A stretch of DNA of 64,000 bases from an uncultured Candidatus Actinomarina sp. Its GTDB lineage: Bacteria; Actinomycetota; Acidimicrobiia; Actinomarinales; Actinomarinaceae. Under the pieces are notes generated by a model, which saw nothing but the letters and a program-made list of their open reading frames with translations, was not told the DNA's origin and ran no database searches. The position numbers were made by a program, and so were the translations under genes. Where the stretch lies: contig CACMHQ010000003.1 of assembly GCA_902613615.1 (NCBI GenBank), positions 61,758 to 125,757 of the forward strand. Reading direction: 5' to 3'. This document shows, one piece after another, positions 1 through 64,000 of this stretch; position 1 is the stretch's first letter, and every line of letters starts with the position of its first letter.

Positions 1-68
1 AAGAAGACTATTTAGATTCAGTAAACAAAGCAACAAAGATCATTCTTGAATCAAGTTTGAAGATATGA
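1..68 (+). CDS. 3' end of an upstream gene (partial)
   Basis: Open frame from base 3 (EDYLDSVNKATKIILESSLKI) ending TGA at 66-68; too short to assign a family. Confidence 0.5.
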   Translation, partial: EDYLDSVNKATKIILESSLKI

Positions 69-75
69 TCTAATT

Positions 76-300
76 ATGGATTCTGGAAATCTAATCGCAT
101 TTTTAAAAAAATTTAGTTTTGGAAGACTAATTGGTTGTGGGATTGTATTGAGAATTGCAGTTGCCCTTGTTGATGGTGTTTTTGGTTTAGAAATAAATGA
201 AATTGAAAACTTTAATATATATTTATTTGTAGTCGCGTTAAGCTACACAGTCTTTTGGATGTTCAATAAAAGCTATTCAGATGAAGAATATGAGGATTGA
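76..300 (+). CDS. small two-TM membrane protein
   Basis: 74 aa, two hydrophobic segments; follows the previous gene by 7 nt; 3' overlap with convergent ribokinase. Confidence 0.6.
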   Translation: MDSGNLIAFLKKFSFGRLIGCGIVLRIAVALVDGVFGLEINEIENFNIYLFVVALSYTVFWMFNKSYSDEEYED

Positions 301-1148
301 GTTCCTCTTTTTGTAACAGACAAACTAGCTTTATCAATTGCCAAATTTATAGCGTCATTAACTTTTAAATCTTTCGTTAGCCCATATACAAAAGAACCAA
401 CAAAAGCATCTCCCGCACCTGTAGTATCAATGGCGTGGACCTTTGGTGCTTTAAATTTTATAATTTCATCATCTTCTACAGCTAAAACACCTTGTTCTCC
501 ACATGTGATAAGTAGATTACATGGAATTGTTTTTGAGAATTCTAATATATTTTCATCTGTCATATTCAATCCACTAATTATTTGAAATTCATTTTCATTT
601 GGAATAAGCCAGTCAATATTTTTAAGAAAGGCACTCTCTAAAATTTTTCCAGGAGCAGGATTAAAAACTGTAATTATATTATTTTGTTTTGCATAATCAA
701 ATACATCATGATTCACATCCATTGGAATTTCAGCTTGTCCGATAAGATAAGATACATTTTCTATTTCTTGAAGTGAGGCTTTTGCTTTATTTGCGTCAAT
801 TTTATTGTTTGCTCCAGGAATAACGATGATTTTATTTTCACCCTTAGCATTTACCCATATTGGAGCAACACCACTTGATACTTTTACTCTTTGAATATGA
901 TCAACATTTACATTGTTCTCAATAAAATTATTGATTGTTGAATCTCCAAAAATATCATTTCCTAAGCAAGAAATCATGTAGACATCAGCACCTAATAGTC
1001 CAGCCATCACTGCTTGATTTGCCCCTTTACCACCAAATCCAGTTTCAAATGAATCACCAATTAAGGTTTCTCCACTTGAAGGGAATTCAGAGATGTAAGA
1101 AAATTGATCTATATTTGAACTTCCAATGACACATATCTTTTTGTTCAT
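273..1148 (-). CDS. rbsK: ribokinase (PfkB family)
   Basis: GSSNIDQ, GGKGANQA, PNENE and DTTGAGDAF motifs. Confidence 0.9.
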   Translation of the reverse strand: MNKKICVIGSSNIDQFSYISEFPSSGETLIGDSFETGFGGKGANQAVMAGLLGADVYMISCLGNDIFGDSTINNFIENNVNVDHIQRVKVSSGVAPIWVNAKGENKIIVIPGANNKIDANKAKASLQEIENVSYLIGQAEIPMDVNHDVFDYAKQNNIITVFNPAPGKILESAFLKNIDWLIPNENEFQIISGLNMTDENILEFSKTIPCNLLITCGEQGVLAVEDDEIIKFKAPKVHAIDTTGAGDAFVGSFVYGLTKDLKVNDAINLAIDKASLSVTKRGTQSSYSSSE

Positions 1149-1155
1149 CGATAAG

Positions 1156-1755
1156 TTACTCGTCTCCCCATGTATCTTCTAAAAAGCCTTTTCTCCCACT
1201 TGCTTCTGCATATATTTTGTATCGAGCACTTTGTTTCTTATAAAAATCTTGATGATATTCTTCCGCAATATAAAAAACAGGTGCTTCTGTAATCGCAGTA
1301 ACAATTGGTTTATCAAATTTGTTCGACTTTTCTAACTCATCTTTAGATCTAAGTGCTTCATCCATTTGTTTAGGTCCCACCGTAAATATTTCGGTTCTGT
1401 ATTGTGATCCAACATCTGCAAATTGATAATTCAATGCCGTTGGGTCAATGTTTCGCCAAAAAACTTCTAGAAGCTCACCGTATGTAATAATATTTGGATC
1501 ATACTCAATCTCAACTACCTCTGCATGGCCAGTATTACCCATACTTACCTGTTCATATGTTGGATTCTCAATCTCTCCACCCATATATCCAGAGGTTGCT
1601 TCTAGTACACCATCAAGGACTTCAAATGGTGGTTCCATGCACCAAAAACATCCACCAGCAAAGTAGGCTTTTTCAGTATTTTGAGTCATATCTGATGTCC
1701 TTAAACTTATGCATGAAAACAATAGTAGTAGAAAAATAAATTTTAAATTTTTCAT
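1156..1755 (-). CDS. msrA: peptide-methionine (S)-S-oxide reductase with N-terminal signal/lipoprotein-like leader
   Basis: FAGGCFWCME, GHAEVVEI, AEEYHQDFY motifs; leader MKNLKFIFLLLLFSC. Confidence 0.93.
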   Translation of the reverse strand: MKNLKFIFLLLLFSCISLRTSDMTQNTEKAYFAGGCFWCMEPPFEVLDGVLEATSGYMGGEIENPTYEQVSMGNTGHAEVVEIEYDPNIITYGELLEVFWRNIDPTALNYQFADVGSQYRTEIFTVGPKQMDEALRSKDELEKSNKFDKPIVTAITEAPVFYIAEEYHQDFYKKQSARYKIYAEASGRKGFLEDTWGDE

Positions 1756-1799
1756 AACTCGTAAGTATAGGAATTTAAAAATTTACACTTATTTGTTTT

Positions 1800-1828
1800 A
1801 AAAAAAGAGCCCACAAGTGGGCTCTTTT
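1800..1828 (-). terminator. intrinsic terminator (possibly bidirectional)
   Basis: On - strand: GAGCCCA-CTTG-TGGGCTC followed by T7; lies just after the stop of 1843..2478. Confidence 0.85.
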
Positions 1829-1842
1829 AAATCATATAAAAT

Positions 1843-2478
1843 TTAATTTGGGCTCTCACCCTCATTAAAATCTATTGATGACGTGAATGCATATACTGGT
1901 CCCATGTATGCTACCGTACTACCATCAAAAAGCTCGGTTTCTGATTCACTGTCTAAAGCAGCTTGTAATTTTTCTACAGCTGCATCCATGTCTTCCTGGC
2001 TATCCCAAAAGTTCCAGCTGATAGCGCTATTTCCATCAAAAATTGCACCAGTCAATTGAAGACCATTTGACTCCTCGTATATTGGTTCAACCTTTTCTTT
2101 TAGAAAATTCAGAACTGCGTCAGTTTCTTTTGCTACACCAACTACAAGTCTCATGTAGCTTGGTTTTGTCTCACCAACAGCAATTGTTTGATACATTTTC
2201 CCATACACTGCTTCACCTTCATAAATGACTGGTGGAGCTGACATAAAGCTAGAAGCTTCAGCAAGTGTTGCTTGGATTTTTTCAGCAACTGCCTCGCTTG
2301 CTTCTTTGCTATCCCAGGCAGCCATATTTATTCCTGAAGTATCTCCAGTTATTGCGGCCGTCAAAGATAAAAGCCCTGGTGTTCCTGAGAATTCAGGCAT
2401 AACCTTTTCTTTAACAAAAGATACAGCCTCATCTTTTTTGTCTTCCTGAAAAGCAGGAATTGTAATTCTAAAGTACAT
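1843..2478 (-). CDS. tandem ABM-like (dimeric alpha/beta barrel) domain protein
   Basis: Two internal repeats (F[VL]KEKVxP...GL...WDSxE); start moved to ATG 2478 because of upstream GAAAGGAAAAT ribosome-binding site. Confidence 0.65.
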   Translation of the reverse strand: MYFRITIPAFQEDKKDEAVSFVKEKVMPEFSGTPGLLSLTAAITGDTSGINMAAWDSKEASEAVAEKIQATLAEASSFMSAPPVIYEGEAVYGKMYQTIAVGETKPSYMRLVVGVAKETDAVLNFLKEKVEPIYEESNGLQLTGAIFDGNSAISWNFWDSQEDMDAAVEKLQAALDSESETELFDGSTVAYMGPVYAFTSSIDFNEGESPN

Positions 2479-2626
2479 ATTTTCCTTTCTTAAGACCAAT
2501 ACTAAGAACTAACTTAATGAGATGTTGAGAAATTTATGAATTTTATGTTAAATCAAATCTGTCTTGTATATAAAAAATAACAGTATATTATTAAATTAAT
2601 CCTTCGACCAAAAGGCGGAGAGAAAT

Positions 2627-3490
2627 ATGAAAATAACAGTACCAAAAATAATTGGATTAAAGAATAGTCGTGTCATATCCATGATGACTGCTTATGATTA
2701 TCCTTCTTCAAAAGCAATATCTGATGCAGAAATAGATATTATTCTCGTAGGAGACTCACTTGCCCAGGTAGTTTTAGGCTATGACGACACTCTATCGGTT
2801 ACCGTTGATGAAATGCTCCATCATGTTAAAGCTGTTACCAGAGCAAATCCAAACCCCCTTGTTGTAGCAGATATGCCTTATATGAGTTATCACGTTTCTG
2901 AAGAAGAGACAATTAAGAACGCAGCAAGATTCATCCAAGAGGGAAAAGCAGATGCCGTAAAAATTGAGGGTGGGAAAAAAAGAGAAAATATGATTAAAGC
3001 ATTAATTAATGCTGAAATTCCTGTAATGGGTCATCTCGGATTAACTCCACAATCTAAAAATGTAATGGGTGGTTATAAAATTCAAGGAAAAACTTTAGAA
3101 CTTGCAAAAGAGTTACTAGAAGATGCAATCCTCCTAGATTCTCTAGGATGCTTTTCTTTTGTTCTAGAGGGAGTTCCAAAGGTAGTTGCTCAAACTATAA
3201 CTGAACAAGTTTCCATTCCTACAATTGGGATAGGTGCCGGGGTACATGTCGATGGACAAGTACTTGTTTATCATGATCTTCTTGGTATGAAATCTAAAGA
3301 GTATATAGATGCCAAATTTGTGAAAAGGTATGACAACCAATATGACAGGGTTGTTGATACGATGAAAAATTTCAAAAAAGACATTGAAAATAAAGAGTTT
3401 CCTACTGATGATCACTCCTATGATTCGGGTGATTCTTTACTAGAAAACCTTGAAGAGTGGAAAAAAGAAGTTAAAAAAATTCTGTCATAA
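2627..3490 (+). CDS. panB: 3-methyl-2-oxobutanoate hydroxymethyltransferase
   Basis: TAYDY, LVGDSL, VKIEGG, GHLGLTPQ, IGIGAG, DGQVLV motifs. Confidence 0.96.
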   Translation: MKITVPKIIGLKNSRVISMMTAYDYPSSKAISDAEIDIILVGDSLAQVVLGYDDTLSVTVDEMLHHVKAVTRANPNPLVVADMPYMSYHVSEEETIKNAARFIQEGKADAVKIEGGKKRENMIKALINAEIPVMGHLGLTPQSKNVMGGYKIQGKTLELAKELLEDAILLDSLGCFSFVLEGVPKVVAQTITEQVSIPTIGIGAGVHVDGQVLVYHDLLGMKSKEYIDAKFVKRYDNQYDRVVDTMKNFKKDIENKEFPTDDHSYDSGDSLLENLEEWKKEVKKILS

Positions 3491-3515
3491 CCCATATCTA
3501 GTATTAAATTAATAA

Positions 3516-3542
3516 GTACCTGCTTCGTAAGAAGCCACGTAC
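3516..3542 (+). promoter_or_regulatory. hairpin in rpsF leader (possible S6:S18 autoregulatory leader)
   Basis: GCTTC-GTAA-GAAGC stem-loop extendable by flanking GTAC/GTAC, about 20 nt before the rpsF start. Confidence 0.35.
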
Positions 3543-3561
3543 AAGTGTCCATAGGAGATAT

Positions 3562-3849
3562 ATGAGTAAATATGATTTAGTCTCAATTGTGAGACCGACC
3601 GCTGAAGACAGCGTTGTTGAAGAACTACACAAAACTATAACTGATTTAATTACCACTAATGGTGGTAACGTATCAGATCAAGGAGTTTGGCAAAAAAGAA
3701 AACTTGCTTATCAAATTGATACTTTCAATGAAGGTATTTATACAATTACTTCATTTGAAGGCCCTGGAAATATTCCTGGAGAGTTAGATAGAGTGCTAAA
3801 AATATCTGATGATGTTATTAGACACAAAGTGTTAAAGATGGAAAGCTAG
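3562..3849 (+). CDS. rpsF: 30S ribosomal protein S6
   Basis: KRKLAYQI...GIY and VIRHKVLK; AGGAGA RBS; canonical operon. Confidence 0.95.
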   Translation: MSKYDLVSIVRPTAEDSVVEELHKTITDLITTNGGNVSDQGVWQKRKLAYQIDTFNEGIYTITSFEGPGNIPGELDRVLKISDDVIRHKVLKMES

Positions 3850-3859
3850 AGGTAGAGAA

Positions 3860-4285
3860 ATGGTAGATAACACAGTAACAATAATTGGAAATTTAACAGC
3901 TGATCCAGAAGTAAGAGTCACAGACTCTGGTGCAACATTAGCTGAGATAAGAATTGCGCAAAACAAAAGAAAAAGAAACAATGACGGATCTTGGGACGAA
4001 GGTGAGCCAATGTTCTTCCAGGGAACAGTTTGGAACGATATGGCAGAAAATGCATCTTCAACATTACAAAAAGGAATGAGAGTAATCGTTGTTGGTAGAT
4101 TAAATTACAGATCTTGGGAGACACAAGACGGACAAAACAGATCAGTGGTGGATATAGCTATCGATGAAATTGCACCTAGTTTGAGATGGGCAAGAGCAAA
4201 TGTTGAGAGAACATCAGGTGGAGGGAGCGTATCAGAAGCACCTAAAGCAAGAGATGATTTCGAAGAGAACGAAGCTCCGTTTTAA
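3860..4285 (+). CDS. ssb: single-stranded DNA-binding protein
   Basis: IIGNLTADPE OB fold, IAPSLRWA actinobacterial motif, acidic C-terminal APF. Confidence 0.96.
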   Translation: MVDNTVTIIGNLTADPEVRVTDSGATLAEIRIAQNKRKRNNDGSWDEGEPMFFQGTVWNDMAENASSTLQKGMRVIVVGRLNYRSWETQDGQNRSVVDIAIDEIAPSLRWARANVERTSGGGSVSEAPKARDDFEENEAPF

Positions 4286-4293
4286 GGTATATC

Positions 4294-4578
4294 ATGGGTA
4301 AATCAAACAACAGATCAAGTAAGCCAAAGTTATCAAAATATGAAGCTCCAAAACAAAGGAGAATTACAAAAGAGCAGATAGAAAATGCAACATATAAAGA
4401 TGTAAAACTTTTAGAAAAATTTCTATCTGATAGAGGAAAAATCAGATCCAGCTTAATTACAGGGATAACTAAACAAGAACAAGCAAAAATTGCCAGACTT
4501 GTAAAAATTGGAAGAGAGTTAGCTCTTTTGCCTTATGTAACGACAAGTTCTTATAAACAATCCTACAACAGAAGATGA
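4294..4578 (+). CDS. rpsR: 30S ribosomal protein S18 (cysteine-free form)
   Basis: YKDVKLLEKFLSDRGKI...RELALLPY; operon position. Confidence 0.93.
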   Translation: MGKSNNRSSKPKLSKYEAPKQRRITKEQIENATYKDVKLLEKFLSDRGKIRSSLITGITKQEQAKIARLVKIGRELALLPYVTTSSYKQSYNRR

Positions 4579-5021
4579 AAGTAATTTTAAATCAAGATAT
4601 CAAGAAACTTGGTAAAAAAGGAGACGTTGTCCAGGTTGCTAAAGGTTATGCAAGAAATTATCTACTTCCTAAGAACTTAGGTATAAAAGCTACTCCAAAA
4701 AATATTTTACTTGCGGAAAAAATGCAAGAAAAGAGACAAGCCTCTATTGAAGAAAATATTGAGTTAGCAAATTCTATCAAAGAAGGACTTGCCGATGCAA
4801 AAATTGTAATTGCCGCAAATTCAACTGACGAAGGAACACTTTATGCTGCAATTTCAAATGATTCAATAATCGAAGCAATTGAAAAATTTTCAGGGTATAA
4901 AATTGAAGAAGATCAAATAGCTGAAAACTCAATTAAAGAAATAGGTTTACACAACATTGCTATCAATCTAAGTGGAGATGTTTCATTTGAAGTAACTCTA
5001 GAAATTGTTCCGGAGACATAA
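4575..5021 (+). CDS. rplI: 50S ribosomal protein L9
   Basis: MKVIL...LGKKGDVVQVAKGYARNYLLP. Confidence 0.96.
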   Translation: MKVILNQDIKKLGKKGDVVQVAKGYARNYLLPKNLGIKATPKNILLAEKMQEKRQASIEENIELANSIKEGLADAKIVIAANSTDEGTLYAAISNDSIIEAIEKFSGYKIEEDQIAENSIKEIGLHNIAINLSGDVSFEVTLEIVPET

Positions 5022-5023
5022 AT

Positions 5024-6382
5024 ATGGCTGGACCGGAAGCAGTATCAAATAGAGATTTAGACGGTCTTCAAAAAGCACCTCCAAATAGTATTGAGGCTGA
5101 AGAGGCACTATTGGGAAGTGCACTTTTATCTCGAGATGCTGCAAATAGATTGATGGAATCAGTTAAATCATCAGATTTTTATAGTCCTACAAATCAAACA
5201 ATTTTTGAGGCAATGAAAGACTTGTTTGATTCAGGAAAACCAATTGATAGCGTTACTGTTTCAGAGACTGTTTTTAAAGATAATAAAAATACTACAAGTT
5301 TAAAAACTTCATCTATTGCAAGATTGATAGAAAATGTACCTAGTTCAGCAAACTTTGAGAGATACATTGAAATTGTTCTCGAACATTCAAACAGAAGAAA
5401 ACTACTCAAAGCTAGTGGAAGGATCGAGCTTTTAGCTTATGCCCTTGATAAGGATATATCGAATGTTATGGATGAGGCTGAGCAGTCAATATTTACTGCC
5501 TCAGATGATGCTATTGGAGAGGGACTTATTGGGGTATCAGATGTATTAAATGATGCAATTGAGAGAATTGAAGAAATTGAAAATAGGGGTACTGGTCTTT
5601 CAGGTTTAGCAACAAATTTTGCAGATCTTGACTCAGTACTTGCTGGGCTCCAAGAAGGAAACCTTGTTGTAATCGCTGCAAGACCAAGTATGGGTAAATC
5701 ATCGCTTGCATTAAATATTGCGACAAATGTTTCTAAAGAAGACAAAGTCACAGCTTTCTTTTCACTTGAAATGACAAAAGAAGAACTAGTTCAAAGAGTA
5801 TTATTTTCTGAAGCAAAGGTTACTTCAGGAGATGCAAGAAAAGGTCAACTTGGTCCTGAAAAGTGGTCTCGTGTTGTTGAAGCAGCTTCAAAAGTAAACA
5901 ATATGCCTCTATATTTCGATGATGCTTCTGTAATCACAGTCACAGACATTAGAGCAAAATCTAGAAGGCTTAAATCCTCAAAAGGTCTGGATCTTATTGT
6001 TGTAGACTATCTTCAATTAATGCAGGGTATGTCTGGAGACAACAGACAACAAGAAATTGCGGAAATAAGTAGAAACTTAAAGAATCTTGCCCGTGAGTTA
6101 AAAGTTCCAATCATTGCTTTATCACAGTTAAATCGTGCCGCGGAAGCAAGAGAAGATAAAAGACCACGATTAGGTGATCTTCGAGAATCAGGAGCTATTG
6201 AACAAGATGCTGATATTGTGATGATGCTTTATAGAGATGATTATTACAATCCAGCTACAGAAACCCCAGGTGTCGCCGAAGTTAATATTGTAAAACATAG
6301 ATCTGGATCAACAGGAAAAGTAGACCTTTACTTTAGTAAGGAATATACACAGTTTTCTAATTATTCAAGACAACAAGATTAG
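5024..6382 (+). CDS. dnaB: replicative DNA helicase
   Basis: AARPSMGKS Walker A, VVDYLQLM, SQLNR, DLRESGAIEQDAD; no intein. Confidence 0.97.
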   Translation: MAGPEAVSNRDLDGLQKAPPNSIEAEEALLGSALLSRDAANRLMESVKSSDFYSPTNQTIFEAMKDLFDSGKPIDSVTVSETVFKDNKNTTSLKTSSIARLIENVPSSANFERYIEIVLEHSNRRKLLKASGRIELLAYALDKDISNVMDEAEQSIFTASDDAIGEGLIGVSDVLNDAIERIEEIENRGTGLSGLATNFADLDSVLAGLQEGNLVVIAARPSMGKSSLALNIATNVSKEDKVTAFFSLEMTKEELVQRVLFSEAKVTSGDARKGQLGPEKWSRVVEAASKVNNMPLYFDDASVITVTDIRAKSRRLKSSKGLDLIVVDYLQLMQGMSGDNRQQEIAEISRNLKNLARELKVPIIALSQLNRAAEAREDKRPRLGDLRESGAIEQDADIVMMLYRDDYYNPATETPGVAEVNIVKHRSGSTGKVDLYFSKEYTQFSNYSRQQD

Positions 6383-7224
6383 TGAATAAAACTTTTGGAG
6401 CTTACGCTGCAATAACAGTTTTAGCTATTTCCTGGGGAACCATACCCATAATTATCAAAACCACTGATATAAGTCCATTAAGTCTTGTGGGAATAAGAAC
6501 ATTTATCGGCTCTATTTTTCTTTCATTATTCTTTATCAATAAAAAAGTAAACTTTAAAGCATTAATTAAGCCGGGATTAATTTTAGGACCTTTGTTAGCG
6601 ATCCACTGGGCAACAATGTTTGAATCTATAGATAGAAATAGCGTAGCCATTGGAATAGGTTTAGTTTTTTCTTATCCTATTTTTGTTCTAATTATTGAAA
6701 GAATTCGTGGAAAAAAATTAACAATAATTCAAATTTTAATTATTTTAATTGGATTTAGTGGCTTGATAATTTTGCTAGAGGTTAGATCTATCAATTCGAT
6801 AAGTGGATTAATTTTTGGGATTTTAAGTGCAATAAGTTTATCTTTTTTGATAACTATTGGCGAATATTATACATCTGAATTTGGTGGTTTAAATATTGCA
6901 TTTGCACAATTGATTTCTGCAGGATTCGTAATGCTTTATTTTACTACTCAAGGCTTTGGATGGATGATAGAGAATATAGGCATAAGTCTTTTTCTTGGAA
7001 TTTTTTTAACAGCCATAGGTTTAACAACATATTGGTATGTAGTAAAAATTATCAAACCTTTATCCGTAAGTACCATAACTTATTTAGAGCCAACTTCTGG
7101 AGTTATTTTAGGGATTATTTTATTAGATGAAATAATATCTCTAAGCCAGTTAATAGGTTTTGTTCTTATTATTTTTGTCGGGATATCACAAGTGATTTAT
7201 GATTCAAGGATTAAATCTGATTAA
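6382..7224 (+). CDS. DMT/EamA family transporter
   Basis: About 10 TM segments in two EamA repeats; ISWG and YLEP motifs. Confidence 0.85.
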   Translation: MNKTFGAYAAITVLAISWGTIPIIIKTTDISPLSLVGIRTFIGSIFLSLFFINKKVNFKALIKPGLILGPLLAIHWATMFESIDRNSVAIGIGLVFSYPIFVLIIERIRGKKLTIIQILIILIGFSGLIILLEVRSINSISGLIFGILSAISLSFLITIGEYYTSEFGGLNIAFAQLISAGFVMLYFTTQGFGWMIENIGISLFLGIFLTAIGLTTYWYVVKIIKPLSVSTITYLEPTSGVILGIILLDEIISLSQLIGFVLIIFVGISQVIYDSRIKSD

Positions 7225-7576
7225 TCATAAAAGTGTGATTTTCTAAGAATTTAATTAGATTCCATTCTGAATTATTTTCCTTCAAGAACTGTAAAAAAGT
7301 CTCACTTTTTAGAAACAATGGATAGGTAAGTTTTTTATAGTTTTCTCTATTCAGATGTTCAACAATTTTTCCATCTGAAATTTTTTTGATTGCACTGCCT
7401 AATTCATTTGCAGTTACGACACAATCAAAATTTTCAAGAACCTCATCTTCAACTGTTAAATCACTACTGTTTTTAAAGTTAACAAGCTTTAAGCATTGAT
7501 TTTCAACTATTCCAAGTTCCTCAATATCTTTAGAAGAAAACAATTTTTTATCAACAATAATTTCTAATATTTCCAT
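7211..7576 (-). CDS. hypothetical protein resembling the IspD beta-arm region (degenerate)
   Basis: SAIKKISDGKIVEHLNRENYKKLTYPLF resembles IspD DTIKxVxDGxIxxTLDRxxLxxxQTPQxF; start ATG 7576 preferred over TTG 7618. Confidence 0.45.
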   Translation of the reverse strand: MEILEIIVDKKLFSSKDIEELGIVENQCLKLVNFKNSSDLTVEDEVLENFDCVVTANELGSAIKKISDGKIVEHLNRENYKKLTYPLFLKSETFLQFLKENNSEWNLIKFLENHTFMINQI

Positions 7577-7646
7577 TAATACAAAGATACAATCTTTAAC
7601 AACTAAGAAGTATTGCAATATAAAAATATTTCACTAACTTTACTCT

Positions 7647-9260
7647 ATGGACACTTACAAAGGATCAGGAGTTTCTCCCGGTATTGGTCTTGGTAAATTT
7701 TACGTTATAAATAATGAAATAGATTTTTCAATTCCTAAAAAGCTCAGTTTTAAAGAAAGTCAAAACAAATTAGATATGCGATATGAACAGCTAATTAGTG
7801 AACTAGAAAAAGAAAACAGAGAAGATGAATCAAAAGTTTTAGATGCATATCGTCTTCTTATAAATGACCCTGAGATAGTTGAAATGGTCGATGAAGACCA
7901 GAATCTTATAGAGGTTTTTCAAGTTTTTAAAGACACCTCAGATCAAATGCTTAGTTTTGAAGATGAGTATTTTAAACAAAGAGCCGAAGACATAATTTCT
8001 ATAGGTAAAGAAATTATTTTTACAATGCAGGATATTTTTATAGATAAAAATTTAACTGAGGATGTAATCATTTTTGCTGATGATTTAACACCAAATGATA
8101 CTTCATCCATAGACCTTACAAAAGTAAAGGGTTTCGTTGTATCAAATGCAGGACCTACATCTCATGCTGTAATTGTTGCTAAAAATTTAGGAATACCCTG
8201 TGTGATAAATTTTGATATTTCAAAAATCGATACGGACTTTGATAAAAGTGTTGTATTAGATGGAGATACAGGAGAAATTTTCTTAGATCCAACATCGGAT
8301 GTTCTCAAAAAAGTCGAAGAAGGTTTGAATAAAAAAAATAAATTAAGAGAGTCATATAATCAAGATTCAATCAAAGACTTAGGTATTGAACTTAGAGCAA
8401 ATATAGGTAGCAGTGAAGAGATAAATGCTTTTAATGATGACCATATTAAATCAGTCGGCCTATTTAGATCTGAATTTGTCTATATTGATAGATCCTCAAA
8501 ACCTACATTAAAAGAACAAATAGAAATTAATAATGAATTAAATACAAAATTTTCTAACACTATAGTTTTTAGAACTTTAGATATAGGTGGCGACAAACAA
8601 GTTCCATATTTAAATTTACCTAAAGAAGAAAACCCATTTCTTGGGGTAAGAGGAATAAGATATTCTTTAGATGAAAAAGATCTTTTTACAGAACAAATAA
8701 TTTCAATTCTTAGTTCAGATCTGATAGAAAAAGTAAAAATAATGTTTCCAATGGTTTCTATTCTTGATGATTTTTTGGATGCTAAAAAAATAGTCACAGA
8801 TGAATCTAAAAAATTAAATCTTAACCCACCTCCTTTAGGGATAATGGTTGAAACACCCTCTGTTGCATTAAATACTGATCAATACATTCAACATGTTGAT
8901 TTCTTTTCAATAGGAACTAATGACTTAATTCAATACACATATGCAGCTGATCGGGGTCTTTCCACACTAAATAAATATCAAGACCCTCTTGATGTGTCTG
9001 TACTTAGATTAATTAGTAATGTAATCGATACTGGACTTAAGAATGATATCGAAGTCTCTGTATGTGGAGATATGGCTTCGGATAAAGACTCATCAATTAT
9101 TTTATACTTACTTGGACTTAGAGTATTTAGTATTGCTCCATCTCAAGGACCAAATATAATCAGTTCACTTATTCATGCAAAAGAAAATTTATCCCATATA
9201 GAAAAAGAAGAAATTCTTTCTTCAACAGATTCTCAAAGTTTAAGAAAACTCATATCATAA
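7647..9260 (+). CDS. ptsI: PTS enzyme I (PEP-protein phosphotransferase)
   Basis: GPTSHAVIVAK phospho-His, GLFRSEF, ENPFLGVRGIR, GIMVETPS, FSIGTNDL, VCGDMA. Confidence 0.95.
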   Translation: MDTYKGSGVSPGIGLGKFYVINNEIDFSIPKKLSFKESQNKLDMRYEQLISELEKENREDESKVLDAYRLLINDPEIVEMVDEDQNLIEVFQVFKDTSDQMLSFEDEYFKQRAEDIISIGKEIIFTMQDIFIDKNLTEDVIIFADDLTPNDTSSIDLTKVKGFVVSNAGPTSHAVIVAKNLGIPCVINFDISKIDTDFDKSVVLDGDTGEIFLDPTSDVLKKVEEGLNKKNKLRESYNQDSIKDLGIELRANIGSSEEINAFNDDHIKSVGLFRSEFVYIDRSSKPTLKEQIEINNELNTKFSNTIVFRTLDIGGDKQVPYLNLPKEENPFLGVRGIRYSLDEKDLFTEQIISILSSDLIEKVKIMFPMVSILDDFLDAKKIVTDESKKLNLNPPPLGIMVETPSVALNTDQYIQHVDFFSIGTNDLIQYTYAADRGLSTLNKYQDPLDVSVLRLISNVIDTGLKNDIEVSVCGDMASDKDSSIILYLLGLRVFSIAPSQGPNIISSLIHAKENLSHIEKEEILSSTDSQSLRKLIS

Positions 9261-9267
9261 AAATATA

Positions 9268-9948
9268 TTGAAAGTTTTTGGAATACTGCTTGCAGCTGGC
9301 TTAAGTGAAAGATTTGAGTCAGATAAACTATTTGCTTTTTACAAAGATAAAGAGCTTATTAGATACCCACTCGAAACTTTTTTAAACTGTGACGACATTG
9401 ACTCAATAGTTATTGTTTGTAATGAAACCAATATAGAAAAAACAAAAGAAATTCTAAATTCATATGTAATTGATAAGAAATTTGAATTAATTCTGGGAGG
9501 CAAAACAAGACAAGAAAGTGAGATTTTTGCTCTAAATACTTTAAAATTAATGGACGTAGATAATAATGATTTAGTTGCAATTCATGATTGTGCAAGATCT
9601 TTTCTACCAGAAGACTTATTGAAGGAACTAATTACAGAAGCAAAAACACATGGATCTTGCTCTCCTTACATAGAGACCAGCCTTTACAGTAAAACATCGA
9701 AAAAGCTTTTAAAAGATAATCTTGTTGAAATTCAAACTCCCCAAATATTTGAGTATGAAATTTTAGAAAAGGCCTACCTTATTAATGTTGAAGATGAAAT
9801 GATTTCACATGATACAACTCAACAAGTTTCAAAAAATTTGAATATTGAATCAAAAGTTATTTTAGGTTCTGACCTCAATCTGAAAATAACATACAAAGAA
9901 GATTTAGAAACTATTAAATTAAAACTAGAAGAGTATGGAAATAAATGA
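9268..9948 (+). CDS. IspD/TarI family cytidylyltransferase
   Basis: LLAAGLSERF, GGKTRQES, IHDCAR, QTPQIF, NLKITYKEDL; TTG start. Confidence 0.85.
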   Translation: MKVFGILLAAGLSERFESDKLFAFYKDKELIRYPLETFLNCDDIDSIVIVCNETNIEKTKEILNSYVIDKKFELILGGKTRQESEIFALNTLKLMDVDNNDLVAIHDCARSFLPEDLLKELITEAKTHGSCSPYIETSLYSKTSKKLLKDNLVEIQTPQIFEYEILEKAYLINVEDEMISHDTTQQVSKNLNIESKVILGSDLNLKITYKEDLETIKLKLEEYGNK

Positions 9949-11153
9949 GTTTATTAGATAGATATTCAGATTTTGTTCAAGAAAGAGGTAAAAAAACAAA
10001 AGTTGCTTTAGTTGGTGCTGGACAAATGGGTCAGGGTATTGTCACTCAAATCAACAAAATGCCAGATACAGATCTTGTGTTAATCGTTGACAAAAACGAA
10101 GATAAATTAGATATGGCTCGAAGCAAATACAACCAGAATAATGATATTACAATTTCAACTAATCTTGATTCACTCGATGATAAGGACTTAGATATAGTCA
10201 TAGAGGCAACAGGAACACCTTCCTCAGGAGCTGAAGTTGCATTTAAGGTTTTAAATAGAAACATTAATTTGATTTTATTAAATGTCGAGACAGAAGCTAC
10301 GATCGGTTTAGCTTTAAATAGAGAGGCAGAGAAAAACAATACCATTGTGACTGTTGGAGATGGAGATGAACCAGTTGCAGCAGTTGAGTTATTTAATTTT
10401 GCAAGGGAAATTTCCCTCGATGTAATTGCAATTGGTAAAGGTAAGAATAATCCTTTTGATGTCTTTAAAACTCCAATGGATCTTGAAAAAGAAGCTAAAG
10501 AAAAGAAAATGAACCCCTATATGCTAACAAGCTTTGTTGATGGCAGTAAAACAATGATTGAGATGGCAGCGTTAGCGAATTATCTTGATTTTGATATTGA
10601 TATTGATGGAATGCACGGACCTAACTCTACTTATGATGAACTAAATTCTATTTTTATTCCTAAAACATCTGGAGGGATACTAGAAAATACAAATGTTGTT
10701 GATTTTGCTTTTGGGGTAGCACCAGGTGTTTTTGCAATAGTTTATTCAGAAGATGATTATGTAAATTATGAAATGGAGTATTTAAAAATGGGAAAAGGTC
10801 CATACTGGACTTTATATAGACCTTATCACTTAACAAGCTTAGAGATTCCAAGAACAATCATGAAGTTAATGGTTGAGAAAGAAACACAACTAAGTGCAAA
10901 AAAATTGAACGTTGAAGTAGTTGCACATTCAAAAAAAGATCTAGAAGCCGGCACAAATCTTGGTTCAATCGGTGGAGAAAATATATATGGAAAGGCCATG
11001 AGAGTAGAAAATTCGAAAAATCTTGCTCCACTAGGTATAGCCGAGAACAATATCTTGAACTCTGAAGTTAAAAAAGGTGAACCAATTGAGATTGAGAATA
11101 TTGATATAACTGACAATCAACTTTATAAGTATTGGTTATCACAAAATACTTGA
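9945..11153 (+). CDS. NAD(P)-dependent oxidoreductase, homoserine-dehydrogenase-like with C-terminal SAF domain
   Basis: GAGQMG Rossmann fold, GKGKNNP, SFVDGSKTMIEM, LYRPYHL, SAF-like tail KKDLEAGTNLGSIGG. Confidence 0.85.
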   Translation: MSLLDRYSDFVQERGKKTKVALVGAGQMGQGIVTQINKMPDTDLVLIVDKNEDKLDMARSKYNQNNDITISTNLDSLDDKDLDIVIEATGTPSSGAEVAFKVLNRNINLILLNVETEATIGLALNREAEKNNTIVTVGDGDEPVAAVELFNFAREISLDVIAIGKGKNNPFDVFKTPMDLEKEAKEKKMNPYMLTSFVDGSKTMIEMAALANYLDFDIDIDGMHGPNSTYDELNSIFIPKTSGGILENTNVVDFAFGVAPGVFAIVYSEDDYVNYEMEYLKMGKGPYWTLYRPYHLTSLEIPRTIMKLMVEKETQLSAKKLNVEVVAHSKKDLEAGTNLGSIGGENIYGKAMRVENSKNLAPLGIAENNILNSEVKKGEPIEIENIDITDNQLYKYWLSQNT

Positions 11154-11203
11154 ATAAATATTGAATAAATTATCAAATTGTTATTATAAAATTTGAGTTT
11201 ACT

Positions 11204-11728
11204 ATGAAAAAACCTAATCAAAGAATCGGTGCAGATGTTGTTAAATCTGATTTGGTAGAACTTCACAAATCAACATCGAACAAATCTGCAACTTACGCTT
11301 TACATTTTGATACAAAAGAAACAAATCAGTTCTGTGACTTTACTGAAAATATTCAAAACTTAATTTCAGCTTCAAATGTTGCACACGGTTCAGTAACAAT
11401 ATCAACCCCACATACAACTACAGCAATAATTATCAATGAATCCGAAACAGGGTATATCAATGACTTTAAAAGAAAACTAGAAGAACTCATACCTTCAGAT
11501 TCATACTATGAGCATGATGATTGGGATTTAAGAACAGAAAATATGCAAGAAGATGAAAATGTTAATGGAAGATCTCATGTAAGAGGTTCTATCGTTGGTT
11601 CAACTTCAGTCACTTTACCTGTCGTAGATTCTGAAATTATTTTAGGAAGATGGCAACGTCTCTTTTTTGTTGAGTTAGATTGTGCCCGTCCAAGAAGACT
11701 TTTTATTCAGATTCAAGATTTAGATTAA
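11204..11728 (+). CDS. YjbQ/UPF0047 family protein
   Basis: PHTTTAIIINE, NGRSHVRGS, LGRWQRLFFVELD...R motifs. Confidence 0.88.
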   Translation: MKKPNQRIGADVVKSDLVELHKSTSNKSATYALHFDTKETNQFCDFTENIQNLISASNVAHGSVTISTPHTTTAIIINESETGYINDFKRKLEELIPSDSYYEHDDWDLRTENMQEDENVNGRSHVRGSIVGSTSVTLPVVDSEIILGRWQRLFFVELDCARPRRLFIQIQDLD

Positions 11729-12318
11729 CCTTTTACATTCAAAAAATAATCCGGCTCTTCTCCCACTCGCCATTTAATGTTGCACCCCATACTTGGAAAT
11801 TGCTCAGAGATTGGATCTTCATTATTTAACAAGGCTTGAATAGCACTTCTTAGGCTTTCTCCATTAGTTGGGACATCGTTGCCAGGCCTAGAGCCATCAA
11901 GTTGACCTCTATAAACAAGATTTTGATCACTGTCAAAAAGAAAAAAATCAGGTGTACATTGCGCCGTAAAATTTTTTGCAACAAATTGATCTTCATCAAC
12001 GACATAGGGAAAATTGTATCCTAAGCTATCTGCATACTCTCTCATTTTATCAATGCTATCTTCTGCATATTTTTCTTGAGTACTGTCATTTGAATTAATT
12101 CCTATTACACCGATATCATTTCCCATTATTTCATTGCTTAAATTTACTATCTCTTCATTGACATGCTTAACAAAAGGACAATGATTACATATAAACATCA
12201 CAAGAGAACCTTTTTTTCCATCGAACATTTCATTTGAATACATTTCATCGTCAATGCCTAGTAAATTAAAGCTTGGCATTTTCGTTCCTAACGGCAACAT
12301 TGTTGATTCAACATCCAT
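11725..12318 (-). CDS. thioredoxin-fold/AhpC-TSA family protein
   Basis: FICNHCPFVKH, CTPDFFLFD, YRGQLD, GCNIKW; AGGAGG RBS. Confidence 0.9.
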   Translation of the reverse strand: MDVESTMLPLGTKMPSFNLLGIDDEMYSNEMFDGKKGSLVMFICNHCPFVKHVNEEIVNLSNEIMGNDIGVIGINSNDSTQEKYAEDSIDKMREYADSLGYNFPYVVDEDQFVAKNFTAQCTPDFFLFDSDQNLVYRGQLDGSRPGNDVPTNGESLRSAIQALLNNEDPISEQFPSMGCNIKWRVGEEPDYFLNVKG

Positions 12319-12420
12319 TTAAACCTCCTATTTTATTGAATTATAAGCGAAAATTAGGTTTAAATGACTGCCAACTTAATCCAAAGTTACAACTTATAAA
12401 TAAAAAATTTTTGAAGACGC

Positions 12421-12511
12421 ATGAAAGGCAAAGTTTTATTTTTTATAATTAGAGTATGTGATATTACCAATGTCACATATTTGTTACAAAGAGTGACAGA
12501 TTGATCAATCT
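12421..12511 (+). promoter_or_regulatory. promoter and operator-rich leader of the mannitol PTS operon
   Basis: TATAAT 12444-12449 with ATGAAA 17 nt upstream; inverted repeat TATGTGATATT-ACC-AATGTCACATA 12455-12479; GTCAC-N6-GTTAC-N5-GTGAC 12472-12497; perfect palindrome AGATTGATCAATCT 12498-12511. Confidence 0.6.
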
Positions 12512-12530
12512 AAAGGGGGATTGAAAAAAT

Positions 12531-13598
12531 ATGAAAGAATTCATACAACGCGTTGGTGGTGCTGCGTCAGGAATGGTTATTCCTAACATTGGTGCCTTCA
12601 TCGCTTGGGGATTAATCACATCCCTGTACATTGGACCTGGCTGGGCACCAAATGAAGATTTGAGCTCAATGGTGGGACCAATGATTGTAAACCTTCTCCC
12701 ATTATTAATCGGTTATACCGGTGGAAAAATGATATATGGCCACAGAGGTGGAGTTATCGGCGCAGTTGTCACAATGGCAGCTATTGTCGGAACAGACAGT
12801 CCACAATTCTTGGGGGCTATGTTAGTTGGACCTGGAGCAGCAAAAGTTCTTAAAGAACTTGATGCAAGACTCCGTGATAATGTACCGGAAGGTTTTGAGA
12901 TGTTATATGACAACTTCTCATCAGGTATCCTTGGTTGGGGACTTGCAGTATTTGTTTATTCATTTCTTGCAAACATTCTCCAAGCAGTTGCAGACGGCTT
13001 AGGAAACTTTGCTGCTAGTATCGTTGATGCTGGTCTAGTTCCTTTAGCTGACATACCTATTGAAGTTGCAAAAGTGTTGTTCTTAAACAATGCTGTGAAC
13101 CACGGTGTGTTGACACCTCTTGGAGCTGCACAAGCTGCAGAAGAAGGAAAGTCAATATATTACATGCTTGAATCAAATCCTGGACCAGGTCTAGGATTGC
13201 TTATTGCATACTACATTGCAGGAACAGGAATGTGGAAACAATCAGCACCGGGTTCTATAATTATTCATTTCTTCGGTGGAATTCATGAAATTTACTTCCC
13301 ATATGTATTAGGTCATCCAATTATGATCGTTGCAATGTGGGCTGGTGGAATTTCTGCCGATCTATGGTGGGTAGCCACAGACGCTGGTCTTGTTGGACCT
13401 CCATCACCAGGTAGTATTTTTGCATATTTAGCAATGTTACCTAGAAGTGGTGGTGCAAATGTTCTGATTGGTGTTGCTATTGGAGCTGTTGCAGCTGCAG
13501 TAGTTGGAACGATCTTATTGAGAGTTCGACCAATTCAAGAAACAGACGCTGGAGTCGACGAAGCTATCGATACTTCAATTCCAGGAGTTGATGTATAA
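12531..13598 (+). CDS. mtlA: PTS mannitol-type EIIC permease (stand-alone)
   Basis: MVIPNIGAFIAWG, GFEMLYDNFS, KVLFLNNAVNHG, ESNPGPGLG, HFFGGIHEIYFPYVL. Confidence 0.93.
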   Translation: MKEFIQRVGGAASGMVIPNIGAFIAWGLITSLYIGPGWAPNEDLSSMVGPMIVNLLPLLIGYTGGKMIYGHRGGVIGAVVTMAAIVGTDSPQFLGAMLVGPGAAKVLKELDARLRDNVPEGFEMLYDNFSSGILGWGLAVFVYSFLANILQAVADGLGNFAASIVDAGLVPLADIPIEVAKVLFLNNAVNHGVLTPLGAAQAAEEGKSIYYMLESNPGPGLGLLIAYYIAGTGMWKQSAPGSIIIHFFGGIHEIYFPYVLGHPIMIVAMWAGGISADLWWVATDAGLVGPPSPGSIFAYLAMLPRSGGANVLIGVAIGAVAAAVVGTILLRVRPIQETDAGVDEAIDTSIPGVDV

Positions 13599-13620
13599 GA
13601 ACTAAAAAAAATTAGTTATA

Positions 13621-13657
13621 ATTGGCTTGGGAGGAAACTCTCAAGCCAATTTTTTTT
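13621..13657 (+). terminator. intra-operonic intrinsic terminator-like hairpin
   Basis: 13-bp stem ATTGGCTTGGGAG/CTCTCAAGCCAAT (one G-U) with GAAA loop, followed by T7. Confidence 0.8.
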
Positions 13658-13669
13658 GAAAGGAATATT

Positions 13670-13990
13670 ATGAGTTCAATCGAAGCCGCGGATGTAAAGA
13701 AAATATGTTTAGCCTGTGAAGCAGGAGCCGGATCAAGTTTAATGGTAAAGAACAGTCTTATTAAGAAAGCAAAGAAAGCTGGTTTGGAAGTTGAAATCGT
13801 TCACTCTCCAGCAACACAAATACCAAGCGATGCAGATATTGTTGTGACACATCAAGGATTGGCTGGAGTTGCTAAACAGTCTGCACCTGATAATGCAGTA
13901 TTAATTCAATACATAATGTTTATGAATGATCCATCTTTGAATAAATTAATTAAAGATTTGGCAGAAGGAAATACTATAACTTCTACATGA
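13670..13990 (+). CDS. PTS mannitol-type EIIB
   Basis: ACEAGAGSSLM phospho-Cys loop; start corrected to ATG 13670 after GAAAGGA RBS. Confidence 0.9.
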   Translation: MSSIEAADVKKICLACEAGAGSSLMVKNSLIKKAKKAGLEVEIVHSPATQIPSDADIVVTHQGLAGVAKQSAPDNAVLIQYIMFMNDPSLNKLIKDLAEGNTITST

Positions 13991-14430
13991 CATCTAAACC
14001 AGTATTAATTAAAGAATCCATATTGGTAGATCAAAATTTTAATGATCTAAATGAAAGTATTGATGTAGCTGGAAAATTGTTGTTGGATAATGGGTACATT
14101 GAACAAGAATACATCGAATCAATGAAAGAAAAAGTCTTAGAACATCCATATACAACTTATCTTCCAGGAGCAGGAGTTGCAATACCTCATGGAATGTCAG
14201 ATGGGTTTAAACATATCAAAAACACCGGAATTAGCGTATTACAAATACCTAACGGAGTAGATTGGCTTGATGAAAAAGTTTACATAGTCATAGCAATTGC
14301 AGCAAATAGTGATGAACATATGAATGTACTAGCATCACTAAGTGATGCTCTTGAATCAGAAGAAGATGCGCAAAAACTTTGGAGAACAGATTCAGTAGAT
14401 GAGTTATTCTCGATACTTAGCAGTGAATAA
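13987..14430 (+). CDS. mtlF: PTS mannitol-type EIIA
   Basis: TTYL...GVAIPHG phospho-His, PNGVDW, IAIAANSDEH. Confidence 0.9.
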   Translation: MTSKPVLIKESILVDQNFNDLNESIDVAGKLLLDNGYIEQEYIESMKEKVLEHPYTTYLPGAGVAIPHGMSDGFKHIKNTGISVLQIPNGVDWLDEKVYIVIAIAANSDEHMNVLASLSDALESEEDAQKLWRTDSVDELFSILSSE

Positions 14431-15509
14431 TGCCTAAAACCGCATTACATTTCGGTGCTGGCAACATAGGAAGAGGCTTTATAACACCCATACTTCAGGA
14501 AAATGGATACGAAGTAGCTCTAGTTGATGTAGATTCTGATCTAATAAATAAATTAAACACAGAGGAAAAATATAGTGTAAATTTTATTGGATCTAGTAAA
14601 GAAAGCACCAGGGTCTCAAATATAAAAGCACTGAATCTATCAGACTCCAGTGAAATTCAATCATTAATTAGCAACTGTGATTTTGTATCTACATCGGTTG
14701 GACCACAGTATGTAAATAGTGTTTTAGACTTGATATCTAATTTAGATCTCCTTAAAAGTATAAATTTTGTTGCATTTGAAAATAAATATAGAGCTTCTAC
14801 CACTGCAAAAAATGAGTTAGATATTAATAACAAAAATATTACTTTCATTGATGTAGTAATCGATAAAATTGTTCCTTTACAATCAAAAGATAGTTTAGAT
14901 GTTTACGTTGAAGAATACGGTTCAATTGTATTTGATAAAGAGGGTCCACTACCTTTGAAACCATCAGATGTTATAAAGCAAGGTGAATATGATTATGAAT
15001 TTAAAAAAAAGCTATGGATGTTAAATGGCCTTCATTTGTGTCTTGCTTACTATGGACTATCAGAAAAATATCAATATATGCACGAGTTGTATCAAAATGA
15101 TGCTTCAAAAGCATTTATAGATCAAATATCTTTGGAAATTTTAGAAAGCCTATTTTTGCTTGGTAAAGAAGAAATAGAAGAATTAACTAAATTTAAAAAT
15201 ACAATCAACGACCGATTCTCAAATCCAGAGATTAAAGATCAACTATTTAGAGTTGCAAGAAATCCAGCAATTAAATTCTCTTACAATGAGAGATTCCAAG
15301 AACCATTAGATATTTTGATAAATAATGATAAAAGTGTTGCTGGATTCAAGAAAGTTTTAAATATTATTTTTAATCTTTCATTTCCGGATATTGAAGGTTT
15401 CGACGACTTTAAAAAAGAAGTATTAGACTTAGGAAGATCAAATTTTTACAAAAATTTTTGGAATCAAGATAAAAATTATGAAAAATATTTGAATATGCTT
15501 GGAGATTAA
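14430..15509 (+). CDS. mtlD: mannitol-1-phosphate 5-dehydrogenase
   Basis: ALHFGAGNIGRGFI, DKIVP, KLWMLNGLH, RFSNP...RVARNP motifs. Confidence 0.9.
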   Translation: MPKTALHFGAGNIGRGFITPILQENGYEVALVDVDSDLINKLNTEEKYSVNFIGSSKESTRVSNIKALNLSDSSEIQSLISNCDFVSTSVGPQYVNSVLDLISNLDLLKSINFVAFENKYRASTTAKNELDINNKNITFIDVVIDKIVPLQSKDSLDVYVEEYGSIVFDKEGPLPLKPSDVIKQGEYDYEFKKKLWMLNGLHLCLAYYGLSEKYQYMHELYQNDASKAFIDQISLEILESLFLLGKEEIEELTKFKNTINDRFSNPEIKDQLFRVARNPAIKFSYNERFQEPLDILINNDKSVAGFKKVLNIIFNLSFPDIEGFDDFKKEVLDLGRSNFYKNFWNQDKNYEKYLNMLGD

Positions 15510-15846
15510 AATTTCTGTTTCACAAAAACTAAAAATATTAATTTATCCTGGTCTTCACGCAAGACCTGGTAGTGAATTTGTTAAATATTGTCAACAATTC
15601 GATAGTGATGTTGAAATAAAAGTTGGCGATAAAACAGCAAATGGTAAAAGTTTACTAAGTTTATTCAAGATAGAACCTAAACAATTCTCAATCATTGATC
15701 TACATATAACTGGTAGTGACGAGGAAGAACTTATGGAAAATTTAATAAATTGGAAAACAGAAGCCTACAGTAGTAAAGATGACTTTGATAACGAAAATAT
15801 TGAAGAAGAAGAATTAAAAGTATTTGAAACAGTTGACGATGAGTAA
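15499..15846 (+). CDS. ptsH: HPr phosphocarrier with acidic C-terminal extension
   Basis: GLHARPGS (His15), ANGKSLLSL (Ser46), GSDEEE; about 25 extra acidic residues. Confidence 0.88.
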   Translation: MEIKISVSQKLKILIYPGLHARPGSEFVKYCQQFDSDVEIKVGDKTANGKSLLSLFKIEPKQFSIIDLHITGSDEEELMENLINWKTEAYSSKDDFDNENIEEEELKVFETVDDE

Positions 15847-16114
15847 CTTAAAAGATCAATTACTCAATTCTGGAAAAGTCAAAACTTCAGAAGAATGGGA
15901 TGCAACATATGACGAGTTACCTGTAGTTATTGCAGAAGACGCTGCTTCATTAGGCCAAGCACTTGAGAAATTAGATGCTGTTGGAGGCTACGGATACATA
16001 GCTATCTGGAAAAAAAATCTTTTCTTGTTTAATACAAAACTTTTATCAAAACGATGTGGTGTTATTGATGAAAATGGAAACTTGCTAAAAGCAGCAAGGA
16101 TTCCAAAAAATTAA
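15839..16114 (+). CDS. hypothetical protein
   Basis: ATG overlapping the HPr stop; normal coding composition. Confidence 0.65.
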   Translation: MSNLKDQLLNSGKVKTSEEWDATYDELPVVIAEDAASLGQALEKLDAVGGYGYIAIWKKNLFLFNTKLLSKRCGVIDENGNLLKAARIPKN

Positions 16115-16389
16115 GCTTGCTCTCCTCTTTTTTTAATAAATCCAAGTCGATGAATAACATTCAAGCTTCCTATTGTTAGTAATAATTTTGTTACTTCTCT
16201 CATCCACCATAAATTTTCAGGAACATCCATAAAAATTCCAATTTGACCACCTAAATATCCACCCAACATTCCTGCAAAAATTAATTTTAATCCATCTCTA
16301 CTTGTGACACCTTTTACAAATACTGATGCAATCAATCCATAAATAAGCCAAACTGCCAACAAAGAAATAACTGCCCAAATTGCACCCAT
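16111..16389 (-). CDS. small membrane protein (GlsB/YeaQ/YmgE-like)
   Basis: Three hydrophobic segments; GLIAS and GMLGGYLGG pattern. Confidence 0.55.
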   Translation of the reverse strand: MGAIWAVISLLAVWLIYGLIASVFVKGVTSRDGLKLIFAGMLGGYLGGQIGIFMDVPENLWWMREVTKLLLTIGSLNVIHRLGFIKKRGEQA

Positions 16390-16416
16390 AATTATATTTT
16401 AATCAAAATAATTAAA

Positions 16417-17664
16417 TTATTTTTTAGCAATTTTTTTAACAACAACTGTATCTATTCTTCTATTGTCAATCTCCATAACAGTGAGTTCTAATCCATCAAG
16501 TGTAATTTTTTCACCAATAGAAGGAAGTTGTTCTGAGTGGCTTAAGAACAGTCCACCAACAGTTGCAATATCTTTATCATAAGGCTCTAAACCAAAAAAT
16601 TCTTCAAAGTCATCTATATCTGTCTTACCCTCAATAGTCCACTGGCCTGGTCCAAGTCTTCTAATACCCAAGAATCTTTGATCATGTTCGTCAGGAAGTT
16701 CACCTACAAATTCAGACAATACATCTTTAATGGTGATCACACCCTCAATACCACCGTTCTCATCAATAACACATGCAAAACTTGACTTATTTTCTCGTAA
16801 AATATTTAATGCAGATAAAACGGTGGTGTACTCCGGCAGGTAGATTACATCTTTCACTAAATTTTCTATTTCAACTGAATCTGAGTTTGCTCTCATGTTG
16901 AATAAGTCTTTAACGTATACAATTCCAAAAGTATCATCAAGGGATTCCGACTTTGAAACAGGCATTCTTGAAATTCTCTTATCTTCAACTAATGATTTAA
17001 CATCGGCAATATTTATTGGTAATGAAAGGAATAAAACATCTACCCTAGGTGTCATAATTTCTTTTATTGGCCTATCTGAAAAATCTAGAAGAGCATTTAT
17101 TATTTCTCTCTCAGCTGGCAAAATTTGTCCTTCTATTTCTCCTAGTGCTGTTAATGCTTGGATATCTGCTTCAGTAACCTCAGCATCATCTTCTTCTGAT
17201 GTTTTTGCAAATCTCATAATTAATTTAGTTATCCCTTCTGTAAAGGGTGCGAAAATTTTAGATAGTATTTCAACCAAAAATGTTGTTCTTGATAAAAATG
17301 CTATTGGTAATTTAGTAGCTAATGTTTTTGGAGTAATGTCACCAAATATCAATACAATTATTGTGGTAAATATTGTGGCTATTGCACTTCCAGCGCTTTC
17401 TCCAAATCTTCTTACAAAAATTAATGTTGCAACGGAAGCCATTAATATGTTTACAAAATTGTTACCAACCAGAATTCCGCCAATTGTTTTTTCTAAATTT
17501 TCTTTAGCTTTTTTAATCCTATTATTTTTTTTGGTGTCATCTAACTGGTGAACTTTCTGTTTAGGTATAGAGGTAATTGCTGTTTCAGATCCAGATAGCA
17601 TACCAGATAAAACAAGACAGATAAAAAATACTACATATAAAACGAAGTCGAAATTAATACTCAA
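16417..17664 (-). CDS. hemolysin/CNNM-CBS-CorC family metal transport protein
   Basis: SGSETAI, ILVGNNFVNI, FGDITPK, IMTPR, tandem CBS domains, CorC C-terminus. Confidence 0.93.
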   Translation of the reverse strand: MSINFDFVLYVVFFICLVLSGMLSGSETAITSIPKQKVHQLDDTKKNNRIKKAKENLEKTIGGILVGNNFVNILMASVATLIFVRRFGESAGSAIATIFTTIIVLIFGDITPKTLATKLPIAFLSRTTFLVEILSKIFAPFTEGITKLIMRFAKTSEEDDAEVTEADIQALTALGEIEGQILPAEREIINALLDFSDRPIKEIMTPRVDVLFLSLPINIADVKSLVEDKRISRMPVSKSESLDDTFGIVYVKDLFNMRANSDSVEIENLVKDVIYLPEYTTVLSALNILRENKSSFACVIDENGGIEGVITIKDVLSEFVGELPDEHDQRFLGIRRLGPGQWTIEGKTDIDDFEEFFGLEPYDKDIATVGGLFLSHSEQLPSIGEKITLDGLELTVMEIDNRRIDTVVVKKIAKK

Positions 17665-17689
17665 TTTGTATATATGATTCTAGAGGATT

Positions 17690-18019
17690 TTAATTTAAAT
17701 TAAAGAATTTATTTAATTTAGTTTTTGAAACGGGTTTTACCGCAAAAAAATCAGCACCTACTCTTTTTGCTTGAAACTCATCCGCCTCCCGGTCTGCAAT
17801 TAAGGCTATTGGAGTATTCTTGGTAATTTTGTCTCTTTTCAACTCTCTTATTATTGACGGTCCACCATTATTTTTAACTTGCATATCAACAAATATAAAA
17901 TCAATACGTTGATTCAAACTTTCTAAATCAACATTTTCAAGCAGTTCATAATCAAAATCTATGTATTTTTCAATAGATTCTATAACCCATTTATTATCGC
18001 TATAAATTAAAATTTTCAC
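17690..18019 (-). CDS. single-domain response regulator (receiver)
   Basis: IFVDMQV...GG phospho-Asp, TPI, GADFFAVKP. Confidence 0.75.
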   Translation of the reverse strand: MKILIYSDNKWVIESIEKYIDFDYELLENVDLESLNQRIDFIFVDMQVKNNGGPSIIRELKRDKITKNTPIALIADREADEFQAKRVGADFFAVKPVSKTKLNKFFNLN

Positions 18020-18057
18020 AGTTTTAAAAGCATACTATTCTGTAATTTTAAATAATA

Positions 18058-19176
18058 ATGACATATTTAATTTCTACCTTAATTTTTGCAGTGATCGGAA
18101 CTGCGCAGTTAAACATATTTGAAATCGAAGGTATTTTTTCTAATGCCCATATAAATGCTCTTGAAGACCACATTGAAGAATATGAATATACAGATAATGA
18201 TTTATTGATTCTTCAATATAGCTCTCAAGAAGGAAGTGCAGAGAGTATTGCAGAATTAAATAGCTTATTATCAGGATATGATTTCCCGATAGGAGTTTGG
18301 TTTGGTCCATATAAGATATCAATAGATTTTAAACAACTTAACAATTTTGATTACATAGGCTTTTCTCCAGGACTGGAAATTAACAATGTTAGTTTTGATG
18401 AATCAGTAGAAAAAAAATATTGTACGATTAATATTTGTAATTTTGAAGAAAGAAAAATTATCCTTTCTACAAACGAAGGTATTTATGATAACTATTTAAT
18501 TGTTGGAACACTTGGGTCATTTATCGAGAATATAGATTTCATAATATCCGATCAATCAATCGAATTTTTTAAACCCTCATTGTTTGAGCGCTTCTATATT
18601 GCAATTTCTAACCCAATATTCACATATATGTTTTTTGTTCTAGGTTTTGCATTAATTGGTCTTGAACTATTTGCTATAGGTCCAGGTTTGATGGCTATTG
18701 TAGGGTCACTACTTGTAATATCTTCTACTTTGCCATTTCAAGAGTTTGGAATAAATTATTATGGAATTCTTATATTCGGTATTTCATTCTTAATGTATAT
18801 AAAAATCTTATCAAGAGGATACTTTTCAATTCTTGGAGTTGTTGCATTCCTAGTACTTTTTAGCTCTTCATTTGTGATGTTTAGTAACTACCAAATTAGC
18901 GTAAATTTCCTCCTCTTATTTTTAGTCTCAGTTGCTCTGGCATTATTTTATTTTGTAGCAATACCTACGGTTATAAGATCAAGGCTTACAACTGATACCA
19001 GTGGTGGAACTTCTTTGGTTGATAAAGAATGTGAATTAATAGAAATTCTAGAATCAGACACAGGCCTTGTTTTGTATAAAGATACAAAACTTAGGGTTAA
19101 TTTAGAATTAGATAAATCATACAAGGAAAAACAAAATTATATCTTTTTAGAAAAAGATGGAAATCTTTACATCTAA
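18058..19176 (+). CDS. NfeD-like membrane protein (degenerate ClpP-class N-terminus)
   Basis: ISNPIFTY...LELFAIGPG TM block typical of NfeD; C-terminal OB-like segment. Confidence 0.65.
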   Translation: MTYLISTLIFAVIGTAQLNIFEIEGIFSNAHINALEDHIEEYEYTDNDLLILQYSSQEGSAESIAELNSLLSGYDFPIGVWFGPYKISIDFKQLNNFDYIGFSPGLEINNVSFDESVEKKYCTINICNFEERKIILSTNEGIYDNYLIVGTLGSFIENIDFIISDQSIEFFKPSLFERFYIAISNPIFTYMFFVLGFALIGLELFAIGPGLMAIVGSLLVISSTLPFQEFGINYYGILIFGISFLMYIKILSRGYFSILGVVAFLVLFSSSFVMFSNYQISVNFLLLFLVSVALALFYFVAIPTVIRSRLTTDTSGGTSLVDKECELIEILESDTGLVLYKDTKLRVNLELDKSYKEKQNYIFLEKDGNLYI

Positions 19177-19240
19177 ATATCTATAAAACTTCGCGAAAAA
19201 AACCTTTTGCCATTTGTTTTTTTTGAAATAACGTTCCTAT

Positions 19241-19495
19241 ATGTTAGAAATAAAAATTTCAACTTGGCAATATAATGCTCTCTGTAGGCAACATAGTTCA
19301 AATTTATTCTTTCCTCCCGCCACTTTTGAAAAAAAAGAAGATAGAGTAAAAAGAGAGGCAAAAGCAAAAGCTGTTTGTAATGGCTGCCCTGTCAAAGTCA
19401 ATTGCTTAGAAGAGGCTAAAGAAATTGAAGAACCTTTTGGTATTTGGGGAGGACTAAACGAAGTCGAAAGAAAACGAAACTTAATATTTTCCTAA
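19241..19495 (+). CDS. WhiB-family Fe-S transcriptional regulator
   Basis: WQYNALC...LFFP...AKAVCNGCPVKVNCL...GIWGG. Confidence 0.95.
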   Translation: MLEIKISTWQYNALCRQHSSNLFFPPATFEKKEDRVKREAKAKAVCNGCPVKVNCLEEAKEIEEPFGIWGGLNEVERKRNLIFS

Positions 19496-21171
19496 AGTTT
19501 TTTTCTTGATCCAGCCTTATCAATTTTTTGAGTCACTCCAATCTTGTCAAGTAATTCCAGATAAGGAATTGCATACTTTCTTGAAAGACTAGATTTATCT
19601 TTAAAATCTTTTACAGAAAATTCATTTGGCATAAACCCGACAATCTCAACTAATTGTTTCAAATGTTTATCGGAGATAATTATTTTAGGATCAACTCTGT
19701 AAATTTTTTTGGATAAAAAAAGATCTTTTAATTCACCCTTATCGAATTCTTTTGTATTAATAATGTTTACATCAAGTGTTTTACCAAGTAGTTCTATAAT
19801 TTTTATGTATTGATTTTCTAATGCTTCAAAGTTATCTATTTTTTTAATTACTTGATTATTTGAAATAGTTATATTCTCTTTATCTTTTGTTAGTTGTTCC
19901 AATAAATCTGTTGATATCTGATAGTTATTTTGAAAGAAATCTTTTACACCAGATTTATTTATTGAATCTGTATTATTTTCTAAATCTTCAAAAATCTTCT
20001 CAAGAACTGATTCATTGACATATAGATTTTCTATTTGTTTGAATTCTTTGTTATTTTTAAAGAATTTTATATCTAAAAAGTCAAAAATATCTAATAAATT
20101 ATTTATTTTGGTTTTGTCTTTAATCTTTTTGTTCAACTTTAAAATTTGGTTTTTATCAGGAAATAGTAAGAATTTTGCGCCGATATATTTATCTCTGTCT
20201 ATATTTTGAATTAATAGATTTTCAAAAATTGGAATCGGTACTGCTTTGGATAGACTCAAAATAGCAAAAGTCTCTTTTTCAGATACCAACAATTTTATTT
20301 TTGATATATGAGCATTATTTGTTCCAAAAAAAATTCTTAACGTTCCTTTTAAAATTGATTTATCCACATTTTTATTGTTGAATGCGATGAATAATTTGTT
20401 TGAAAAATTAATTTTTTCATTTGTAAGTAGGTCGCCTCTTCTGGGAAAATATTTGTTTGTTTTTTTTAAAGATAAAGCCACTCTTTTTGTTTCATCATTT
20501 TTATCATTCTTCTCATTTTTGCTCTGAACTTCTTTTATTTGAAGTTTTTCATTATGTAGATTGAATATAATATTTTCATAATCAAGTTCTTTACTTGCTG
20601 TACCTGTAATAACTTTTCCAGTTCCATCAATTGTGAAACTTCTATCGACCCATAGTCGTGGAGTATTTTCCTCGAATTTACAGGTTTTAATAAAATCATG
20701 AATAGATTCACAAAATGCACTTCTGCTAGAGCTTTCTTTGTTGAACTCCAAAATGAGATAATTAATATCTTGATTGTTTTCTAGTTTTTCACTTAAAATT
20801 TCTTTTTTTACCTCACCTTCAAGTAGATCAATTTTTGTAAATACAAATATAAAATTCTTTTTGTTTAGTGAAATTAATGATTGAAAATGCTGTTCGGACT
20901 GCTCAGACCAGTTTTGAACTGAATCTATTACAAACAGAATTACATCTACATTAGCAAATCCAGATATTGTGTTTTTATAAAAATCTTTGTGACCAGGCAC
21001 ATCAACTATTGAATAAGTTTTGTCTTCAATTGTAAAATAGGTATAACCCAAATTTATGGTAAGACCCCTTTTTTTCTCTTCGGGTAATCTATCAGTTTCT
21101 TGTTTAGTTAAAAAATTTACAAACGTAGATTTGCCATGATCTATATGTCCAGCAGTGGCAATAACTGTCAT
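19492..21171 (-). CDS. selB: selenocysteine-specific elongation factor
   Basis: TAGHIDHGKS, DRLPEEKKRGLTINLG, DVPGH, VDRSFTIDGTG; C-terminal winged helix LSRKYAIPYLELLD; coupled to selA. Confidence 0.93.
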   Translation of the reverse strand: MTVIATAGHIDHGKSTFVNFLTKQETDRLPEEKKRGLTINLGYTYFTIEDKTYSIVDVPGHKDFYKNTISGFANVDVILFVIDSVQNWSEQSEQHFQSLISLNKKNFIFVFTKIDLLEGEVKKEILSEKLENNQDINYLILEFNKESSSRSAFCESIHDFIKTCKFEENTPRLWVDRSFTIDGTGKVITGTASKELDYENIIFNLHNEKLQIKEVQSKNEKNDKNDETKRVALSLKKTNKYFPRRGDLLTNEKINFSNKLFIAFNNKNVDKSILKGTLRIFFGTNNAHISKIKLLVSEKETFAILSLSKAVPIPIFENLLIQNIDRDKYIGAKFLLFPDKNQILKLNKKIKDKTKINNLLDIFDFLDIKFFKNNKEFKQIENLYVNESVLEKIFEDLENNTDSINKSGVKDFFQNNYQISTDLLEQLTKDKENITISNNQVIKKIDNFEALENQYIKIIELLGKTLDVNIINTKEFDKGELKDLFLSKKIYRVDPKIIISDKHLKQLVEIVGFMPNEFSVKDFKDKSSLSRKYAIPYLELLDKIGVTQKIDKAGSRKKL

Positions 21172-22463
21172 AACTTAGTAAAAAAATCTTTTATGTATAT
21201 ATCGTTTTTTTCTGAAGTGCTTCTTAAATCAATTATTATATTGTTTTTATTAATTCTAGGAATTATTGGGATCTCATTAAGCGTTAATTTGCTCATCAGA
21301 TCTTTATTTTCCAGTTCACTTATTTGTACTACCGGTGATGGAATAGTCTTATTTGGTAAAGTACCTCCACCCATTACAGAATAATCATGGACAACTTCAT
21401 GTTTTATTTCAAGATTTTTACATACACTTTTGATTCTATTTTCTAGATTCTCATATTTCATTGAAATCATTTTCCATAAGGGTATTTCTATTTCTTTTTT
21501 GGATACATATTTACTTGTAGTTTCTTGGAGTTCAAAAAGAGTTAAAGGAGAACAGCGGTATGTCCTAAATAATGGAGACTCCTTTATTGATTGAATCATT
21601 TTTTTATCTCCAGCTATTATTCCCGACTGTAAAGATCCAAATAGTTTGTCACCTGAGAACATAACTAAATCTGCACCTTGTCTCAATGATTCCTGCACTG
21701 TTGGCTCATCATCAAAGATATCAATATTTTCTTTTTCTAAAAATTTTTTACTTGCAACTAGACCACTTCCGAGATCATGAATCAAAATACTATTTTGACT
21801 TTCGGTTAAAGACTTTAAATCTTTTAAATTTACCTCTTCTACAAAACCATCAATTGAAAAATTTGATCTATGGACTTTTAAAATTAAAGAATCTTTATTT
21901 TCTTTTAGGGCTTTTTCATAGTCAGTTATTTTAGTTTTATTTGTTGTTCCAATTTCGACCATCTTTAAGTCTGTTTCTTGAATTATTTCTGGAAGCCTAT
22001 AAGATCCGCCGATTTCAATTATTTCTCCTCTGGAAATAATTACTGTTTTTTTCCCATAAATATTTTTAAGTGTCTTTAGTGTTATAAAGAGCGATGAAGC
22101 ATTGTTGTTGACAAAGCAAACATCATCAGACCCTAGAAGTAAGTTCATTGACTGACTTAAGAATTCATTTCTGTTCCCTCTTCTGTTATTTAAAATATCA
22201 TATTCGACATTTGTACTTTCTCCATTAAATTTAATATCAGTTTGTGCTCTTCCAAGGTTTGTATGTAGCAATGTTCCAGTACAGTTGATAACTTTTTTTT
22301 GAACTTTTAATGTATATTCATACACTTCGTTTTCAAAATTTTTAATAGTTGTTTGAATGTCCGTGTTTTTGTTAAGACAATTTTGAGCTATTATAACTAA
22401 TATTTCTCTTGGAAGATTAGATTTCACTTCCTCTACCAATCTATTTACAGATATTTTATCCAT
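21168..22463 (-). CDS. selA: L-seryl-tRNA(Sec) selenium transferase
   Basis: INCTGTLLHTNLGRA, VNNNA, SRGEIIEIGGSYR, DLGSG, FSGDKLFG (PLP Lys). Confidence 0.95.
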   Translation of the reverse strand: MDKISVNRLVEEVKSNLPREILVIIAQNCLNKNTDIQTTIKNFENEVYEYTLKVQKKVINCTGTLLHTNLGRAQTDIKFNGESTNVEYDILNNRRGNRNEFLSQSMNLLLGSDDVCFVNNNASSLFITLKTLKNIYGKKTVIISRGEIIEIGGSYRLPEIIQETDLKMVEIGTTNKTKITDYEKALKENKDSLILKVHRSNFSIDGFVEEVNLKDLKSLTESQNSILIHDLGSGLVASKKFLEKENIDIFDDEPTVQESLRQGADLVMFSGDKLFGSLQSGIIAGDKKMIQSIKESPLFRTYRCSPLTLFELQETTSKYVSKKEIEIPLWKMISMKYENLENRIKSVCKNLEIKHEVVHDYSVMGGGTLPNKTIPSPVVQISELENKDLMSKLTLNEIPIIPRINKNNIIIDLRSTSEKNDIYIKDFFTKL

Positions 22464-22570
22464 ATATTGCTACTTTTATTGGTTTAAAACTCATGTTTAT
22501 ATCTTAAAGTGAAAAAATTTCATGTAACAATAAATTTTTTGAATAATTTGATATACGATATAATTAAATT

Positions 22571-22918
22571 ATGGATATACAAATAAAATCATCTCGCTCA
22601 GTTTTGGCAACTGATAGTGCAGTAAAAAAACTTGTTGAACTGAAAGCTGAGGAATCTAACGAAAACAGCTTTTTAAGAATGGGAGTTAAGCCAGGCGGTT
22701 GTTCAGGACTATCTTATGAGATGTTCTTCGATACAGAAAGACTACAAAATGATGTTTTCGAGTCATATGATGGCGTAGATATTGGTATTGACTCACAAAG
22801 CCTTGAGCATATTAAGGGATCAACTTTAGATTACAAAGAAGGTTTAATGGAGACCGGATTTTCAATCGACAATCCAAACGCAACAAGAACTTGTGGATGT
22901 GGAGACAGTTTTAGTTAA
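22571..22918 (+). CDS. A-type Fe-S cluster carrier (HesB/IscA/ErpA)
   Basis: GGCSGLSY, NPNATRTCGCGDSF. Confidence 0.93.
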   Translation: MDIQIKSSRSVLATDSAVKKLVELKAEESNENSFLRMGVKPGGCSGLSYEMFFDTERLQNDVFESYDGVDIGIDSQSLEHIKGSTLDYKEGLMETGFSIDNPNATRTCGCGDSFS

Positions 22919-23540
22919 ACTTATATCCAACTGAATGTACTGTTTTTATCCAATCAGATCTTTTTTCACCCAACTTTGATCTAAGTCTTCTAACATGAAC
23001 ATCTACTGTTCTAGCCCCTCCAAAATAATCATATCCCCATACTTTTTCTAATAACTCTTCTCTGGACCATACATTTTCTTGGTTCTCAACAAAAAATTTT
23101 AGTAATTCATATTCCATGAAGGTTAGGTCCAATAATTGATCATCGACTTTAGCCTCATAAGTTTTCAAATTAATTACAAGATCATCAAACTCAATTTTTT
23201 CTGATGAACTATCTCCAATTAAAGATTGAAATCTTGCAATTACTTCCTCTTCCTTACAATCATTTGATATTACTTCAATTTTTGGATTTTTAATTAAATC
23301 GATACTTTGTTTAAATTCTTCTTCATTAGCAATTATTAGTTCAGGAATAGGTTTTGAAGCTGTTTCAATGTCAGAGAGGTTCTTTTTAGTTTCTCCATAC
23401 ATTGAAAAAGATGTACATACTAAGTGAACTTCATTTTGAGTAGCTATTTTACCCAGATCAACTGAATTCAAATCATAAGAATTTAAGCACGATATTAGCT
23501 TTTCATGCTCTTTTTCTACATTTACATACGCTTTTACCAT
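22911..23540 (-). CDS. glnR: GlnR-like OmpR-family regulator with atypical receiver domain
   Basis: LDLTFMEYELL...VWGYDYFGGARTVDVHVRRLRSKLG matches actinobacterial GlnR; divergent from glnII. Confidence 0.78.
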   Translation of the reverse strand: MVKAYVNVEKEHEKLISCLNSYDLNSVDLGKIATQNEVHLVCTSFSMYGETKKNLSDIETASKPIPELIIANEEEFKQSIDLIKNPKIEVISNDCKEEEVIARFQSLIGDSSSEKIEFDDLVINLKTYEAKVDDQLLDLTFMEYELLKFFVENQENVWSREELLEKVWGYDYFGGARTVDVHVRRLRSKLGEKRSDWIKTVHSVGYKFN

Positions 23541-23634
23541 AATCTTGAAACAAATATTTAATATTTCCGAGTAACCAATATTTTAAATAAATACTACATT
23601 ATTAACGAGAATATTAAAAGAGGTATTAAAAACA

Positions 23635-24663
23635 ATGAAAATTAAAGCTGAATATATATGGATAGACGGTAAAACTCCTACCGCTAAATTAAGAAGTAAA
23701 ACCAAAATTATGGATCAAGGTACAGAACCTCCAATTTGGGGATTTGATGGATCCAGTACAGAACAAGCAACAGGAGATCAATCTGATTGTGTTTTAAAAC
23801 CTGTATCACAGTTTCCAGATCCTATAAGAGGTGGAGACAACATACTTGTTATGTGTGAAGTATTAAATGTAGACATGACACCACATGCTTCAAACACAAG
23901 AGCAGCATGTGTTGCATCTGCTGAAAACTTTTCTGAGTTTGAACCAATGTTTGGTTTGGAGCAAGAGTATACATTTTATGAGCAATCTTATGATTCACTG
24001 AAGTATGGACAACCATTAGGATTTCCTCCTTCAGGTTATCCAGCCCCACAAGGTGGATACTATTGTGGTGTTGGAGCAGATGAAGTATATGGTCGTTCAA
24101 TTTCAGAAGATCATGCAACTGCTTGTATGGAAGCTGGGTTAAATATTTCTGGAACAAATGCAGAAGTTATGCCTGGACAATGGGAGTTTCAAATTGGACC
24201 TGTAGGAGCTCCAGATATAGGAGATCAAATTTGGATTGCAAGGTGGTTGTTATATAGAATTGCTGAAGATTATAACATATCAGCAACTCTCACTCCAAAA
24301 CCTGTAAAAGGGGATTGGAATGGAGCTGGAATGCACACTAACTTTTCAACTAAACAAATGAGAGAAGATGGTGGTTATGATGCAATTGTTGCTGGCTGTG
24401 AAGCACTAGGAAAAAATGCTGAATTTCATGTGCAAAACTATGGTGCCGGAATAGAAGATCGTCTAACTGGTGATCATGAAACACAAAGATTTGACACTTT
24501 TTCTTACGGTGTCAGTGATAGAGGTGCATCTATCCGAATACCATGGCAGGTGGAAGTTGACAAAAAGGGTTATTTAGAAGACAGAAGACCAAATGCTAAT
24601 GCAGATCCATACGTTATTGCAACAGTAATGATCGATACGGTTTGTTCAGCTGCTTCAGCTTAA
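23635..24663 (+). CDS. glnII: glutamine synthetase type II
   Basis: AEYIWIDG, WGFDGSST, NAEVMPGQWEFQ, GDWNGAGMHTNFST, EDRRP; 342 aa (GSII size). Confidence 0.95.
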   Translation: MKIKAEYIWIDGKTPTAKLRSKTKIMDQGTEPPIWGFDGSSTEQATGDQSDCVLKPVSQFPDPIRGGDNILVMCEVLNVDMTPHASNTRAACVASAENFSEFEPMFGLEQEYTFYEQSYDSLKYGQPLGFPPSGYPAPQGGYYCGVGADEVYGRSISEDHATACMEAGLNISGTNAEVMPGQWEFQIGPVGAPDIGDQIWIARWLLYRIAEDYNISATLTPKPVKGDWNGAGMHTNFSTKQMREDGGYDAIVAGCEALGKNAEFHVQNYGAGIEDRLTGDHETQRFDTFSYGVSDRGASIRIPWQVEVDKKGYLEDRRPNANADPYVIATVMIDTVCSAASA

Positions 24664-25271
24664 CCTGAAGTATTTATAGCAACTATTTCTTCAATTTTTT
24701 CTTGAAATCCATTTATATTATTATTAAATGATTCAAGAGCAGCAGCTCTTTGCTCACCTGTATCTGAAGATGTAAGTCCCTCTAAAAGCTCTTGAGTATC
24801 AGCATATATAAGTTCAGCCAGAGATTTTAGCTCTTCATGACTCTTTACTAATCCAGCAAAAGTTGAGGGAGGACCAGGTTCTGCTACTGTATCAACAAAT
24901 TGCTGAGCATCTTCAATGAATTCAGCAAATTCATCTTTTGCTTCTTGGTATGTAATTGACTCATTGTCCCAATTATCGTTAGCTTCTAAAACCTTAGTTG
25001 CTAAGTCTATAGATTGAATTTTTTCTGAGGATATTTCTTCTAAATAAGTAACTACTTCATCAGGAAGAGTCGTTGTGGTTGTTGTTGTCGTATCCTCTGG
25101 AGTAGATTCTTCCTCTGTCTGCTCAACAACTTCTTCAACTATAGGCTCAATTTCTAAATCGTTATTTGATGCAACTCTGTTGATGAATGTATAAGTTGTG
25201 GCAATCATACCAATAAGCACTAATGGCAAAACTAGTCTTCCTGGTTTGGGGTCTTCGTTAAATGTTTCCAT
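24660..25271 (-). CDS. membrane-anchored acidic helical protein with Thr-rich linker
   Basis: N-terminal TM segment, TTTTTTTT linker, predicted helical ectodomain. Confidence 0.75.
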   Translation of the reverse strand: METFNEDPKPGRLVLPLVLIGMIATTYTFINRVASNNDLEIEPIVEEVVEQTEEESTPEDTTTTTTTTLPDEVVTYLEEISSEKIQSIDLATKVLEANDNWDNESITYQEAKDEFAEFIEDAQQFVDTVAEPGPPSTFAGLVKSHEELKSLAELIYADTQELLEGLTSSDTGEQRAAALESFNNNINGFQEKIEEIVAINTSG

Positions 25272-25273
25272 GT

Positions 25274-25477
25274 TTACAGTCTATCAAATATGTTCATAAT
25301 GTCTTGAGTTATTAGTTCCCAACCAACATCCTCGTATTTCGTAATTGTTACAAAACCAGGACCAAAGAATACTGAAGACACGCCTTCGATACTATTAAGA
25401 TTTTTCATTATTTCATCATCATGAATATCCGCTTCAATCTTTTTTGCATTTGGATTTGGAGTATCAATTAATTCCAT
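25274..25477 (-). CDS. NifU/Nfu N-terminal (scaffold) domain protein
   Basis: TPNPNA.K and IEGVSSVFFGPGFVTITK...W; start ATG 25477 preferred. Confidence 0.8.
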   Translation of the reverse strand: MELIDTPNPNAKKIEADIHDDEIMKNLNSIEGVSSVFFGPGFVTITKYEDVGWELITQDIMNIFDRL

Positions 25478-25521
25478 ATTAATAGTTAATTTTAATATAA
25501 AAATCATTAATATATGACAGT

Positions 25522-26064
25522 ATGAATTATCAAAATTTAAATCAAGAAATAAGCAGTTTAAATTTCCAAAAAAAATATTTCTTTAGTATTTTTGGCTTAT
25601 ATTTATTTACTATTGGAACTACAATTTTGGGTTATTCTGCATATCTTCTACTTGAATCATTTGGTATAGTAAATAAATCAGTGATTACTTGGAATGCTCA
25701 AGGTTTATTCTGGTTTTTAATTTTATTTTGCGTAGCTTTATTCGTTTTGTTCGTACCTGTAGAGTTTTTAAATGTATTTAAAATTTATAACCTAACTTTT
25801 AAAGATTTGATAATTAATATTGTTTTTGTTATTTTGACTTCTCTTCTTACATTAATTTTCTTTCAATTCTTATTAAATCCATCAAATCTAATAATTAGCG
25901 ATATTATTGACATCGGAAAAGCAGTTTCTTTTTCTGGGTTTATTGCAATTCCCCTAATTTTGTTTTTACAACACAATGTAAAACGGACCATAGATTTTTC
26001 TGACAATTTTTCTTACAGTCTGATTTATTTTGCTTGGGTATTATCTTCCCAGATTTTTCTTTAG
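25522..26064 (+). CDS. hypothetical integral membrane protein
   Basis: About five TM segments. Confidence 0.7.
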   Translation: MNYQNLNQEISSLNFQKKYFFSIFGLYLFTIGTTILGYSAYLLLESFGIVNKSVITWNAQGLFWFLILFCVALFVLFVPVEFLNVFKIYNLTFKDLIINIVFVILTSLLTLIFFQFLLNPSNLIISDIIDIGKAVSFSGFIAIPLILFLQHNVKRTIDFSDNFSYSLIYFAWVLSSQIFL

Positions 26065-26066
26065 AG

Positions 26067-27710
26067 CTACATTTTTTCTACGGGTTGAATACCTAATGAT
26101 TCCATAAGTAATTTTGAATAATCTTGAAAGTAATGTGTGATCTTAAGCTTATTAAACATTTTTGTCTCATTTTTGTTTTCTAAAATACTCTCATTTTGAT
26201 ACATCGAATTAAAAAGATTTGATAACTCATACAAGTAGTCTGCAAGATGGTGGGGCTCGTTGTTATTTAAAGCTTGATTAAAATAATATTCAAATTTTAG
26301 AAAACTTTTTAACAATTTATTGTCCGTTTCATCTAATTCAGAAAAAACTAAATCCGTGTTACTTATATCTATATTTGAATCTTGAATAAGTTTTCTAGCT
26401 CTGACATAGGCATATTGAACATAGATACCGGTTTTACCACTAATATTTGTAAACTTATCAAGATCAAATTTATAGTCAGTTTTTCTATTGGTTATTAGAT
26501 CGCTAAATGTTAAAACAGTATTTGCCAGCAATTTATTTGTTTCTATATCTAAATCTTTATTGATAGTTTTTAATTTAGATACGGTTTCTTCAAACAAGTC
26601 TGTCAACTTTTTAGTATGGCCATCTCTAGTTTTAAATGGATTGCCATTCAGATCATTTACGGTCCCAAATTCAACATGAGTATATTCTTCTCGACCAAAA
26701 CCAAAATACTTTATTGAATCGAAAAGTTGTTCGAAATGTAATTTTTGTCTTTTATCAACAATGTATAGTGTTTTATCAAATTCATTCTCTTTTCTTCTAT
26801 TTAAAACTGTTGCAAGATCGGTTGTTAAATAAAGATATGATCTATCTGATTTTGTTATGAGAACTTTTGGCTCAGTTTCTAAATTAGAAACATATGCACC
26901 ATTATCAATTGATATTTTTTTATCTTTTTTTAGGTTATCAATCATTTTAGGAATTAAGTTATTAACGTCACTCTCTCCCTGCCATAAATCAAAACTATGA
27001 TTAAGTTGCGCCAAAATTTCCTTTATTGCTTTCACTGATATTTCTCTTAAAATTTTCCAAGTATTTATTAGCTCATCTTTGTTTTCATTTAGCTCTTTAT
27101 TTATATTTTGTGCCATTAATTTAAAATCATCATCTTCTTGGTATAATTTTGATGCTTTAGGATAAATTTCTTCTAGATTTTCTATTGTTATACTCTCGAA
27201 ATCAAGTTGATTTTCTTTAATGTAACATATTATCTGAGCAACTGGCATGCCCCAATCACCTAAATGAATATCATTTAAGACCTTATGTCCAGCTAATTTA
27301 TTTATGTTATAAAGGCTTCTACCAATATTTAAAGATCTTAAATGTCCTACATGAAGGGGTTTACCAATATTTGGTCCTCCGTAGTCAAGAATTATTCTTT
27401 TTTGATTTAGAGCTTTAATATTATCATGTAAATTTTCATGATTATCTAGATACATTTCAATATTGATTTCTAGGTTTATAAAGTAATTTTTTGTAAATTC
27501 GTAATTTTTTATTGACAGATCGTTATCTAGTATTTTTGTAAATGATTTTTTTATATCTTTAACTTCATTGTTTTTTTCGAGTTTAACTAAATTATTTATT
27601 TGAAAATCAAAATTTGCTACATTTGAAGATCGCAAAATAATAGGTTCATATATTTTTCTTTTACTTAAATCATTTTCTAAGTTACTTATTAAATTTGTTA
27701 GAAGATTCAT
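26067..27710 (-). CDS. argS: arginine--tRNA ligase
   Basis: DYGGPNIGKPLHVGHLRS (HIGH), HLGDWG, YLTTDLA, FKTRDG, YVQYAYVR, C-terminal EKM. Confidence 0.96.
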   Translation of the reverse strand: MNLLTNLISNLENDLSKRKIYEPIILRSSNVANFDFQINNLVKLEKNNEVKDIKKSFTKILDNDLSIKNYEFTKNYFINLEINIEMYLDNHENLHDNIKALNQKRIILDYGGPNIGKPLHVGHLRSLNIGRSLYNINKLAGHKVLNDIHLGDWGMPVAQIICYIKENQLDFESITIENLEEIYPKASKLYQEDDDFKLMAQNINKELNENKDELINTWKILREISVKAIKEILAQLNHSFDLWQGESDVNNLIPKMIDNLKKDKKISIDNGAYVSNLETEPKVLITKSDRSYLYLTTDLATVLNRRKENEFDKTLYIVDKRQKLHFEQLFDSIKYFGFGREEYTHVEFGTVNDLNGNPFKTRDGHTKKLTDLFEETVSKLKTINKDLDIETNKLLANTVLTFSDLITNRKTDYKFDLDKFTNISGKTGIYVQYAYVRARKLIQDSNIDISNTDLVFSELDETDNKLLKSFLKFEYYFNQALNNNEPHHLADYLYELSNLFNSMYQNESILENKNETKMFNKLKITHYFQDYSKLLMESLGIQPVEKM

Positions 27711-28478
27711 TTATTTACTTACATATTGCTTTACAAAGTAAATTATAAATAAAAAATTATCGATAAAATAACGCCTAAACAATCTTTTTGGCTCTTGGAT
27801 TAATCTAAATATCCATTCAAAACCAATATTAGCGATCCACTCAGGGGCTTTTATTTTTGTACCAGCAGCCCACTCAAAAACCGCTCCAATTCCAACAATA
27901 TTTGAATATATATTGTATTTGCTTTTTAACATGTAAATAAACTCTTCCTGTTTGGGAAAACCTAAAGACACCCAAATAATATCAGCATTTTGTTGGATCA
28001 TATCATCAACAAATTCCTTTTGACAAAGTTCCTCATAAGTCTTAACGGGAGGGCATTTATAACCAACTATATTAATATCATGGTATTCTTCTTTTAATTT
28101 TTTAATCATTAAAGTTACAACCCTTTCATTGCTGCCAAAAAAATAATGTGATAAATTTGAATCAAGACCATTTTTTATTGTTTCATGAAAAACTTTGTAA
28201 CCATCAACTCTTTTCTGATTGTTTTTATATAAAACTTTAGATGCTTTTGCTACTGGAAACCCATCAGGTGCCTTAATATCGAATGAGTTTATCTTATCTT
28301 GAATTTTAGAGTTTTGATAAGATCTTACAAGAGTGTTTGCATTACAAATTGCTACTGTTTTTGATGTCTCATTTTTTAAATACTCTGAAACAAACTCAAT
28401 ACTAGTTGAGGTAATTTCTGTCTTTAGAATTAATACACTATTCATTGTTGAAACTATTATAGAAATAAAAATATGCAA
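27711..28478 (-). CDS. WecB/TagA/CpsF (GT26) glycosyltransferase
   Basis: APDGFPV, WVSLGFPKQE, GIGAVFE, APEW...GFEWIFRLIQEPKRLFRRY; true start may be ATG 28445. Confidence 0.93.
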   Translation of the reverse strand: MHIFISIIVSTMNSVLILKTEITSTSIEFVSEYLKNETSKTVAICNANTLVRSYQNSKIQDKINSFDIKAPDGFPVAKASKVLYKNNQKRVDGYKVFHETIKNGLDSNLSHYFFGSNERVVTLMIKKLKEEYHDINIVGYKCPPVKTYEELCQKEFVDDMIQQNADIIWVSLGFPKQEEFIYMLKSKYNIYSNIVGIGAVFEWAAGTKIKAPEWIANIGFEWIFRLIQEPKRLFRRYFIDNFLFIIYFVKQYVSK

Positions 28479-28494
28479 AGAATATATTTTCTTA

Positions 28495-28568
28495 GCGCCT
28501 GTAGCTTAACTGGATAGAGCATCTGACTTCGGATCAGAGGGTTGGGGGTTCGAGTCCCTCCAGGCGTA
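28495..28568 (+). tRNA. tRNA-Arg (anticodon UCG)
   Basis: Acceptor GCGCCTG/CAGGCGT, anticodon arm TCTGA-CTTCGGA-TCAGA, T-loop TTCGAGT, A20 present; CCA not encoded. Confidence 0.95.
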
Positions 28569-29696
28569 CTAATTTAATACAAAATTTAATATTTTGTTTA
28601 CTCTGTTTTCTAGTGATATAGAGGAAATATCTATCTCATCTTCTAATTTATTTTCTAGTAAATTTAATGACTTGATAAATGATTCTTCGTTATTCTCATC
28701 GAAAAATTCAATATTATCAGAGAATGGTAAATTTCTATGAGATTCAAAATCTACGGCCAATACTTTTAATCCTGCATAAATGTACTCAAAATATTTTAAC
28801 GGTGATGTGTACCTTACGGAATGTTCATTTTTTGATGAGTTTGTTAATAGACCAAACTGAGACTTTTGAATTTCTAATATTCCTAATTTTCTATCTTTTC
28901 TGTCTTCAATAAAAACTCTTTCTTCTAATCCAATCTCTTTTACATACTCTTTTAATCTATTTACCTCGGAACTAGGTCCTCCAATTATTTTCAAAAAATA
29001 TTTTTTATTTAAATTAGTATTTTTAAAGCAATCGATGATAAATTCTAAATTTCTATTTTGATTAAATCTTGTTAGATTTCCAACAAAAATTATCTGTCCT
29101 GGATTTTTATCAATATTTTTTGAAAATAGATCAGGATCAACGCCATTTTGAAGTGAAATTACCTTTTTCTTATTCAAACTATCTATATTTGAATCAACAG
29201 CTAGTTGGTCATTTAAAAATATAATTTTTGAATTTTTGTATTTAATGGATCTTTTAATATTAAATTTTCTTATTTTGGATAGTTGATGGCACTCTAGCGT
29301 TATATTTAACTTTTTTTTAGATAAATTATAAAAAATCCATTCAGACCTTGTGAAGAAAAGTGTTTCTTCATCATTTTTTAATGAATATCTTTTGCATTCT
29401 TCACGTGCCCAAAGAAAGTGACTAATTACGTAGAATATTTTCTCAAAATAAAGAGATTTACCAAAAGGATATTTGTGATTTCGTCCATTTACAGTTAAAT
29501 TTTTTGGCAAATCATAATATTTAGCTAAAACCTCTATATCATCTGAACTTTTGATCTCTCTCAAAGGAAAAATCAAATCAACATTAAAACCCTTTTTAAT
29601 CATATATTTGATATTGTCAAAAGTTTGGAGGGTATTAGCTTTATCTGAAGGAAAGCTTTGGTACGTTATATATTTAATTTTTTTATTCAATGTCAT
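28569..29696 (-). CDS. GT4-family glycosyltransferase
   Basis: NGVD, IIFVGNL, YTSPLKYFEY motifs. Confidence 0.88.
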   Translation of the reverse strand: MTLNKKIKYITYQSFPSDKANTLQTFDNIKYMIKKGFNVDLIFPLREIKSSDDIEVLAKYYDLPKNLTVNGRNHKYPFGKSLYFEKIFYVISHFLWAREECKRYSLKNDEETLFFTRSEWIFYNLSKKKLNITLECHQLSKIRKFNIKRSIKYKNSKIIFLNDQLAVDSNIDSLNKKKVISLQNGVDPDLFSKNIDKNPGQIIFVGNLTRFNQNRNLEFIIDCFKNTNLNKKYFLKIIGGPSSEVNRLKEYVKEIGLEERVFIEDRKDRKLGILEIQKSQFGLLTNSSKNEHSVRYTSPLKYFEYIYAGLKVLAVDFESHRNLPFSDNIEFFDENNEESFIKSLNLLENKLEDEIDISSISLENRVNKILNFVLN

Positions 29697-31710
29697 CTGG
29701 ATCTTTAATTTTTTCCAATCCTAAAAATGTAAAAACAACTAAGACAGCAGAATGTATATATAAGATTGAGTCACTTTTTATGATATTTAAAATCAAAAAG
29801 ATAGATAAAAATACGAATATATTTTTTTGGTTGAAATTTTTGTAAACTAAATAAATTCCATACCCTACCATTAAAAAAGTAAACATACCAAAGTAAATAT
29901 ATAGATCTAATACAGAAGAGTGAGGTAGGTAAAGTGATTCAAGTTTTTCTTTTGGTACATCTAATCTTATGTTATGTTCATAGAGGTACTTGTTCAGTTG
30001 AAGAGGGCCACTACCAATAACTACTTCAACAAAGGATGGATTATATTTAGCAATAAAAATTCCCCACATCTCGGTTCGATTTATAATTAAAGAAATCATT
30101 GAGATAAATGCAACTATATTTGGAACCAAAGGAATATTAAAATTTACCGTAAGAAGACTAACCAAGAATTTATAAGTACTAGATGCATTTTCACTATTTT
30201 CTTCTTCAATTAATAAAGAATTAAGATCTCGTTCTATCATTTTTTTCTCTACTTGAAGGTAGCTCGAATAAGCATCACCTCTTGGATAAAAGTTTTGATG
30301 TAAAGTTGCTTCATATACGAGTTCGGTACTTAAATATTCATAAGTTTTTAATTGTGTAAAATAATAAAATCCACCAGTAATAAATAGTATTAAACCGATT
30401 ATTATAATTTTTTTGTATTTTTCAAATAAATAACTGTGAACAAGTATCGATAAAAGAATTATTAATAAAATAGATGATATTGAAGCAAAATTATTACTTC
30501 TATACAAACCATAAATGATAGGAACTAAAAGCAGAATATAGTTCTTGGCAGGTATTTTTTTGTATTTGATTATGTATAGAAACACCAAAATAATTATAAA
30601 TCCATAAAATTCACCAACTGATTCAGCACTAGGAGCAAATCCTCTCCAGGTATTTCCCGCAATACTCGAAAATTCTTTCATTCCCCTTTTATTTTGACCA
30701 AAGATATAAAAATTTAGAAAATTTCCTAATGGATACTGTGCTCCAATAATTCCCAGAAAACATGTAAGACTACCAGCAATCAATGAATTTCTAATAAATA
30801 GTTCAAAGTTAAAGTATTGAACAGATGAATTTATTAGAAAAATCAATCCTTTTAATGATAAATAAAAAATTATTATCCAGAATATTTGAGACTGTCTTGT
30901 TAATACAGTATTTGTAAAGCCTCTAAGCTTATCTCCATCAAAGAAAAAATCATTTTGGTCTAAGTTTAAAATCCAACCGATCGATAAAACAAAATAAAGT
31001 AAATCAAAGATTTTTATTTTTTGATTAATACTGAAATTTAGAACTCCAAAAAAACATAAAATAATTAAGTAAATGTTTAAATTCATTCCTGAAAAAGTGC
31101 CTGAAATTAGAAAAATAAATGGGATAAAATTGATTAAATTGTTGTATCTTGTTTGAAATTCATCTTTTATAACCAAGGTAATAAATGTATAAAAAATAAG
31201 GTTTCCAATTAAATAATAATTGGAAAATGAAAGCTCATTATTATATAGAAAGTTAGTACGATTATAAAAACGGCTTTCTGCAATATATTGAAAAATAAAT
31301 ATTAATGGAATAAAAATAAGTAGTTTAGAACTAAATTTATTATTTTTTTTATGGCTTGGAACTAACATAAAAAATAATAACCAAATAAGTGATTGAATTA
31401 TTAGATTTCCTGAAGTATTTGTTCCAATTGATACCATAAAAGAATCATTTACTTTATCAACACCAGTAATTTTGCCAAAACAATTTAAATCAGCATAGTT
31501 GTTTTCATTTATATAAAAATTTTTATCTGAGTTTAAATTTTCTAAGTAAAACTCAAGAAGTGAAATTTTACATGTAGTTGATTGATAATAACCAATAGTT
31601 GAGTCACTTAGTTCAACAGCATTTATTTCATCTCTGTTATCGAACAATCCAAATGGGAGAATTATAAGTAACAAAATAAATAAAGAAATAATGATTTTAG
31701 GTTTAATCAT
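29683..31710 (-). CDS. polytopic membrane protein, O-antigen ligase/Wzy-like
   Basis: Many TM segments; large loop ending GSGP...PHSSVLDLYIYFG as in Wzy_C/ligase. Confidence 0.6.
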   Translation of the reverse strand: MIKPKIIISLFILLLIILPFGLFDNRDEINAVELSDSTIGYYQSTTCKISLLEFYLENLNSDKNFYINENNYADLNCFGKITGVDKVNDSFMVSIGTNTSGNLIIQSLIWLLFFMLVPSHKKNNKFSSKLLIFIPLIFIFQYIAESRFYNRTNFLYNNELSFSNYYLIGNLIFYTFITLVIKDEFQTRYNNLINFIPFIFLISGTFSGMNLNIYLIILCFFGVLNFSINQKIKIFDLLYFVLSIGWILNLDQNDFFFDGDKLRGFTNTVLTRQSQIFWIIIFYLSLKGLIFLINSSVQYFNFELFIRNSLIAGSLTCFLGIIGAQYPLGNFLNFYIFGQNKRGMKEFSSIAGNTWRGFAPSAESVGEFYGFIIILVFLYIIKYKKIPAKNYILLLVPIIYGLYRSNNFASISSILLIILLSILVHSYLFEKYKKIIIIGLILFITGGFYYFTQLKTYEYLSTELVYEATLHQNFYPRGDAYSSYLQVEKKMIERDLNSLLIEEENSENASSTYKFLVSLLTVNFNIPLVPNIVAFISMISLIINRTEMWGIFIAKYNPSFVEVVIGSGPLQLNKYLYEHNIRLDVPKEKLESLYLPHSSVLDLYIYFGMFTFLMVGYGIYLVYKNFNQKNIFVFLSIFLILNIIKSDSILYIHSAVLVVFTFLGLEKIKDPDDIE

Positions 31711-32018
31711 CTTAATTTTCTATTTTTGTATTTATTTAAAATTAAATACCCAAAAGTCATTGCCAAGGTAATAGCAAGAAAAATAATATCCCCTGGGGTT
31801 TGGAAATTATTTTGGCTCCAGCCTCCGTTCACGTAGTGAGCACACTCAATCCAGGAATTTACATTAATAACATTTCCATCAATATCATAAAGTCTTATTG
31901 TTGAAAAATTAGGATCATTTACAAAAACAAAATTAGGATCACTGGCTATCTCAACAAATTCTTGATCAGGTGGTTTTAGACCACAAACCCTTTCAATGTC
32001 GATTAAATTTTTTTCCAT
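31707..32018 (-). CDS. hypothetical protein with C-terminal membrane anchor
   Basis: DPNF repeated twice, two Cys, C-terminal TM plus basic tail; ATGA-coupled to the next gene. Confidence 0.7.
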   Translation of the reverse strand: MEKNLIDIERVCGLKPPDQEFVEIASDPNFVFVNDPNFSTIRLYDIDGNVINVNSWIECAHYVNGGWSQNNFQTPGDIIFLAITLAMTFGYLILNKYKNRKLR

Positions 32019-32124
32019 TACAATTGATTTCTAAATCAAATTATATTATTAAAATCTACATTAATTGCGGAAAATATAAGTTCTTATTTTACTTATTAAA
32101 TATATAACTGATAATATTTTATTT

Positions 32125-32967
32125 ATGAATGCTGATCCAGGTTACTTTGGTCCTAACTCCATGATGTGGAAAGTCAATCAGGAAATTACTGTTTTGTTTG
32201 GTGGTGCAAGAGCTTTATTAATGCATGCTGCACATCCACTAATAGCTGCTGGAGCACGTCAAACATCCTTTTACCAAAGAGATCCTTGGAAAAGATTGAT
32301 TAGGACTCTTTCTTTACAAAATTCAGTTACATTTGGTACCAAAGAAGAAGCAGACCAAAGTGCATTAAGGATAAATAAATTGCATGAAGTTATTAAAGGT
32401 AAAGATTCTATTACTGGAGGTATCTATGATGCACTTGATCATGAACAACTTCTTTGGGTCCATGCATGTTTACAAATTTCATCCATATACTTTTATGAAA
32501 AGACTGTAAAGAAACTTTCAACAGAAGAGAAGAATCAATATCACATAGAAAATATGCAAGCTGCAAAAATGGTTTTAATCAACATTGAAATTATGCCTAA
32601 AACTCATGATGAATTAAAAAAATGGGTCATAAATAAAAGTAACCAAAATAATTATTTAAAATTAACTGACGTTGCAGAAGATGTACAAGACATAATATCA
32701 GGAGGGCCTGTACCTAAGCATATAAAGCCGATATGGCCATTTATTGCATTTACCGCATTCAATACCTTGCCACCAGAATTTAAAGAAATATACAATATAA
32801 AAACAACAAAATTTAAATCTTTGATTTTAAATTTTAATTTGTTATTTTTAAAATACACTCGTCCATTTTTACCACCATTCTTTAGATTGATTCCCCCTGC
32901 TAGGTGGGCAAGACAAAGAATGTCAAGAGATCCTAATTTAAAATTTAGTGAAAAAGCTAATATCTAA
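32125..32967 (+). CDS. oxygenase MpaB/DUF2236 family protein
   Basis: GYFGPNS, GGARALLMHAAHP, DPWKRLIRT, YDALDHEQLLWVHA. Confidence 0.88.
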   Translation: MNADPGYFGPNSMMWKVNQEITVLFGGARALLMHAAHPLIAAGARQTSFYQRDPWKRLIRTLSLQNSVTFGTKEEADQSALRINKLHEVIKGKDSITGGIYDALDHEQLLWVHACLQISSIYFYEKTVKKLSTEEKNQYHIENMQAAKMVLINIEIMPKTHDELKKWVINKSNQNNYLKLTDVAEDVQDIISGGPVPKHIKPIWPFIAFTAFNTLPPEFKEIYNIKTTKFKSLILNFNLLFLKYTRPFLPPFFRLIPPARWARQRMSRDPNLKFSEKANI

Positions 32968-32969
32968 TT

Positions 32970-33158
32970 ATGGATGATGACAAAGATCAACTCTCAGAGC
33001 AATTAAACCAAAGTCTTGAAAAGATTTCAAAGGAAATAGAAACTATTTTGTCTAATTTAGAAACTATGGGATCTGACTCGGATAATAATGATATATCAAA
33101 AATCTTAAATGATACGAAAAAAAAGATAAAAGCAATTTCTTTAAATGAAGAAGAATAA
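32970..33158 (+). CDS. small acidic coiled-coil protein
   Basis: 62-aa ORF 2 nt after the upstream stop; heptad-like pattern. Confidence 0.6.
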   Translation: MDDDKDQLSEQLNQSLEKISKEIETILSNLETMGSDSDNNDISKILNDTKKKIKAISLNEEE

Positions 33159-33196
33159 TTTATATTAGTATTTTAAGCAATTAATATAGAATATCA

Positions 33197-33272
33197 GGGT
33201 CGGTAGCTCAATCGGCAGAGCAGGAGCCTTTTAAGCTCAAGGTCGTGGGTTCGATTCCCACCCGACCCACCA
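33197..33272 (+). tRNA. tRNA-Lys (anticodon UUU)
   Basis: GGGTCGG/CCGACCC acceptor, GAGC-CTTTTAA-GCTC anticodon arm, TTCGATT, encoded CCA. Confidence 0.96.
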
Positions 33273-33279
33273 TAAATTT

Positions 33280-34743
33280 TTAAATTCCTTTTACTTTTGA
33301 GCTAAATAATGAGAAAGGAGTTTTTGCTATAATTTTTAAATCTAAGAAAAGAGACCAGTTGTCTATGTACTCCATGTCATATTTATACCACGTCTCAAAC
33401 TCTGATGTATTTCTCTCATTTATTTGAAGCAAGCCAGTTATACCAGGCATTACATTAAGTCTTCTCATATAATTTTCATCGAATAACTGAGTATCTTCAT
33501 CGAAAAGTGGTCTCGGACCTACAATCGACATATCTCCCTTAATTACATTGAAAAACTGTGGTAGTTCATCAAGACTGTAGTTTCTTAGGAAGTGTGTACC
33601 ATTTATAATTCTTGGGTCATTTTCAATTTTAAAAATGGCTTTATCATTTTCATTTAGATCTTGCAATGCTTCACGAAGACTATGCGCATTTTTTTTCATA
33701 GTTCTAAATTTAAGCATTTTAAATTGTTTACCATGCAAACCTACTCGATTCTGTTTAATAACAACTCCAGATCCATCTAAAAAATATATGTATAAAGATA
33801 TTATGACAAAGAAAGGAGTTAAAAGTGCTATTCCTAACAATGAGAAAGTTATGTCCATTAATCTTTTCAATATATATTTTGAACCATATTGAATATCATT
33901 ATTAAAATATGTCAAGTAATAGTCAGATACAATTTCAGTTCTATTTAAAAAATAGTTTTTAAAGTTAATTTCATTCTTGGAAATAATCAAAACTTTTTTA
34001 TTTAGATTGATTAAATATGTTTCTAAACTCTTGTTAATAGTTGATTCCTTATTAAACCCCAGTACAATCAAATTCAAATTCTTCTGTTTATTTATCGAAT
34101 CAATTATCTCAATGACTTTTTTCGAGTCATTGAGATTTATATTTTGAAGATCTTCTATTTTATTTCTAAAAGTCATAATTCGCAGATTTCTAAAAATTGA
34201 ATCTTCTTCTAAATTTATTGTTATGTAATTTTCATTTGTTACTGACCTTCCAAGAATTGAAGAAATGTATTCACTATTTCTAAACAACAATAAAATAGCT
34301 GGAACTATTGCTGTGAATATGAGTAAGTAACCTCGAGATATAAGACTAGATATTCTAAAGATTGTAATGAAAATAAAAAATGTACTTGTCCATAAAAGAT
34401 AAATTGATATGTATTCATCTAGATAATTTCTATCTAAAGAAAAACTTAATTCATTTACATATGTATAAAATTTTGTTGAGTACAAAATAATTAAAAATAC
34501 AAATATAAAGAGACCAAGAAAGTATTCAATTTCTGCATATTGTTCAGGCAGAATATTAAAAAATCTATTTCTGTCTTCCCATAAATTGTTATTAATCTGC
34601 ATTCGAAAGCTGTTACCTGAACAAAGTTCACAAAATTTAGTGGGTATTAAGAAAGCATTAAAATAAAAAATCGTTGTGTAGGTTAAAAGTATTTGTAGAA
34701 ACAAAAATCTGAAAGAGTACTTAAATAATTTACTTAATTTCAT
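33280..34743 (-). CDS. priming polyprenyl-phosphate glycosylphosphotransferase (WcaJ/CpsE type)
   Basis: KRLMDI, KFRTM, DPRI, SLDELPQFFNVIKGDMSIVGPRP, PGITGL, YIDNWS. Confidence 0.95.
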   Translation of the reverse strand: MKLSKLFKYSFRFLFLQILLTYTTIFYFNAFLIPTKFCELCSGNSFRMQINNNLWEDRNRFFNILPEQYAEIEYFLGLFIFVFLIILYSTKFYTYVNELSFSLDRNYLDEYISIYLLWTSTFFIFITIFRISSLISRGYLLIFTAIVPAILLLFRNSEYISSILGRSVTNENYITINLEEDSIFRNLRIMTFRNKIEDLQNINLNDSKKVIEIIDSINKQKNLNLIVLGFNKESTINKSLETYLINLNKKVLIISKNEINFKNYFLNRTEIVSDYYLTYFNNDIQYGSKYILKRLMDITFSLLGIALLTPFFVIISLYIYFLDGSGVVIKQNRVGLHGKQFKMLKFRTMKKNAHSLREALQDLNENDKAIFKIENDPRIINGTHFLRNYSLDELPQFFNVIKGDMSIVGPRPLFDEDTQLFDENYMRRLNVMPGITGLLQINERNTSEFETWYKYDMEYIDNWSLFLDLKIIAKTPFSLFSSKVKGI

Positions 34744-34770
34744 AACTCTATATTATTGTAACGAAAACTA

Positions 34771-34799
34771 TTGGTTTCAATTTTTTTAATGGTTATAAT
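34771..34799 (+). promoter_or_regulatory. sigma70-type promoter for tRNA-Asp/Phe
   Basis: TTGGTT-N17-TATAAT, 14 nt before tRNA-Asp. Confidence 0.55.
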
Positions 34800-34813
34800 T
34801 TACTTTATCCTAC

Positions 34814-34888
34814 GGGGGCGTGGTAAAGTCTGGAGTTTACGCCTGCCTGTCACGCAGGAGGTCGCGGGTTCGAATCCCGTCGTCCCCG
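34814..34888 (+). tRNA. tRNA-Asp (anticodon GUC)
   Basis: GGGGGCG/CGTCCCC acceptor, CCTGC-CTGTCAC-GCAGG, TTCGAAT, G73. Confidence 0.95.
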
Positions 34889-34894
34889 CTTTAA

Positions 34895-34967
34895 GGCCAG
34901 ATAGCTCAGTCGGTAGAGCACTTGTCTGAAAAACAAGGGGTCGGCAGTTCGATTCTGCCTCTGGCCA
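34895..34967 (+). tRNA. tRNA-Phe (anticodon GAA)
   Basis: GGCCAGA/TCTGGCC acceptor, CTTGT-CTGAAAA-ACAAG, GGCAG-TTCGATT-CTGCC. Confidence 0.96.
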
Positions 34968-35056
34968 CAAAAATTACAAAATCTATTTAGTTAAGTTTCG
35001 AATATAAACAACAATAATTTTTAAAAAAACTACACAAAATATTTATAATATTTAGG

Positions 35057-35983
35057 GTGACAAAAATTTTAAAAAAATTAATTCCTGTCAAATTCAAAAC
35101 TAATTTAAAAATTTATTTAAAAAGCATCAAAATATTAATTCCAATTTTTTTTACTAGATTTATAGCACTAGAAACATCTGAAAAAAAACTAAATGGTTTT
35201 AAATACAAATACTACTTGCAAGATCTACTTTCAGTTAATTCAATAGGAAAATCAAAACTTTGGGAACCTCACATATTAAAGTTTTCACAAATGTATCTAA
35301 GCGAGTTTAATGACAAAAATATATTAGATATTGGTGCTCACATAGGATATCATTCCATGAATTTTGCTACATTGACTAAAGGTAAAGTTTATTCGTTTGA
35401 ACCTCAACCTCAAAACTATAAACTCTTGCACTTAAATGCCAAAATAAATAACTTAAAAAATATTCATCCAATAATGATGAGCCTATCAGACATTAATGAA
35501 TCTTCTAAGATTCCTTTGGTTTCAAAAAGCAAAGATAAAGGAAATATGGGTGATTTTACAATTAACAATTTAACTTCCAACATGTATGCAAAAATAAATT
35601 CTAGAACTTTAGATAGTTTCAATTTAGAAAATATTGCACTTATTAAAATTGATGTACAGGGGTGGGAAAAAAAAGTATTAAAAGGCGCAGAAGAAACTTT
35701 AAAGCGATGTAAACCTTTATTAATTATTGAATTTGAAAATCACCAATTACTAAAAACAAATACTTCTGTTGAAGAGTTAATAGCGTACATTAAACAATTA
35801 GACTATTACATATTTTATTTAGATTATTCTTACCCTTCAGACCATGTTTGTGTTCATAAAAGCGAAATAGATTATTTTAGATCTAAATTTAAAAAATATA
35901 TTTACGAACATACTGAAGATAATCCCATTAACAATAATTTAAAATTAGGAATATTTGAACAAATAAAATTTAATCTGTTTTAA
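35057..35983 (+). CDS. FkbM family methyltransferase
   Basis: LDIGAHIGYHS, VYSFEP, IKIDVQGWE..VLKG. Confidence 0.92.
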   Translation: MTKILKKLIPVKFKTNLKIYLKSIKILIPIFFTRFIALETSEKKLNGFKYKYYLQDLLSVNSIGKSKLWEPHILKFSQMYLSEFNDKNILDIGAHIGYHSMNFATLTKGKVYSFEPQPQNYKLLHLNAKINNLKNIHPIMMSLSDINESSKIPLVSKSKDKGNMGDFTINNLTSNMYAKINSRTLDSFNLENIALIKIDVQGWEKKVLKGAEETLKRCKPLLIIEFENHQLLKTNTSVEELIAYIKQLDYYIFYLDYSYPSDHVCVHKSEIDYFRSKFKKYIYEHTEDNPINNNLKLGIFEQIKFNLF

Positions 35984-36010
35984 TTCATTATTTAGATTTA
36001 TAATTTGCTG

Positions 36011-36997
36011 ATGAATGTTGTTTATAAGGTACCAATTCTCCTAATCCTTTTTAATAGACCAAAATATACCTCAAAAACTGTTGAGTTTTTAAACATGATC
36101 AAACCAGAGGTCTTATATATCCATATTGATGGACCCAGAAATCAAGAAGATCAAGATAAAATTGACGAAGTCGAAGAAATGTTAAAAGATTTAAATTCTG
36201 ACATTAATGTAACTCTTAAAAAAAGTGATTCAAATCTTGGATGTGGGTTGGGTCCAGTATCAGCAATCAATTGGTTTTTTGAAAATGAAGATTATGGAAT
36301 TATTTTTGAAGATGATGTATTTCCAGATAAGTCATTTTTTGAATATTGTGAAACACTATTAAAGAAGTACAGAGATAAAAAAAATATTTTTATGATTTCA
36401 GGAGACAATGGAGGTCCAATGGTGCCTTCAGATTTATTTGGGAATCATAAAATTATGGCAGTAGACATCCCTATTATTTGGGGCTGGGCTACATGGAGCG
36501 ATCGATGGAAAAAATATAATTTTGAAATAAAAAAGATTAGCTTTATAAATACATTCAATAAGTTAAAAAATTTTTATTTTTTTGAAAGGATAATGATAAT
36601 CAATTATTTCTTAAGAGCTACAAAAAAAGGGTCTGTTGATTTTTGGGATATACAATTATTTTATATGATAATAATGAATAATGATAAATGTTTAATACCA
36701 TCAGTAAATCTTGTGAAAAATATTGGCTTTGATGAGGACGCAACGCATACAAAAGAAATCACTTCTAGATCATTTTCTGATACTCATGAAATTAAAATTA
36801 TGAATCATCACTACATTAAAAGTAGTAAATCAACAAATTCAAGGATGATATATCTTATAACCACTCAAATGAATAGTGATCAGGTTTATAAAAAGTTTTT
36901 AATATCTTTGAGAATAAATTATCTATATAGACGTTACATATACTATTTTAAATCTCTAAAAAGTAAAATCAATAAGACATTGTCCAGAAAGAGTTGA
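36011..36997 (+). CDS. GT-A nucleotide-diphospho-sugar transferase
   Basis: LFNRP, IDGPR, NLGC, IIFEDD, IWGWATW, WDIQ, NIGF; ATG 36011 follows TATAAT by 6 nt. Confidence 0.85.
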   Translation: MNVVYKVPILLILFNRPKYTSKTVEFLNMIKPEVLYIHIDGPRNQEDQDKIDEVEEMLKDLNSDINVTLKKSDSNLGCGLGPVSAINWFFENEDYGIIFEDDVFPDKSFFEYCETLLKKYRDKKNIFMISGDNGGPMVPSDLFGNHKIMAVDIPIIWGWATWSDRWKKYNFEIKKISFINTFNKLKNFYFFERIMIINYFLRATKKGSVDFWDIQLFYMIIMNNDKCLIPSVNLVKNIGFDEDATHTKEITSRSFSDTHEIKIMNHHYIKSSKSTNSRMIYLITTQMNSDQVYKKFLISLRINYLYRRYIYYFKSLKSKINKTLSRKS

Positions 36998-37288
36998 TCT
37001 AAAATTTTTATTCTTGATTATCTATATGTCTTTGTAAGTTTTCTCGTTTTTTTAGTCTTATTTTATTTCAATGGAAGAGGTTTTTTTATTGCTCCTAAAT
37101 TATATTATTTTTAAAAAAAGGCATATACCTTTAGAAATCCTTAAAACAAAAACCTCAAATCTTTATCCTATTTTTGGATCCATATAATCGATATTTGAGA
37201 AATAATTAAGAAACAATTCTGAAATAATCATTTAACTTTTAAGAGGTCTCGCAATCTGAGTTCTATATTATGTTATTACAAAGTTAAA

Positions 37289-38962
37289 GTGAAGAAAATT
37301 AAGAATCACAAGAAAGTTGCAGTTGAAATTTTTTTTTCAATTTTTCTTGGTACGACAGCTTTCCTATTTGTCTATGGTGTTGAAGCCTTTAATATTTTCC
37401 CACTTGCTTTCAACCATGCGGATTATATTATGTACCAAAGTTCGTATTATGCTTTTTTAGAATCAGACTGGCAATATCCTGTATTTAACTCAAATAATTT
37501 TTTTGTTGACAAAGAAATAAATTTATATCTTTTTGATTATATTCCACTTTATTCAATATTACTGAAATTTATAAATACTGTATTTTATTATCAGTTTGAA
37601 AACCCATTTACAGTATGGGTTTTGATAAATACTTTATTAACTTTTTTCTTTAGTTTTAAAATATTGACTTTAAATAGAAAGTTAAATTTATATTATGGAT
37701 TGGTAGGTGCTTTTTGTATCAGTACCCTTCCTCTTGCTCCCCATAAAATCCAATATCATGGAGGAGAAGGATCGCATTGGATTTTGATTGCAGGTATTTA
37801 TTTTTATCTACAAAGTAAGGAAAAGGTTGAATACCTTTATATTTTTTCTTTGTTTGCCGCATTATCACTGTGGATACATTTCTATTTATTTACGATTGTA
37901 TGTGGAATATGGTCTGCAGCTGTCCTCGAAAATATTATTAAGAATAGAAATAAGAAAATTTTACTTTCAATTATTTTATTCTTAATAATATTTACGCTAA
38001 TTTTCTTTTTATCATTTGGTTCATATCAAAACTTTTTTGATACCTTAAATAATGTCAGGTCCTCAAATTTTAATCCTGACTGGAGCTCCGAGTTCAATTC
38101 ATTTTTCTGTGGAAATAGTCAAAACTCTTTTCTTTATGAAATATTAATGTGCTTTGAACCCTACACAAATAAAAATATAGAATCTTATGTGTACTTAGGG
38201 CTCGGAGTGATTTTATTTTCATTCATAATTTTAAAAGATTTTAATAATACTGTTGCAATGATTAGGAATCATAAAGTTTTAGTTTTTGTCTCTTTAGTTT
38301 TTTTATTTTTTTCTTTTGGCAATAGGATTAAAATTGCTCACAAGCAAATATTTGAATATCAATTTAATAGTTTACATCATTTCCTAATTGATATTTATCG
38401 TGCGTATGCAAGATTTTCGTTTTTAATATACTATTTGTTTGTAATTTATTTTATTTATAAGTTTTTAGATTTGAGTAAAAATAAAAGAGTTTATACTATT
38501 CTTTTTATTATTTTTGTATCAATTCAATTCCAAGATTTAAATCATGAATATAACGCTAACGAATTTATAAAAATGAAAACGAATTCTCCGAATATTGAAA
38601 TAATTGACATGTCTAAAAGCGCTATAAATTCTAAGGATGAAAGATTATTTGTTTATCCACCAAATAATTGCATTGAAGATTTTGACTTGCATTTATTTTC
38701 TAAAGAATTTATAAAATACGGGGGAAGCGTTCATACTTTTATCATGGATTCTCTTAGGGGGGGGAAGGGAATGCAAAATTGTAAAGACTTTATGAACATA
38801 GAATTAAATTTGATTACTTTTTCACCTCATCATTTTATTACTAATATCGATAAAGAATCAATTCCTAAAGAGTTCATAAATATGTATGATTGTGAAACAA
38901 GTAAAAGTTTTTATTATGACGATGACATGAAGAGAATATATTATTGTTTAAAATCAAACTAA
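37289..38962 (+). CDS. polytopic membrane protein, putative GT-C (YfhO/GtrII-like)
   Basis: About 11 TM segments, DWQYP, DYIPL, HFY, YVYLGLG, YRAYARF; soluble C-terminal domain. Confidence 0.7.
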   Translation: MKKIKNHKKVAVEIFFSIFLGTTAFLFVYGVEAFNIFPLAFNHADYIMYQSSYYAFLESDWQYPVFNSNNFFVDKEINLYLFDYIPLYSILLKFINTVFYYQFENPFTVWVLINTLLTFFFSFKILTLNRKLNLYYGLVGAFCISTLPLAPHKIQYHGGEGSHWILIAGIYFYLQSKEKVEYLYIFSLFAALSLWIHFYLFTIVCGIWSAAVLENIIKNRNKKILLSIILFLIIFTLIFFLSFGSYQNFFDTLNNVRSSNFNPDWSSEFNSFFCGNSQNSFLYEILMCFEPYTNKNIESYVYLGLGVILFSFIILKDFNNTVAMIRNHKVLVFVSLVFLFFSFGNRIKIAHKQIFEYQFNSLHHFLIDIYRAYARFSFLIYYLFVIYFIYKFLDLSKNKRVYTILFIIFVSIQFQDLNHEYNANEFIKMKTNSPNIEIIDMSKSAINSKDERLFVYPPNNCIEDFDLHLFSKEFIKYGGSVHTFIMDSLRGGKGMQNCKDFMNIELNLITFSPHHFITNIDKESIPKEFINMYDCETSKSFYYDDDMKRIYYCLKSN

Positions 38963-39002
38963 ATAAGTTATACTTAGCTCAGGTCAAATGGTTTGTCCTT
39001 AC

Positions 39003-39046
39003 CTGAAAAACAAGGGGTCAGCAGTTCGATTCTGCATCTAGCCACA
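39003..39046 (+). repeat. direct repeat of tRNA-Phe 3' half (att-like), 3 mismatches
   Basis: CTGAAAAACAAGGGGTCaGCAGTTCGATTCTGCaTCTaGCCACA versus 34926-34969 (41/44). Confidence 0.93.
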
Positions 39047-39190
39047 AAGTTTTTTACTAGTGAACACAAAACTGTGCCAATAGCTATCCAAAACATCAAT
39101 AGTTATTGGGGGTAGTTTTTTCCTCGAATTTAGGCATGGAAGAAATTAGAGAAACAGATAGGTTTAATTAAAAAGTTATAAAACCCTAGA

Positions 39191-40093
39191 TTACTTTTCT
39201 TTAAAAATATTTATAACGAAGCCAGTTATTGCAAGTTGAGCCCCAAGAATAATAAAGAGAAACAGTATATCGTCACTGATGATTGTATCTTTTATACTGA
39301 GAACCCATAAAGCTATGTTGTAAATAAATATTAACAATCCAGTTAGAAAAATAATCAATCCAGGAATTATTAAAGTTTGTAATGTCCTTTTATAAATGTA
39401 AAGCCCTATCAGGTTTCCAAAAACAATTATTGGATATTTAATTCCAATGAATGATTTTCCTTCAGACCTTTGTTTTAAATTTATATCAACTTCATCAATT
39501 TTAAGATCTCTTAACTTTGCATCTAGGAGTATTTGCTGAGCTGCATTGTAGTTCCCAATAATTTTTGAGTTAGCAAGGTATTTCTTACTTAGATATATGA
39601 ATCCATTAGTAGGATCAGATATATCAATGGAAAAAAGTTTTAAAAATATTTTAAATATTTTACTTCCAAATCTTCTATGTAAAGGCATTTTATAATCTGA
39701 ACTTTTATGAAATCTATTTCCGTAAATTACATCTTTATTTGTATACATATCATTTTTTAGAAAGTTGTCTAAATCATCTAGATCCATTTGTCCATCACCA
39801 TCAACTTTAAACATACCGTTTACGCCTGTTTCTTTTGAGTGCATACATAATTCTCTTATCGCATTACCTAAACCTTTATTTTCGTCAACATACAGAAGTT
39901 CAATGTCTTCTAATTCTTCTAGAATTTCTCTTGAATTATCGGATGACCCATCGTCAAAAAACACTATTTTTAAGATCATGTCATATTTTTTTTCTAAATC
40001 TGAAATTTTAATTTTTAAATCTTCATAAAGCTTTTTTACATTTTTTTCTTCATTAAAAACAGGAATGCAAATGTTTATTGTACTTTTCGACAT
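39191..40093 (-). CDS. GT2 polyprenyl-phosphate sugar synthase (DPM/GtrB-like)
   Basis: IPVFNEE, FDDGSSD, NKGLG, VDGDGQ, DPTNGF; two C-terminal TM helices. Confidence 0.9.
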   Translation of the reverse strand: MSKSTINICIPVFNEEKNVKKLYEDLKIKISDLEKKYDMILKIVFFDDGSSDNSREILEELEDIELLYVDENKGLGNAIRELCMHSKETGVNGMFKVDGDGQMDLDDLDNFLKNDMYTNKDVIYGNRFHKSSDYKMPLHRRFGSKIFKIFLKLFSIDISDPTNGFIYLSKKYLANSKIIGNYNAAQQILLDAKLRDLKIDEVDINLKQRSEGKSFIGIKYPIIVFGNLIGLYIYKRTLQTLIIPGLIIFLTGLLIFIYNIALWVLSIKDTIISDDILFLFIILGAQLAITGFVINIFKEK

Positions 40094-40135
40094 ACATTCA
40101 ATATAATCAATTAAACCTTTTTAAAAAGAAGAATT

Positions 40136-40510
40136 TTGTTAAACCAATTTTTAAGATTTCAAGCAAACTCAATTTTGAGTGTAACTTTACGCTCCTCTGC
40201 AATTTATTTATTTACAGATATATTTAGATATGAATATAGCCTTGTTTTTTGGATTTCATTTGCAGTAGTAACAACAAACAGTTACTTCATACAAAAAAAA
40301 TATGTATTTAAAGCAAGTTCAAAACAATCTTTTCTTAAATACAACTTTGTTACTGTAGCATTAAGCTTTATTGAATTTTTCTTTTCCAACTTTTTAAGAT
40401 TCTATTTTGAACTAAATGTATATGCTTTTTTAATTGCTGGTGGGACTGTTTTTTTAATGAGATTTTTATTGAATAAATATTTTGTTTTTGGAAGTAAAAG
40501 TGAAAAATAA
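40136..40510 (+). CDS. GtrA-family flippase
   Basis: 124 aa, 4 TM; QFLRF...NSYFIQKKYVF...FLLNKYFVF. Confidence 0.85.
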   Translation: MLNQFLRFQANSILSVTLRSSAIYLFTDIFRYEYSLVFWISFAVVTTNSYFIQKKYVFKASSKQSFLKYNFVTVALSFIEFFFSNFLRFYFELNVYAFLIAGGTVFLMRFLLNKYFVFGSKSEK

Positions 40511-42104
40511 AAAATTAAAAAAGATTGTTGTCATCTTATTTTATTTCCTCCTTCCTTTGTTGTTTCTGAAAATCGATTATAGATTTATAGAGACTTTCAA
40601 CTGTTGTCAAGATGACCACGATTATTATTCACATGCTGAAACAATTGCTTTAGATTTTGATTTAAATTATGAAAATCAATTTGTAGGGTTTGAGACAGAA
40701 CGATACAACAACAATGGTAAGGTTGCTCCGAGAGGCTTTATTGGTACAGGAATATTTTCCAGTCCGTTTCTTTTCATTGGAAATTTATTTGAAAGTTTAT
40801 TTAATTTTTCAAACAATCTTTTTAATTTGAGAATCGCAATTTATTCTTTATCTTCAATATTTTATTTTTATTTAACCATCTATTTGATGACTAAAGTGTT
40901 TGATATCTTAAATATCAAACTTAATCCAAACCTTATATTTATAATTTTTTTTGGTTCTGGTATCAGCTATTTTGCATTTGAACGATACAGCATGTCTCAT
41001 ATATATGAGGCATTTTCTATAACTTTGATTATTTACTTATCTGTAAGTTTCTACAAAAAAACAGGTGGTAATAAAAATTATTACTCGATTCTAATTCCAT
41101 TAGCTACGCTTTTATCATTCTCAGTTAGGTGGGTAAATTATTTTATATTTTTTATTCCATTAATAGTTAAATTATTATTCAATGAAAAACTGCAAACAAA
41201 AAATCAAATTCTTAAGAATAAATATTTTTATGTGTCATACGGAATTTCTATTCTATTGTTCCAGTATTTAAACCACCTAACATATGGAATAATTACATTT
41301 AATCCAGAAGATATCTATGGCAAATCAAATAGGTTATTCACATTTTTCAATAATGACATCGGAATATTTTTTAGTAAAGTTGCAAATTCTTTTTATGTAA
41401 TATTAGTTTCTCCTGAGTTTGGAATTTTTTGGTTTTCACCAATAATTTTTTGTTCTCTGTTTTTACTTTCTAGATATATTTTTGAGAAACAACACAGGAA
41501 TAAACTTTTACAATACATTTTTGTCTTGTTTATTTATCTTATCCCTTTTGGAATTGTAACAGTATGGCAATCAACAGCCTCTTCTTATGGGTTTAGGTAT
41601 CTATATTCGTTAGTACCAATTTCAGTTTTAATTTTTGGTAAATATTTGGAAACAAATAATAAAGGATTAATTTCAAAATATATAATTTTATTTTCTATAT
41701 TTTCAATGTTGTCTATTTTGTTTTTTGAGACATCAGATACAACATCACTTCGAAACAATATTAATTCTTTTGGTTCAGATGATAGATTCTCTCAACCAGA
41801 TTATTTATTTGGGCTTTTTAACTCGTTTGGAGATTTAAATGCTTATCTTAAAATATTTGTAACAAGTTTTGTTGGTGTAATTATTTTTAAGACGTTTTCA
41901 ATTTTATTTGGTATGGATAATTTACTTAAATATTTAGATACTTTTGGGCTACCTGTTGACAACTTAGATTTTCAAAATTTTGTATATCAAATTCAGGATA
42001 TTGATTTAATTAAAATAGCTATCTTTACCTCATTATTTTTATCAATCATATTTGGATTTTATAAATTAAATAAAAATAAAAATTCTGTTTTAAATTTAAG
42101 TTAG
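40500..42104 (+). CDS. GT-C type membrane glycosyltransferase (GtrC-like)
   Basis: First loop DDHDYY...DFDL, about 12 TM, SMSH, YGFRYL; GTG 40500 overlaps the gtrA end. Confidence 0.7.
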   Translation: MKNKKLKKIVVILFYFLLPLLFLKIDYRFIETFNCCQDDHDYYSHAETIALDFDLNYENQFVGFETERYNNNGKVAPRGFIGTGIFSSPFLFIGNLFESLFNFSNNLFNLRIAIYSLSSIFYFYLTIYLMTKVFDILNIKLNPNLIFIIFFGSGISYFAFERYSMSHIYEAFSITLIIYLSVSFYKKTGGNKNYYSILIPLATLLSFSVRWVNYFIFFIPLIVKLLFNEKLQTKNQILKNKYFYVSYGISILLFQYLNHLTYGIITFNPEDIYGKSNRLFTFFNNDIGIFFSKVANSFYVILVSPEFGIFWFSPIIFCSLFLLSRYIFEKQHRNKLLQYIFVLFIYLIPFGIVTVWQSTASSYGFRYLYSLVPISVLIFGKYLETNNKGLISKYIILFSIFSMLSILFFETSDTTSLRNNINSFGSDDRFSQPDYLFGLFNSFGDLNAYLKIFVTSFVGVIIFKTFSILFGMDNLLKYLDTFGLPVDNLDFQNFVYQIQDIDLIKIAIFTSLFLSIIFGFYKLNKNKNSVLNLS

Positions 42105-42120
42105 TTTATTTACAAAATTA

Positions 42121-42165
42121 TCTGAAAAACAAGGGGTCGGCAGTTCGGTTCTGCCTCTGGCCACA
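42121..42165 (+). repeat. direct repeat of tRNA-Phe 3' half (att-like), 1 mismatch
   Basis: TCTGAAAAACAAGGGGTCGGCAGTTCGgTTCTGCCTCTGGCCACA versus 34925-34969 (44/45). Confidence 0.95.
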
Positions 42166-42229
42166 GGGTTTTTAATTTTTAAAAACAAAACATCGCACGA
42201 TATGTCGTCCAAATTTATATAATTTACTT

Positions 42230-42478
42230 ATGAATTTTTTTCAGCTTATTTATGCTTATATTAAAAAAAATCTTAGAACCTCTCAAGAAACAGAAGATTC
42301 GGATGAAAGAAGAAAACAATGGTTCAAAATAGTGTTTGGCATTGTACTTGCTTTAGGATATGGGGGACTTCATGTACCTCCAAATGTAAGCGTTAGTGAA
42401 GTTATTTATGCTTTAGGAATTCTTTTTATAACTTTATATGTCGTATTCTGGGTTTTAAAATACTTTAAACTCATTTAA
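42230..42478 (+). CDS. small two-TM membrane protein
   Basis: 82 aa; TATAAT 6 nt before ATG. Confidence 0.7.
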   Translation: MNFFQLIYAYIKKNLRTSQETEDSDERRKQWFKIVFGIVLALGYGGLHVPPNVSVSEVIYALGILFITLYVVFWVLKYFKLI

Positions 42479-42496
42479 AACAATTAAGGTACATAT

Positions 42497-42709
42497 ATGT
42501 TTGATAGATTTAAAAACTTAGATAAAAAACAAAAATTAGAACTTTATAAAGTACTCGGCTGGTCCATTTGTGCTCTTATAGGAGGTGCAGGTGGCGCAAA
42601 TCAGATAGGTGTAGGCGCTGATTTGGGAGATATAATATTGGGTTGGACTATATGTCTTGTAATAGTTTTTGTAGTCTTTAGAATACTTAGAGTTCTTAAA
42701 ATAATTTAG
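42497..42709 (+). CDS. small two-TM membrane protein (possible paralog of the previous gene)
   Basis: 70 aa; TAAGGT RBS; similar C-terminus. Confidence 0.7.
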   Translation: MFDRFKNLDKKQKLELYKVLGWSICALIGGAGGANQIGVGADLGDIILGWTICLVIVFVVFRILRVLKII

Positions 42710-42726
42710 ATTTATATAATTTTCCA

Positions 42727-43320
42727 ATGAGATTTTCAAAAGAAGAAGAATACCTGCGTCAAAAAGATAAAAAATTAAAAAAAATTATTGATAAAAATGG
42801 GCATATTAGTTTTAAGTCGAATAAAAAAAACCAATTTGATACTCTTGTAGGCATAGTTATCTCACAATTTATATCAACAAAAGCAGCGAATTCTATTTTT
42901 AAAAATATTAGGGAAAACTTTAATTCAGAATATTTAAATGAAAGACATTTTCGTAATAAAACAGTATATGAAATTAAAAAATTAGGATTAAGTTCCAATA
43001 AAGCCAAAACAATAAAAGAGCTTTCAGATTTATACTTAAATAAAGATATCGGTGATTTATCAAAATTAAGCGATCAAGATTTAAATAATAAGTTATTAAC
43101 TATATTTGGAATTGGTCCTTGGTCAGTAAATATGTTTGAAATTTTTTGTATTGGTAAATTAGATATATTTTCGTCAAAAGACGCAGGGCTGAGATTAGCA
43201 ATGAATAATTTTGGAATTATTAAAAAAGATAGTGAGTGGAAAAAATATGATGAATATGCAATGAAATGGTCCCCTTATAGATCTATTGCATCAATTCATT
43301 TATGGAAGACAGTTGATTAG
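42727..43320 (+). CDS. DNA-3-methyladenine glycosylase II family (HhH-GPD)
   Basis: IVISQFISTKAA, GLSSNKAKTI, GIGPWS, DAGL, WSPYRSIA. Confidence 0.9.
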   Translation: MRFSKEEEYLRQKDKKLKKIIDKNGHISFKSNKKNQFDTLVGIVISQFISTKAANSIFKNIRENFNSEYLNERHFRNKTVYEIKKLGLSSNKAKTIKELSDLYLNKDIGDLSKLSDQDLNNKLLTIFGIGPWSVNMFEIFCIGKLDIFSSKDAGLRLAMNNFGIIKKDSEWKKYDEYAMKWSPYRSIASIHLWKTVD

Positions 43321-43329
43321 AGTTTATAT

Positions 43330-44022
43330 ATGGAACCTATTCCATTAGAAAAAAATTTAAACTGGTGGTGGTATAAAGCAAAAAGAAACTTGCTTAAACA
43401 CATTATTGAACATGGTAAAACAAAAAGTAATTTAAAAATTCTTGAAATAGGTCCTGGTTTAGGGAATAATTTAGAAACCTTAAATAATTATGGATCTGTT
43501 GACATATTAGAACTTGAACCAACTTTCTTATCATATCTAATTGAACACAAGAGTGACCTATTTAATAATACATATAATAATTTAGAAGAGATAAATTCAA
43601 GTTACGACTTGATTGTACTATTAGACGTCTTGGAACACATTGAAGAATCGAAACTATTTATGAAAAAAATAGAATCTCTGATGAAAGATCAAGGTTTAGT
43701 TATTGTCGGTGTTCCAGCGTATCAAAGCTTATGGAGTGCACATGACGAAAAACTTCTTCACTTTAGAAGATATAACTGGAAGAAGCTGAAGGATGATTGC
43801 AGTAATTTCCATATAGTAGAGAGGTACGGTCTAAATTATTTATTACTTCCAATAAGATACATTCAAATAAAATTCAATAGAATTCCATCAATAAATGAAA
43901 ATGGAAGGTTTCTTAATAATATTTTGTATCTGATTTCACTCATTGAAACTATTTTTAGAAAAATTAAAATTAACCCCAAGTTTGGTATTTCATTGTATGT
44001 CAAATTACATAAAAAAAAATAA
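43330..44022 (+). CDS. class I SAM-dependent methyltransferase
   Basis: WWWYKAKR, LEIGPGLG, LLDVLEHI, VPAYQSLWSAHDE...HFRRY (type common in glycan loci). Confidence 0.9.
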   Translation: MEPIPLEKNLNWWWYKAKRNLLKHIIEHGKTKSNLKILEIGPGLGNNLETLNNYGSVDILELEPTFLSYLIEHKSDLFNNTYNNLEEINSSYDLIVLLDVLEHIEESKLFMKKIESLMKDQGLVIVGVPAYQSLWSAHDEKLLHFRRYNWKKLKDDCSNFHIVERYGLNYLLLPIRYIQIKFNRIPSINENGRFLNNILYLISLIETIFRKIKINPKFGISLYVKLHKKK

Positions 44023-44060
44023 TATGTTCTTTTATTAGTTAGTTTTTATAATTGTAATAT

Positions 44061-44777
44061 ATGAATTTACTAATTTGCATGGCAGGATTAAATACTAGAT
44101 TTCATAATGTTGGATTTGATATTCCGAAATACCTCTTACCTTGGAATAATTCTATAATCATTTTTGATATTTTAAAAAACTTAACAGCTGATAATGTTTA
44201 TTTAATTGCTCATCAACGTGACGAATATTTCAAAAAAGAACTTATTAAAGCCATAAATCCTCTTGGATTATCTAAAAAGAATTTGTTTTATATTGGTGAT
44301 ACTGATGGTCAAGCTCAGACTGCTAAAATTGGTTTACAGAGTATAAATATAAATAATGAACCAGTATTTTTTCACAATGCAGACACTATATTAATAAATA
44401 GAAAACTTTCTAAAGTTTCTAACCAACTTTCTAAAAAATTTTCAGCATATATTGACATTTTTTATGGAGATTCAAAAAAATATTCTTATGTAGAAATATC
44501 TGAAGACAATCTCGTCAAAGATATTAAAGAAAAAAAAGTTATTTCAAAATTTGCTTCATCTGGTTTATACGGGTTTCAAAATAAAGAAATATTTCTTAAG
44601 TACTATAAAAAATTAGAGAAGAAAAAAGGAGAATTATATATCTCTGATGTTCTTAAAAAAATGATCCAATTTGAAGAAAAAATATTTACAAATAAAATAT
44701 TTAAAAAAGATAAAACAGTTGTACTTGGTTCCCCTGAAGAATATGGAATTGAAGTAACGAAAAGTATAGTTACTTAA
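44061..44777 (+). CDS. sugar-phosphate nucleotidyltransferase (BcbE-like)
   Basis: MAGLNTRF...DIPKYLL, TDGQAQT, NADT, IKEK..IS..ASSGLYGF, ELYIS, LGSPEE. Confidence 0.88.
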   Translation: MNLLICMAGLNTRFHNVGFDIPKYLLPWNNSIIIFDILKNLTADNVYLIAHQRDEYFKKELIKAINPLGLSKKNLFYIGDTDGQAQTAKIGLQSININNEPVFFHNADTILINRKLSKVSNQLSKKFSAYIDIFYGDSKKYSYVEISEDNLVKDIKEKKVISKFASSGLYGFQNKEIFLKYYKKLEKKKGELYISDVLKKMIQFEEKIFTNKIFKKDKTVVLGSPEEYGIEVTKSIVT

Positions 44778-44778
44778 T

Positions 44779-45732
44779 ATGGGAAAAAAAATATTATTTA
44801 AAGGGGGCTCCTTAAGCAAGACCTATCGAGATGGAAATAAAGTAGTAAAAACTATTGCATTAAATGAAGAAAGAGAATACGGATACGTTAGATGGTATTC
44901 TCAACAAAAAAAAATGCAAAAATATGTAGGTCTTTATCCTGAGTTATTTCCAAAAATTTACAAAATAAAAAATAATGAATTAGAAGCTGAAATTCAAATG
45001 GAATATATGGAAGGTTTCTATGATATTAAAACAGTATTTCAACAAAAAGAACTCTCTTTAGAAGAACTTAATAAAATAAACGAATCTATCTGGGAAGGAT
45101 TTGACAAATTACATTCAAACAATTTTGATTCAATAAATGGACTAGGCAATTTGTACTTTCAAGAAGAAGTAGTTCAAAAATTAAATGATGCATTAAACAC
45201 CTCAGAAGAATTTAAAGACTTTTTTAGTATCAAAAATTATAATTTTGGTGATAAGATTATTCCAGGATTTCAATCTTACAAAGATTTACTTTCAAATTTT
45301 TTTAAAAAATTAAAACTTGAAAAAGAAGAGCTAATATTTGGCAATCCTACACTTGAGAATATTTTGTATTCTTTTGAGGAAAATAGGTCAGTTTTTATAG
45401 ACCTTTATGAAGAAAGTATTTTAGATAGTAGGTTTTTAGACTATTCGATGGTTCTTCAGTGCTCGAATAGTTACTATGGATATCTAAACGATAATGAACT
45501 AATTGTTCAAAAAGATTATCTTTCTCACAATTTAGAGATACCGTTAAATTTTAAGAATTTTAATTCACTATTTTGTGACAAACTTGAGAGTAAGTATATT
45601 GAATTAATTAAAGTTTTAGAAGCAACTCAATTCTTTAGAATGTTACCTTTCAAATTAAAATCCAATGAACTAATTAAGGCAAAGTATTTTTATGTGCATG
45701 GTTGTAAACTATTAAGCGAGGTATTTAATTGA
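44779..45732 (+). CDS. APH/choline-kinase-fold phosphotransferase (atypical catalytic loop)
   Basis: KGGSLSKT Gly loop, V.K, FPKI, MEYMEG, FGNPTLENIL (for HGDxxxxN), FID. Confidence 0.75.
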   Translation: MGKKILFKGGSLSKTYRDGNKVVKTIALNEEREYGYVRWYSQQKKMQKYVGLYPELFPKIYKIKNNELEAEIQMEYMEGFYDIKTVFQQKELSLEELNKINESIWEGFDKLHSNNFDSINGLGNLYFQEEVVQKLNDALNTSEEFKDFFSIKNYNFGDKIIPGFQSYKDLLSNFFKKLKLEKEELIFGNPTLENILYSFEENRSVFIDLYEESILDSRFLDYSMVLQCSNSYYGYLNDNELIVQKDYLSHNLEIPLNFKNFNSLFCDKLESKYIELIKVLEATQFFRMLPFKLKSNELIKAKYFYVHGCKLLSEVFN

Positions 45733-46868
45733 ATGAAGAGTTAACAATAGATTATAACTTTTTAAAAAAAACTTGGAATCTTAAAGCAGAGTTACCAATC
45801 GATGTAAAAATAATATATTCAACAGATATGTTTGATCCTAAATCTAGTGATTTAACAACTTTGACAAATAACAATAGATTAGTTGTAGTAATCGATAGAG
45901 ATTTTGAAAAAATTTACAAAAAAAAGATAGAAAACTATTTTAAATTAACAAAAATTGATTATAAAATTTGTTCAATTCAAACCGGTGAAAAAAATAAAAA
46001 ATGGAAAACTGTTGAAAAAATATTAAATTTTTTTGAATCGGTATCTGTTTTAAGACAAGAAAATATTGTAATTATTGGTGGAGGAGTTCTTTTAGATATA
46101 GGAGGCTTTGCCTGTAGTATTTACAGAAGGGGAATCCCCTACGTTAAGGTTCCTACAACATTGTTATCTATAGTAGATGCATCAGTAGGTGCGAAAGTTG
46201 GAGTTAATCATTTAGAAAAAAGAAATCGTATAGGAAATTATTACCCTGCATTTCAAACATTAATTGATAAATCCTTTATAAATACTCAAACAGAACGAGA
46301 GATTGTTAACGGCTTAGGGGAAATATTTAAAATCGCTATTATAAAATCTTCAGAACTCTTCAACTTGCTAAATGTTAGCTCTGAAGACTTACTCAAGGAA
46401 AAATTCCAACATGGTGCAGTTCCCGTAAAGGTTATCAACCTTGCAATATCATTGATGTTGGAGGAATTAGGACCAAATCTGTGGGAAAAGAATTTAAAAA
46501 GAGCTGTTGATTTTGGCCATACTTTCAGTCCTGTTATTGAAATAAAAAACATACCAAACCTTCTTCACGGTGAAGCAGTTGCATTAGACTGTCTGTTAAG
46601 CTCTTGCTTATCTTTTGTTAGAGGATATCTTAATAAGTCTTCTCTAGAAAAAATATTTGAAGTAGCAAAAAAATTGAAACTACCTACGTATCATGATGAT
46701 TTTTGTAATTTCTCTTTAATAAAAGATAGCTTAAATGACGCGTGCAAACATAGAAATGGAAATCAGCACATAACATTACCACTAGAAATAGGAAGATATA
46801 AAATTGTTGACGACGTTACAGATTACGAAATTAAAAAAGCAATTGAAGTATTTAAAGGAATGAAATGA
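45729..46868 (+). CDS. sedoheptulose 7-phosphate cyclase, 2-epi-5-epi-valiolone synthase (EEVS) type
   Basis: GGGVLLDIGG, YRRGIPYVKVPTTLLSIVDASVG.K; diagnostic MLEELGPNLWE and KRAVDFGHTFSP; LLHGEAV. Confidence 0.9.
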   Translation: MNEELTIDYNFLKKTWNLKAELPIDVKIIYSTDMFDPKSSDLTTLTNNNRLVVVIDRDFEKIYKKKIENYFKLTKIDYKICSIQTGEKNKKWKTVEKILNFFESVSVLRQENIVIIGGGVLLDIGGFACSIYRRGIPYVKVPTTLLSIVDASVGAKVGVNHLEKRNRIGNYYPAFQTLIDKSFINTQTEREIVNGLGEIFKIAIIKSSELFNLLNVSSEDLLKEKFQHGAVPVKVINLAISLMLEELGPNLWEKNLKRAVDFGHTFSPVIEIKNIPNLLHGEAVALDCLLSSCLSFVRGYLNKSSLEKIFEVAKKLKLPTYHDDFCNFSLIKDSLNDACKHRNGNQHITLPLEIGRYKIVDDVTDYEIKKAIEVFKGMK

Positions 46869-47521
46869 AAAAAGTTTTAATTACTGGAGTAAGTTATGGA
46901 TTAGGCCAAAGTATATCAAAATTACTAATTGATAGTGGTTATTTTATTTATGGAATCTCAAGAACTGAACCAATAAATGAGTTAGTTGAAAATAAAAACT
47001 TTGTTTGGCTTAAAGCAGATATTTCACAATTAAATGAATTAAAAGAAACTTTTGAAATGATTGATGATTTAGATATTCTAATTAACAACGTAGGAATTTA
47101 TTCAAACTCTTTATTTGAAAATGAAAGTACTGAAAATATAGAAAATATAATTGATACTAATTTAAAGGGAAATATCTTTGTAACTAAATTAGCCGTTGAA
47201 AAATTAAGTAAAAATTCCAGAATTATTTTTATAAATTCTGTTGCAGGTTTAAATTACATTAATCAAGAGTCAATTTATGTAGCTACTAAACACGGTTTAT
47301 CAGCTTTTGCAAATGTTTTAGGAAATGAACTTAAGTCGAGAAAGATTAAAGTTACTTCTATTTATCCAGGAGGTATTAACACACCTTTACAAAATCAAAA
47401 TCCTAATAAAGAAAAACTCTTAACTAAAGAATTCGTATCTAATTATATTTTGCAAATTATTGCAGCTAATAATATTGAGTTTAAAAGTATAAGTTTTTAT
47501 CCTGAGATAGAAAACCACTAA
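46865..47521 (+). CDS. short-chain dehydrogenase/reductase
   Basis: ITGVSYGLG, LINNVG, NSVAG, YVATK, PGGINT; ATGA-coupled to the cyclase. Confidence 0.93.
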   Translation: MKKVLITGVSYGLGQSISKLLIDSGYFIYGISRTEPINELVENKNFVWLKADISQLNELKETFEMIDDLDILINNVGIYSNSLFENESTENIENIIDTNLKGNIFVTKLAVEKLSKNSRIIFINSVAGLNYINQESIYVATKHGLSAFANVLGNELKSRKIKVTSIYPGGINTPLQNQNPNKEKLLTKEFVSNYILQIIAANNIEFKSISFYPEIENH

Positions 47522-47604
47522 TTAATTTTACGATAGGAAATTATCAACTTTTACTGGCTTCTTAATCATCAATATTATGTTTCAACAAATATATAATTTA
47601 CATA

Positions 47605-48438
47605 ATGTCAAAAATAAAATTATATATTTCAACTTATAACAACGAAAATAGGATTAACTTAACTGTAGGACGTTTGGCAGAAACAAACAATATAGACAAA
47701 GTTGAAATAAATGTAATTAACAATCATACAAATTTTAAACTTAAAAATTCTAATTTAAAAATAAATGTTATTCATAATGCCACAAGGCCGGATTTTTCAT
47801 CTGGACATTTATCGAGAACCTGGAACCAATGTCTAGTAAATGGATTTAGGTCACTTAAAAATCCAGACTGTGACGTACTTATTACAGCTCAAGATGATAC
47901 TTATTTTGATATTGATTGGGTTAATAAAGTAGAAGAATTAATGACACAATATGAATTTGTACAAAATGGTCATGGAGACCATATTTGTGTATACACCCCT
48001 GTACATGTAAAAAAAACTGGTATTTGGGATGAGAGGTTTTGTGGAATTTCTAGACAGGCCGCTGATTATTTTTTTAGATGTCTACTTTACAATAAAGACA
48101 ATTCATCAATTAATGATATTGGCCATCAAAGAATTAACAATCCAATATTTAACAATGACTTGTTAAAATCTCAAAATTATTTAGTAGACAGTAGAAGTAG
48201 AGAAATCTTTGGCGATGAAGTTTATGATAATACTACAGATAATAACGATTCAATATCTTTAAATTTATTAAAAGAAAAATATGGAGAAGATCCTTTTCCT
48301 TGGGATGAAAATCTCTTTAAAAGAATACCAAATATATTAAAAAAAATTGAGAGAGCTAAATTAAGTAAAAATTATATGTTTTATCCCTACTTTGAAAAAG
48401 ATATTCTTAATTTGAATAAGAAAAACTTTTTACTTTAA
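47605..48438 (+). CDS. hypothetical protein, putative GT-A fold transferase
   Basis: ISTYN, VINN, LSRTWN, AQDD (DxD-like), GIWDERF, ADYF.R resemble GT2 elements. Confidence 0.6.
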   Translation: MSKIKLYISTYNNENRINLTVGRLAETNNIDKVEINVINNHTNFKLKNSNLKINVIHNATRPDFSSGHLSRTWNQCLVNGFRSLKNPDCDVLITAQDDTYFDIDWVNKVEELMTQYEFVQNGHGDHICVYTPVHVKKTGIWDERFCGISRQAADYFFRCLLYNKDNSSINDIGHQRINNPIFNNDLLKSQNYLVDSRSREIFGDEVYDNTTDNNDSISLNLLKEKYGEDPFPWDENLFKRIPNILKKIERAKLSKNYMFYPYFEKDILNLNKKNFLL

Positions 48439-48529
48439 CTTATGATTCTCTCAAAATAAATAATATAAATAGTTTCAAATACAAAAATACATATTATCAA
48501 TTGTAGGAAATATTTTTTAAAGTAGTGAA

Positions 48530-49471
48530 TTAAGTATTTAAAGTTTTACTAATTATGTAGCTTGGTCTTCTTTTTATATCTACAAATATCCTTCCAACAT
48601 ATTGTCCAATAATACTTAGAGAAAGAAGTTGAATTCCTGAAAGAAAATAAATTGATGATAATCCAAAAGTCCACCCAAGTATTGTTGTGCCATATCTAAA
48701 TTTATGAAAAAGCGAATATGCTGAAACTAATAAACTTCCAATAGATATTGTAAAGCCAAGAAGTGCTATAAAATTTATAGGTTTTGAAGAAAAACTAAAT
48801 ATACCATTTAATCCCAGACTAAATAATTTTCTGTATGTCATTGTTGCATTTCCATACAGTCTTTTTTCCTTTATTACATCAACATACGCAGTTTTAAAAC
48901 CAAGATATGTTCGTAGTCCATTGAAATATGTAAAATTTTCTGGAAATTTTTTCATTTCATTTATAACTTCTTTATCAATCAATGAAAAGTGACCAACATC
49001 TTTTGGTATATCAATATCAGTAAGTTTTTTTTGGATATTAAAGAATATAGAAAAAATTATTTTGCGAAAAAAATTTTCATCTCTATCAATTCGTTTAGCT
49101 AGTACTACCTGATAACCTTTTTCCCATTCCTTTATAAATTCTTTTATATATTTTGGATTATCTTGAAGATCAGCGTCCATAATTATAAGAGAGTCATCGT
49201 TGCTTAATTCAATCCCTGCTTGAATAGCACTTTGATGTCCAAAATTTCGTGACAAACTGATTCCATTAATATGTTCAAAATTTTTTGAGAGTTCTTCAAT
49301 TTTCTTCCATGTATCATCTGTTGATCCGTCATCAACAAAAGTAAATTCAAATAAATAATCTAAATTTTTGGTCTCTTCACATACTTTTTTATGTATAACA
49401 TCTATGTTTTCTTGTTCATTGTGACAAGGAAGTATTATTTTAAAAGTTTCCATATTTATTAAATAATACAA
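48530..49471 (-). CDS. GT2 GtrB/ArnC-like polyprenyl-phosphate glycosyltransferase
   Basis: LPCHNEQ, VDDGSTD, LSRNFGHQSA, MDADLQD, IIGQYVGRIF...KRRPSYII; true start may be ATG 49453. Confidence 0.93.
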   Translation of the reverse strand: MYYLINMETFKIILPCHNEQENIDVIHKKVCEETKNLDYLFEFTFVDDGSTDDTWKKIEELSKNFEHINGISLSRNFGHQSAIQAGIELSNDDSLIIMDADLQDNPKYIKEFIKEWEKGYQVVLAKRIDRDENFFRKIIFSIFFNIQKKLTDIDIPKDVGHFSLIDKEVINEMKKFPENFTYFNGLRTYLGFKTAYVDVIKEKRLYGNATMTYRKLFSLGLNGIFSFSSKPINFIALLGFTISIGSLLVSAYSLFHKFRYGTTILGWTFGLSSIYFLSGIQLLSLSIIGQYVGRIFVDIKRRPSYIISKTLNT

Positions 49472-49510
49472 TGATTATAAAGCTTTCAATTAAAATTAAT
49501 ACCAATAAAT

Positions 49511-51313
49511 ATGATTAAAAATACTATTAAAATCGGACCCTATTTAATTATATTTTTTGGTTTATTACTTTCAATATTTTTAAATAGTTACACTAATTTA
49601 GACGATTGTATTTCATATACTTACAACTATGACCAAAATAACGATCTTATAAATTTTATCTTTGATTACTCAATTAAAAAACAAAATGTAAACTATCTCC
49701 AATTAGATCTAATTCCAAATTACGGTGGATTATTTTGCATTGGAAGTGAACTATATTTAGATGGTGTAGCAAATCAAACATTTACTACTTCATTAATTTT
49801 TTATAAATTATATCTAGGCTTAACCACAATTATAATTTTTACCTTATATTCTCTTCAAAAAACAAATTCTATAATAAATTTTTCATTTGTTGTTTTACTT
49901 AATACTGGAATTGTTATGAATATTTTCTTTTCAAAATTAATATTTGATTATCATTTGTTAATTTCACTGTTAGCTATTTTTATCTTTTATCACTTATTCA
50001 AAATAAAAAATTATGATGACAAAAATACTATTTTCAACTTATTTGTTTTTATAAATATATATTTTTTATTATTCAATTACAATTTGTTTTCTTTGTTTTC
50101 AATATTGTTTTTTTATATCTATATAAAGAAGTTCACGTTAGTTAAGAACAAAACGGATGTAACAAATTTATTAAAGTATTCAGTTTGTATTTATTATTTT
50201 TTAAGATTAATCGCAGGCTTGTCTGGATATGAGGGAAATTTAAGAGAATTATGGCAATCTCTATCAAACGGAACTTATGGGGGTTCCCCTGTATTTGCTG
50301 ATCTTTATTATGTGTTTAGAATTTTAAATTGTACTAATTTAACTTGTCCAAATGAATATAACGGATACGGACCATTTTTCGAATTAGTAAATATTAACAA
50401 TAGTTTAAAAATTTCTGTTGGTTTATTAAGTATATTTATAATCAGCTTTCTGATATTTTTTGTTATAGAAACATTTAATAATCTAGGTAAATATAATTTT
50501 TATTTATTTTATTTATTTGTAAGCCCCCCTGTTACTTTTGTTTTAGAAAGAATGAATTTAGATATTTTTATTTTTATTTTTAGTTATTTGGCAATTACTT
50601 TATATAAAAATAATAAGAAATATTCAAGCTTATTTATTTTTTCGTTTTTAATACAACTAAAAATCTATCCCATATTTTTTATTTTTGGATTATTTTTATA
50701 TTTAATATCAGAAAGAAGAAAGAAGGAAATTTTAGGTATTACTGCAACAATATTATTAAACAGTGCCTCAATAGTTTATTTCTTAGTTCAAAACAGGGGA
50801 GATAAAATTCCAAATCCGTACGGGATATCGTGGACATATGGATTACCCTCCCATATCAATAATTATTTAGACTTATTAAAAAGCTCTGAAAGTCTTGGAA
50901 TCTTTTTTGTTGCAACTATATTTATATTTTCATTTTTATTTATTTATAAAAATTTCGATTTTATAAAAGTTGTAAAAGCAAAAAAAGATCCATATATATA
51001 TTGCTTCTTAACAACATTTTTTCTTACAGGATTGTTTTACAATTTTGACTATAGACTATCAATGTTTATTTTTATAATTCCAATTTTAATAAAGGATATA
51101 AAGAATAAATTATTTTATACCATTTCGATTATTTTTCTCTTAACAAGTGTTTCTCCACACTTTTATTTTTTAAATAGCGCAAATATAGGAATTATTGAAC
51201 TGACTCTTCCAATAATTTTTGTAGTAATTAACCATATAACATTTTATATTTTAATTTTTGTATCAATTTTTTATATGGTAAATGATTTGAACAAATATAA
51301 AATAAACAATTAA
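49511..51313 (+). CDS. polytopic membrane protein, putative GT-C (GT87-like)
   Basis: FADL...C...C...YGP loop, LERMNLD, LKIYP, NFDYR; many TM. Confidence 0.7.
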   Translation: MIKNTIKIGPYLIIFFGLLLSIFLNSYTNLDDCISYTYNYDQNNDLINFIFDYSIKKQNVNYLQLDLIPNYGGLFCIGSELYLDGVANQTFTTSLIFYKLYLGLTTIIIFTLYSLQKTNSIINFSFVVLLNTGIVMNIFFSKLIFDYHLLISLLAIFIFYHLFKIKNYDDKNTIFNLFVFINIYFLLFNYNLFSLFSILFFYIYIKKFTLVKNKTDVTNLLKYSVCIYYFLRLIAGLSGYEGNLRELWQSLSNGTYGGSPVFADLYYVFRILNCTNLTCPNEYNGYGPFFELVNINNSLKISVGLLSIFIISFLIFFVIETFNNLGKYNFYLFYLFVSPPVTFVLERMNLDIFIFIFSYLAITLYKNNKKYSSLFIFSFLIQLKIYPIFFIFGLFLYLISERRKKEILGITATILLNSASIVYFLVQNRGDKIPNPYGISWTYGLPSHINNYLDLLKSSESLGIFFVATIFIFSFLFIYKNFDFIKVVKAKKDPYIYCFLTTFFLTGLFYNFDYRLSMFIFIIPILIKDIKNKLFYTISIIFLLTSVSPHFYFLNSANIGIIELTLPIIFVVINHITFYILIFVSIFYMVNDLNKYKINN

Positions 51314-51386
51314 CTTTTTTTCACTATCCAAATTTATATTGTTATTGCAATTCTAAATATGCTGTTAAATTGAAATAAAGAGATTA

Positions 51387-52493
51387 ATGAACAAATTTAA
51401 AAAAATAGCTTTTATTAAATTTGGGGGGCTTTCTTCTGGTGGAACCGAAGTATCATTCCAAAATGTAGCGAAGAGTCTGAGTGAAAAATTTAGTGTTGAT
51501 TATTATTATTGTGACTCTGCTCCTTATATTGGTTCTAACTGGGTACACCCTGATACAGACATAGATAGACAAAATTTTTTAGAGATATCAAAAGTTAATC
51601 TAATCAAATTTGAAGTCGGATTTAAAGACGTTACAACAAAAACTCATGATTGGGTTGAAACTAATTTTTGGGAAAAGTTTAATGAAGATGATTATTCATT
51701 ATTATTTATTACATCTGCTGGACATCCAGAATATCCATTTCATAAAATTAAAAAAATACCAATCGTAAATATAGTCACTGTAAATGGTGGAGTTAATAAT
51801 CAAGAAAATATAATAAAAACAATTTTAATTTCTAAAAATTCTGCAGAAACGTGGATAAATCAAGGTGGAAATCAAAACAAAATTTCAATTATTCCTCTTT
51901 GTAGAGAGCCAATAATGCGCTCTAATGAAAATTACCGTTCTGAATTGAAAATTAATGATAAGTTCGTATTTGGATTTCATCAAAGAAGCGATGACAGTAT
52001 ATTTTCTGAAGTTCCACTGAAATCTTTTAAAAGAATCGAAAATGAAGACAATATGTTCTTTTTGTTAGGTGGATCAAAACTTTACGAAGAGCAATCAAAA
52101 GACCTCTCGATTAAAAATTTTATTAAATTACAACCCACTGCTGATATTAAGGTTTTAGATAAATTTTTAAACACTCTTGATGTATTTTCTCATGGTAGAA
52201 AATACGGTGAGACAATGGGTCTGGTTTTGACTGAGGCAATGAGCTATAACTTACCACTTATTAGTCATAGGGCAGAAAGCAATGCTCAAGAAGAAGTAAT
52301 TGGTCCTGCGGGAAAAGTATTTAATAGAAAAAATATATTTTCTTATTCAAGAGAAATGTTAAAGCTACAAAATAATTATAAGTATTACAAAACAATCTCC
52401 AAAAATTCAAGTCTTAGATTTAAGAATAATTATTCTCATGAAATTATTATTAAAAAATATCTTGAAATAGTAGAAAATATAATTGGAAAATAA
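51387..52493 (+). CDS. GT4-family glycosyltransferase
   Basis: SSGGTE, GETMGLVLTEAM (EX7E). Confidence 0.88.
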   Translation: MNKFKKIAFIKFGGLSSGGTEVSFQNVAKSLSEKFSVDYYYCDSAPYIGSNWVHPDTDIDRQNFLEISKVNLIKFEVGFKDVTTKTHDWVETNFWEKFNEDDYSLLFITSAGHPEYPFHKIKKIPIVNIVTVNGGVNNQENIIKTILISKNSAETWINQGGNQNKISIIPLCREPIMRSNENYRSELKINDKFVFGFHQRSDDSIFSEVPLKSFKRIENEDNMFFLLGGSKLYEEQSKDLSIKNFIKLQPTADIKVLDKFLNTLDVFSHGRKYGETMGLVLTEAMSYNLPLISHRAESNAQEEVIGPAGKVFNRKNIFSYSREMLKLQNNYKYYKTISKNSSLRFKNNYSHEIIIKKYLEIVENIIGK

Positions 52494-52495
52494 TT

Positions 52496-53308
52496 TTAGT
52501 CTTCATCTAATTTAAGAAAATTTTTAATATCGTGTTTTTTCCCATCAAAATATAAATTATTCACATCATATTTATTCTGAGCTTTTTCAAATAATTTTTG
52601 ATTAATTAGATTTAAACCATATCTGATTTCAATAGCAGTTCTTTCAATTTCTTGTAAAGAGTTTTTCTTCGTGCTTAAGCCTTTTCCTAAATTTAAAAAA
52701 TATCCTAAATTAATATTTAGATGATACCCCTTACAGTGTCTTCCTAGCCTCATTGCAAAATCATAATCTGCTCCACTTATAAACTGTTCATCAAATTTGC
52801 CAATTACTTCTAAAACATTTCTTCGAAACATAAAAAAAGGACCAAGAATCATTGAATAGGTGAGCTCACCCTCTCTGTTAATTTCATTTATGTAGGTTCC
52901 TTTTTTTGATTTGTATTTATCAACTATTTTATAATTTCCATATACAAAATCTATTTCTGGTTTGGAATCAAATATTTTAACCATCTCTGATAAAGAATCA
53001 GGTGTCCTTAAGTCATCCAGATTCCACAAACAAATTAATTCGGAATCGGATCTGTCTATTGATATATTCCATGTTGTTGGGAGTAAATAATGCTCATAAT
53101 AAACTTTTTTATTAATATTTAATTTCGAATTTCTTGAAGTTATTTTCTCAATGTAAGTCTCCTCTTTTTTTGATACAGGGTCAACCACTTCTAGAAAAAT
53201 TTCAAAGTCTTTGAAAGTCTGTTTTCTTGCGGATTTTAAGTACGTTTTTAAATAATCTTCAGATTTATAATATGATCCCAAAACTGCTATTTTTGTCATT
53301 TCGTACAC
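52496..53308 (-). CDS. GT2-family glycosyltransferase
   Basis: WN, NLDD, VYGNY, GPFFMFRR, GKFDE, DYDFAMR. Confidence 0.85.
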   Translation of the reverse strand: MYEMTKIAVLGSYYKSEDYLKTYLKSARKQTFKDFEIFLEVVDPVSKKEETYIEKITSRNSKLNINKKVYYEHYLLPTTWNISIDRSDSELICLWNLDDLRTPDSLSEMVKIFDSKPEIDFVYGNYKIVDKYKSKKGTYINEINREGELTYSMILGPFFMFRRNVLEVIGKFDEQFISGADYDFAMRLGRHCKGYHLNINLGYFLNLGKGLSTKKNSLQEIERTAIEIRYGLNLINQKLFEKAQNKYDVNNLYFDGKKHDIKNFLKLDED

Positions 53309-53414
53309 ACTAATTTTGAAAAATGTTTCTTAATCATTTAGCTAATAATATATATGTATTTTTAATAATTTATTTCTATATATAAAAAGTAAAGATATTT
53401 AAAATGTCGTTAAT

Positions 53415-54287
53415 TTGAAAATTGTAGCTTTATTACCTGTTAAAAATGAGGATTGGATATTACCAACAACATTAAAACCTCTATGTGAAATTTCTGACCA
53501 CATAATTGCGGCTGATCAATTTTCTACAGATAAAACAAAAACAATTTTGAGTAATGAAGAAAAAGTTACAATTATTGAAAATGAAGAAGCTACTCACTCT
53601 AATAAAGTTAGATGGAAACTTTTAGATCAATCTCGAAAATTGTTTGGAGAGAATAATTTTATAATTAATCTTGATGCGGATGAAATAATACCTCCCAATC
53701 TATTTAATAAGAAATTAAAACAGATTCAACAATTTCCCGCAGGAACTTTATTCTCAGCTCAATGGACACAACTGTGGAGATCTATAAATAAGTATCGATC
53801 TGATGAGGGGGTTTGGAATCCAAAAAATAATAGAAAATTATTTATGTTTCATGATAATGGGAGACAACAATATAGTAATGAATTTGTTTTAAATGACCAT
53901 ACATCTAGAGTTCCAACAATAAATACAGGAAAATTAATAAATTTAAACATACCGTTAATTCATTTTCAATTTGCTAATTGGGATAGATCTCAGATAAAAC
54001 AAGTTTGGTATCAATGTTCTGAAAAAATTAATGGTGTGGAACCAAAAACTATTAATGAAAAATATTATTATTCAACTAACGAAAATAATTTAAAATTATC
54101 AAAAATAAAATCAAAGTGGTTTAAGAATTTAGAAGTAAACAAATCCATAGAAAACTCTTTGATTAATGAAACATGGTATTACAAAGAAATCAAGGATATG
54201 TTTTTAAAGTATGGAAAAGATGAGTTTAAGGATTTAGATATTTGGTCAAATAAATATGTTCAAGAACTTTCAAATTCTCTAAATTAA
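53415..54287 (+). CDS. GT2-family glycosyltransferase
   Basis: LPVKNE, DQFSTD.T, LDADE, LIHFQF. Confidence 0.85.
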   Translation: MKIVALLPVKNEDWILPTTLKPLCEISDHIIAADQFSTDKTKTILSNEEKVTIIENEEATHSNKVRWKLLDQSRKLFGENNFIINLDADEIIPPNLFNKKLKQIQQFPAGTLFSAQWTQLWRSINKYRSDEGVWNPKNNRKLFMFHDNGRQQYSNEFVLNDHTSRVPTINTGKLINLNIPLIHFQFANWDRSQIKQVWYQCSEKINGVEPKTINEKYYYSTNENNLKLSKIKSKWFKNLEVNKSIENSLINETWYYKEIKDMFLKYGKDEFKDLDIWSNKYVQELSNSLN

Positions 54288-55012
54288 GTTATTTCCTCAT
54301 AAAATTTGTTTGAGAAAAATTCATCAATTTCTAGAAGGTCATTTTCGTGATTTTTAGGTTGCTTAATTTTTAATAAATCATTTTCTGTGACATCTATGTT
54401 TAAAAATGACTCTAATTTTGAAATTTCACTTTTTTCTTTTTTTGAAAGTTTTTCAAAAGAAATAGTAGTGTATTCTAACTTAAGTTTTTGTACGAATTTA
54501 TAATTGTGAATCACTTCAAGTAATGAAAAATGACTTGTATATGCCGAAACTATTTTATTTGCGTTATGTCCCCTTTTGATTGTGCTCTTGCAGGCGTTTA
54601 TTATATCTCTATTTGTAAAAATTATTTTCATTTTTACTTCTGAAAAATTTAATAAAAATTCATAAATGGCTGTTAAAGATGGGTAGCTAAATTGTCTTGT
54701 TGCTTCTCTATTAAATGGAAAGCTGTAGTCTAAATAAAAAGAATCATAAGTTTCAATTAAATTTTGAAATTCTAATAAGCCATCTTTATAACTATAGAAT
54801 TCATCAAATCTGTACTTTGAATCTTGATTATTTGCATGGGTCGGCACTCTTAAATAATTTAAAAAATTACATAGATTTGGAGATGTATGCTTCAAGTCAT
54901 ATATTAATTGTTTGTTTTGATCATCTTCTGTTGTTAAATTTGTAGAAATTATATCTCTTACCATATAGTGGCCAGATCCTTCAATGCCAATAAGAAAATA
55001 AAATTTTTTCAT
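54284..55012 (-). CDS. putative sulfotransferase
   Basis: IGIEGSGHY resembles the 5'-PSB loop; IIFTNRDIINACKS resembles 3'-PB R..S; ISFEKL...LESFL; cysDNC nearby. Confidence 0.6.
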   Translation of the reverse strand: MKKFYFLIGIEGSGHYMVRDIISTNLTTEDDQNKQLIYDLKHTSPNLCNFLNYLRVPTHANNQDSKYRFDEFYSYKDGLLEFQNLIETYDSFYLDYSFPFNREATRQFSYPSLTAIYEFLLNFSEVKMKIIFTNRDIINACKSTIKRGHNANKIVSAYTSHFSLLEVIHNYKFVQKLKLEYTTISFEKLSKKEKSEISKLESFLNIDVTENDLLKIKQPKNHENDLLEIDEFFSNKFYEEIT

Positions 55013-55086
55013 TAATGAATATTAAACTTGTTACAAAATTTAAATTGTAAATAAGTTAATAAAATTTAAATCATATAATTTTAATA

Positions 55087-55956
55087 ATGCATAATATTCT
55101 TTTTTGTCTTGACGAAAATGTAAATTTTCAAACTAAAGTTTCTATATTTTCATTACTTGAAAATACAAATAAAAAGATTAATTTCTTTATTCTTCACAAG
55201 AATCCAGACAGTTTCAATCTCAACGAAAAAGAAATACTTAATCACAACTCTTTAAACAATATTAATTTAATTAAATTTAATTTAAATAAAGAAAATTTTC
55301 GTTTAAATAAATCGGTAGAACATGTCACAGAAGCAACATATTATCGTCTCTTTATTGAGAACTTTTTACCAGAAAATTTAAGTGAAATCTTGTATCTTGA
55401 TACAGATGTTTTTTGTAATAAAAATTTTGACAGTATTGTATTCAGTACTTTTGACATTTTAAAAAAATCAAAATTTATTATTGGAAGTAAAACTTCTCAA
55501 ATTGAAAATTCACATTCTGAAAGTCTTATGCTTAGCTCAAAAAAATATTTCAATGCAGGTGTAATGTTTATTGATTTAAAAAAATGGAGAGAAAACAAAA
55601 TAACAAGTGCACTTTCTGACATATTAAGTAAGAATAATTTCAAATATATGGATCAAGATATTATGAATCTTTATTTTGATGGAGATTATTTAGAAATTGA
55701 TCAATATCTAAACTCAAATGTAAATACGAACATAAAGCACTCAATTAAAAATCTAGATATTTATAAAGAGAATGTAATTTTTGCTCATTTTATTGGTAAA
55801 ACTAAACCATGGACATTAAAAGGTGAAGAACACCCGAATTCATATTTTTTTCAAAACTATGCAAGAAGAATTAATAATGGAAGAATTTATTTAGTAGGTA
55901 GAAAGAATATTTCATATTTTTTTAAATTGTTTAACAAAAAACTTTTCAAAAAATAA
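55087..55956 (+). CDS. GT8-family glycosyltransferase
   Basis: TYYRL, LYLDTD, YFNAGVM, DQDIMN, HFIGKTKPW. Confidence 0.93.
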   Translation: MHNILFCLDENVNFQTKVSIFSLLENTNKKINFFILHKNPDSFNLNEKEILNHNSLNNINLIKFNLNKENFRLNKSVEHVTEATYYRLFIENFLPENLSEILYLDTDVFCNKNFDSIVFSTFDILKKSKFIIGSKTSQIENSHSESLMLSSKKYFNAGVMFIDLKKWRENKITSALSDILSKNNFKYMDQDIMNLYFDGDYLEIDQYLNSNVNTNIKHSIKNLDIYKENVIFAHFIGKTKPWTLKGEEHPNSYFFQNYARRINNGRIYLVGRKNISYFFKLFNKKLFKK

Positions 55957-55990
55957 TCAACAAAAACACTCCAATTATTTAATCTATTAG

Positions 55991-56911
55991 ATGAGGAAGA
56001 TATACAAATTTAGACTAAGTATGAGAAAATTATTAGACCAATTGGAAGACAACAGTATTTCTATAATAAAAGAAACATATTCTAGATCTACAAACCCAAT
56101 AGTCCTTTATTCGATTGGAAAAGACTCCTCTGTTCTTCTTCATTTATTTAGAAAAGCATTTTATCCAAATATACCAAAAATAAATTTCTTACATATTGAT
56201 ACAGGATGGAAATTTAAAGAGATGATTGAGTTTCGAAATCAAGTCGAAAAAAAATATGGGGTGAAAATAATTGTTAAAAAAAATTTAGATGGTGAAGAAA
56301 AAGGGATTACACCTTTCAACAATGAAAATTATACAAATATTATGAAAACAGATGCGCTCAAGGAAGCACTTTCAGAAGGAAAATACGATTTTGTATATGG
56401 TGGTGCACGAAGAGATGAGGAAAGTAGTAGATCAAAAGAAAAAATTGTTTCACACAGAGACAAATATCACAAGTGGGATCCAAAAAATCAAAGAATTGAA
56501 CCATGGGGTATGTTTAATACAGAGCTTAAAAAGGATGAAAGTTTTAGAGTTTTCCCTTTATCTAATTGGACAGAACTGAATATTTGGCAGTATATACAAA
56601 AAGAAAAAATTGAGATAGTTCCTTTATATTTTGCAAAAGAGAGAAATGTAATCATAAGAGACAATGAGATTTATCTATATGACGATAAAAGATTTGAAGT
56701 AAAAAAAACAGATTTAATAAAAAAAGAATTCGTGAGATTTAGAACACTTGGGTGTTATCCATTAACTGCTGGTGTAAAAAGTAAAGCTAATACTTTATCA
56801 AAAATAATTAAGGAAATTGAAGATAGTGAATTTTCTGAAAGAAGTGGGCGACTAATTGATTTCGATAAAGTTGGAAGCATGGAGTTAAAAAAAATTGAAG
56901 GATATTTCTAA
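55991..56911 (+). CDS. cysD: sulfate adenylyltransferase subunit 2
   Basis: LYSIGKDSSV, GGARRDEE, WDPKNQR.E, RVFPLSNWTE, RFRTLGCYPLT, KKIEGYF; start could be ATG 56021. Confidence 0.96.
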   Translation: MRKIYKFRLSMRKLLDQLEDNSISIIKETYSRSTNPIVLYSIGKDSSVLLHLFRKAFYPNIPKINFLHIDTGWKFKEMIEFRNQVEKKYGVKIIVKKNLDGEEKGITPFNNENYTNIMKTDALKEALSEGKYDFVYGGARRDEESSRSKEKIVSHRDKYHKWDPKNQRIEPWGMFNTELKKDESFRVFPLSNWTELNIWQYIQKEKIEIVPLYFAKERNVIIRDNEIYLYDDKRFEVKKTDLIKKEFVRFRTLGCYPLTAGVKSKANTLSKIIKEIEDSEFSERSGRLIDFDKVGSMELKKIEGYF

Positions 56912-58671
56912 TGGTTGGCAAAAGAATAAATATCATGACGTGTGGAAATGTTGATGATGGTAAGTCAACTTTGCTTGGGAGATTTTTATTTGAAACAAAC
57001 AATATATCTATAGATCAATCGGAGTATTTGAAAAGAATTCAACAACATTTTCTAAGCAAAAACTCAGAACACGAGATAGATTACTCAATGCTTTTAGATG
57101 GCCTAATTGATGAAAAAAAACAGGGTATAACCATTGACATCGCATTCAAATTTTTTAAATTAGGATCTAAAGAATTTGTATTTATTGATTCACCTGGGCA
57201 TCAAGAATACACAAAAAATATGGCACATGCAGCAACACATGCAAACGCCGCTCTTTTAATCGTTGATGTAACAAATGGTTTTAGTGAACAAACTATAAAT
57301 CATTTGAACATTATTTCTATTTTTCCAAACGTAGAGAACATTATTGTTTGTATTAATAAAATGGACAAAGTTAATTATTCAAAATTAAAATTTAATGAAC
57401 TAGTCAAAAAAATTCAAAAGTATGCAGAAGAAAAAAACATAAAAATTCAAAACTTTATTCCCGTCTCAGGCTTGATGGGTGAAAACATAACTTCTAAATC
57501 AAAAAAAATGAAATTTTATACCGGTAATTGTTTATATGATTTAATTTTGAATATTCCCTCTATATCTAATAATTCACCAAACTGGTCATATTTTAAGATC
57601 CAAAATATTGAAAAATATAAACAAGATAGAATCTATCATGCCCAACATTATGGCAAAAGAGTCAAAATAGATGATACATTAGTTAACCAGAGAACAAACC
57701 AAAAAGTAAAATTAAAGAATATATATTCAAATCTCAAATCTGTTGACAATGTTTTTAGAAAGTCTGCTAATTTACAATTCCAAAATGAAATTGACATTAC
57801 ACAAGGAGACATCTTGACAAAGAACTATGAGATTGCCAAATCTGATAGTTTTAAAGCTTTAATTGTTGCTTCAAATGGAAGTGGATTAATTAAAAATAAA
57901 AGGTATCTGTTCCAATTTGATCACTTTTCTTCGAAGGGATATATTTCAAAAATTAAGAAAATTCATAATACATATATTTATGAATTTACCGTTGAATTAG
58001 AAAGCAAATCAATATTCTGTGACTATAAAAATGCTTACGAACTTTCTAAATTAATGATAATTGATATATCATCGAATGAAACTATGGGTTTCGGATATGT
58101 TATGTATAAACTTGATAGGGGTATTAATGTTATTGAACAAGATACCGTATTCTCAAATAAATTTACAGATTGTAAAACAATCTGGCTTACTGGCCTCCCT
58201 GCCTCTGGAAAGTCAACAATTTCAAATGTCTTAGGAGAACAATTAAACAAAAATAATATTAAATTTTATATTTTGGATGGAGACAATTTAAGATCTACAA
58301 TAAATAAAAATTTAGGATTTTCAAAAGAAGACAGGATAGAGAACAATCGAAGAGTCGCCTATATAGCAAAAGTTTTAAATGACGCAGGTGTAAATGCCAT
58401 TGTTGCAACCGTTTCTCCATACAAAGAGAATCGCGATTTAGCAAGAGATATAATCGGTGAAGATAATTTCATAGAAGTTTATGTGAAAGCATCAATTGAA
58501 ACTTGTATAAGTAGAGATCCTAAAAATCTTTATAGTTCTTCAAAAAAAATAAAAAATATTACTGGTCTACATGAAGATTATGAAGTTCCTAATGATCCTG
58601 GCATTGTGCTTGAAACAGAAAAGTATACTCCAAAAGAATTAGCAGAAGATTTGTTGAAATTTTTTGTTTAG
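56911..58671 (+). CDS. cysNC: bifunctional sulfate adenylyltransferase subunit 1 / APS kinase
   Basis: GNVDDGKSTL, QGITID, DSPGH, NKMD; C-terminal WLTGLPASGKST, LDGDNLR, RDPKNLY. Confidence 0.93.
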   Translation: MVGKRINIMTCGNVDDGKSTLLGRFLFETNNISIDQSEYLKRIQQHFLSKNSEHEIDYSMLLDGLIDEKKQGITIDIAFKFFKLGSKEFVFIDSPGHQEYTKNMAHAATHANAALLIVDVTNGFSEQTINHLNIISIFPNVENIIVCINKMDKVNYSKLKFNELVKKIQKYAEEKNIKIQNFIPVSGLMGENITSKSKKMKFYTGNCLYDLILNIPSISNNSPNWSYFKIQNIEKYKQDRIYHAQHYGKRVKIDDTLVNQRTNQKVKLKNIYSNLKSVDNVFRKSANLQFQNEIDITQGDILTKNYEIAKSDSFKALIVASNGSGLIKNKRYLFQFDHFSSKGYISKIKKIHNTYIYEFTVELESKSIFCDYKNAYELSKLMIIDISSNETMGFGYVMYKLDRGINVIEQDTVFSNKFTDCKTIWLTGLPASGKSTISNVLGEQLNKNNIKFYILDGDNLRSTINKNLGFSKEDRIENNRRVAYIAKVLNDAGVNAIVATVSPYKENRDLARDIIGEDNFIEVYVKASIETCISRDPKNLYSSSKKIKNITGLHEDYEVPNDPGIVLETEKYTPKELAEDLLKFFV

Positions 58672-58672
58672 T

Positions 58673-59542
58673 TTATCTTAATTTTGAAAACTGATACTTT
58701 ACTTTTTCAAAAATAGATTTCTTTTTAAAAAAGTAATTATTTTTTCCAAAATAAATAGGCTTTTTTAAATTATTAAAATAATTTAAATAAAATTTTACTT
58801 TTTCCCAGTTTGAAGAACTACGGTCTCTTACTGTAAGAATTGGATAATCATATTGTTTTTTTGTATTATTTTTGAAATATGTTTCATCACTTAAGATTAT
58901 TGATTCATATTTTTTTCCTAATATGCTAAAAATACTTTGGTCATGTCTAGGAGAGCTAAATCCTTTAATTTGATTTTTATTATAAAAATTAGTGATAAGT
59001 TTTTCGTCATAGTCTAATAATTCCAGAAATTCTTTAACAAAATTTTTAGATGTAGCATTGTTTTTAACAAAGATAACCCCACCTGCTAATTGATCACTTT
59101 CTCCAAAATTTGAATTTATATTTAAATCAAAATAATTAAACACTTCTTTAGATGTCCAGTATTTTTCTTTCTTATCAATAGAGAATCTGAGAAATGATTT
59201 ATCCGATTCATGAAGAATCTCAAAATATTCATTCATTCTTTTTCTAGCTTTTATATTTATTGTCGAACCTGCATCTAAATAAAGAAAAATATCGTTTTCT
59301 TTTGTCTTTTTTAACATTAGATCAAGTATATATATTTTCCATATCCAATAACCACCACCCAATTCATCATTGAAAACATTTTTAAATCTAAGCTTAAATT
59401 CCTTGGATATGTCTTTTTGACTAAATACATGTATTTCGTCAAAAAAATTTAGTTGATTAGCTTGATATCTTATTCGTTTCTTCTGAATATTAAAGCTTCT
59501 ATCACCATACGTAACAAAATGTTTTGAAAACATAATTAACAA
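58673..59542 (-). CDS. putative nucleotide-sugar transferase (GT-A-like)
   Basis: GGYWIWK, LYLDAG, RHDQSIFS motifs; glycan-locus context. Confidence 0.6.
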   Translation of the reverse strand: MLIMFSKHFVTYGDRSFNIQKKRIRYQANQLNFFDEIHVFSQKDISKEFKLRFKNVFNDELGGGYWIWKIYILDLMLKKTKENDIFLYLDAGSTINIKARKRMNEYFEILHESDKSFLRFSIDKKEKYWTSKEVFNYFDLNINSNFGESDQLAGGVIFVKNNATSKNFVKEFLELLDYDEKLITNFYNKNQIKGFSSPRHDQSIFSILGKKYESIILSDETYFKNNTKKQYDYPILTVRDRSSSNWEKVKFYLNYFNNLKKPIYFGKNNYFFKKKSIFEKVKYQFSKLR

Positions 59543-59561
59543 TGACTATTGTATTATTGAT

Positions 59562-60590
59562 TTAGCTTAACCAACTTAAATTTTTTAAATAAAAATCTAC
59601 AGTTTTCTCTAAACCCAATTTAAATTCTCTATCAAAATTACCACCTAATTTTTTCAAGAGTGAATCATCTAATCCATATTTGATATCATGGCCTGGCCTA
59701 GATGGATCATTGGCAAGCATTTTATATTTGAAATCTTTATTTAAACACTCTCCAATCATTTCAGCAACTTCTAAGTTACTTATTAAACTTTTTCCTGAAA
59801 TATTTACTTTTGCGGGAGATTTTTTTTGAATTTTGAATGCTTCATCTTGAACATAGTCAAATTTATTTATTAAAAAAAATATAGTATCTGAAAGATCCTC
59901 ATTGTATATGTAGTATCTACTTCCTGGATTATTGTTACTATCGGTATGTATTATTATTTCATCATCATTGAGAATCTTCTTTATTGTATTAGGGATGAAC
60001 TTTTCAAAATGTTGTCTTTCTCCATATACATTTGAACAATGAGTAATTAATGACGGCAATCCATATGTATTTGAATATGCAATTGTTAACTCTTCCCCTC
60101 CAGCTTTTGTTGCAGAGTAAGGATTTTTAGAATTATATCTGTCCCACTCAAGAAATTTATCTTGCTGATCTGATGGCCCAAATACTTCGTCAGTACTAAA
60201 GTAATAAAACATTTTTAAGTTTTTAATTTTACGTGCAGCTTCAAGAAGGTTAAAGGTACCAACAATATTGTCTTGTATAAATAAACCAGGATTCTGAACA
60301 GACTTGGTAACATGTGACGAAGCACCAATGTGTACTATGTAAGTTACGTCATTTAAAGTATTGATAATTTCGTCTGACAGAGGAGCTTTTAAATCGTGAT
60401 AAACAAAATTTAATCTTTCTCTGGATGAATCTCCAACTTCTTCATAAATATCATCGATTCGTTTTAAATTACCAGCATAACTTAATCTATCAAAGGTTAA
60501 GATCTCCCAATCAGAATTTTCTAAAATTTTCTTTATTGCTTGGTGACCAATAAAGCCGGCACCTCCAGTCAAAAGAACTTTTTCTGTCAT
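59562..60590 (-). CDS. NDP-sugar 4,6-dehydratase (RmlB-like)
   Basis: LTGGAGFIG, DRLSYAG, SSHV..S, STDEVFG, PYSATK, RPGHD..Y; start corrected to ATG 60590. Confidence 0.92.
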   Translation of the reverse strand: MTEKVLLTGGAGFIGHQAIKKILENSDWEILTFDRLSYAGNLKRIDDIYEEVGDSSRERLNFVYHDLKAPLSDEIINTLNDVTYIVHIGASSHVTKSVQNPGLFIQDNIVGTFNLLEAARKIKNLKMFYYFSTDEVFGPSDQQDKFLEWDRYNSKNPYSATKAGGEELTIAYSNTYGLPSLITHCSNVYGERQHFEKFIPNTIKKILNDDEIIIHTDSNNNPGSRYYIYNEDLSDTIFFLINKFDYVQDEAFKIQKKSPAKVNISGKSLISNLEVAEMIGECLNKDFKYKMLANDPSRPGHDIKYGLDDSLLKKLGGNFDREFKLGLEKTVDFYLKNLSWLS

Positions 60591-60729
60591 ATTTATAAAT
60601 GATAATGAATATTTATCTATATTTACTTTAAAATGATTCAATATTTTATTGAAATAAAAGACATCAAGATAGAAATTAATATAAATACTATCTTTATAAG
60701 TAAAGAAAAAAAATTTATGAATATCAAAT

Positions 60730-62106
60730 ATGACGAAAATTGAAAATTTACTGTATTCGAAAAAAATATTTTGGATTTTAACTATTTTCTTATTTATTTC
60801 ATTTCTATTTATTCTTGTTTTCAATATTTTTTCTTTTGATCCTATTTATGGATACGATGCCGAAGCTCATTTTAGTTACATAGATCATTTTTCAAGATAC
60901 TTGCCAAGAGAGATATCATTTCCAAACCAATATGAATCTAGAGAATTTTTTAACCCACCTCTGCCTTACATAATTCCATCTATTGCACAAGTAATATGTA
61001 GAAATGTAATTTCATCTTCAAACTTTCTTGAAGATTGTCGGCCCATATACTCAAAATCTTCTCAAGTTTTCCAAACGTTAATTTATTTGGTTACTTTATT
61101 TATAAATATGTCAATCTGTAATAAATTGTCTAAAAATAATAAATTTTTTAATTTTAATTACATGATCTTAGTTTTTTTATTAGCGGTTAATTACAGGACT
61201 ATATCAATGATCAGAGGAGAGCCCTACATTTTATTTTTTATGAGTATATTGTTTTATTATTTTCTAAAAATTTCTGATAAAAACTTTGATTATAAATCTG
61301 TAGATATTTTTATTTTTGGATTAATTATTGGCTTTTTAGCTTTAAGCAGACAGTGGGCATTTCTACTTTTTCCATCATTTTTTATTGTCTATTTTTTGAT
61401 TGATAAAATGTACAGAAATAATTTTTCTAAATTCATAAGCTTATCTTTTATTATTGGCTTTATTTTTTCTGGGTGGTTTTATTTTTATCTCTATTTCGAA
61501 TACGGATCATTTACTGCTTTTAACAAAGAGAAAATGCCATTTAGCTTTTATAATCAACCTTTAAGTTTTTACTTTTCATCATTTGAAGACTTTAATTTGC
61601 TTTTTGAGAAGCCGATTAGACCTAATCTCAGTAATCAATTAATTCCAATACTTTATTCAGATTTATGGGGAGACTATTGGGGATATTTTGTGTTTACCTC
61701 CCGTTTTACAGATATAGGTAGAAATCAACTGTTAATAGGAGACTATTTGGCAAGGGTAAATATTGTTTCATTGATTCCAACTTTATTTCTCTTAGTAAGT
61801 TTTATGAAATTAAGAAAAAATTCAGAAAAAAAAGTTTTTATAAACTACTTATTTTTCTCGGTCATTATTTCTTTTTTTGGATACTTATGGTTTTTGATAA
61901 GCTATCCAGAATTTCCTACAGGTGACACAATTAAAGCAACTTACATTATTCAAATGTTTAACATACTTGTACTCCTAGGTTCATTCAAATTAGACGAAAT
62001 TAAAAAAAAGAATAAAAAATTGTATACTTCATTAATCATTTTATTTTTGATTGTCTATGTTCATAATTATTCTTCTTACTTATCACACTTTCCAATATCT
62101 TTTTAA
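60730..62106 (+). CDS. GT-C type membrane glycosyltransferase (ArnT/PMT-like)
   Basis: GYDAEAHFSY...NPPLPY first loop; about 11 TM. Confidence 0.7.
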   Translation: MTKIENLLYSKKIFWILTIFLFISFLFILVFNIFSFDPIYGYDAEAHFSYIDHFSRYLPREISFPNQYESREFFNPPLPYIIPSIAQVICRNVISSSNFLEDCRPIYSKSSQVFQTLIYLVTLFINMSICNKLSKNNKFFNFNYMILVFLLAVNYRTISMIRGEPYILFFMSILFYYFLKISDKNFDYKSVDIFIFGLIIGFLALSRQWAFLLFPSFFIVYFLIDKMYRNNFSKFISLSFIIGFIFSGWFYFYLYFEYGSFTAFNKEKMPFSFYNQPLSFYFSSFEDFNLLFEKPIRPNLSNQLIPILYSDLWGDYWGYFVFTSRFTDIGRNQLLIGDYLARVNIVSLIPTLFLLVSFMKLRKNSEKKVFINYLFFSVIISFFGYLWFLISYPEFPTGDTIKATYIIQMFNILVLLGSFKLDEIKKKNKKLYTSLIILFLIVYVHNYSSYLSHFPISF

Positions 62107-62140
62107 CATTAATTTTTCTTTTGTCTGTAAAATATAATTG

Positions 62141-62887
62141 ATGGATCCATTAGTAAGCGTAATTATTCCTTCATTTAATAGATTTGATAATTTATTGAAT
62201 GCTATAAAAAGTGTAAGTGATCAAAGCTATGAGAATATTGAAGTAATAGTTATTAACGATGGTTCAAGTGATAAAAGATATAAGAACAATACATTTGGAG
62301 ACTTCGTAAAGTTAATCAATCTAGATAGAAATTCAGTTCAAACAAAAGGATATTTTTCCGATAGTATCAGAAATTATGGTATTGAAGAATCAAATGGAAA
62401 GTATATAGCATTCTTAGATGATGACGATTATTGGTTACCAAATAAAATCAATTTACAGGTGGATAAACTAGAAAACTCAAATTTTGGTATGGTATGCAGT
62501 GATGCCTTAGCTGGGGTTGGTAAATACGATGAAAATAAAAAATACAGACTTTATAATAATGAAATTTTGTACAATGATATATCAAATATTTATAAAAATT
62601 CAAAATTAAAAAATCAATTTAGAAAATATTTTTTTTATAAATTTCAATTTCCAGAGGTTTGGAATATCAATTTTTTAAAAGTTCATAATTGTATTTTGAC
62701 CTCAAGCCTTGTTGTTGAAAAAAAACTCATTGAAAAAATTGGGGGCTTTAGAGATATCCAAACTAAAAAACACTATTCTGACTATGATTGTTGGATAGGA
62801 CTATTGACTCATACAGATTGTTATTATTTTAAACAACCCCTTTTGCATTATGATATTTCTGAGGGTATGAATGTAAATACAAAATGA
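62141..62887 (+). CDS. GT2-family glycosyltransferase
   Basis: VSVIIPSFNR, INDGSSD, AFLDDDD, GGF, DYDCW. Confidence 0.93.
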   Translation: MDPLVSVIIPSFNRFDNLLNAIKSVSDQSYENIEVIVINDGSSDKRYKNNTFGDFVKLINLDRNSVQTKGYFSDSIRNYGIEESNGKYIAFLDDDDYWLPNKINLQVDKLENSNFGMVCSDALAGVGKYDENKKYRLYNNEILYNDISNIYKNSKLKNQFRKYFFYKFQFPEVWNINFLKVHNCILTSSLVVEKKLIEKIGGFRDIQTKKHYSDYDCWIGLLTHTDCYYFKQPLLHYDISEGMNVNTK

Positions 62888-64000
62888 ATAATTTTAAGCA
62901 AGTATCAAAAAATGTTCTATACATTTCACGAGTAACAAAAGTTACAAAGAAAAAGATTAGATTATTGTTATCAGTTATTCTGTCAAACTTAACTGTGCTA
63001 ATGGACGTTTTGTTAATATTAGTTTTTGCAAATTTAATAAGCGGAGATAATTCGAAAGAATCAACTTACTACATTTTTATTAGTTTTATTGTTGAGAATA
63101 TATATCTATTACCATTACTTGTTGTTTTAAGAACGACAGTTGTTTTAATTGAAAAGGTAAACATACATTCATTACAGCTTGCAGTTGAAAGAAATCTTAA
63201 AGAGCACGTTTTAACTGAAGTATACAAAAAAGGTAATTACTCTATCGCTGATGCTACTTTTTATACAAATACATTGAGCGGCCATATGTCCTATTTTTAT
63301 GGGGCCCTGGCAGGAATGCTTAACAATATTATTCAAATATTGGTTTATTCATCATTTTTGATTTATACAGATTTTCAGACAATATCCGTTTTCTCAATAG
63401 GCGGAATAATTTTATTTTTTCCTACAAGATTTCTTTTGCTTCAAGGGAGAAAATATATGCATGAGTCATTTGTGAACGCTAAAGAAGTAGGAAGAGATAT
63501 ACAAAGAGTCATTCAAAATCTTTTTTTGATAAAAATTTTAAAAACAAGTGATTATGAACTTGATTTATACAAAAAATCTATAACTAGTTTACAAATTTCA
63601 CAATTTAGAAATCTTGCTTACGGCACTATAAATTCTCTTTTACCAAACTTTTTAACTGTTTTCACAATTTCGGTACTAGTTGCGTTTTTTAATTTTGCAA
63701 AAGCTATTACTTTAGAGTTTTTAGGAATTGTCTTACGCCTTGTTCAGACAATTGGAAACGCTAACACTACTCTTAATATGCTTGTAAATTCATCAGTTCA
63801 TATTGAAAAATTTATGGAATTTGAATCAAATAAGTTAGAGGTGGATGAAAATTATTATAAAGTAAGTGATAAAGAAATTAATGCTGTATCAATTAAAAAT
63901 GTAGATTTCAAATATTTTAATTCTGAAGATTATATTTTTGAGAATTTGGAACTAGAGTTTCCAAAAGGTAAACATACAGTTTTAACCGGAGCAAATGGAT
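62884..64000 (+). CDS. ABC transporter fused permease/ATPase, probable glycan flippase (partial, runs off window)
   Basis: Not in the ORF track; ATG 62884 overlaps the GT2 stop; open frame with about 6 TM then IKNVDFKY...LTGANG (start of Walker A). Confidence 0.88.
   Translation, partial: MNNFKQVSKNVLYISRVTKVTKKKIRLLLSVILSNLTVLMDVLLILVFANLISGDNSKESTYYIFISFIVENIYLLPLLVVLRTTVVLIEKVNIHSLQLAVERNLKEHVLTEVYKKGNYSIADATFYTNTLSGHMSYFYGALAGMLNNIIQILVYSSFLIYTDFQTISVFSIGGIILFFPTRFLLLQGRKYMHESFVNAKEVGRDIQRVIQNLFLIKILKTSDYELDLYKKSITSLQISQFRNLAYGTINSLLPNFLTVFTISVLVAFFNFAKAITLEFLGIVLRLVQTIGNANTTLNMLVNSSVHIEKFMEFESNKLEVDENYYKVSDKEINAVSIKNVDFKYFNSEDYIFENLELEFPKGKHTVLTGANG

Follow-up and report, generated by a model that had tools for sequence, protein, structure and literature searches.

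A conserved four-gene module in an uncultured Candidatus Actinomarina sp. joins an EEVS-like cyclase to a nucleotidyltransferase (NT), a kinase-fold protein (KIN) and a classical SDR, and on a balance slightly better than even we take it to make an NDP-C7-cyclitol, a carbocyclic pseudosugar donor, for glycoconjugate decoration. This reading draws on what was directly observed: the order and coupling of the genes, their folds and families, and where and how often they occur together. What would be new here is carbasugar-activation chemistry in a phage and envelope-glycan setting; the literature searched contained no description of an EEVS-type cassette in either, in keeping with the statement in the original prediction, made from the sequence, that no EEVS-derived envelope modification had been described. 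The following features lie in the window (the whole stretch of DNA analysed, 64,000 nucleotides).

35057..64000, no strand: flexible envelope-glycan island with the cassette inside it and a tRNA cluster to its left
43330..44022, + strand: SAM methyltransferase (Methyltransf_23/12/11), possible accessory, 38 nt upstream of NT
44061..44777, + strand: NT, sugar-1-phosphate NTP-transferase superfamily (NTP_transferase, PF00483), RmlA-type
44779..45732, + strand: KIN, APH/choline-kinase-like by predicted fold, with Asn at the catalytic-Asp position
45729..46868, + strand: EEVS-like sedoheptulose-7-phosphate cyclase (CYC; PF01761, DHQ_synthase, and PF24621, DHQS_C), TTG start
46865..47521, + strand: classical SDR (adh_short, 133.7 bits, 7.5e-39), presumed cyclitol ketoreductase
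47605..48438, + strand: ORPH, GT-A fold glycosyltransferase (AF2 model, pLDDT 91.4), candidate transferase
48530..49471, - strand: polyprenyl-phosphate glycosyltransferase-like GT2 of PgfS/ArnC type (PF00535, 1.8e-28), context only
49511..51313, + strand: 600-aa protein with ~11 hydrophobic segments, possible GT-C-like partner, context only

Between 44061 and 47521 the NT, KIN, cyclase and SDR genes (238, 317, 379 and 218 aa) follow one another on the + strand, and the GT-A gene (277 aa) comes next at 47605-48438. Junctions read directly agree with the predicted ORF positions, 1-nt gap and two 4-nt overlaps: the TAA stop of NT ends at 44777 and the ATG of KIN lies at 44779, leaving 1 nt; TTGA at 45729-45732 overlaps the KIN stop with the TTG start of the cyclase by 4 nt; and ATGA at 46865-46868 overlaps the cyclase stop with the SDR start, again by 4 nt. 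The cassette genes are translationally coupled, and the four are one conserved module. The arrangement is far beyond chance, since 64 of 80 viral loci and 44 of 80 metagenome loci share the order NT-KIN-CYC-SDR.

These loci (160 in all) made up the neighbourhood survey, which bore out both the predicted co-conservation of the four genes and their link to phages and to glycan loci elsewhere. All four occur in 71 of the viral loci, the remaining nine being cut by contig ends, and in 50 of the metagenome loci, where 28 of the 30 incomplete ones are likewise cut; the SDR directly follows the cyclase in 71 of the 80 viral loci. Of 80 viral loci retrieved with KIN as the query, all have the cyclase. 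The module holds together while order and neighbours vary: four loci (L009, L086, L091, L092) have the order KIN-CYC-SDR-NT, L149 reads NT-CYC-SDR, no KIN lying nearer than 8 kb, and L163 gave no match for NT. Counting the window, the cassette occurs in glycan loci of at least four independent contexts, accompanied in L009, a Balneolaceae MAG, by GT2, GT4, an ABC transporter and a DegT fragment, in L090 by GT10, GT25, GT4 and UGM, and in L149 by GDP-fucose genes and GT11.

Most carriers are uncultured T4-like aquatic myophages, the contigs of uncultured T4-like phages with the cassette numbering well above 100. Of the 80 viral loci, 59 are flanked by two or more conserved T4-like families, a terminase is found in four of five cassette-bearing records tested, and the flank proteins are ~45-50% identical to those of HTVC008M and Synechococcus myophages (cyanomyophages). 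A phage collection of 50,697 records contained no close relative; its six matches share 26-28% identity, resemble AroB and are in part bacterial. A quick tree places the window clade among T4-like-context sequences (SH-aLRT 87 for the join). The bacterial copies form a clade whose variants, 74-100% identical, lie on low-GC contigs; their frames are intact and coupled, and bacterial glycan genes and one genus-conserved gene flank them. Marine metagenomes from nine studies (one possibly the source) contain near-identical DNA, and the cassette is absent from all 64 sister genomes.

The cyclase appears EEVS-like in sequence, a placement within which EEVS and EVS cannot be separated here. Against solved structures (HMMER), it scores 276 bits with ValA (EEVS, PDB 4p53; E 5.5e-81), compared with 193 bits for DDGS (5tpr; E 8.6e-56), at most 139 bits for DHQ synthases (best E 2.3e-39) and 76 bits for DOIS. 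Both motifs quoted in the original prediction are present in the translation (...MLEELGPNLWEKNLKRAVDFGHTFSP...); in the alignments to solved structures the motif columns follow ValA and differ from DDGS, and the ValA-type motif is kept across 24 aligned cyclase homologues. The genome encodes a second DHQS, a separate AroB, on contig C2. Scores, motif columns and this separate gene uphold the predicted EEVS-like rather than AroB or DDGS identity, and the cyclase is not the housekeeping AroB. Other uses of this cyclase family are evident from named genomes: of the 11 whose cyclase is 40-42% identical, ten have neither NT nor KIN.

NT exceeds the Pfam cut-off for PF00483 (38.3 against 21.2 bits), scores under every NCBIfam equivalog cut-off, and matches phrog_3980 (5e-37). 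Its family profile has as its top match PDB 4evw, a 'nucleoside-diphosphate-sugar pyrophosphorylase' (E 1.2e-29), followed by RmlA at ~1e-6 and also GlmU; an ADP-glucose pyrophosphorylase family protein reaches only E 0.005, the single IspD-like match (E 8e-4) covers part of the profile only, and LicC is absent among the matches at E <= 0.01. With NDP-sugar pyrophosphorylases as its nearest relatives, NT fits the pathway.

KIN has no Pfam, NCBIfam or PHROG match, and its AlphaFold (AF2) model (pLDDT 92.6) has the APH/choline-kinase fold. Over its full length the model matches APH(4)-Ia, Rv3168, choline/ethanolamine kinase, MTR kinase and LicA (LicA at Z 17.3) with VIA Z 17-18, and its best Foldseek matches are APH(2'')-Ia, MTR kinase, LicA and NahK. 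These small-molecule kinases include anomeric and alcohol kinases (MTR kinase, NahK, LicA), which fits the pathway as well. The catalytic loop reads F/H-G-N189-x-T-L-E-N194, with K24 and D208 retained. At the catalytic Asp position (Brenner HxD), all 42 close family representatives have Asn, whereas more distant relatives keep HGD in 12 of 12. Such an Asp-to-Asn change inactivates an ordinary APH, and the replacement would count, as a caveat, against KIN being an active kinase; the fold matches include the structure of a related phosphotransferase that carries the D189N mutation. A natural KIN-cyclase fusion also exists (P0276, 728 aa).

The nearest solved structures of the SDR are generic (farnesol dehydrogenase, alcohol dehydrogenases, FabG). 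ORPH itself matches no Pfam or NCBIfam family; the GT-A fold of its model agrees with the GT-A-like protein proposed beside the operon, and Foldseek matches are a Leptospira GT, TarP, WrtF, K4CP, TarS and SpsA. D98 of its QDD motif (96-98) is invariant among 35 aligned homologues, and some of its 577 homologues carry PF00535. ORPH adjoins the cassette in only eight of the 160 loci (L089, L090, L093, L099-L103) and at two different positions. The T4-like phage versions lack this GT-A partner; in its place they have DUF7796 and two families without an assignment.

The predicted glycan-island setting is evident from the surrounding genes and flanking tRNAs. Around the cassette lie glycosyltransferases (WecG/TagA, Bac_transf, five GT2, three GT4, one of these calls slightly below its Pfam cut-off, and GT8), an FkbM methyltransferase, CysD/CysNC and an epimerase; the tRNA cluster comprises tRNA-Arg (28495), Lys (33197), Asp (34814) and Phe (34895). 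Island GC is 0.23-0.28, against 0.323 across a streamlined genome of 1.07 Mb. Only in L099 and L100, two near-identical contigs, does the methyltransferase at 43330..44022 stand beside the cassette, making its link to the module weak; other methyltransferases lie near the phage and Balneolaceae cassettes. To the right, the GT2 at 48530..49471 matches NF047588 PgfS (1e-61) and ArnC (6e-42), both under cut-off, and divergent from it lies the gene for the 600-aa protein, which has 11 segments in a Kyte-Doolittle scan and no Pfam, NCBIfam or PHROG family match. The host looks like an Actinomarinales-type monoderm actinobacterium, so the cassette's target would be a wall or capsule glycan rather than LPS.

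The product of a sedoheptulose-7-phosphate cyclase is an unphosphorylated ketone, so that reaching an NDP-cyclitol takes at least a reductase, a kinase and an NT. From these families we infer each chemical step, and likewise which nucleotide is used, where the cyclitol is phosphorylated and what acceptor receives it. The EEVS-type cyclase would convert sedoheptulose-7-phosphate to 2-epi-5-epi-valiolone (or its C5 epimer) and phosphate; the SDR would give a cyclitol by reducing the ring ketone; KIN, with its APH fold, would re-phosphorylate that cyclitol, most likely at the pseudo-anomeric C1-OH, like anomeric kinases of that fold; and the RmlA-like NT would turn the cyclitol phosphate into NDP-cyclitol. 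ORPH, or another island transferase, may then put the cyclitol or cyclitol-phosphate on a wall or capsule glycan. The module is mobile, travelling mostly on T4-like aquatic myophages and, in the host glycan island, as strain-specific cargo. That the pseudosugar might defend against phage enzymes, as had been suggested, sits oddly with phages as its main carriers. For a GT-A enzyme, a saturated 'valiol' would be a chemically difficult donor: a saturated carbasugar-NDP has no ring oxygen or allylic double bond of the kind that stabilises glycosyl transfer, which makes direct pseudoglycosyl transfer by a GT-A doubtful.

This difficulty of displacing NDP from a saturated carbocycle would disappear if the same four steps led to transfer of cyclitol-phosphate through a phosphodiester bond, with attack at phosphorus, as general chemistry allows and as happens with glycerol-P, ribitol-P, choline-P and inositol-P from CDP-alcohols or sugar-1-P from NDP-sugars. 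The kinase and NT pairing and the KIN fold suit LicA-type alcohol kinase logic, and a monoderm host with an island TagA/WecG gene is as expected of teichoic-like wall polymers. However, the NT profile matches RmlA, GlmU and 4evw instead of LicC/TarI-type cytidylyltransferases, nothing beside the cassette was recognisable as a LicD, TagF or stealth-type phosphotransferase, and the linked transferase is a DxD-type GT-A; we consider this route possible but unlikely. A soluble product in place of structural decoration (a glycosidase/trehalase-type inhibitor, pseudo-disaccharide, osmolyte or gadusol-like compound) seems quite unlikely, and would mean that the cassette owes its place in glycan islands and phage hypervariable regions solely to the readiness of such regions to accept cargo. 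All characterised EEVS pathways yield secreted or soluble metabolites, according to excerpts of the sources (PMC12904256, PMC4426668, PMC9200736), methyltransferases are common neighbours, and NT and KIN are missing from the ten genomes noted above; yet nucleotide activation implies transfer to an acceptor, and the cassette recurs among glycosyltransferases in those four or more independent contexts, here inside the sole envelope-glycan island of a 1.07-Mb streamlined genome.

The T4-like flanks and terminases, the matches to HTVC008M and cyanomyophages, the position of the window clade and the empty sister genomes would also suit a primarily phage function, in which the virion, phage DNA or infected-cell surface is modified and the bacterial copy is a captured gene set with a small host role. 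We think this improbable: the bacterial clade keeps its frames intact and coupled on low-GC contigs, its near-identical DNA recurs across the nine metagenome studies, its flanks are bacterial glycan genes and a genus-conserved gene, and the neighbours of the cassette include no recognisable DNA-modification gene. Several source annotations label homologues '3-dehydroquinate synthase', and the aroB model TIGR01357 gives the cyclase 214.9 bits, but this falls short of the cut-off of 305; with ValA far ahead of any DHQS or DOIS, the ValA-type motif conserved and a separate DHQS gene in the genome, we give almost no credence to an ordinary 3-dehydroquinate synthase or other non-C7 cyclase (DOIS/EboD type) in a hexose/heptose cluster.

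Activation of an NDP-C7-cyclitol, the reading we favour, can be set beside several known systems. The window island resembles the fGI1/HVR of 'Ca. Actinomarinales' in tRNA link, GC, glycan genes and genome size: excerpts of two sources describe a single tRNA-associated, low-GC, strain-variable envelope-polysaccharide island in ~1.1-Mb genomes, and their main texts are silent on any cyclitol, valiolone or dehydroquinate-synthase-like gene (PMC7771536; bioRxiv 10.64898/2026.04.03.716425). T4-like aquatic myophages carry glycosyltransferase and sugar-nucleotide genes, for which a role in changing the host surface has been proposed in a source whose main text leaves valiolone, cyclase and dehydroquinate unmentioned (PMC7029224). 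The flanks of the cassette contigs relate them to such pelagimyophages and cyanomyophages, although the 50,697 phage-collection records contain no close relative. Pairs of the LicA/LicC and NahK/MTR type likewise set an APH-fold small-molecule kinase beside an NTP-transferase-fold enzyme, and the LicA/LicC pair (phosphocholine) feeds a surface decoration; here, by contrast, the neighbouring cyclase would supply a newly made carbocycle as the substrate, KIN has Asn in place of the catalytic Asp, and LicC is not among the NT matches at E <= 0.01.

Validamycin and acarbose biosynthesis proceeds, in the excerpts of PMC9200736, through a sedoheptulose-7-phosphate cyclase, redox tailoring, C1 phosphorylation, nucleotidylation and transfer, with AcbR and ValB described as glucose-1-P adenylyltransferase-like. 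The parts are ValA/AcbC (EEVS), the kinases AcbM/ValC and AcbU, the nucleotidyltransferase AcbR/ValB and the pseudoglycosyltransferase AcbS/VldE. The predicted likeness holds for the logic and for the cyclase, a true ValA homologue; the kinase, NT and transferase are not homologous to their counterparts, so that for these only the logic is shared. The cassette has four genes only, without a 7-kinase, 2-epimerase or phosphatase; its kinase, of APH/choline-kinase fold, has Asn where the catalytic base belongs, its NT is 4evw/RmlA-like, its transferase candidate is a GT-A, and it resides in an envelope-glycan island and in phage genomes rather than in an actinomycete secondary-metabolite cluster.

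The five open reading frames lie exactly where the original prediction had placed them:

44061-44777, +, nucleotidyltransferase (NT)
44779-45732, +, kinase-fold protein (KIN)
45729-46868, +, cyclase
46865-47521, +, SDR
47605-48438, +, GT-A gene (ORPH)

The first four, hereafter the cassette, are tightly packed: the TAA stop of NT ends at 44777 and one base precedes the ATG of KIN, the TGA of KIN overlaps the TTG start of the cyclase as TTGA (45729-45732), and the TGA of the cyclase overlaps the ATG of SDR as ATGA (46865-46868). Pfam and NCBIfam assign NT to NTP_transferase, the cyclase to DHQ_synthase plus DHQS_C, and SDR to adh_short; searches of both databases return no family for KIN or ORPH.

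The cyclase has a two-domain DHQS-like architecture (PF01761, 7e-35; PF24621, 2.1e-20). Compared with all solved structures, it matches ValA, the EEVS of validamycin (4p53), best (E 5.5e-81, 275.6 bits), ahead of the Anabaena DDGS 5tpr (192.7 bits), DHQ synthases (at most 138.7) and DOIS (75.7). Both peptide motifs quoted in the original prediction are present in its translation, which aligns as MLEELGPNLWE...VDFGHTFSP with mleelqpnlwe...vdfghsfsp of ValA and mlelevpnlhe...iayghtwsp of DDGS; in the PNLWE and VDFGHxFSP stretches the cyclase agrees with ValA and differs from DDGS (PNLHE, IAYGHTWSP). We rejected identity with the housekeeping AroB because the protein scores 214.9 bits on the aroB equivalog model, below the cut-off of 305, because ValA scores higher, and because the genome holds a second DHQ_synthase gene on another contig. 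Together, these observations argue for a sedoheptulose-7-P-cyclase-like enzyme of the EEVS type, as had been proposed, over a shikimate enzyme. Its product may be EEV, 2-epi-valiolone (EVS) or another cyclitol, which the sequence does not tell apart. An active-site fingerprint of 14 residues is stated to exist (PMC4426668). Two of the 14 fingerprint sites presumably separate EEVS from DDGS; the list is reportedly found in Kean 2014 and Osborn 2017. A plasmid search returned only generically named 'sedoheptulose 7-phosphate cyclase' genes, 33-39% identical to the cyclase.

The AlphaFold model of KIN (pLDDT 92.6, built on 24 homologues) shows from end to end the bilobal, eukaryotic-like fold of small-molecule kinases of the APH/choline-kinase type. 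VIA matches it (Z of 17-18) to APH(4)-Ia, Rv3168, ChoK/EthK, MTR kinase, LicA, fructosamine-3-kinases (FN3K), maltokinase and NahK; for the list as far as FN3K, Z runs from 17.8 to 14.5 over 220-280 aligned residues. Foldseek agrees on the fold (probability 1.00); the Pfam APH model gives weak matches in 6 of 24 family members. An exhaustive profile search returned 863 relatives at E <= 0.001, from which 53 full-length representatives were aligned with the window protein. Residues G9, S11, K24, N194 and D208 are invariant in these 54 sequences, and motif order, taken with the model's secondary structure, leads us to infer a Gly-rich loop, a beta3 Lys (K24), a catalytic-loop Asn (N194) and a metal-binding Asp (D208). 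At position 189, where the Brenner motif HxDxxxxN has its catalytic Asp, window KIN and 42 of 42 close sequences have Asn, whereas all 12 distant relatives have Asp; the loop reads (H/F/L)GNxTLEN in the close clade versus HGDxTxxN in the distant relatives. The change co-varies with the residues after the metal-binding Asp, ID(P/L)YEE in the close clade versus IDPN (IDPNxxN) in the others. This division, 42 Asn against 12 distant Asp, indicates that Asn-for-Asp is a derived trait of the whole cassette-linked clade. The KIN loop also aligns with that of the JAK2 pseudokinase domain, which reads HGN. Because of the Asn at the catalytic-Asp position, filing KIN as a canonical member of the APH/choline-kinase-like kinases is disfavoured and its kinase role is putative. 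Asn189 is the main unexplained feature of the cassette, pathway logic still calls for phosphorylation, and the clade is an enzymological puzzle on its own.

A word-index search found no longer, fused forms of KIN; the exhaustive profile search later gave one KIN-cyclase fusion (P0276, 728 aa), a single cluster representative from a high-GC organism, whose cyclase half is 44% identical to the window cyclase and keeps the ValA-type motif. Distant relatives at E about 1e-19 to 1e-21 (P0362, P0370, P0376, P0386, P0388; P0358, P0367) are C-terminal domains of fused proteins of ~650-720 aa, preceded at the N-terminus either by LPG_synthase_TM, a membrane domain, or by radical-SAM/SPASM.

NT matches PF00483 at 38.3 bits against a cut-off of 21.2, and its family profile finds 4evw, an uncharacterised 'nucleoside-diphosphate-sugar pyrophosphorylase' (E 1.2e-29), then RmlA and GlmU. 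It belongs to no functionally defined equivalog (RmlA, HddC, GlmU and others), its NCBIfam matches reaching 25-42 bits against cut-offs of 292-361. The SDR protein is a classical family member of generic type. Structure prediction of 47605-48438, which had been suggested as a check, yielded an AlphaFold model (pLDDT 91.4) with the GT-A fold of a glycosyltransferase; its Foldseek matches (E 2e-7 to 8e-6) include 6p61 / Leptospira GT, TarP, WrtF, K4CP, TarS and SpsA. Its acidic, DxD-type QDD motif, placed after beta4, has Q96 and D98 invariant and D97 at least 90% conserved in 35 sequences. Pfam did not detect PF00535 (GT2) on window ORPH itself; some of its 577 detectable homologues carry a precomputed assignment to this family.

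We then asked how the four genes travel. An IMG/VR scan with an alignment of cyclase homologues gave 88 relatives, and 80 of them were retained as viral loci. The complete set of four genes occurs at 71 of these, and the other nine all end at a contig edge; the order NT-KIN-cyclase-SDR, on one strand and within 4.5 kb, is found at 64 of the 80. Among the 80 loci kept from 122 relatives in a metagenome scan with the cyclase, a set not independent of the first since some loci are the same contigs (e.g. L123 and L041), 50 have all four genes and contig ends explain 28 of the 30 incomplete ones. The exceptions are L149, without KIN within 8 kb, and L163, without an NT match. A further IMG/VR scan with the KIN family gave 126 relatives, and the cyclase is present at all of the 80 kept. 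The order is KIN-cyclase-SDR-NT in L009, L086, L091 and L092, while L079-L083 have additional genes inserted. The expectation that the four genes would be conserved together elsewhere is thus borne out: the module holds together though order and neighbours vary. A first pass over genome contigs with a single protein as query gave no match. At L149:7279-9835, a three-gene variant (NT-cyclase-SDR) has GDP-mannose dehydratase/epimerase, GT11 fucosyltransferase and LAGLIDADG endonuclease genes as neighbours.

At least two conserved flank families are common to 59 of the 80 viral loci. These T4-like flanks comprise DUF7796 (f4, 65/80), a 236-aa family without assignment (59/80), a weakly GT-like 280-aa family (56/80) and a methyltransferase. 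On the 146-kb contig that holds L041, the flanks match PHROGs (E down to 1e-139) and share 45-50% identity with proteins of T4-like Synechococcus phages and of Pelagibacter phage HTVC008M. A large terminase was found in four of five viral records tested, and GC at T4-like cassette loci is 0.34-0.38. Judged by gene content, carriers with these flanks are T4-like myophages, and the cassette is carried by well over a hundred contigs of uncultured myophages, from lakes as well as seas; a collection of 50,697 phage records contained no close relative. The flank families f4 and f5 have no PDB sequence match, and profile comparison links them neither to the GT-A gene nor to one another; the Atlas places them near viral hypothetical proteins, with WavE as a weak lead (0.91, 163 shared features). 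Phage-type brackets lie at L041:4041-6308 and 9792-10499 and at about 60 related viral loci, and the window has none of the three families.

The remaining carriers include bacterial settings. T4-like flanks are missing from 18 of the 80 'viral' loci, one of which, L090, resembles a bacterial glycan locus, with GT10, GT25, GT4, GHMP kinase, epimerase and UDP-galactopyranose mutase genes. Among named genomes, the cassette occurs only in a Balneolaceae MAG (L009), within a glycan locus; with L090, this upholds the predicted linkage to glycan loci beyond the window. Ten other named genomes have the cyclase only, at 40-42% identity: eight Actinomycetota (seven Micrococcaceae, of Arthrobacter and Paenarthrobacter, plus Salininema) and two Alphaproteobacteria (Martelella, Roseibium). 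In a quick maximum-likelihood cyclase tree that carries no functional labels, is rooted on the genome's own AroB through a long outgroup branch and has several open forks, the window clade falls among sequences of T4-like contexts (SH-aLRT 87 for that join). This placement fits phage-host exchange and gives no direction.

The window genome comprises 1,069,948 bases at 32.3% GC, and a single family, whose 65 species genomes measure about 1 Mb, makes up its order; class-mates have 2-4 Mb. Low GC and the pelagimyophage-like phage flanks had first led to a guess of a SAR11 host. This was dropped on finding two WhiB genes, one of them in the window (about 19265-19474; G000:C3:81022-81231), and no match to LpxC or Omp85 in the genome, which at 86.65% completeness does not prove their absence. 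These features indicate an actinobacterial, monoderm host, and we infer one of the 'Ca. Actinomarinales' type. For this order, two sources describe one flexible island of low GC, associated with tRNAs, that serves envelope polysaccharide synthesis (PMC7771536; bioRxiv 10.64898/2026.04.03.716425), and the window matches this description, with tRNAs at 28495-34968 and a GC of 0.23-0.28 to their right. The island contains many glycosyltransferases, a Bac_transf initiating enzyme, TagA/WecG, polytopic membrane proteins and PAPS-synthesis genes. A search of the order's 64 other genomes at E <= 1e-60 found the cyclase in none. Low-GC metagenome contigs carry whole-cassette copies that are 74-100% identical; the GT-A gene follows the cassette in L099, L100 and L103 and precedes it in L101 and L102. 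Marine metagenomes of nine studies, one possibly the source, contain near-identical DNA, and no RNA dataset is listed as containing the operon.

Several other genes of the island deserve mention. On its left side, tRNA genes for Arg, Lys, Asp and Phe (28495-34968) are interleaved with glycan genes, which is consistent with the tRNA-targeted turnover described for such islands; an MpaB/Lcp-type oxygenase-domain gene (32125-32967) sits between tRNA genes at the island edge. Of 15 genomes sampled from the genus, 12 keep the HhH-GPD (DNA glycosylase superfamily) gene of 42727-43320 at 45-79% identity, and the gene turns up again no more than about 2 kb from the cassette in L103 and L146. A divergent pair (48530-51313) follows immediately on the GT-A gene: one member encodes a polyprenyl-phosphate GT2 resembling PgfS/ArnC, the other a protein of 600 aa with about 11 hydrophobic segments. 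This layout is like that of systems of a lipid-linked sugar donor and GT-C. CysD and a CysN/APS-kinase fusion for PAPS synthesis (55991-59542), adjoining an unassigned 289-aa gene on the opposite strand, suggest a sulfated envelope glycan.

The cyclase chemistry is already known; we regard the enzyme set, the genomic setting and the carriers as new. EEVS C7 cyclitols are known as secreted drugs and sunscreens, among them acarbose, validamycin, kirkamide and gadusol. The distribution survey of Osborn et al. 2017 could list these genes. A full-text literature search combining valiolone with phage biology found no linking paper, the four papers that contain both words using 'phage' as a vector or in an unrelated sense. 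Cyclase, cyclitol and dehydroquinate synthase go unmentioned in the main texts of the pelagimyophage, Pelagibacterales O-chain and two Actinomarina papers, whose supplements could list them, and 'phage' and 'lipopolysaccharide' are absent from a 2026 cyclitol review.

We tentatively propose, as a possibility with the odds still against it, that the cassette is a mobile module, disseminated chiefly by aquatic T4-like phages and taken up by streamlined marine bacteria, that makes a nucleotide-activated C7 carbasugar for cell-surface (or virion) glycoconjugates. If so, a carbocyclic sugar mimic would for the first time be part of a structural glycan. It would suggest a new class of glycan building block, and its linkages would be uncleavable by glycosidase-type depolymerases. 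The Asn-for-Asp enzyme would then imply a changed phosphotransfer mechanism or acceptor. Such a compact, non-homologous activation route would shift C7-cyclitol chemistry from secondary metabolism into phage-host surface biology. It would also give phages a widespread auxiliary pathway that had gone unannotated, and supply glycoengineering with a natural route to NDP-carbasugars by four enzymes.

As to the proposed mechanism, the reaction of an S7P cyclase frees phosphate and yields a ring ketone, from which an activated cyclitol can be reached with, at a minimum, a ketoreductase, a kinase and a nucleotidyltransferase. Two reservations attach to the last steps. The kinase-fold enzyme lacks its general base. 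Moreover, classical glycosyltransferases are poorly served by a saturated carbasugar-NDP as donor, so the cyclitol may have to be transferred as its phosphate or first dehydrated to an allylic ring of the valienol type.

The likeness to validamycin and acarbose drawn in the original prediction holds for the logic and fails for the accessory enzyme families. Those pathways use a ROK-type C7 kinase, a 2-epimerase and a GT-B pseudoglycosyltransferase; none of these, nor a GlgC-like NT, is among the five genes, in which KIN has the APH fold, NT is 4evw/RmlA-like and ORPH is GT-A. [quoted passage not shown] Given these differences, the cassette may be read as a compact, independently assembled version of acarbose-type logic, which would feed a glycosyl- or phospho-transferase of the glycan locus.
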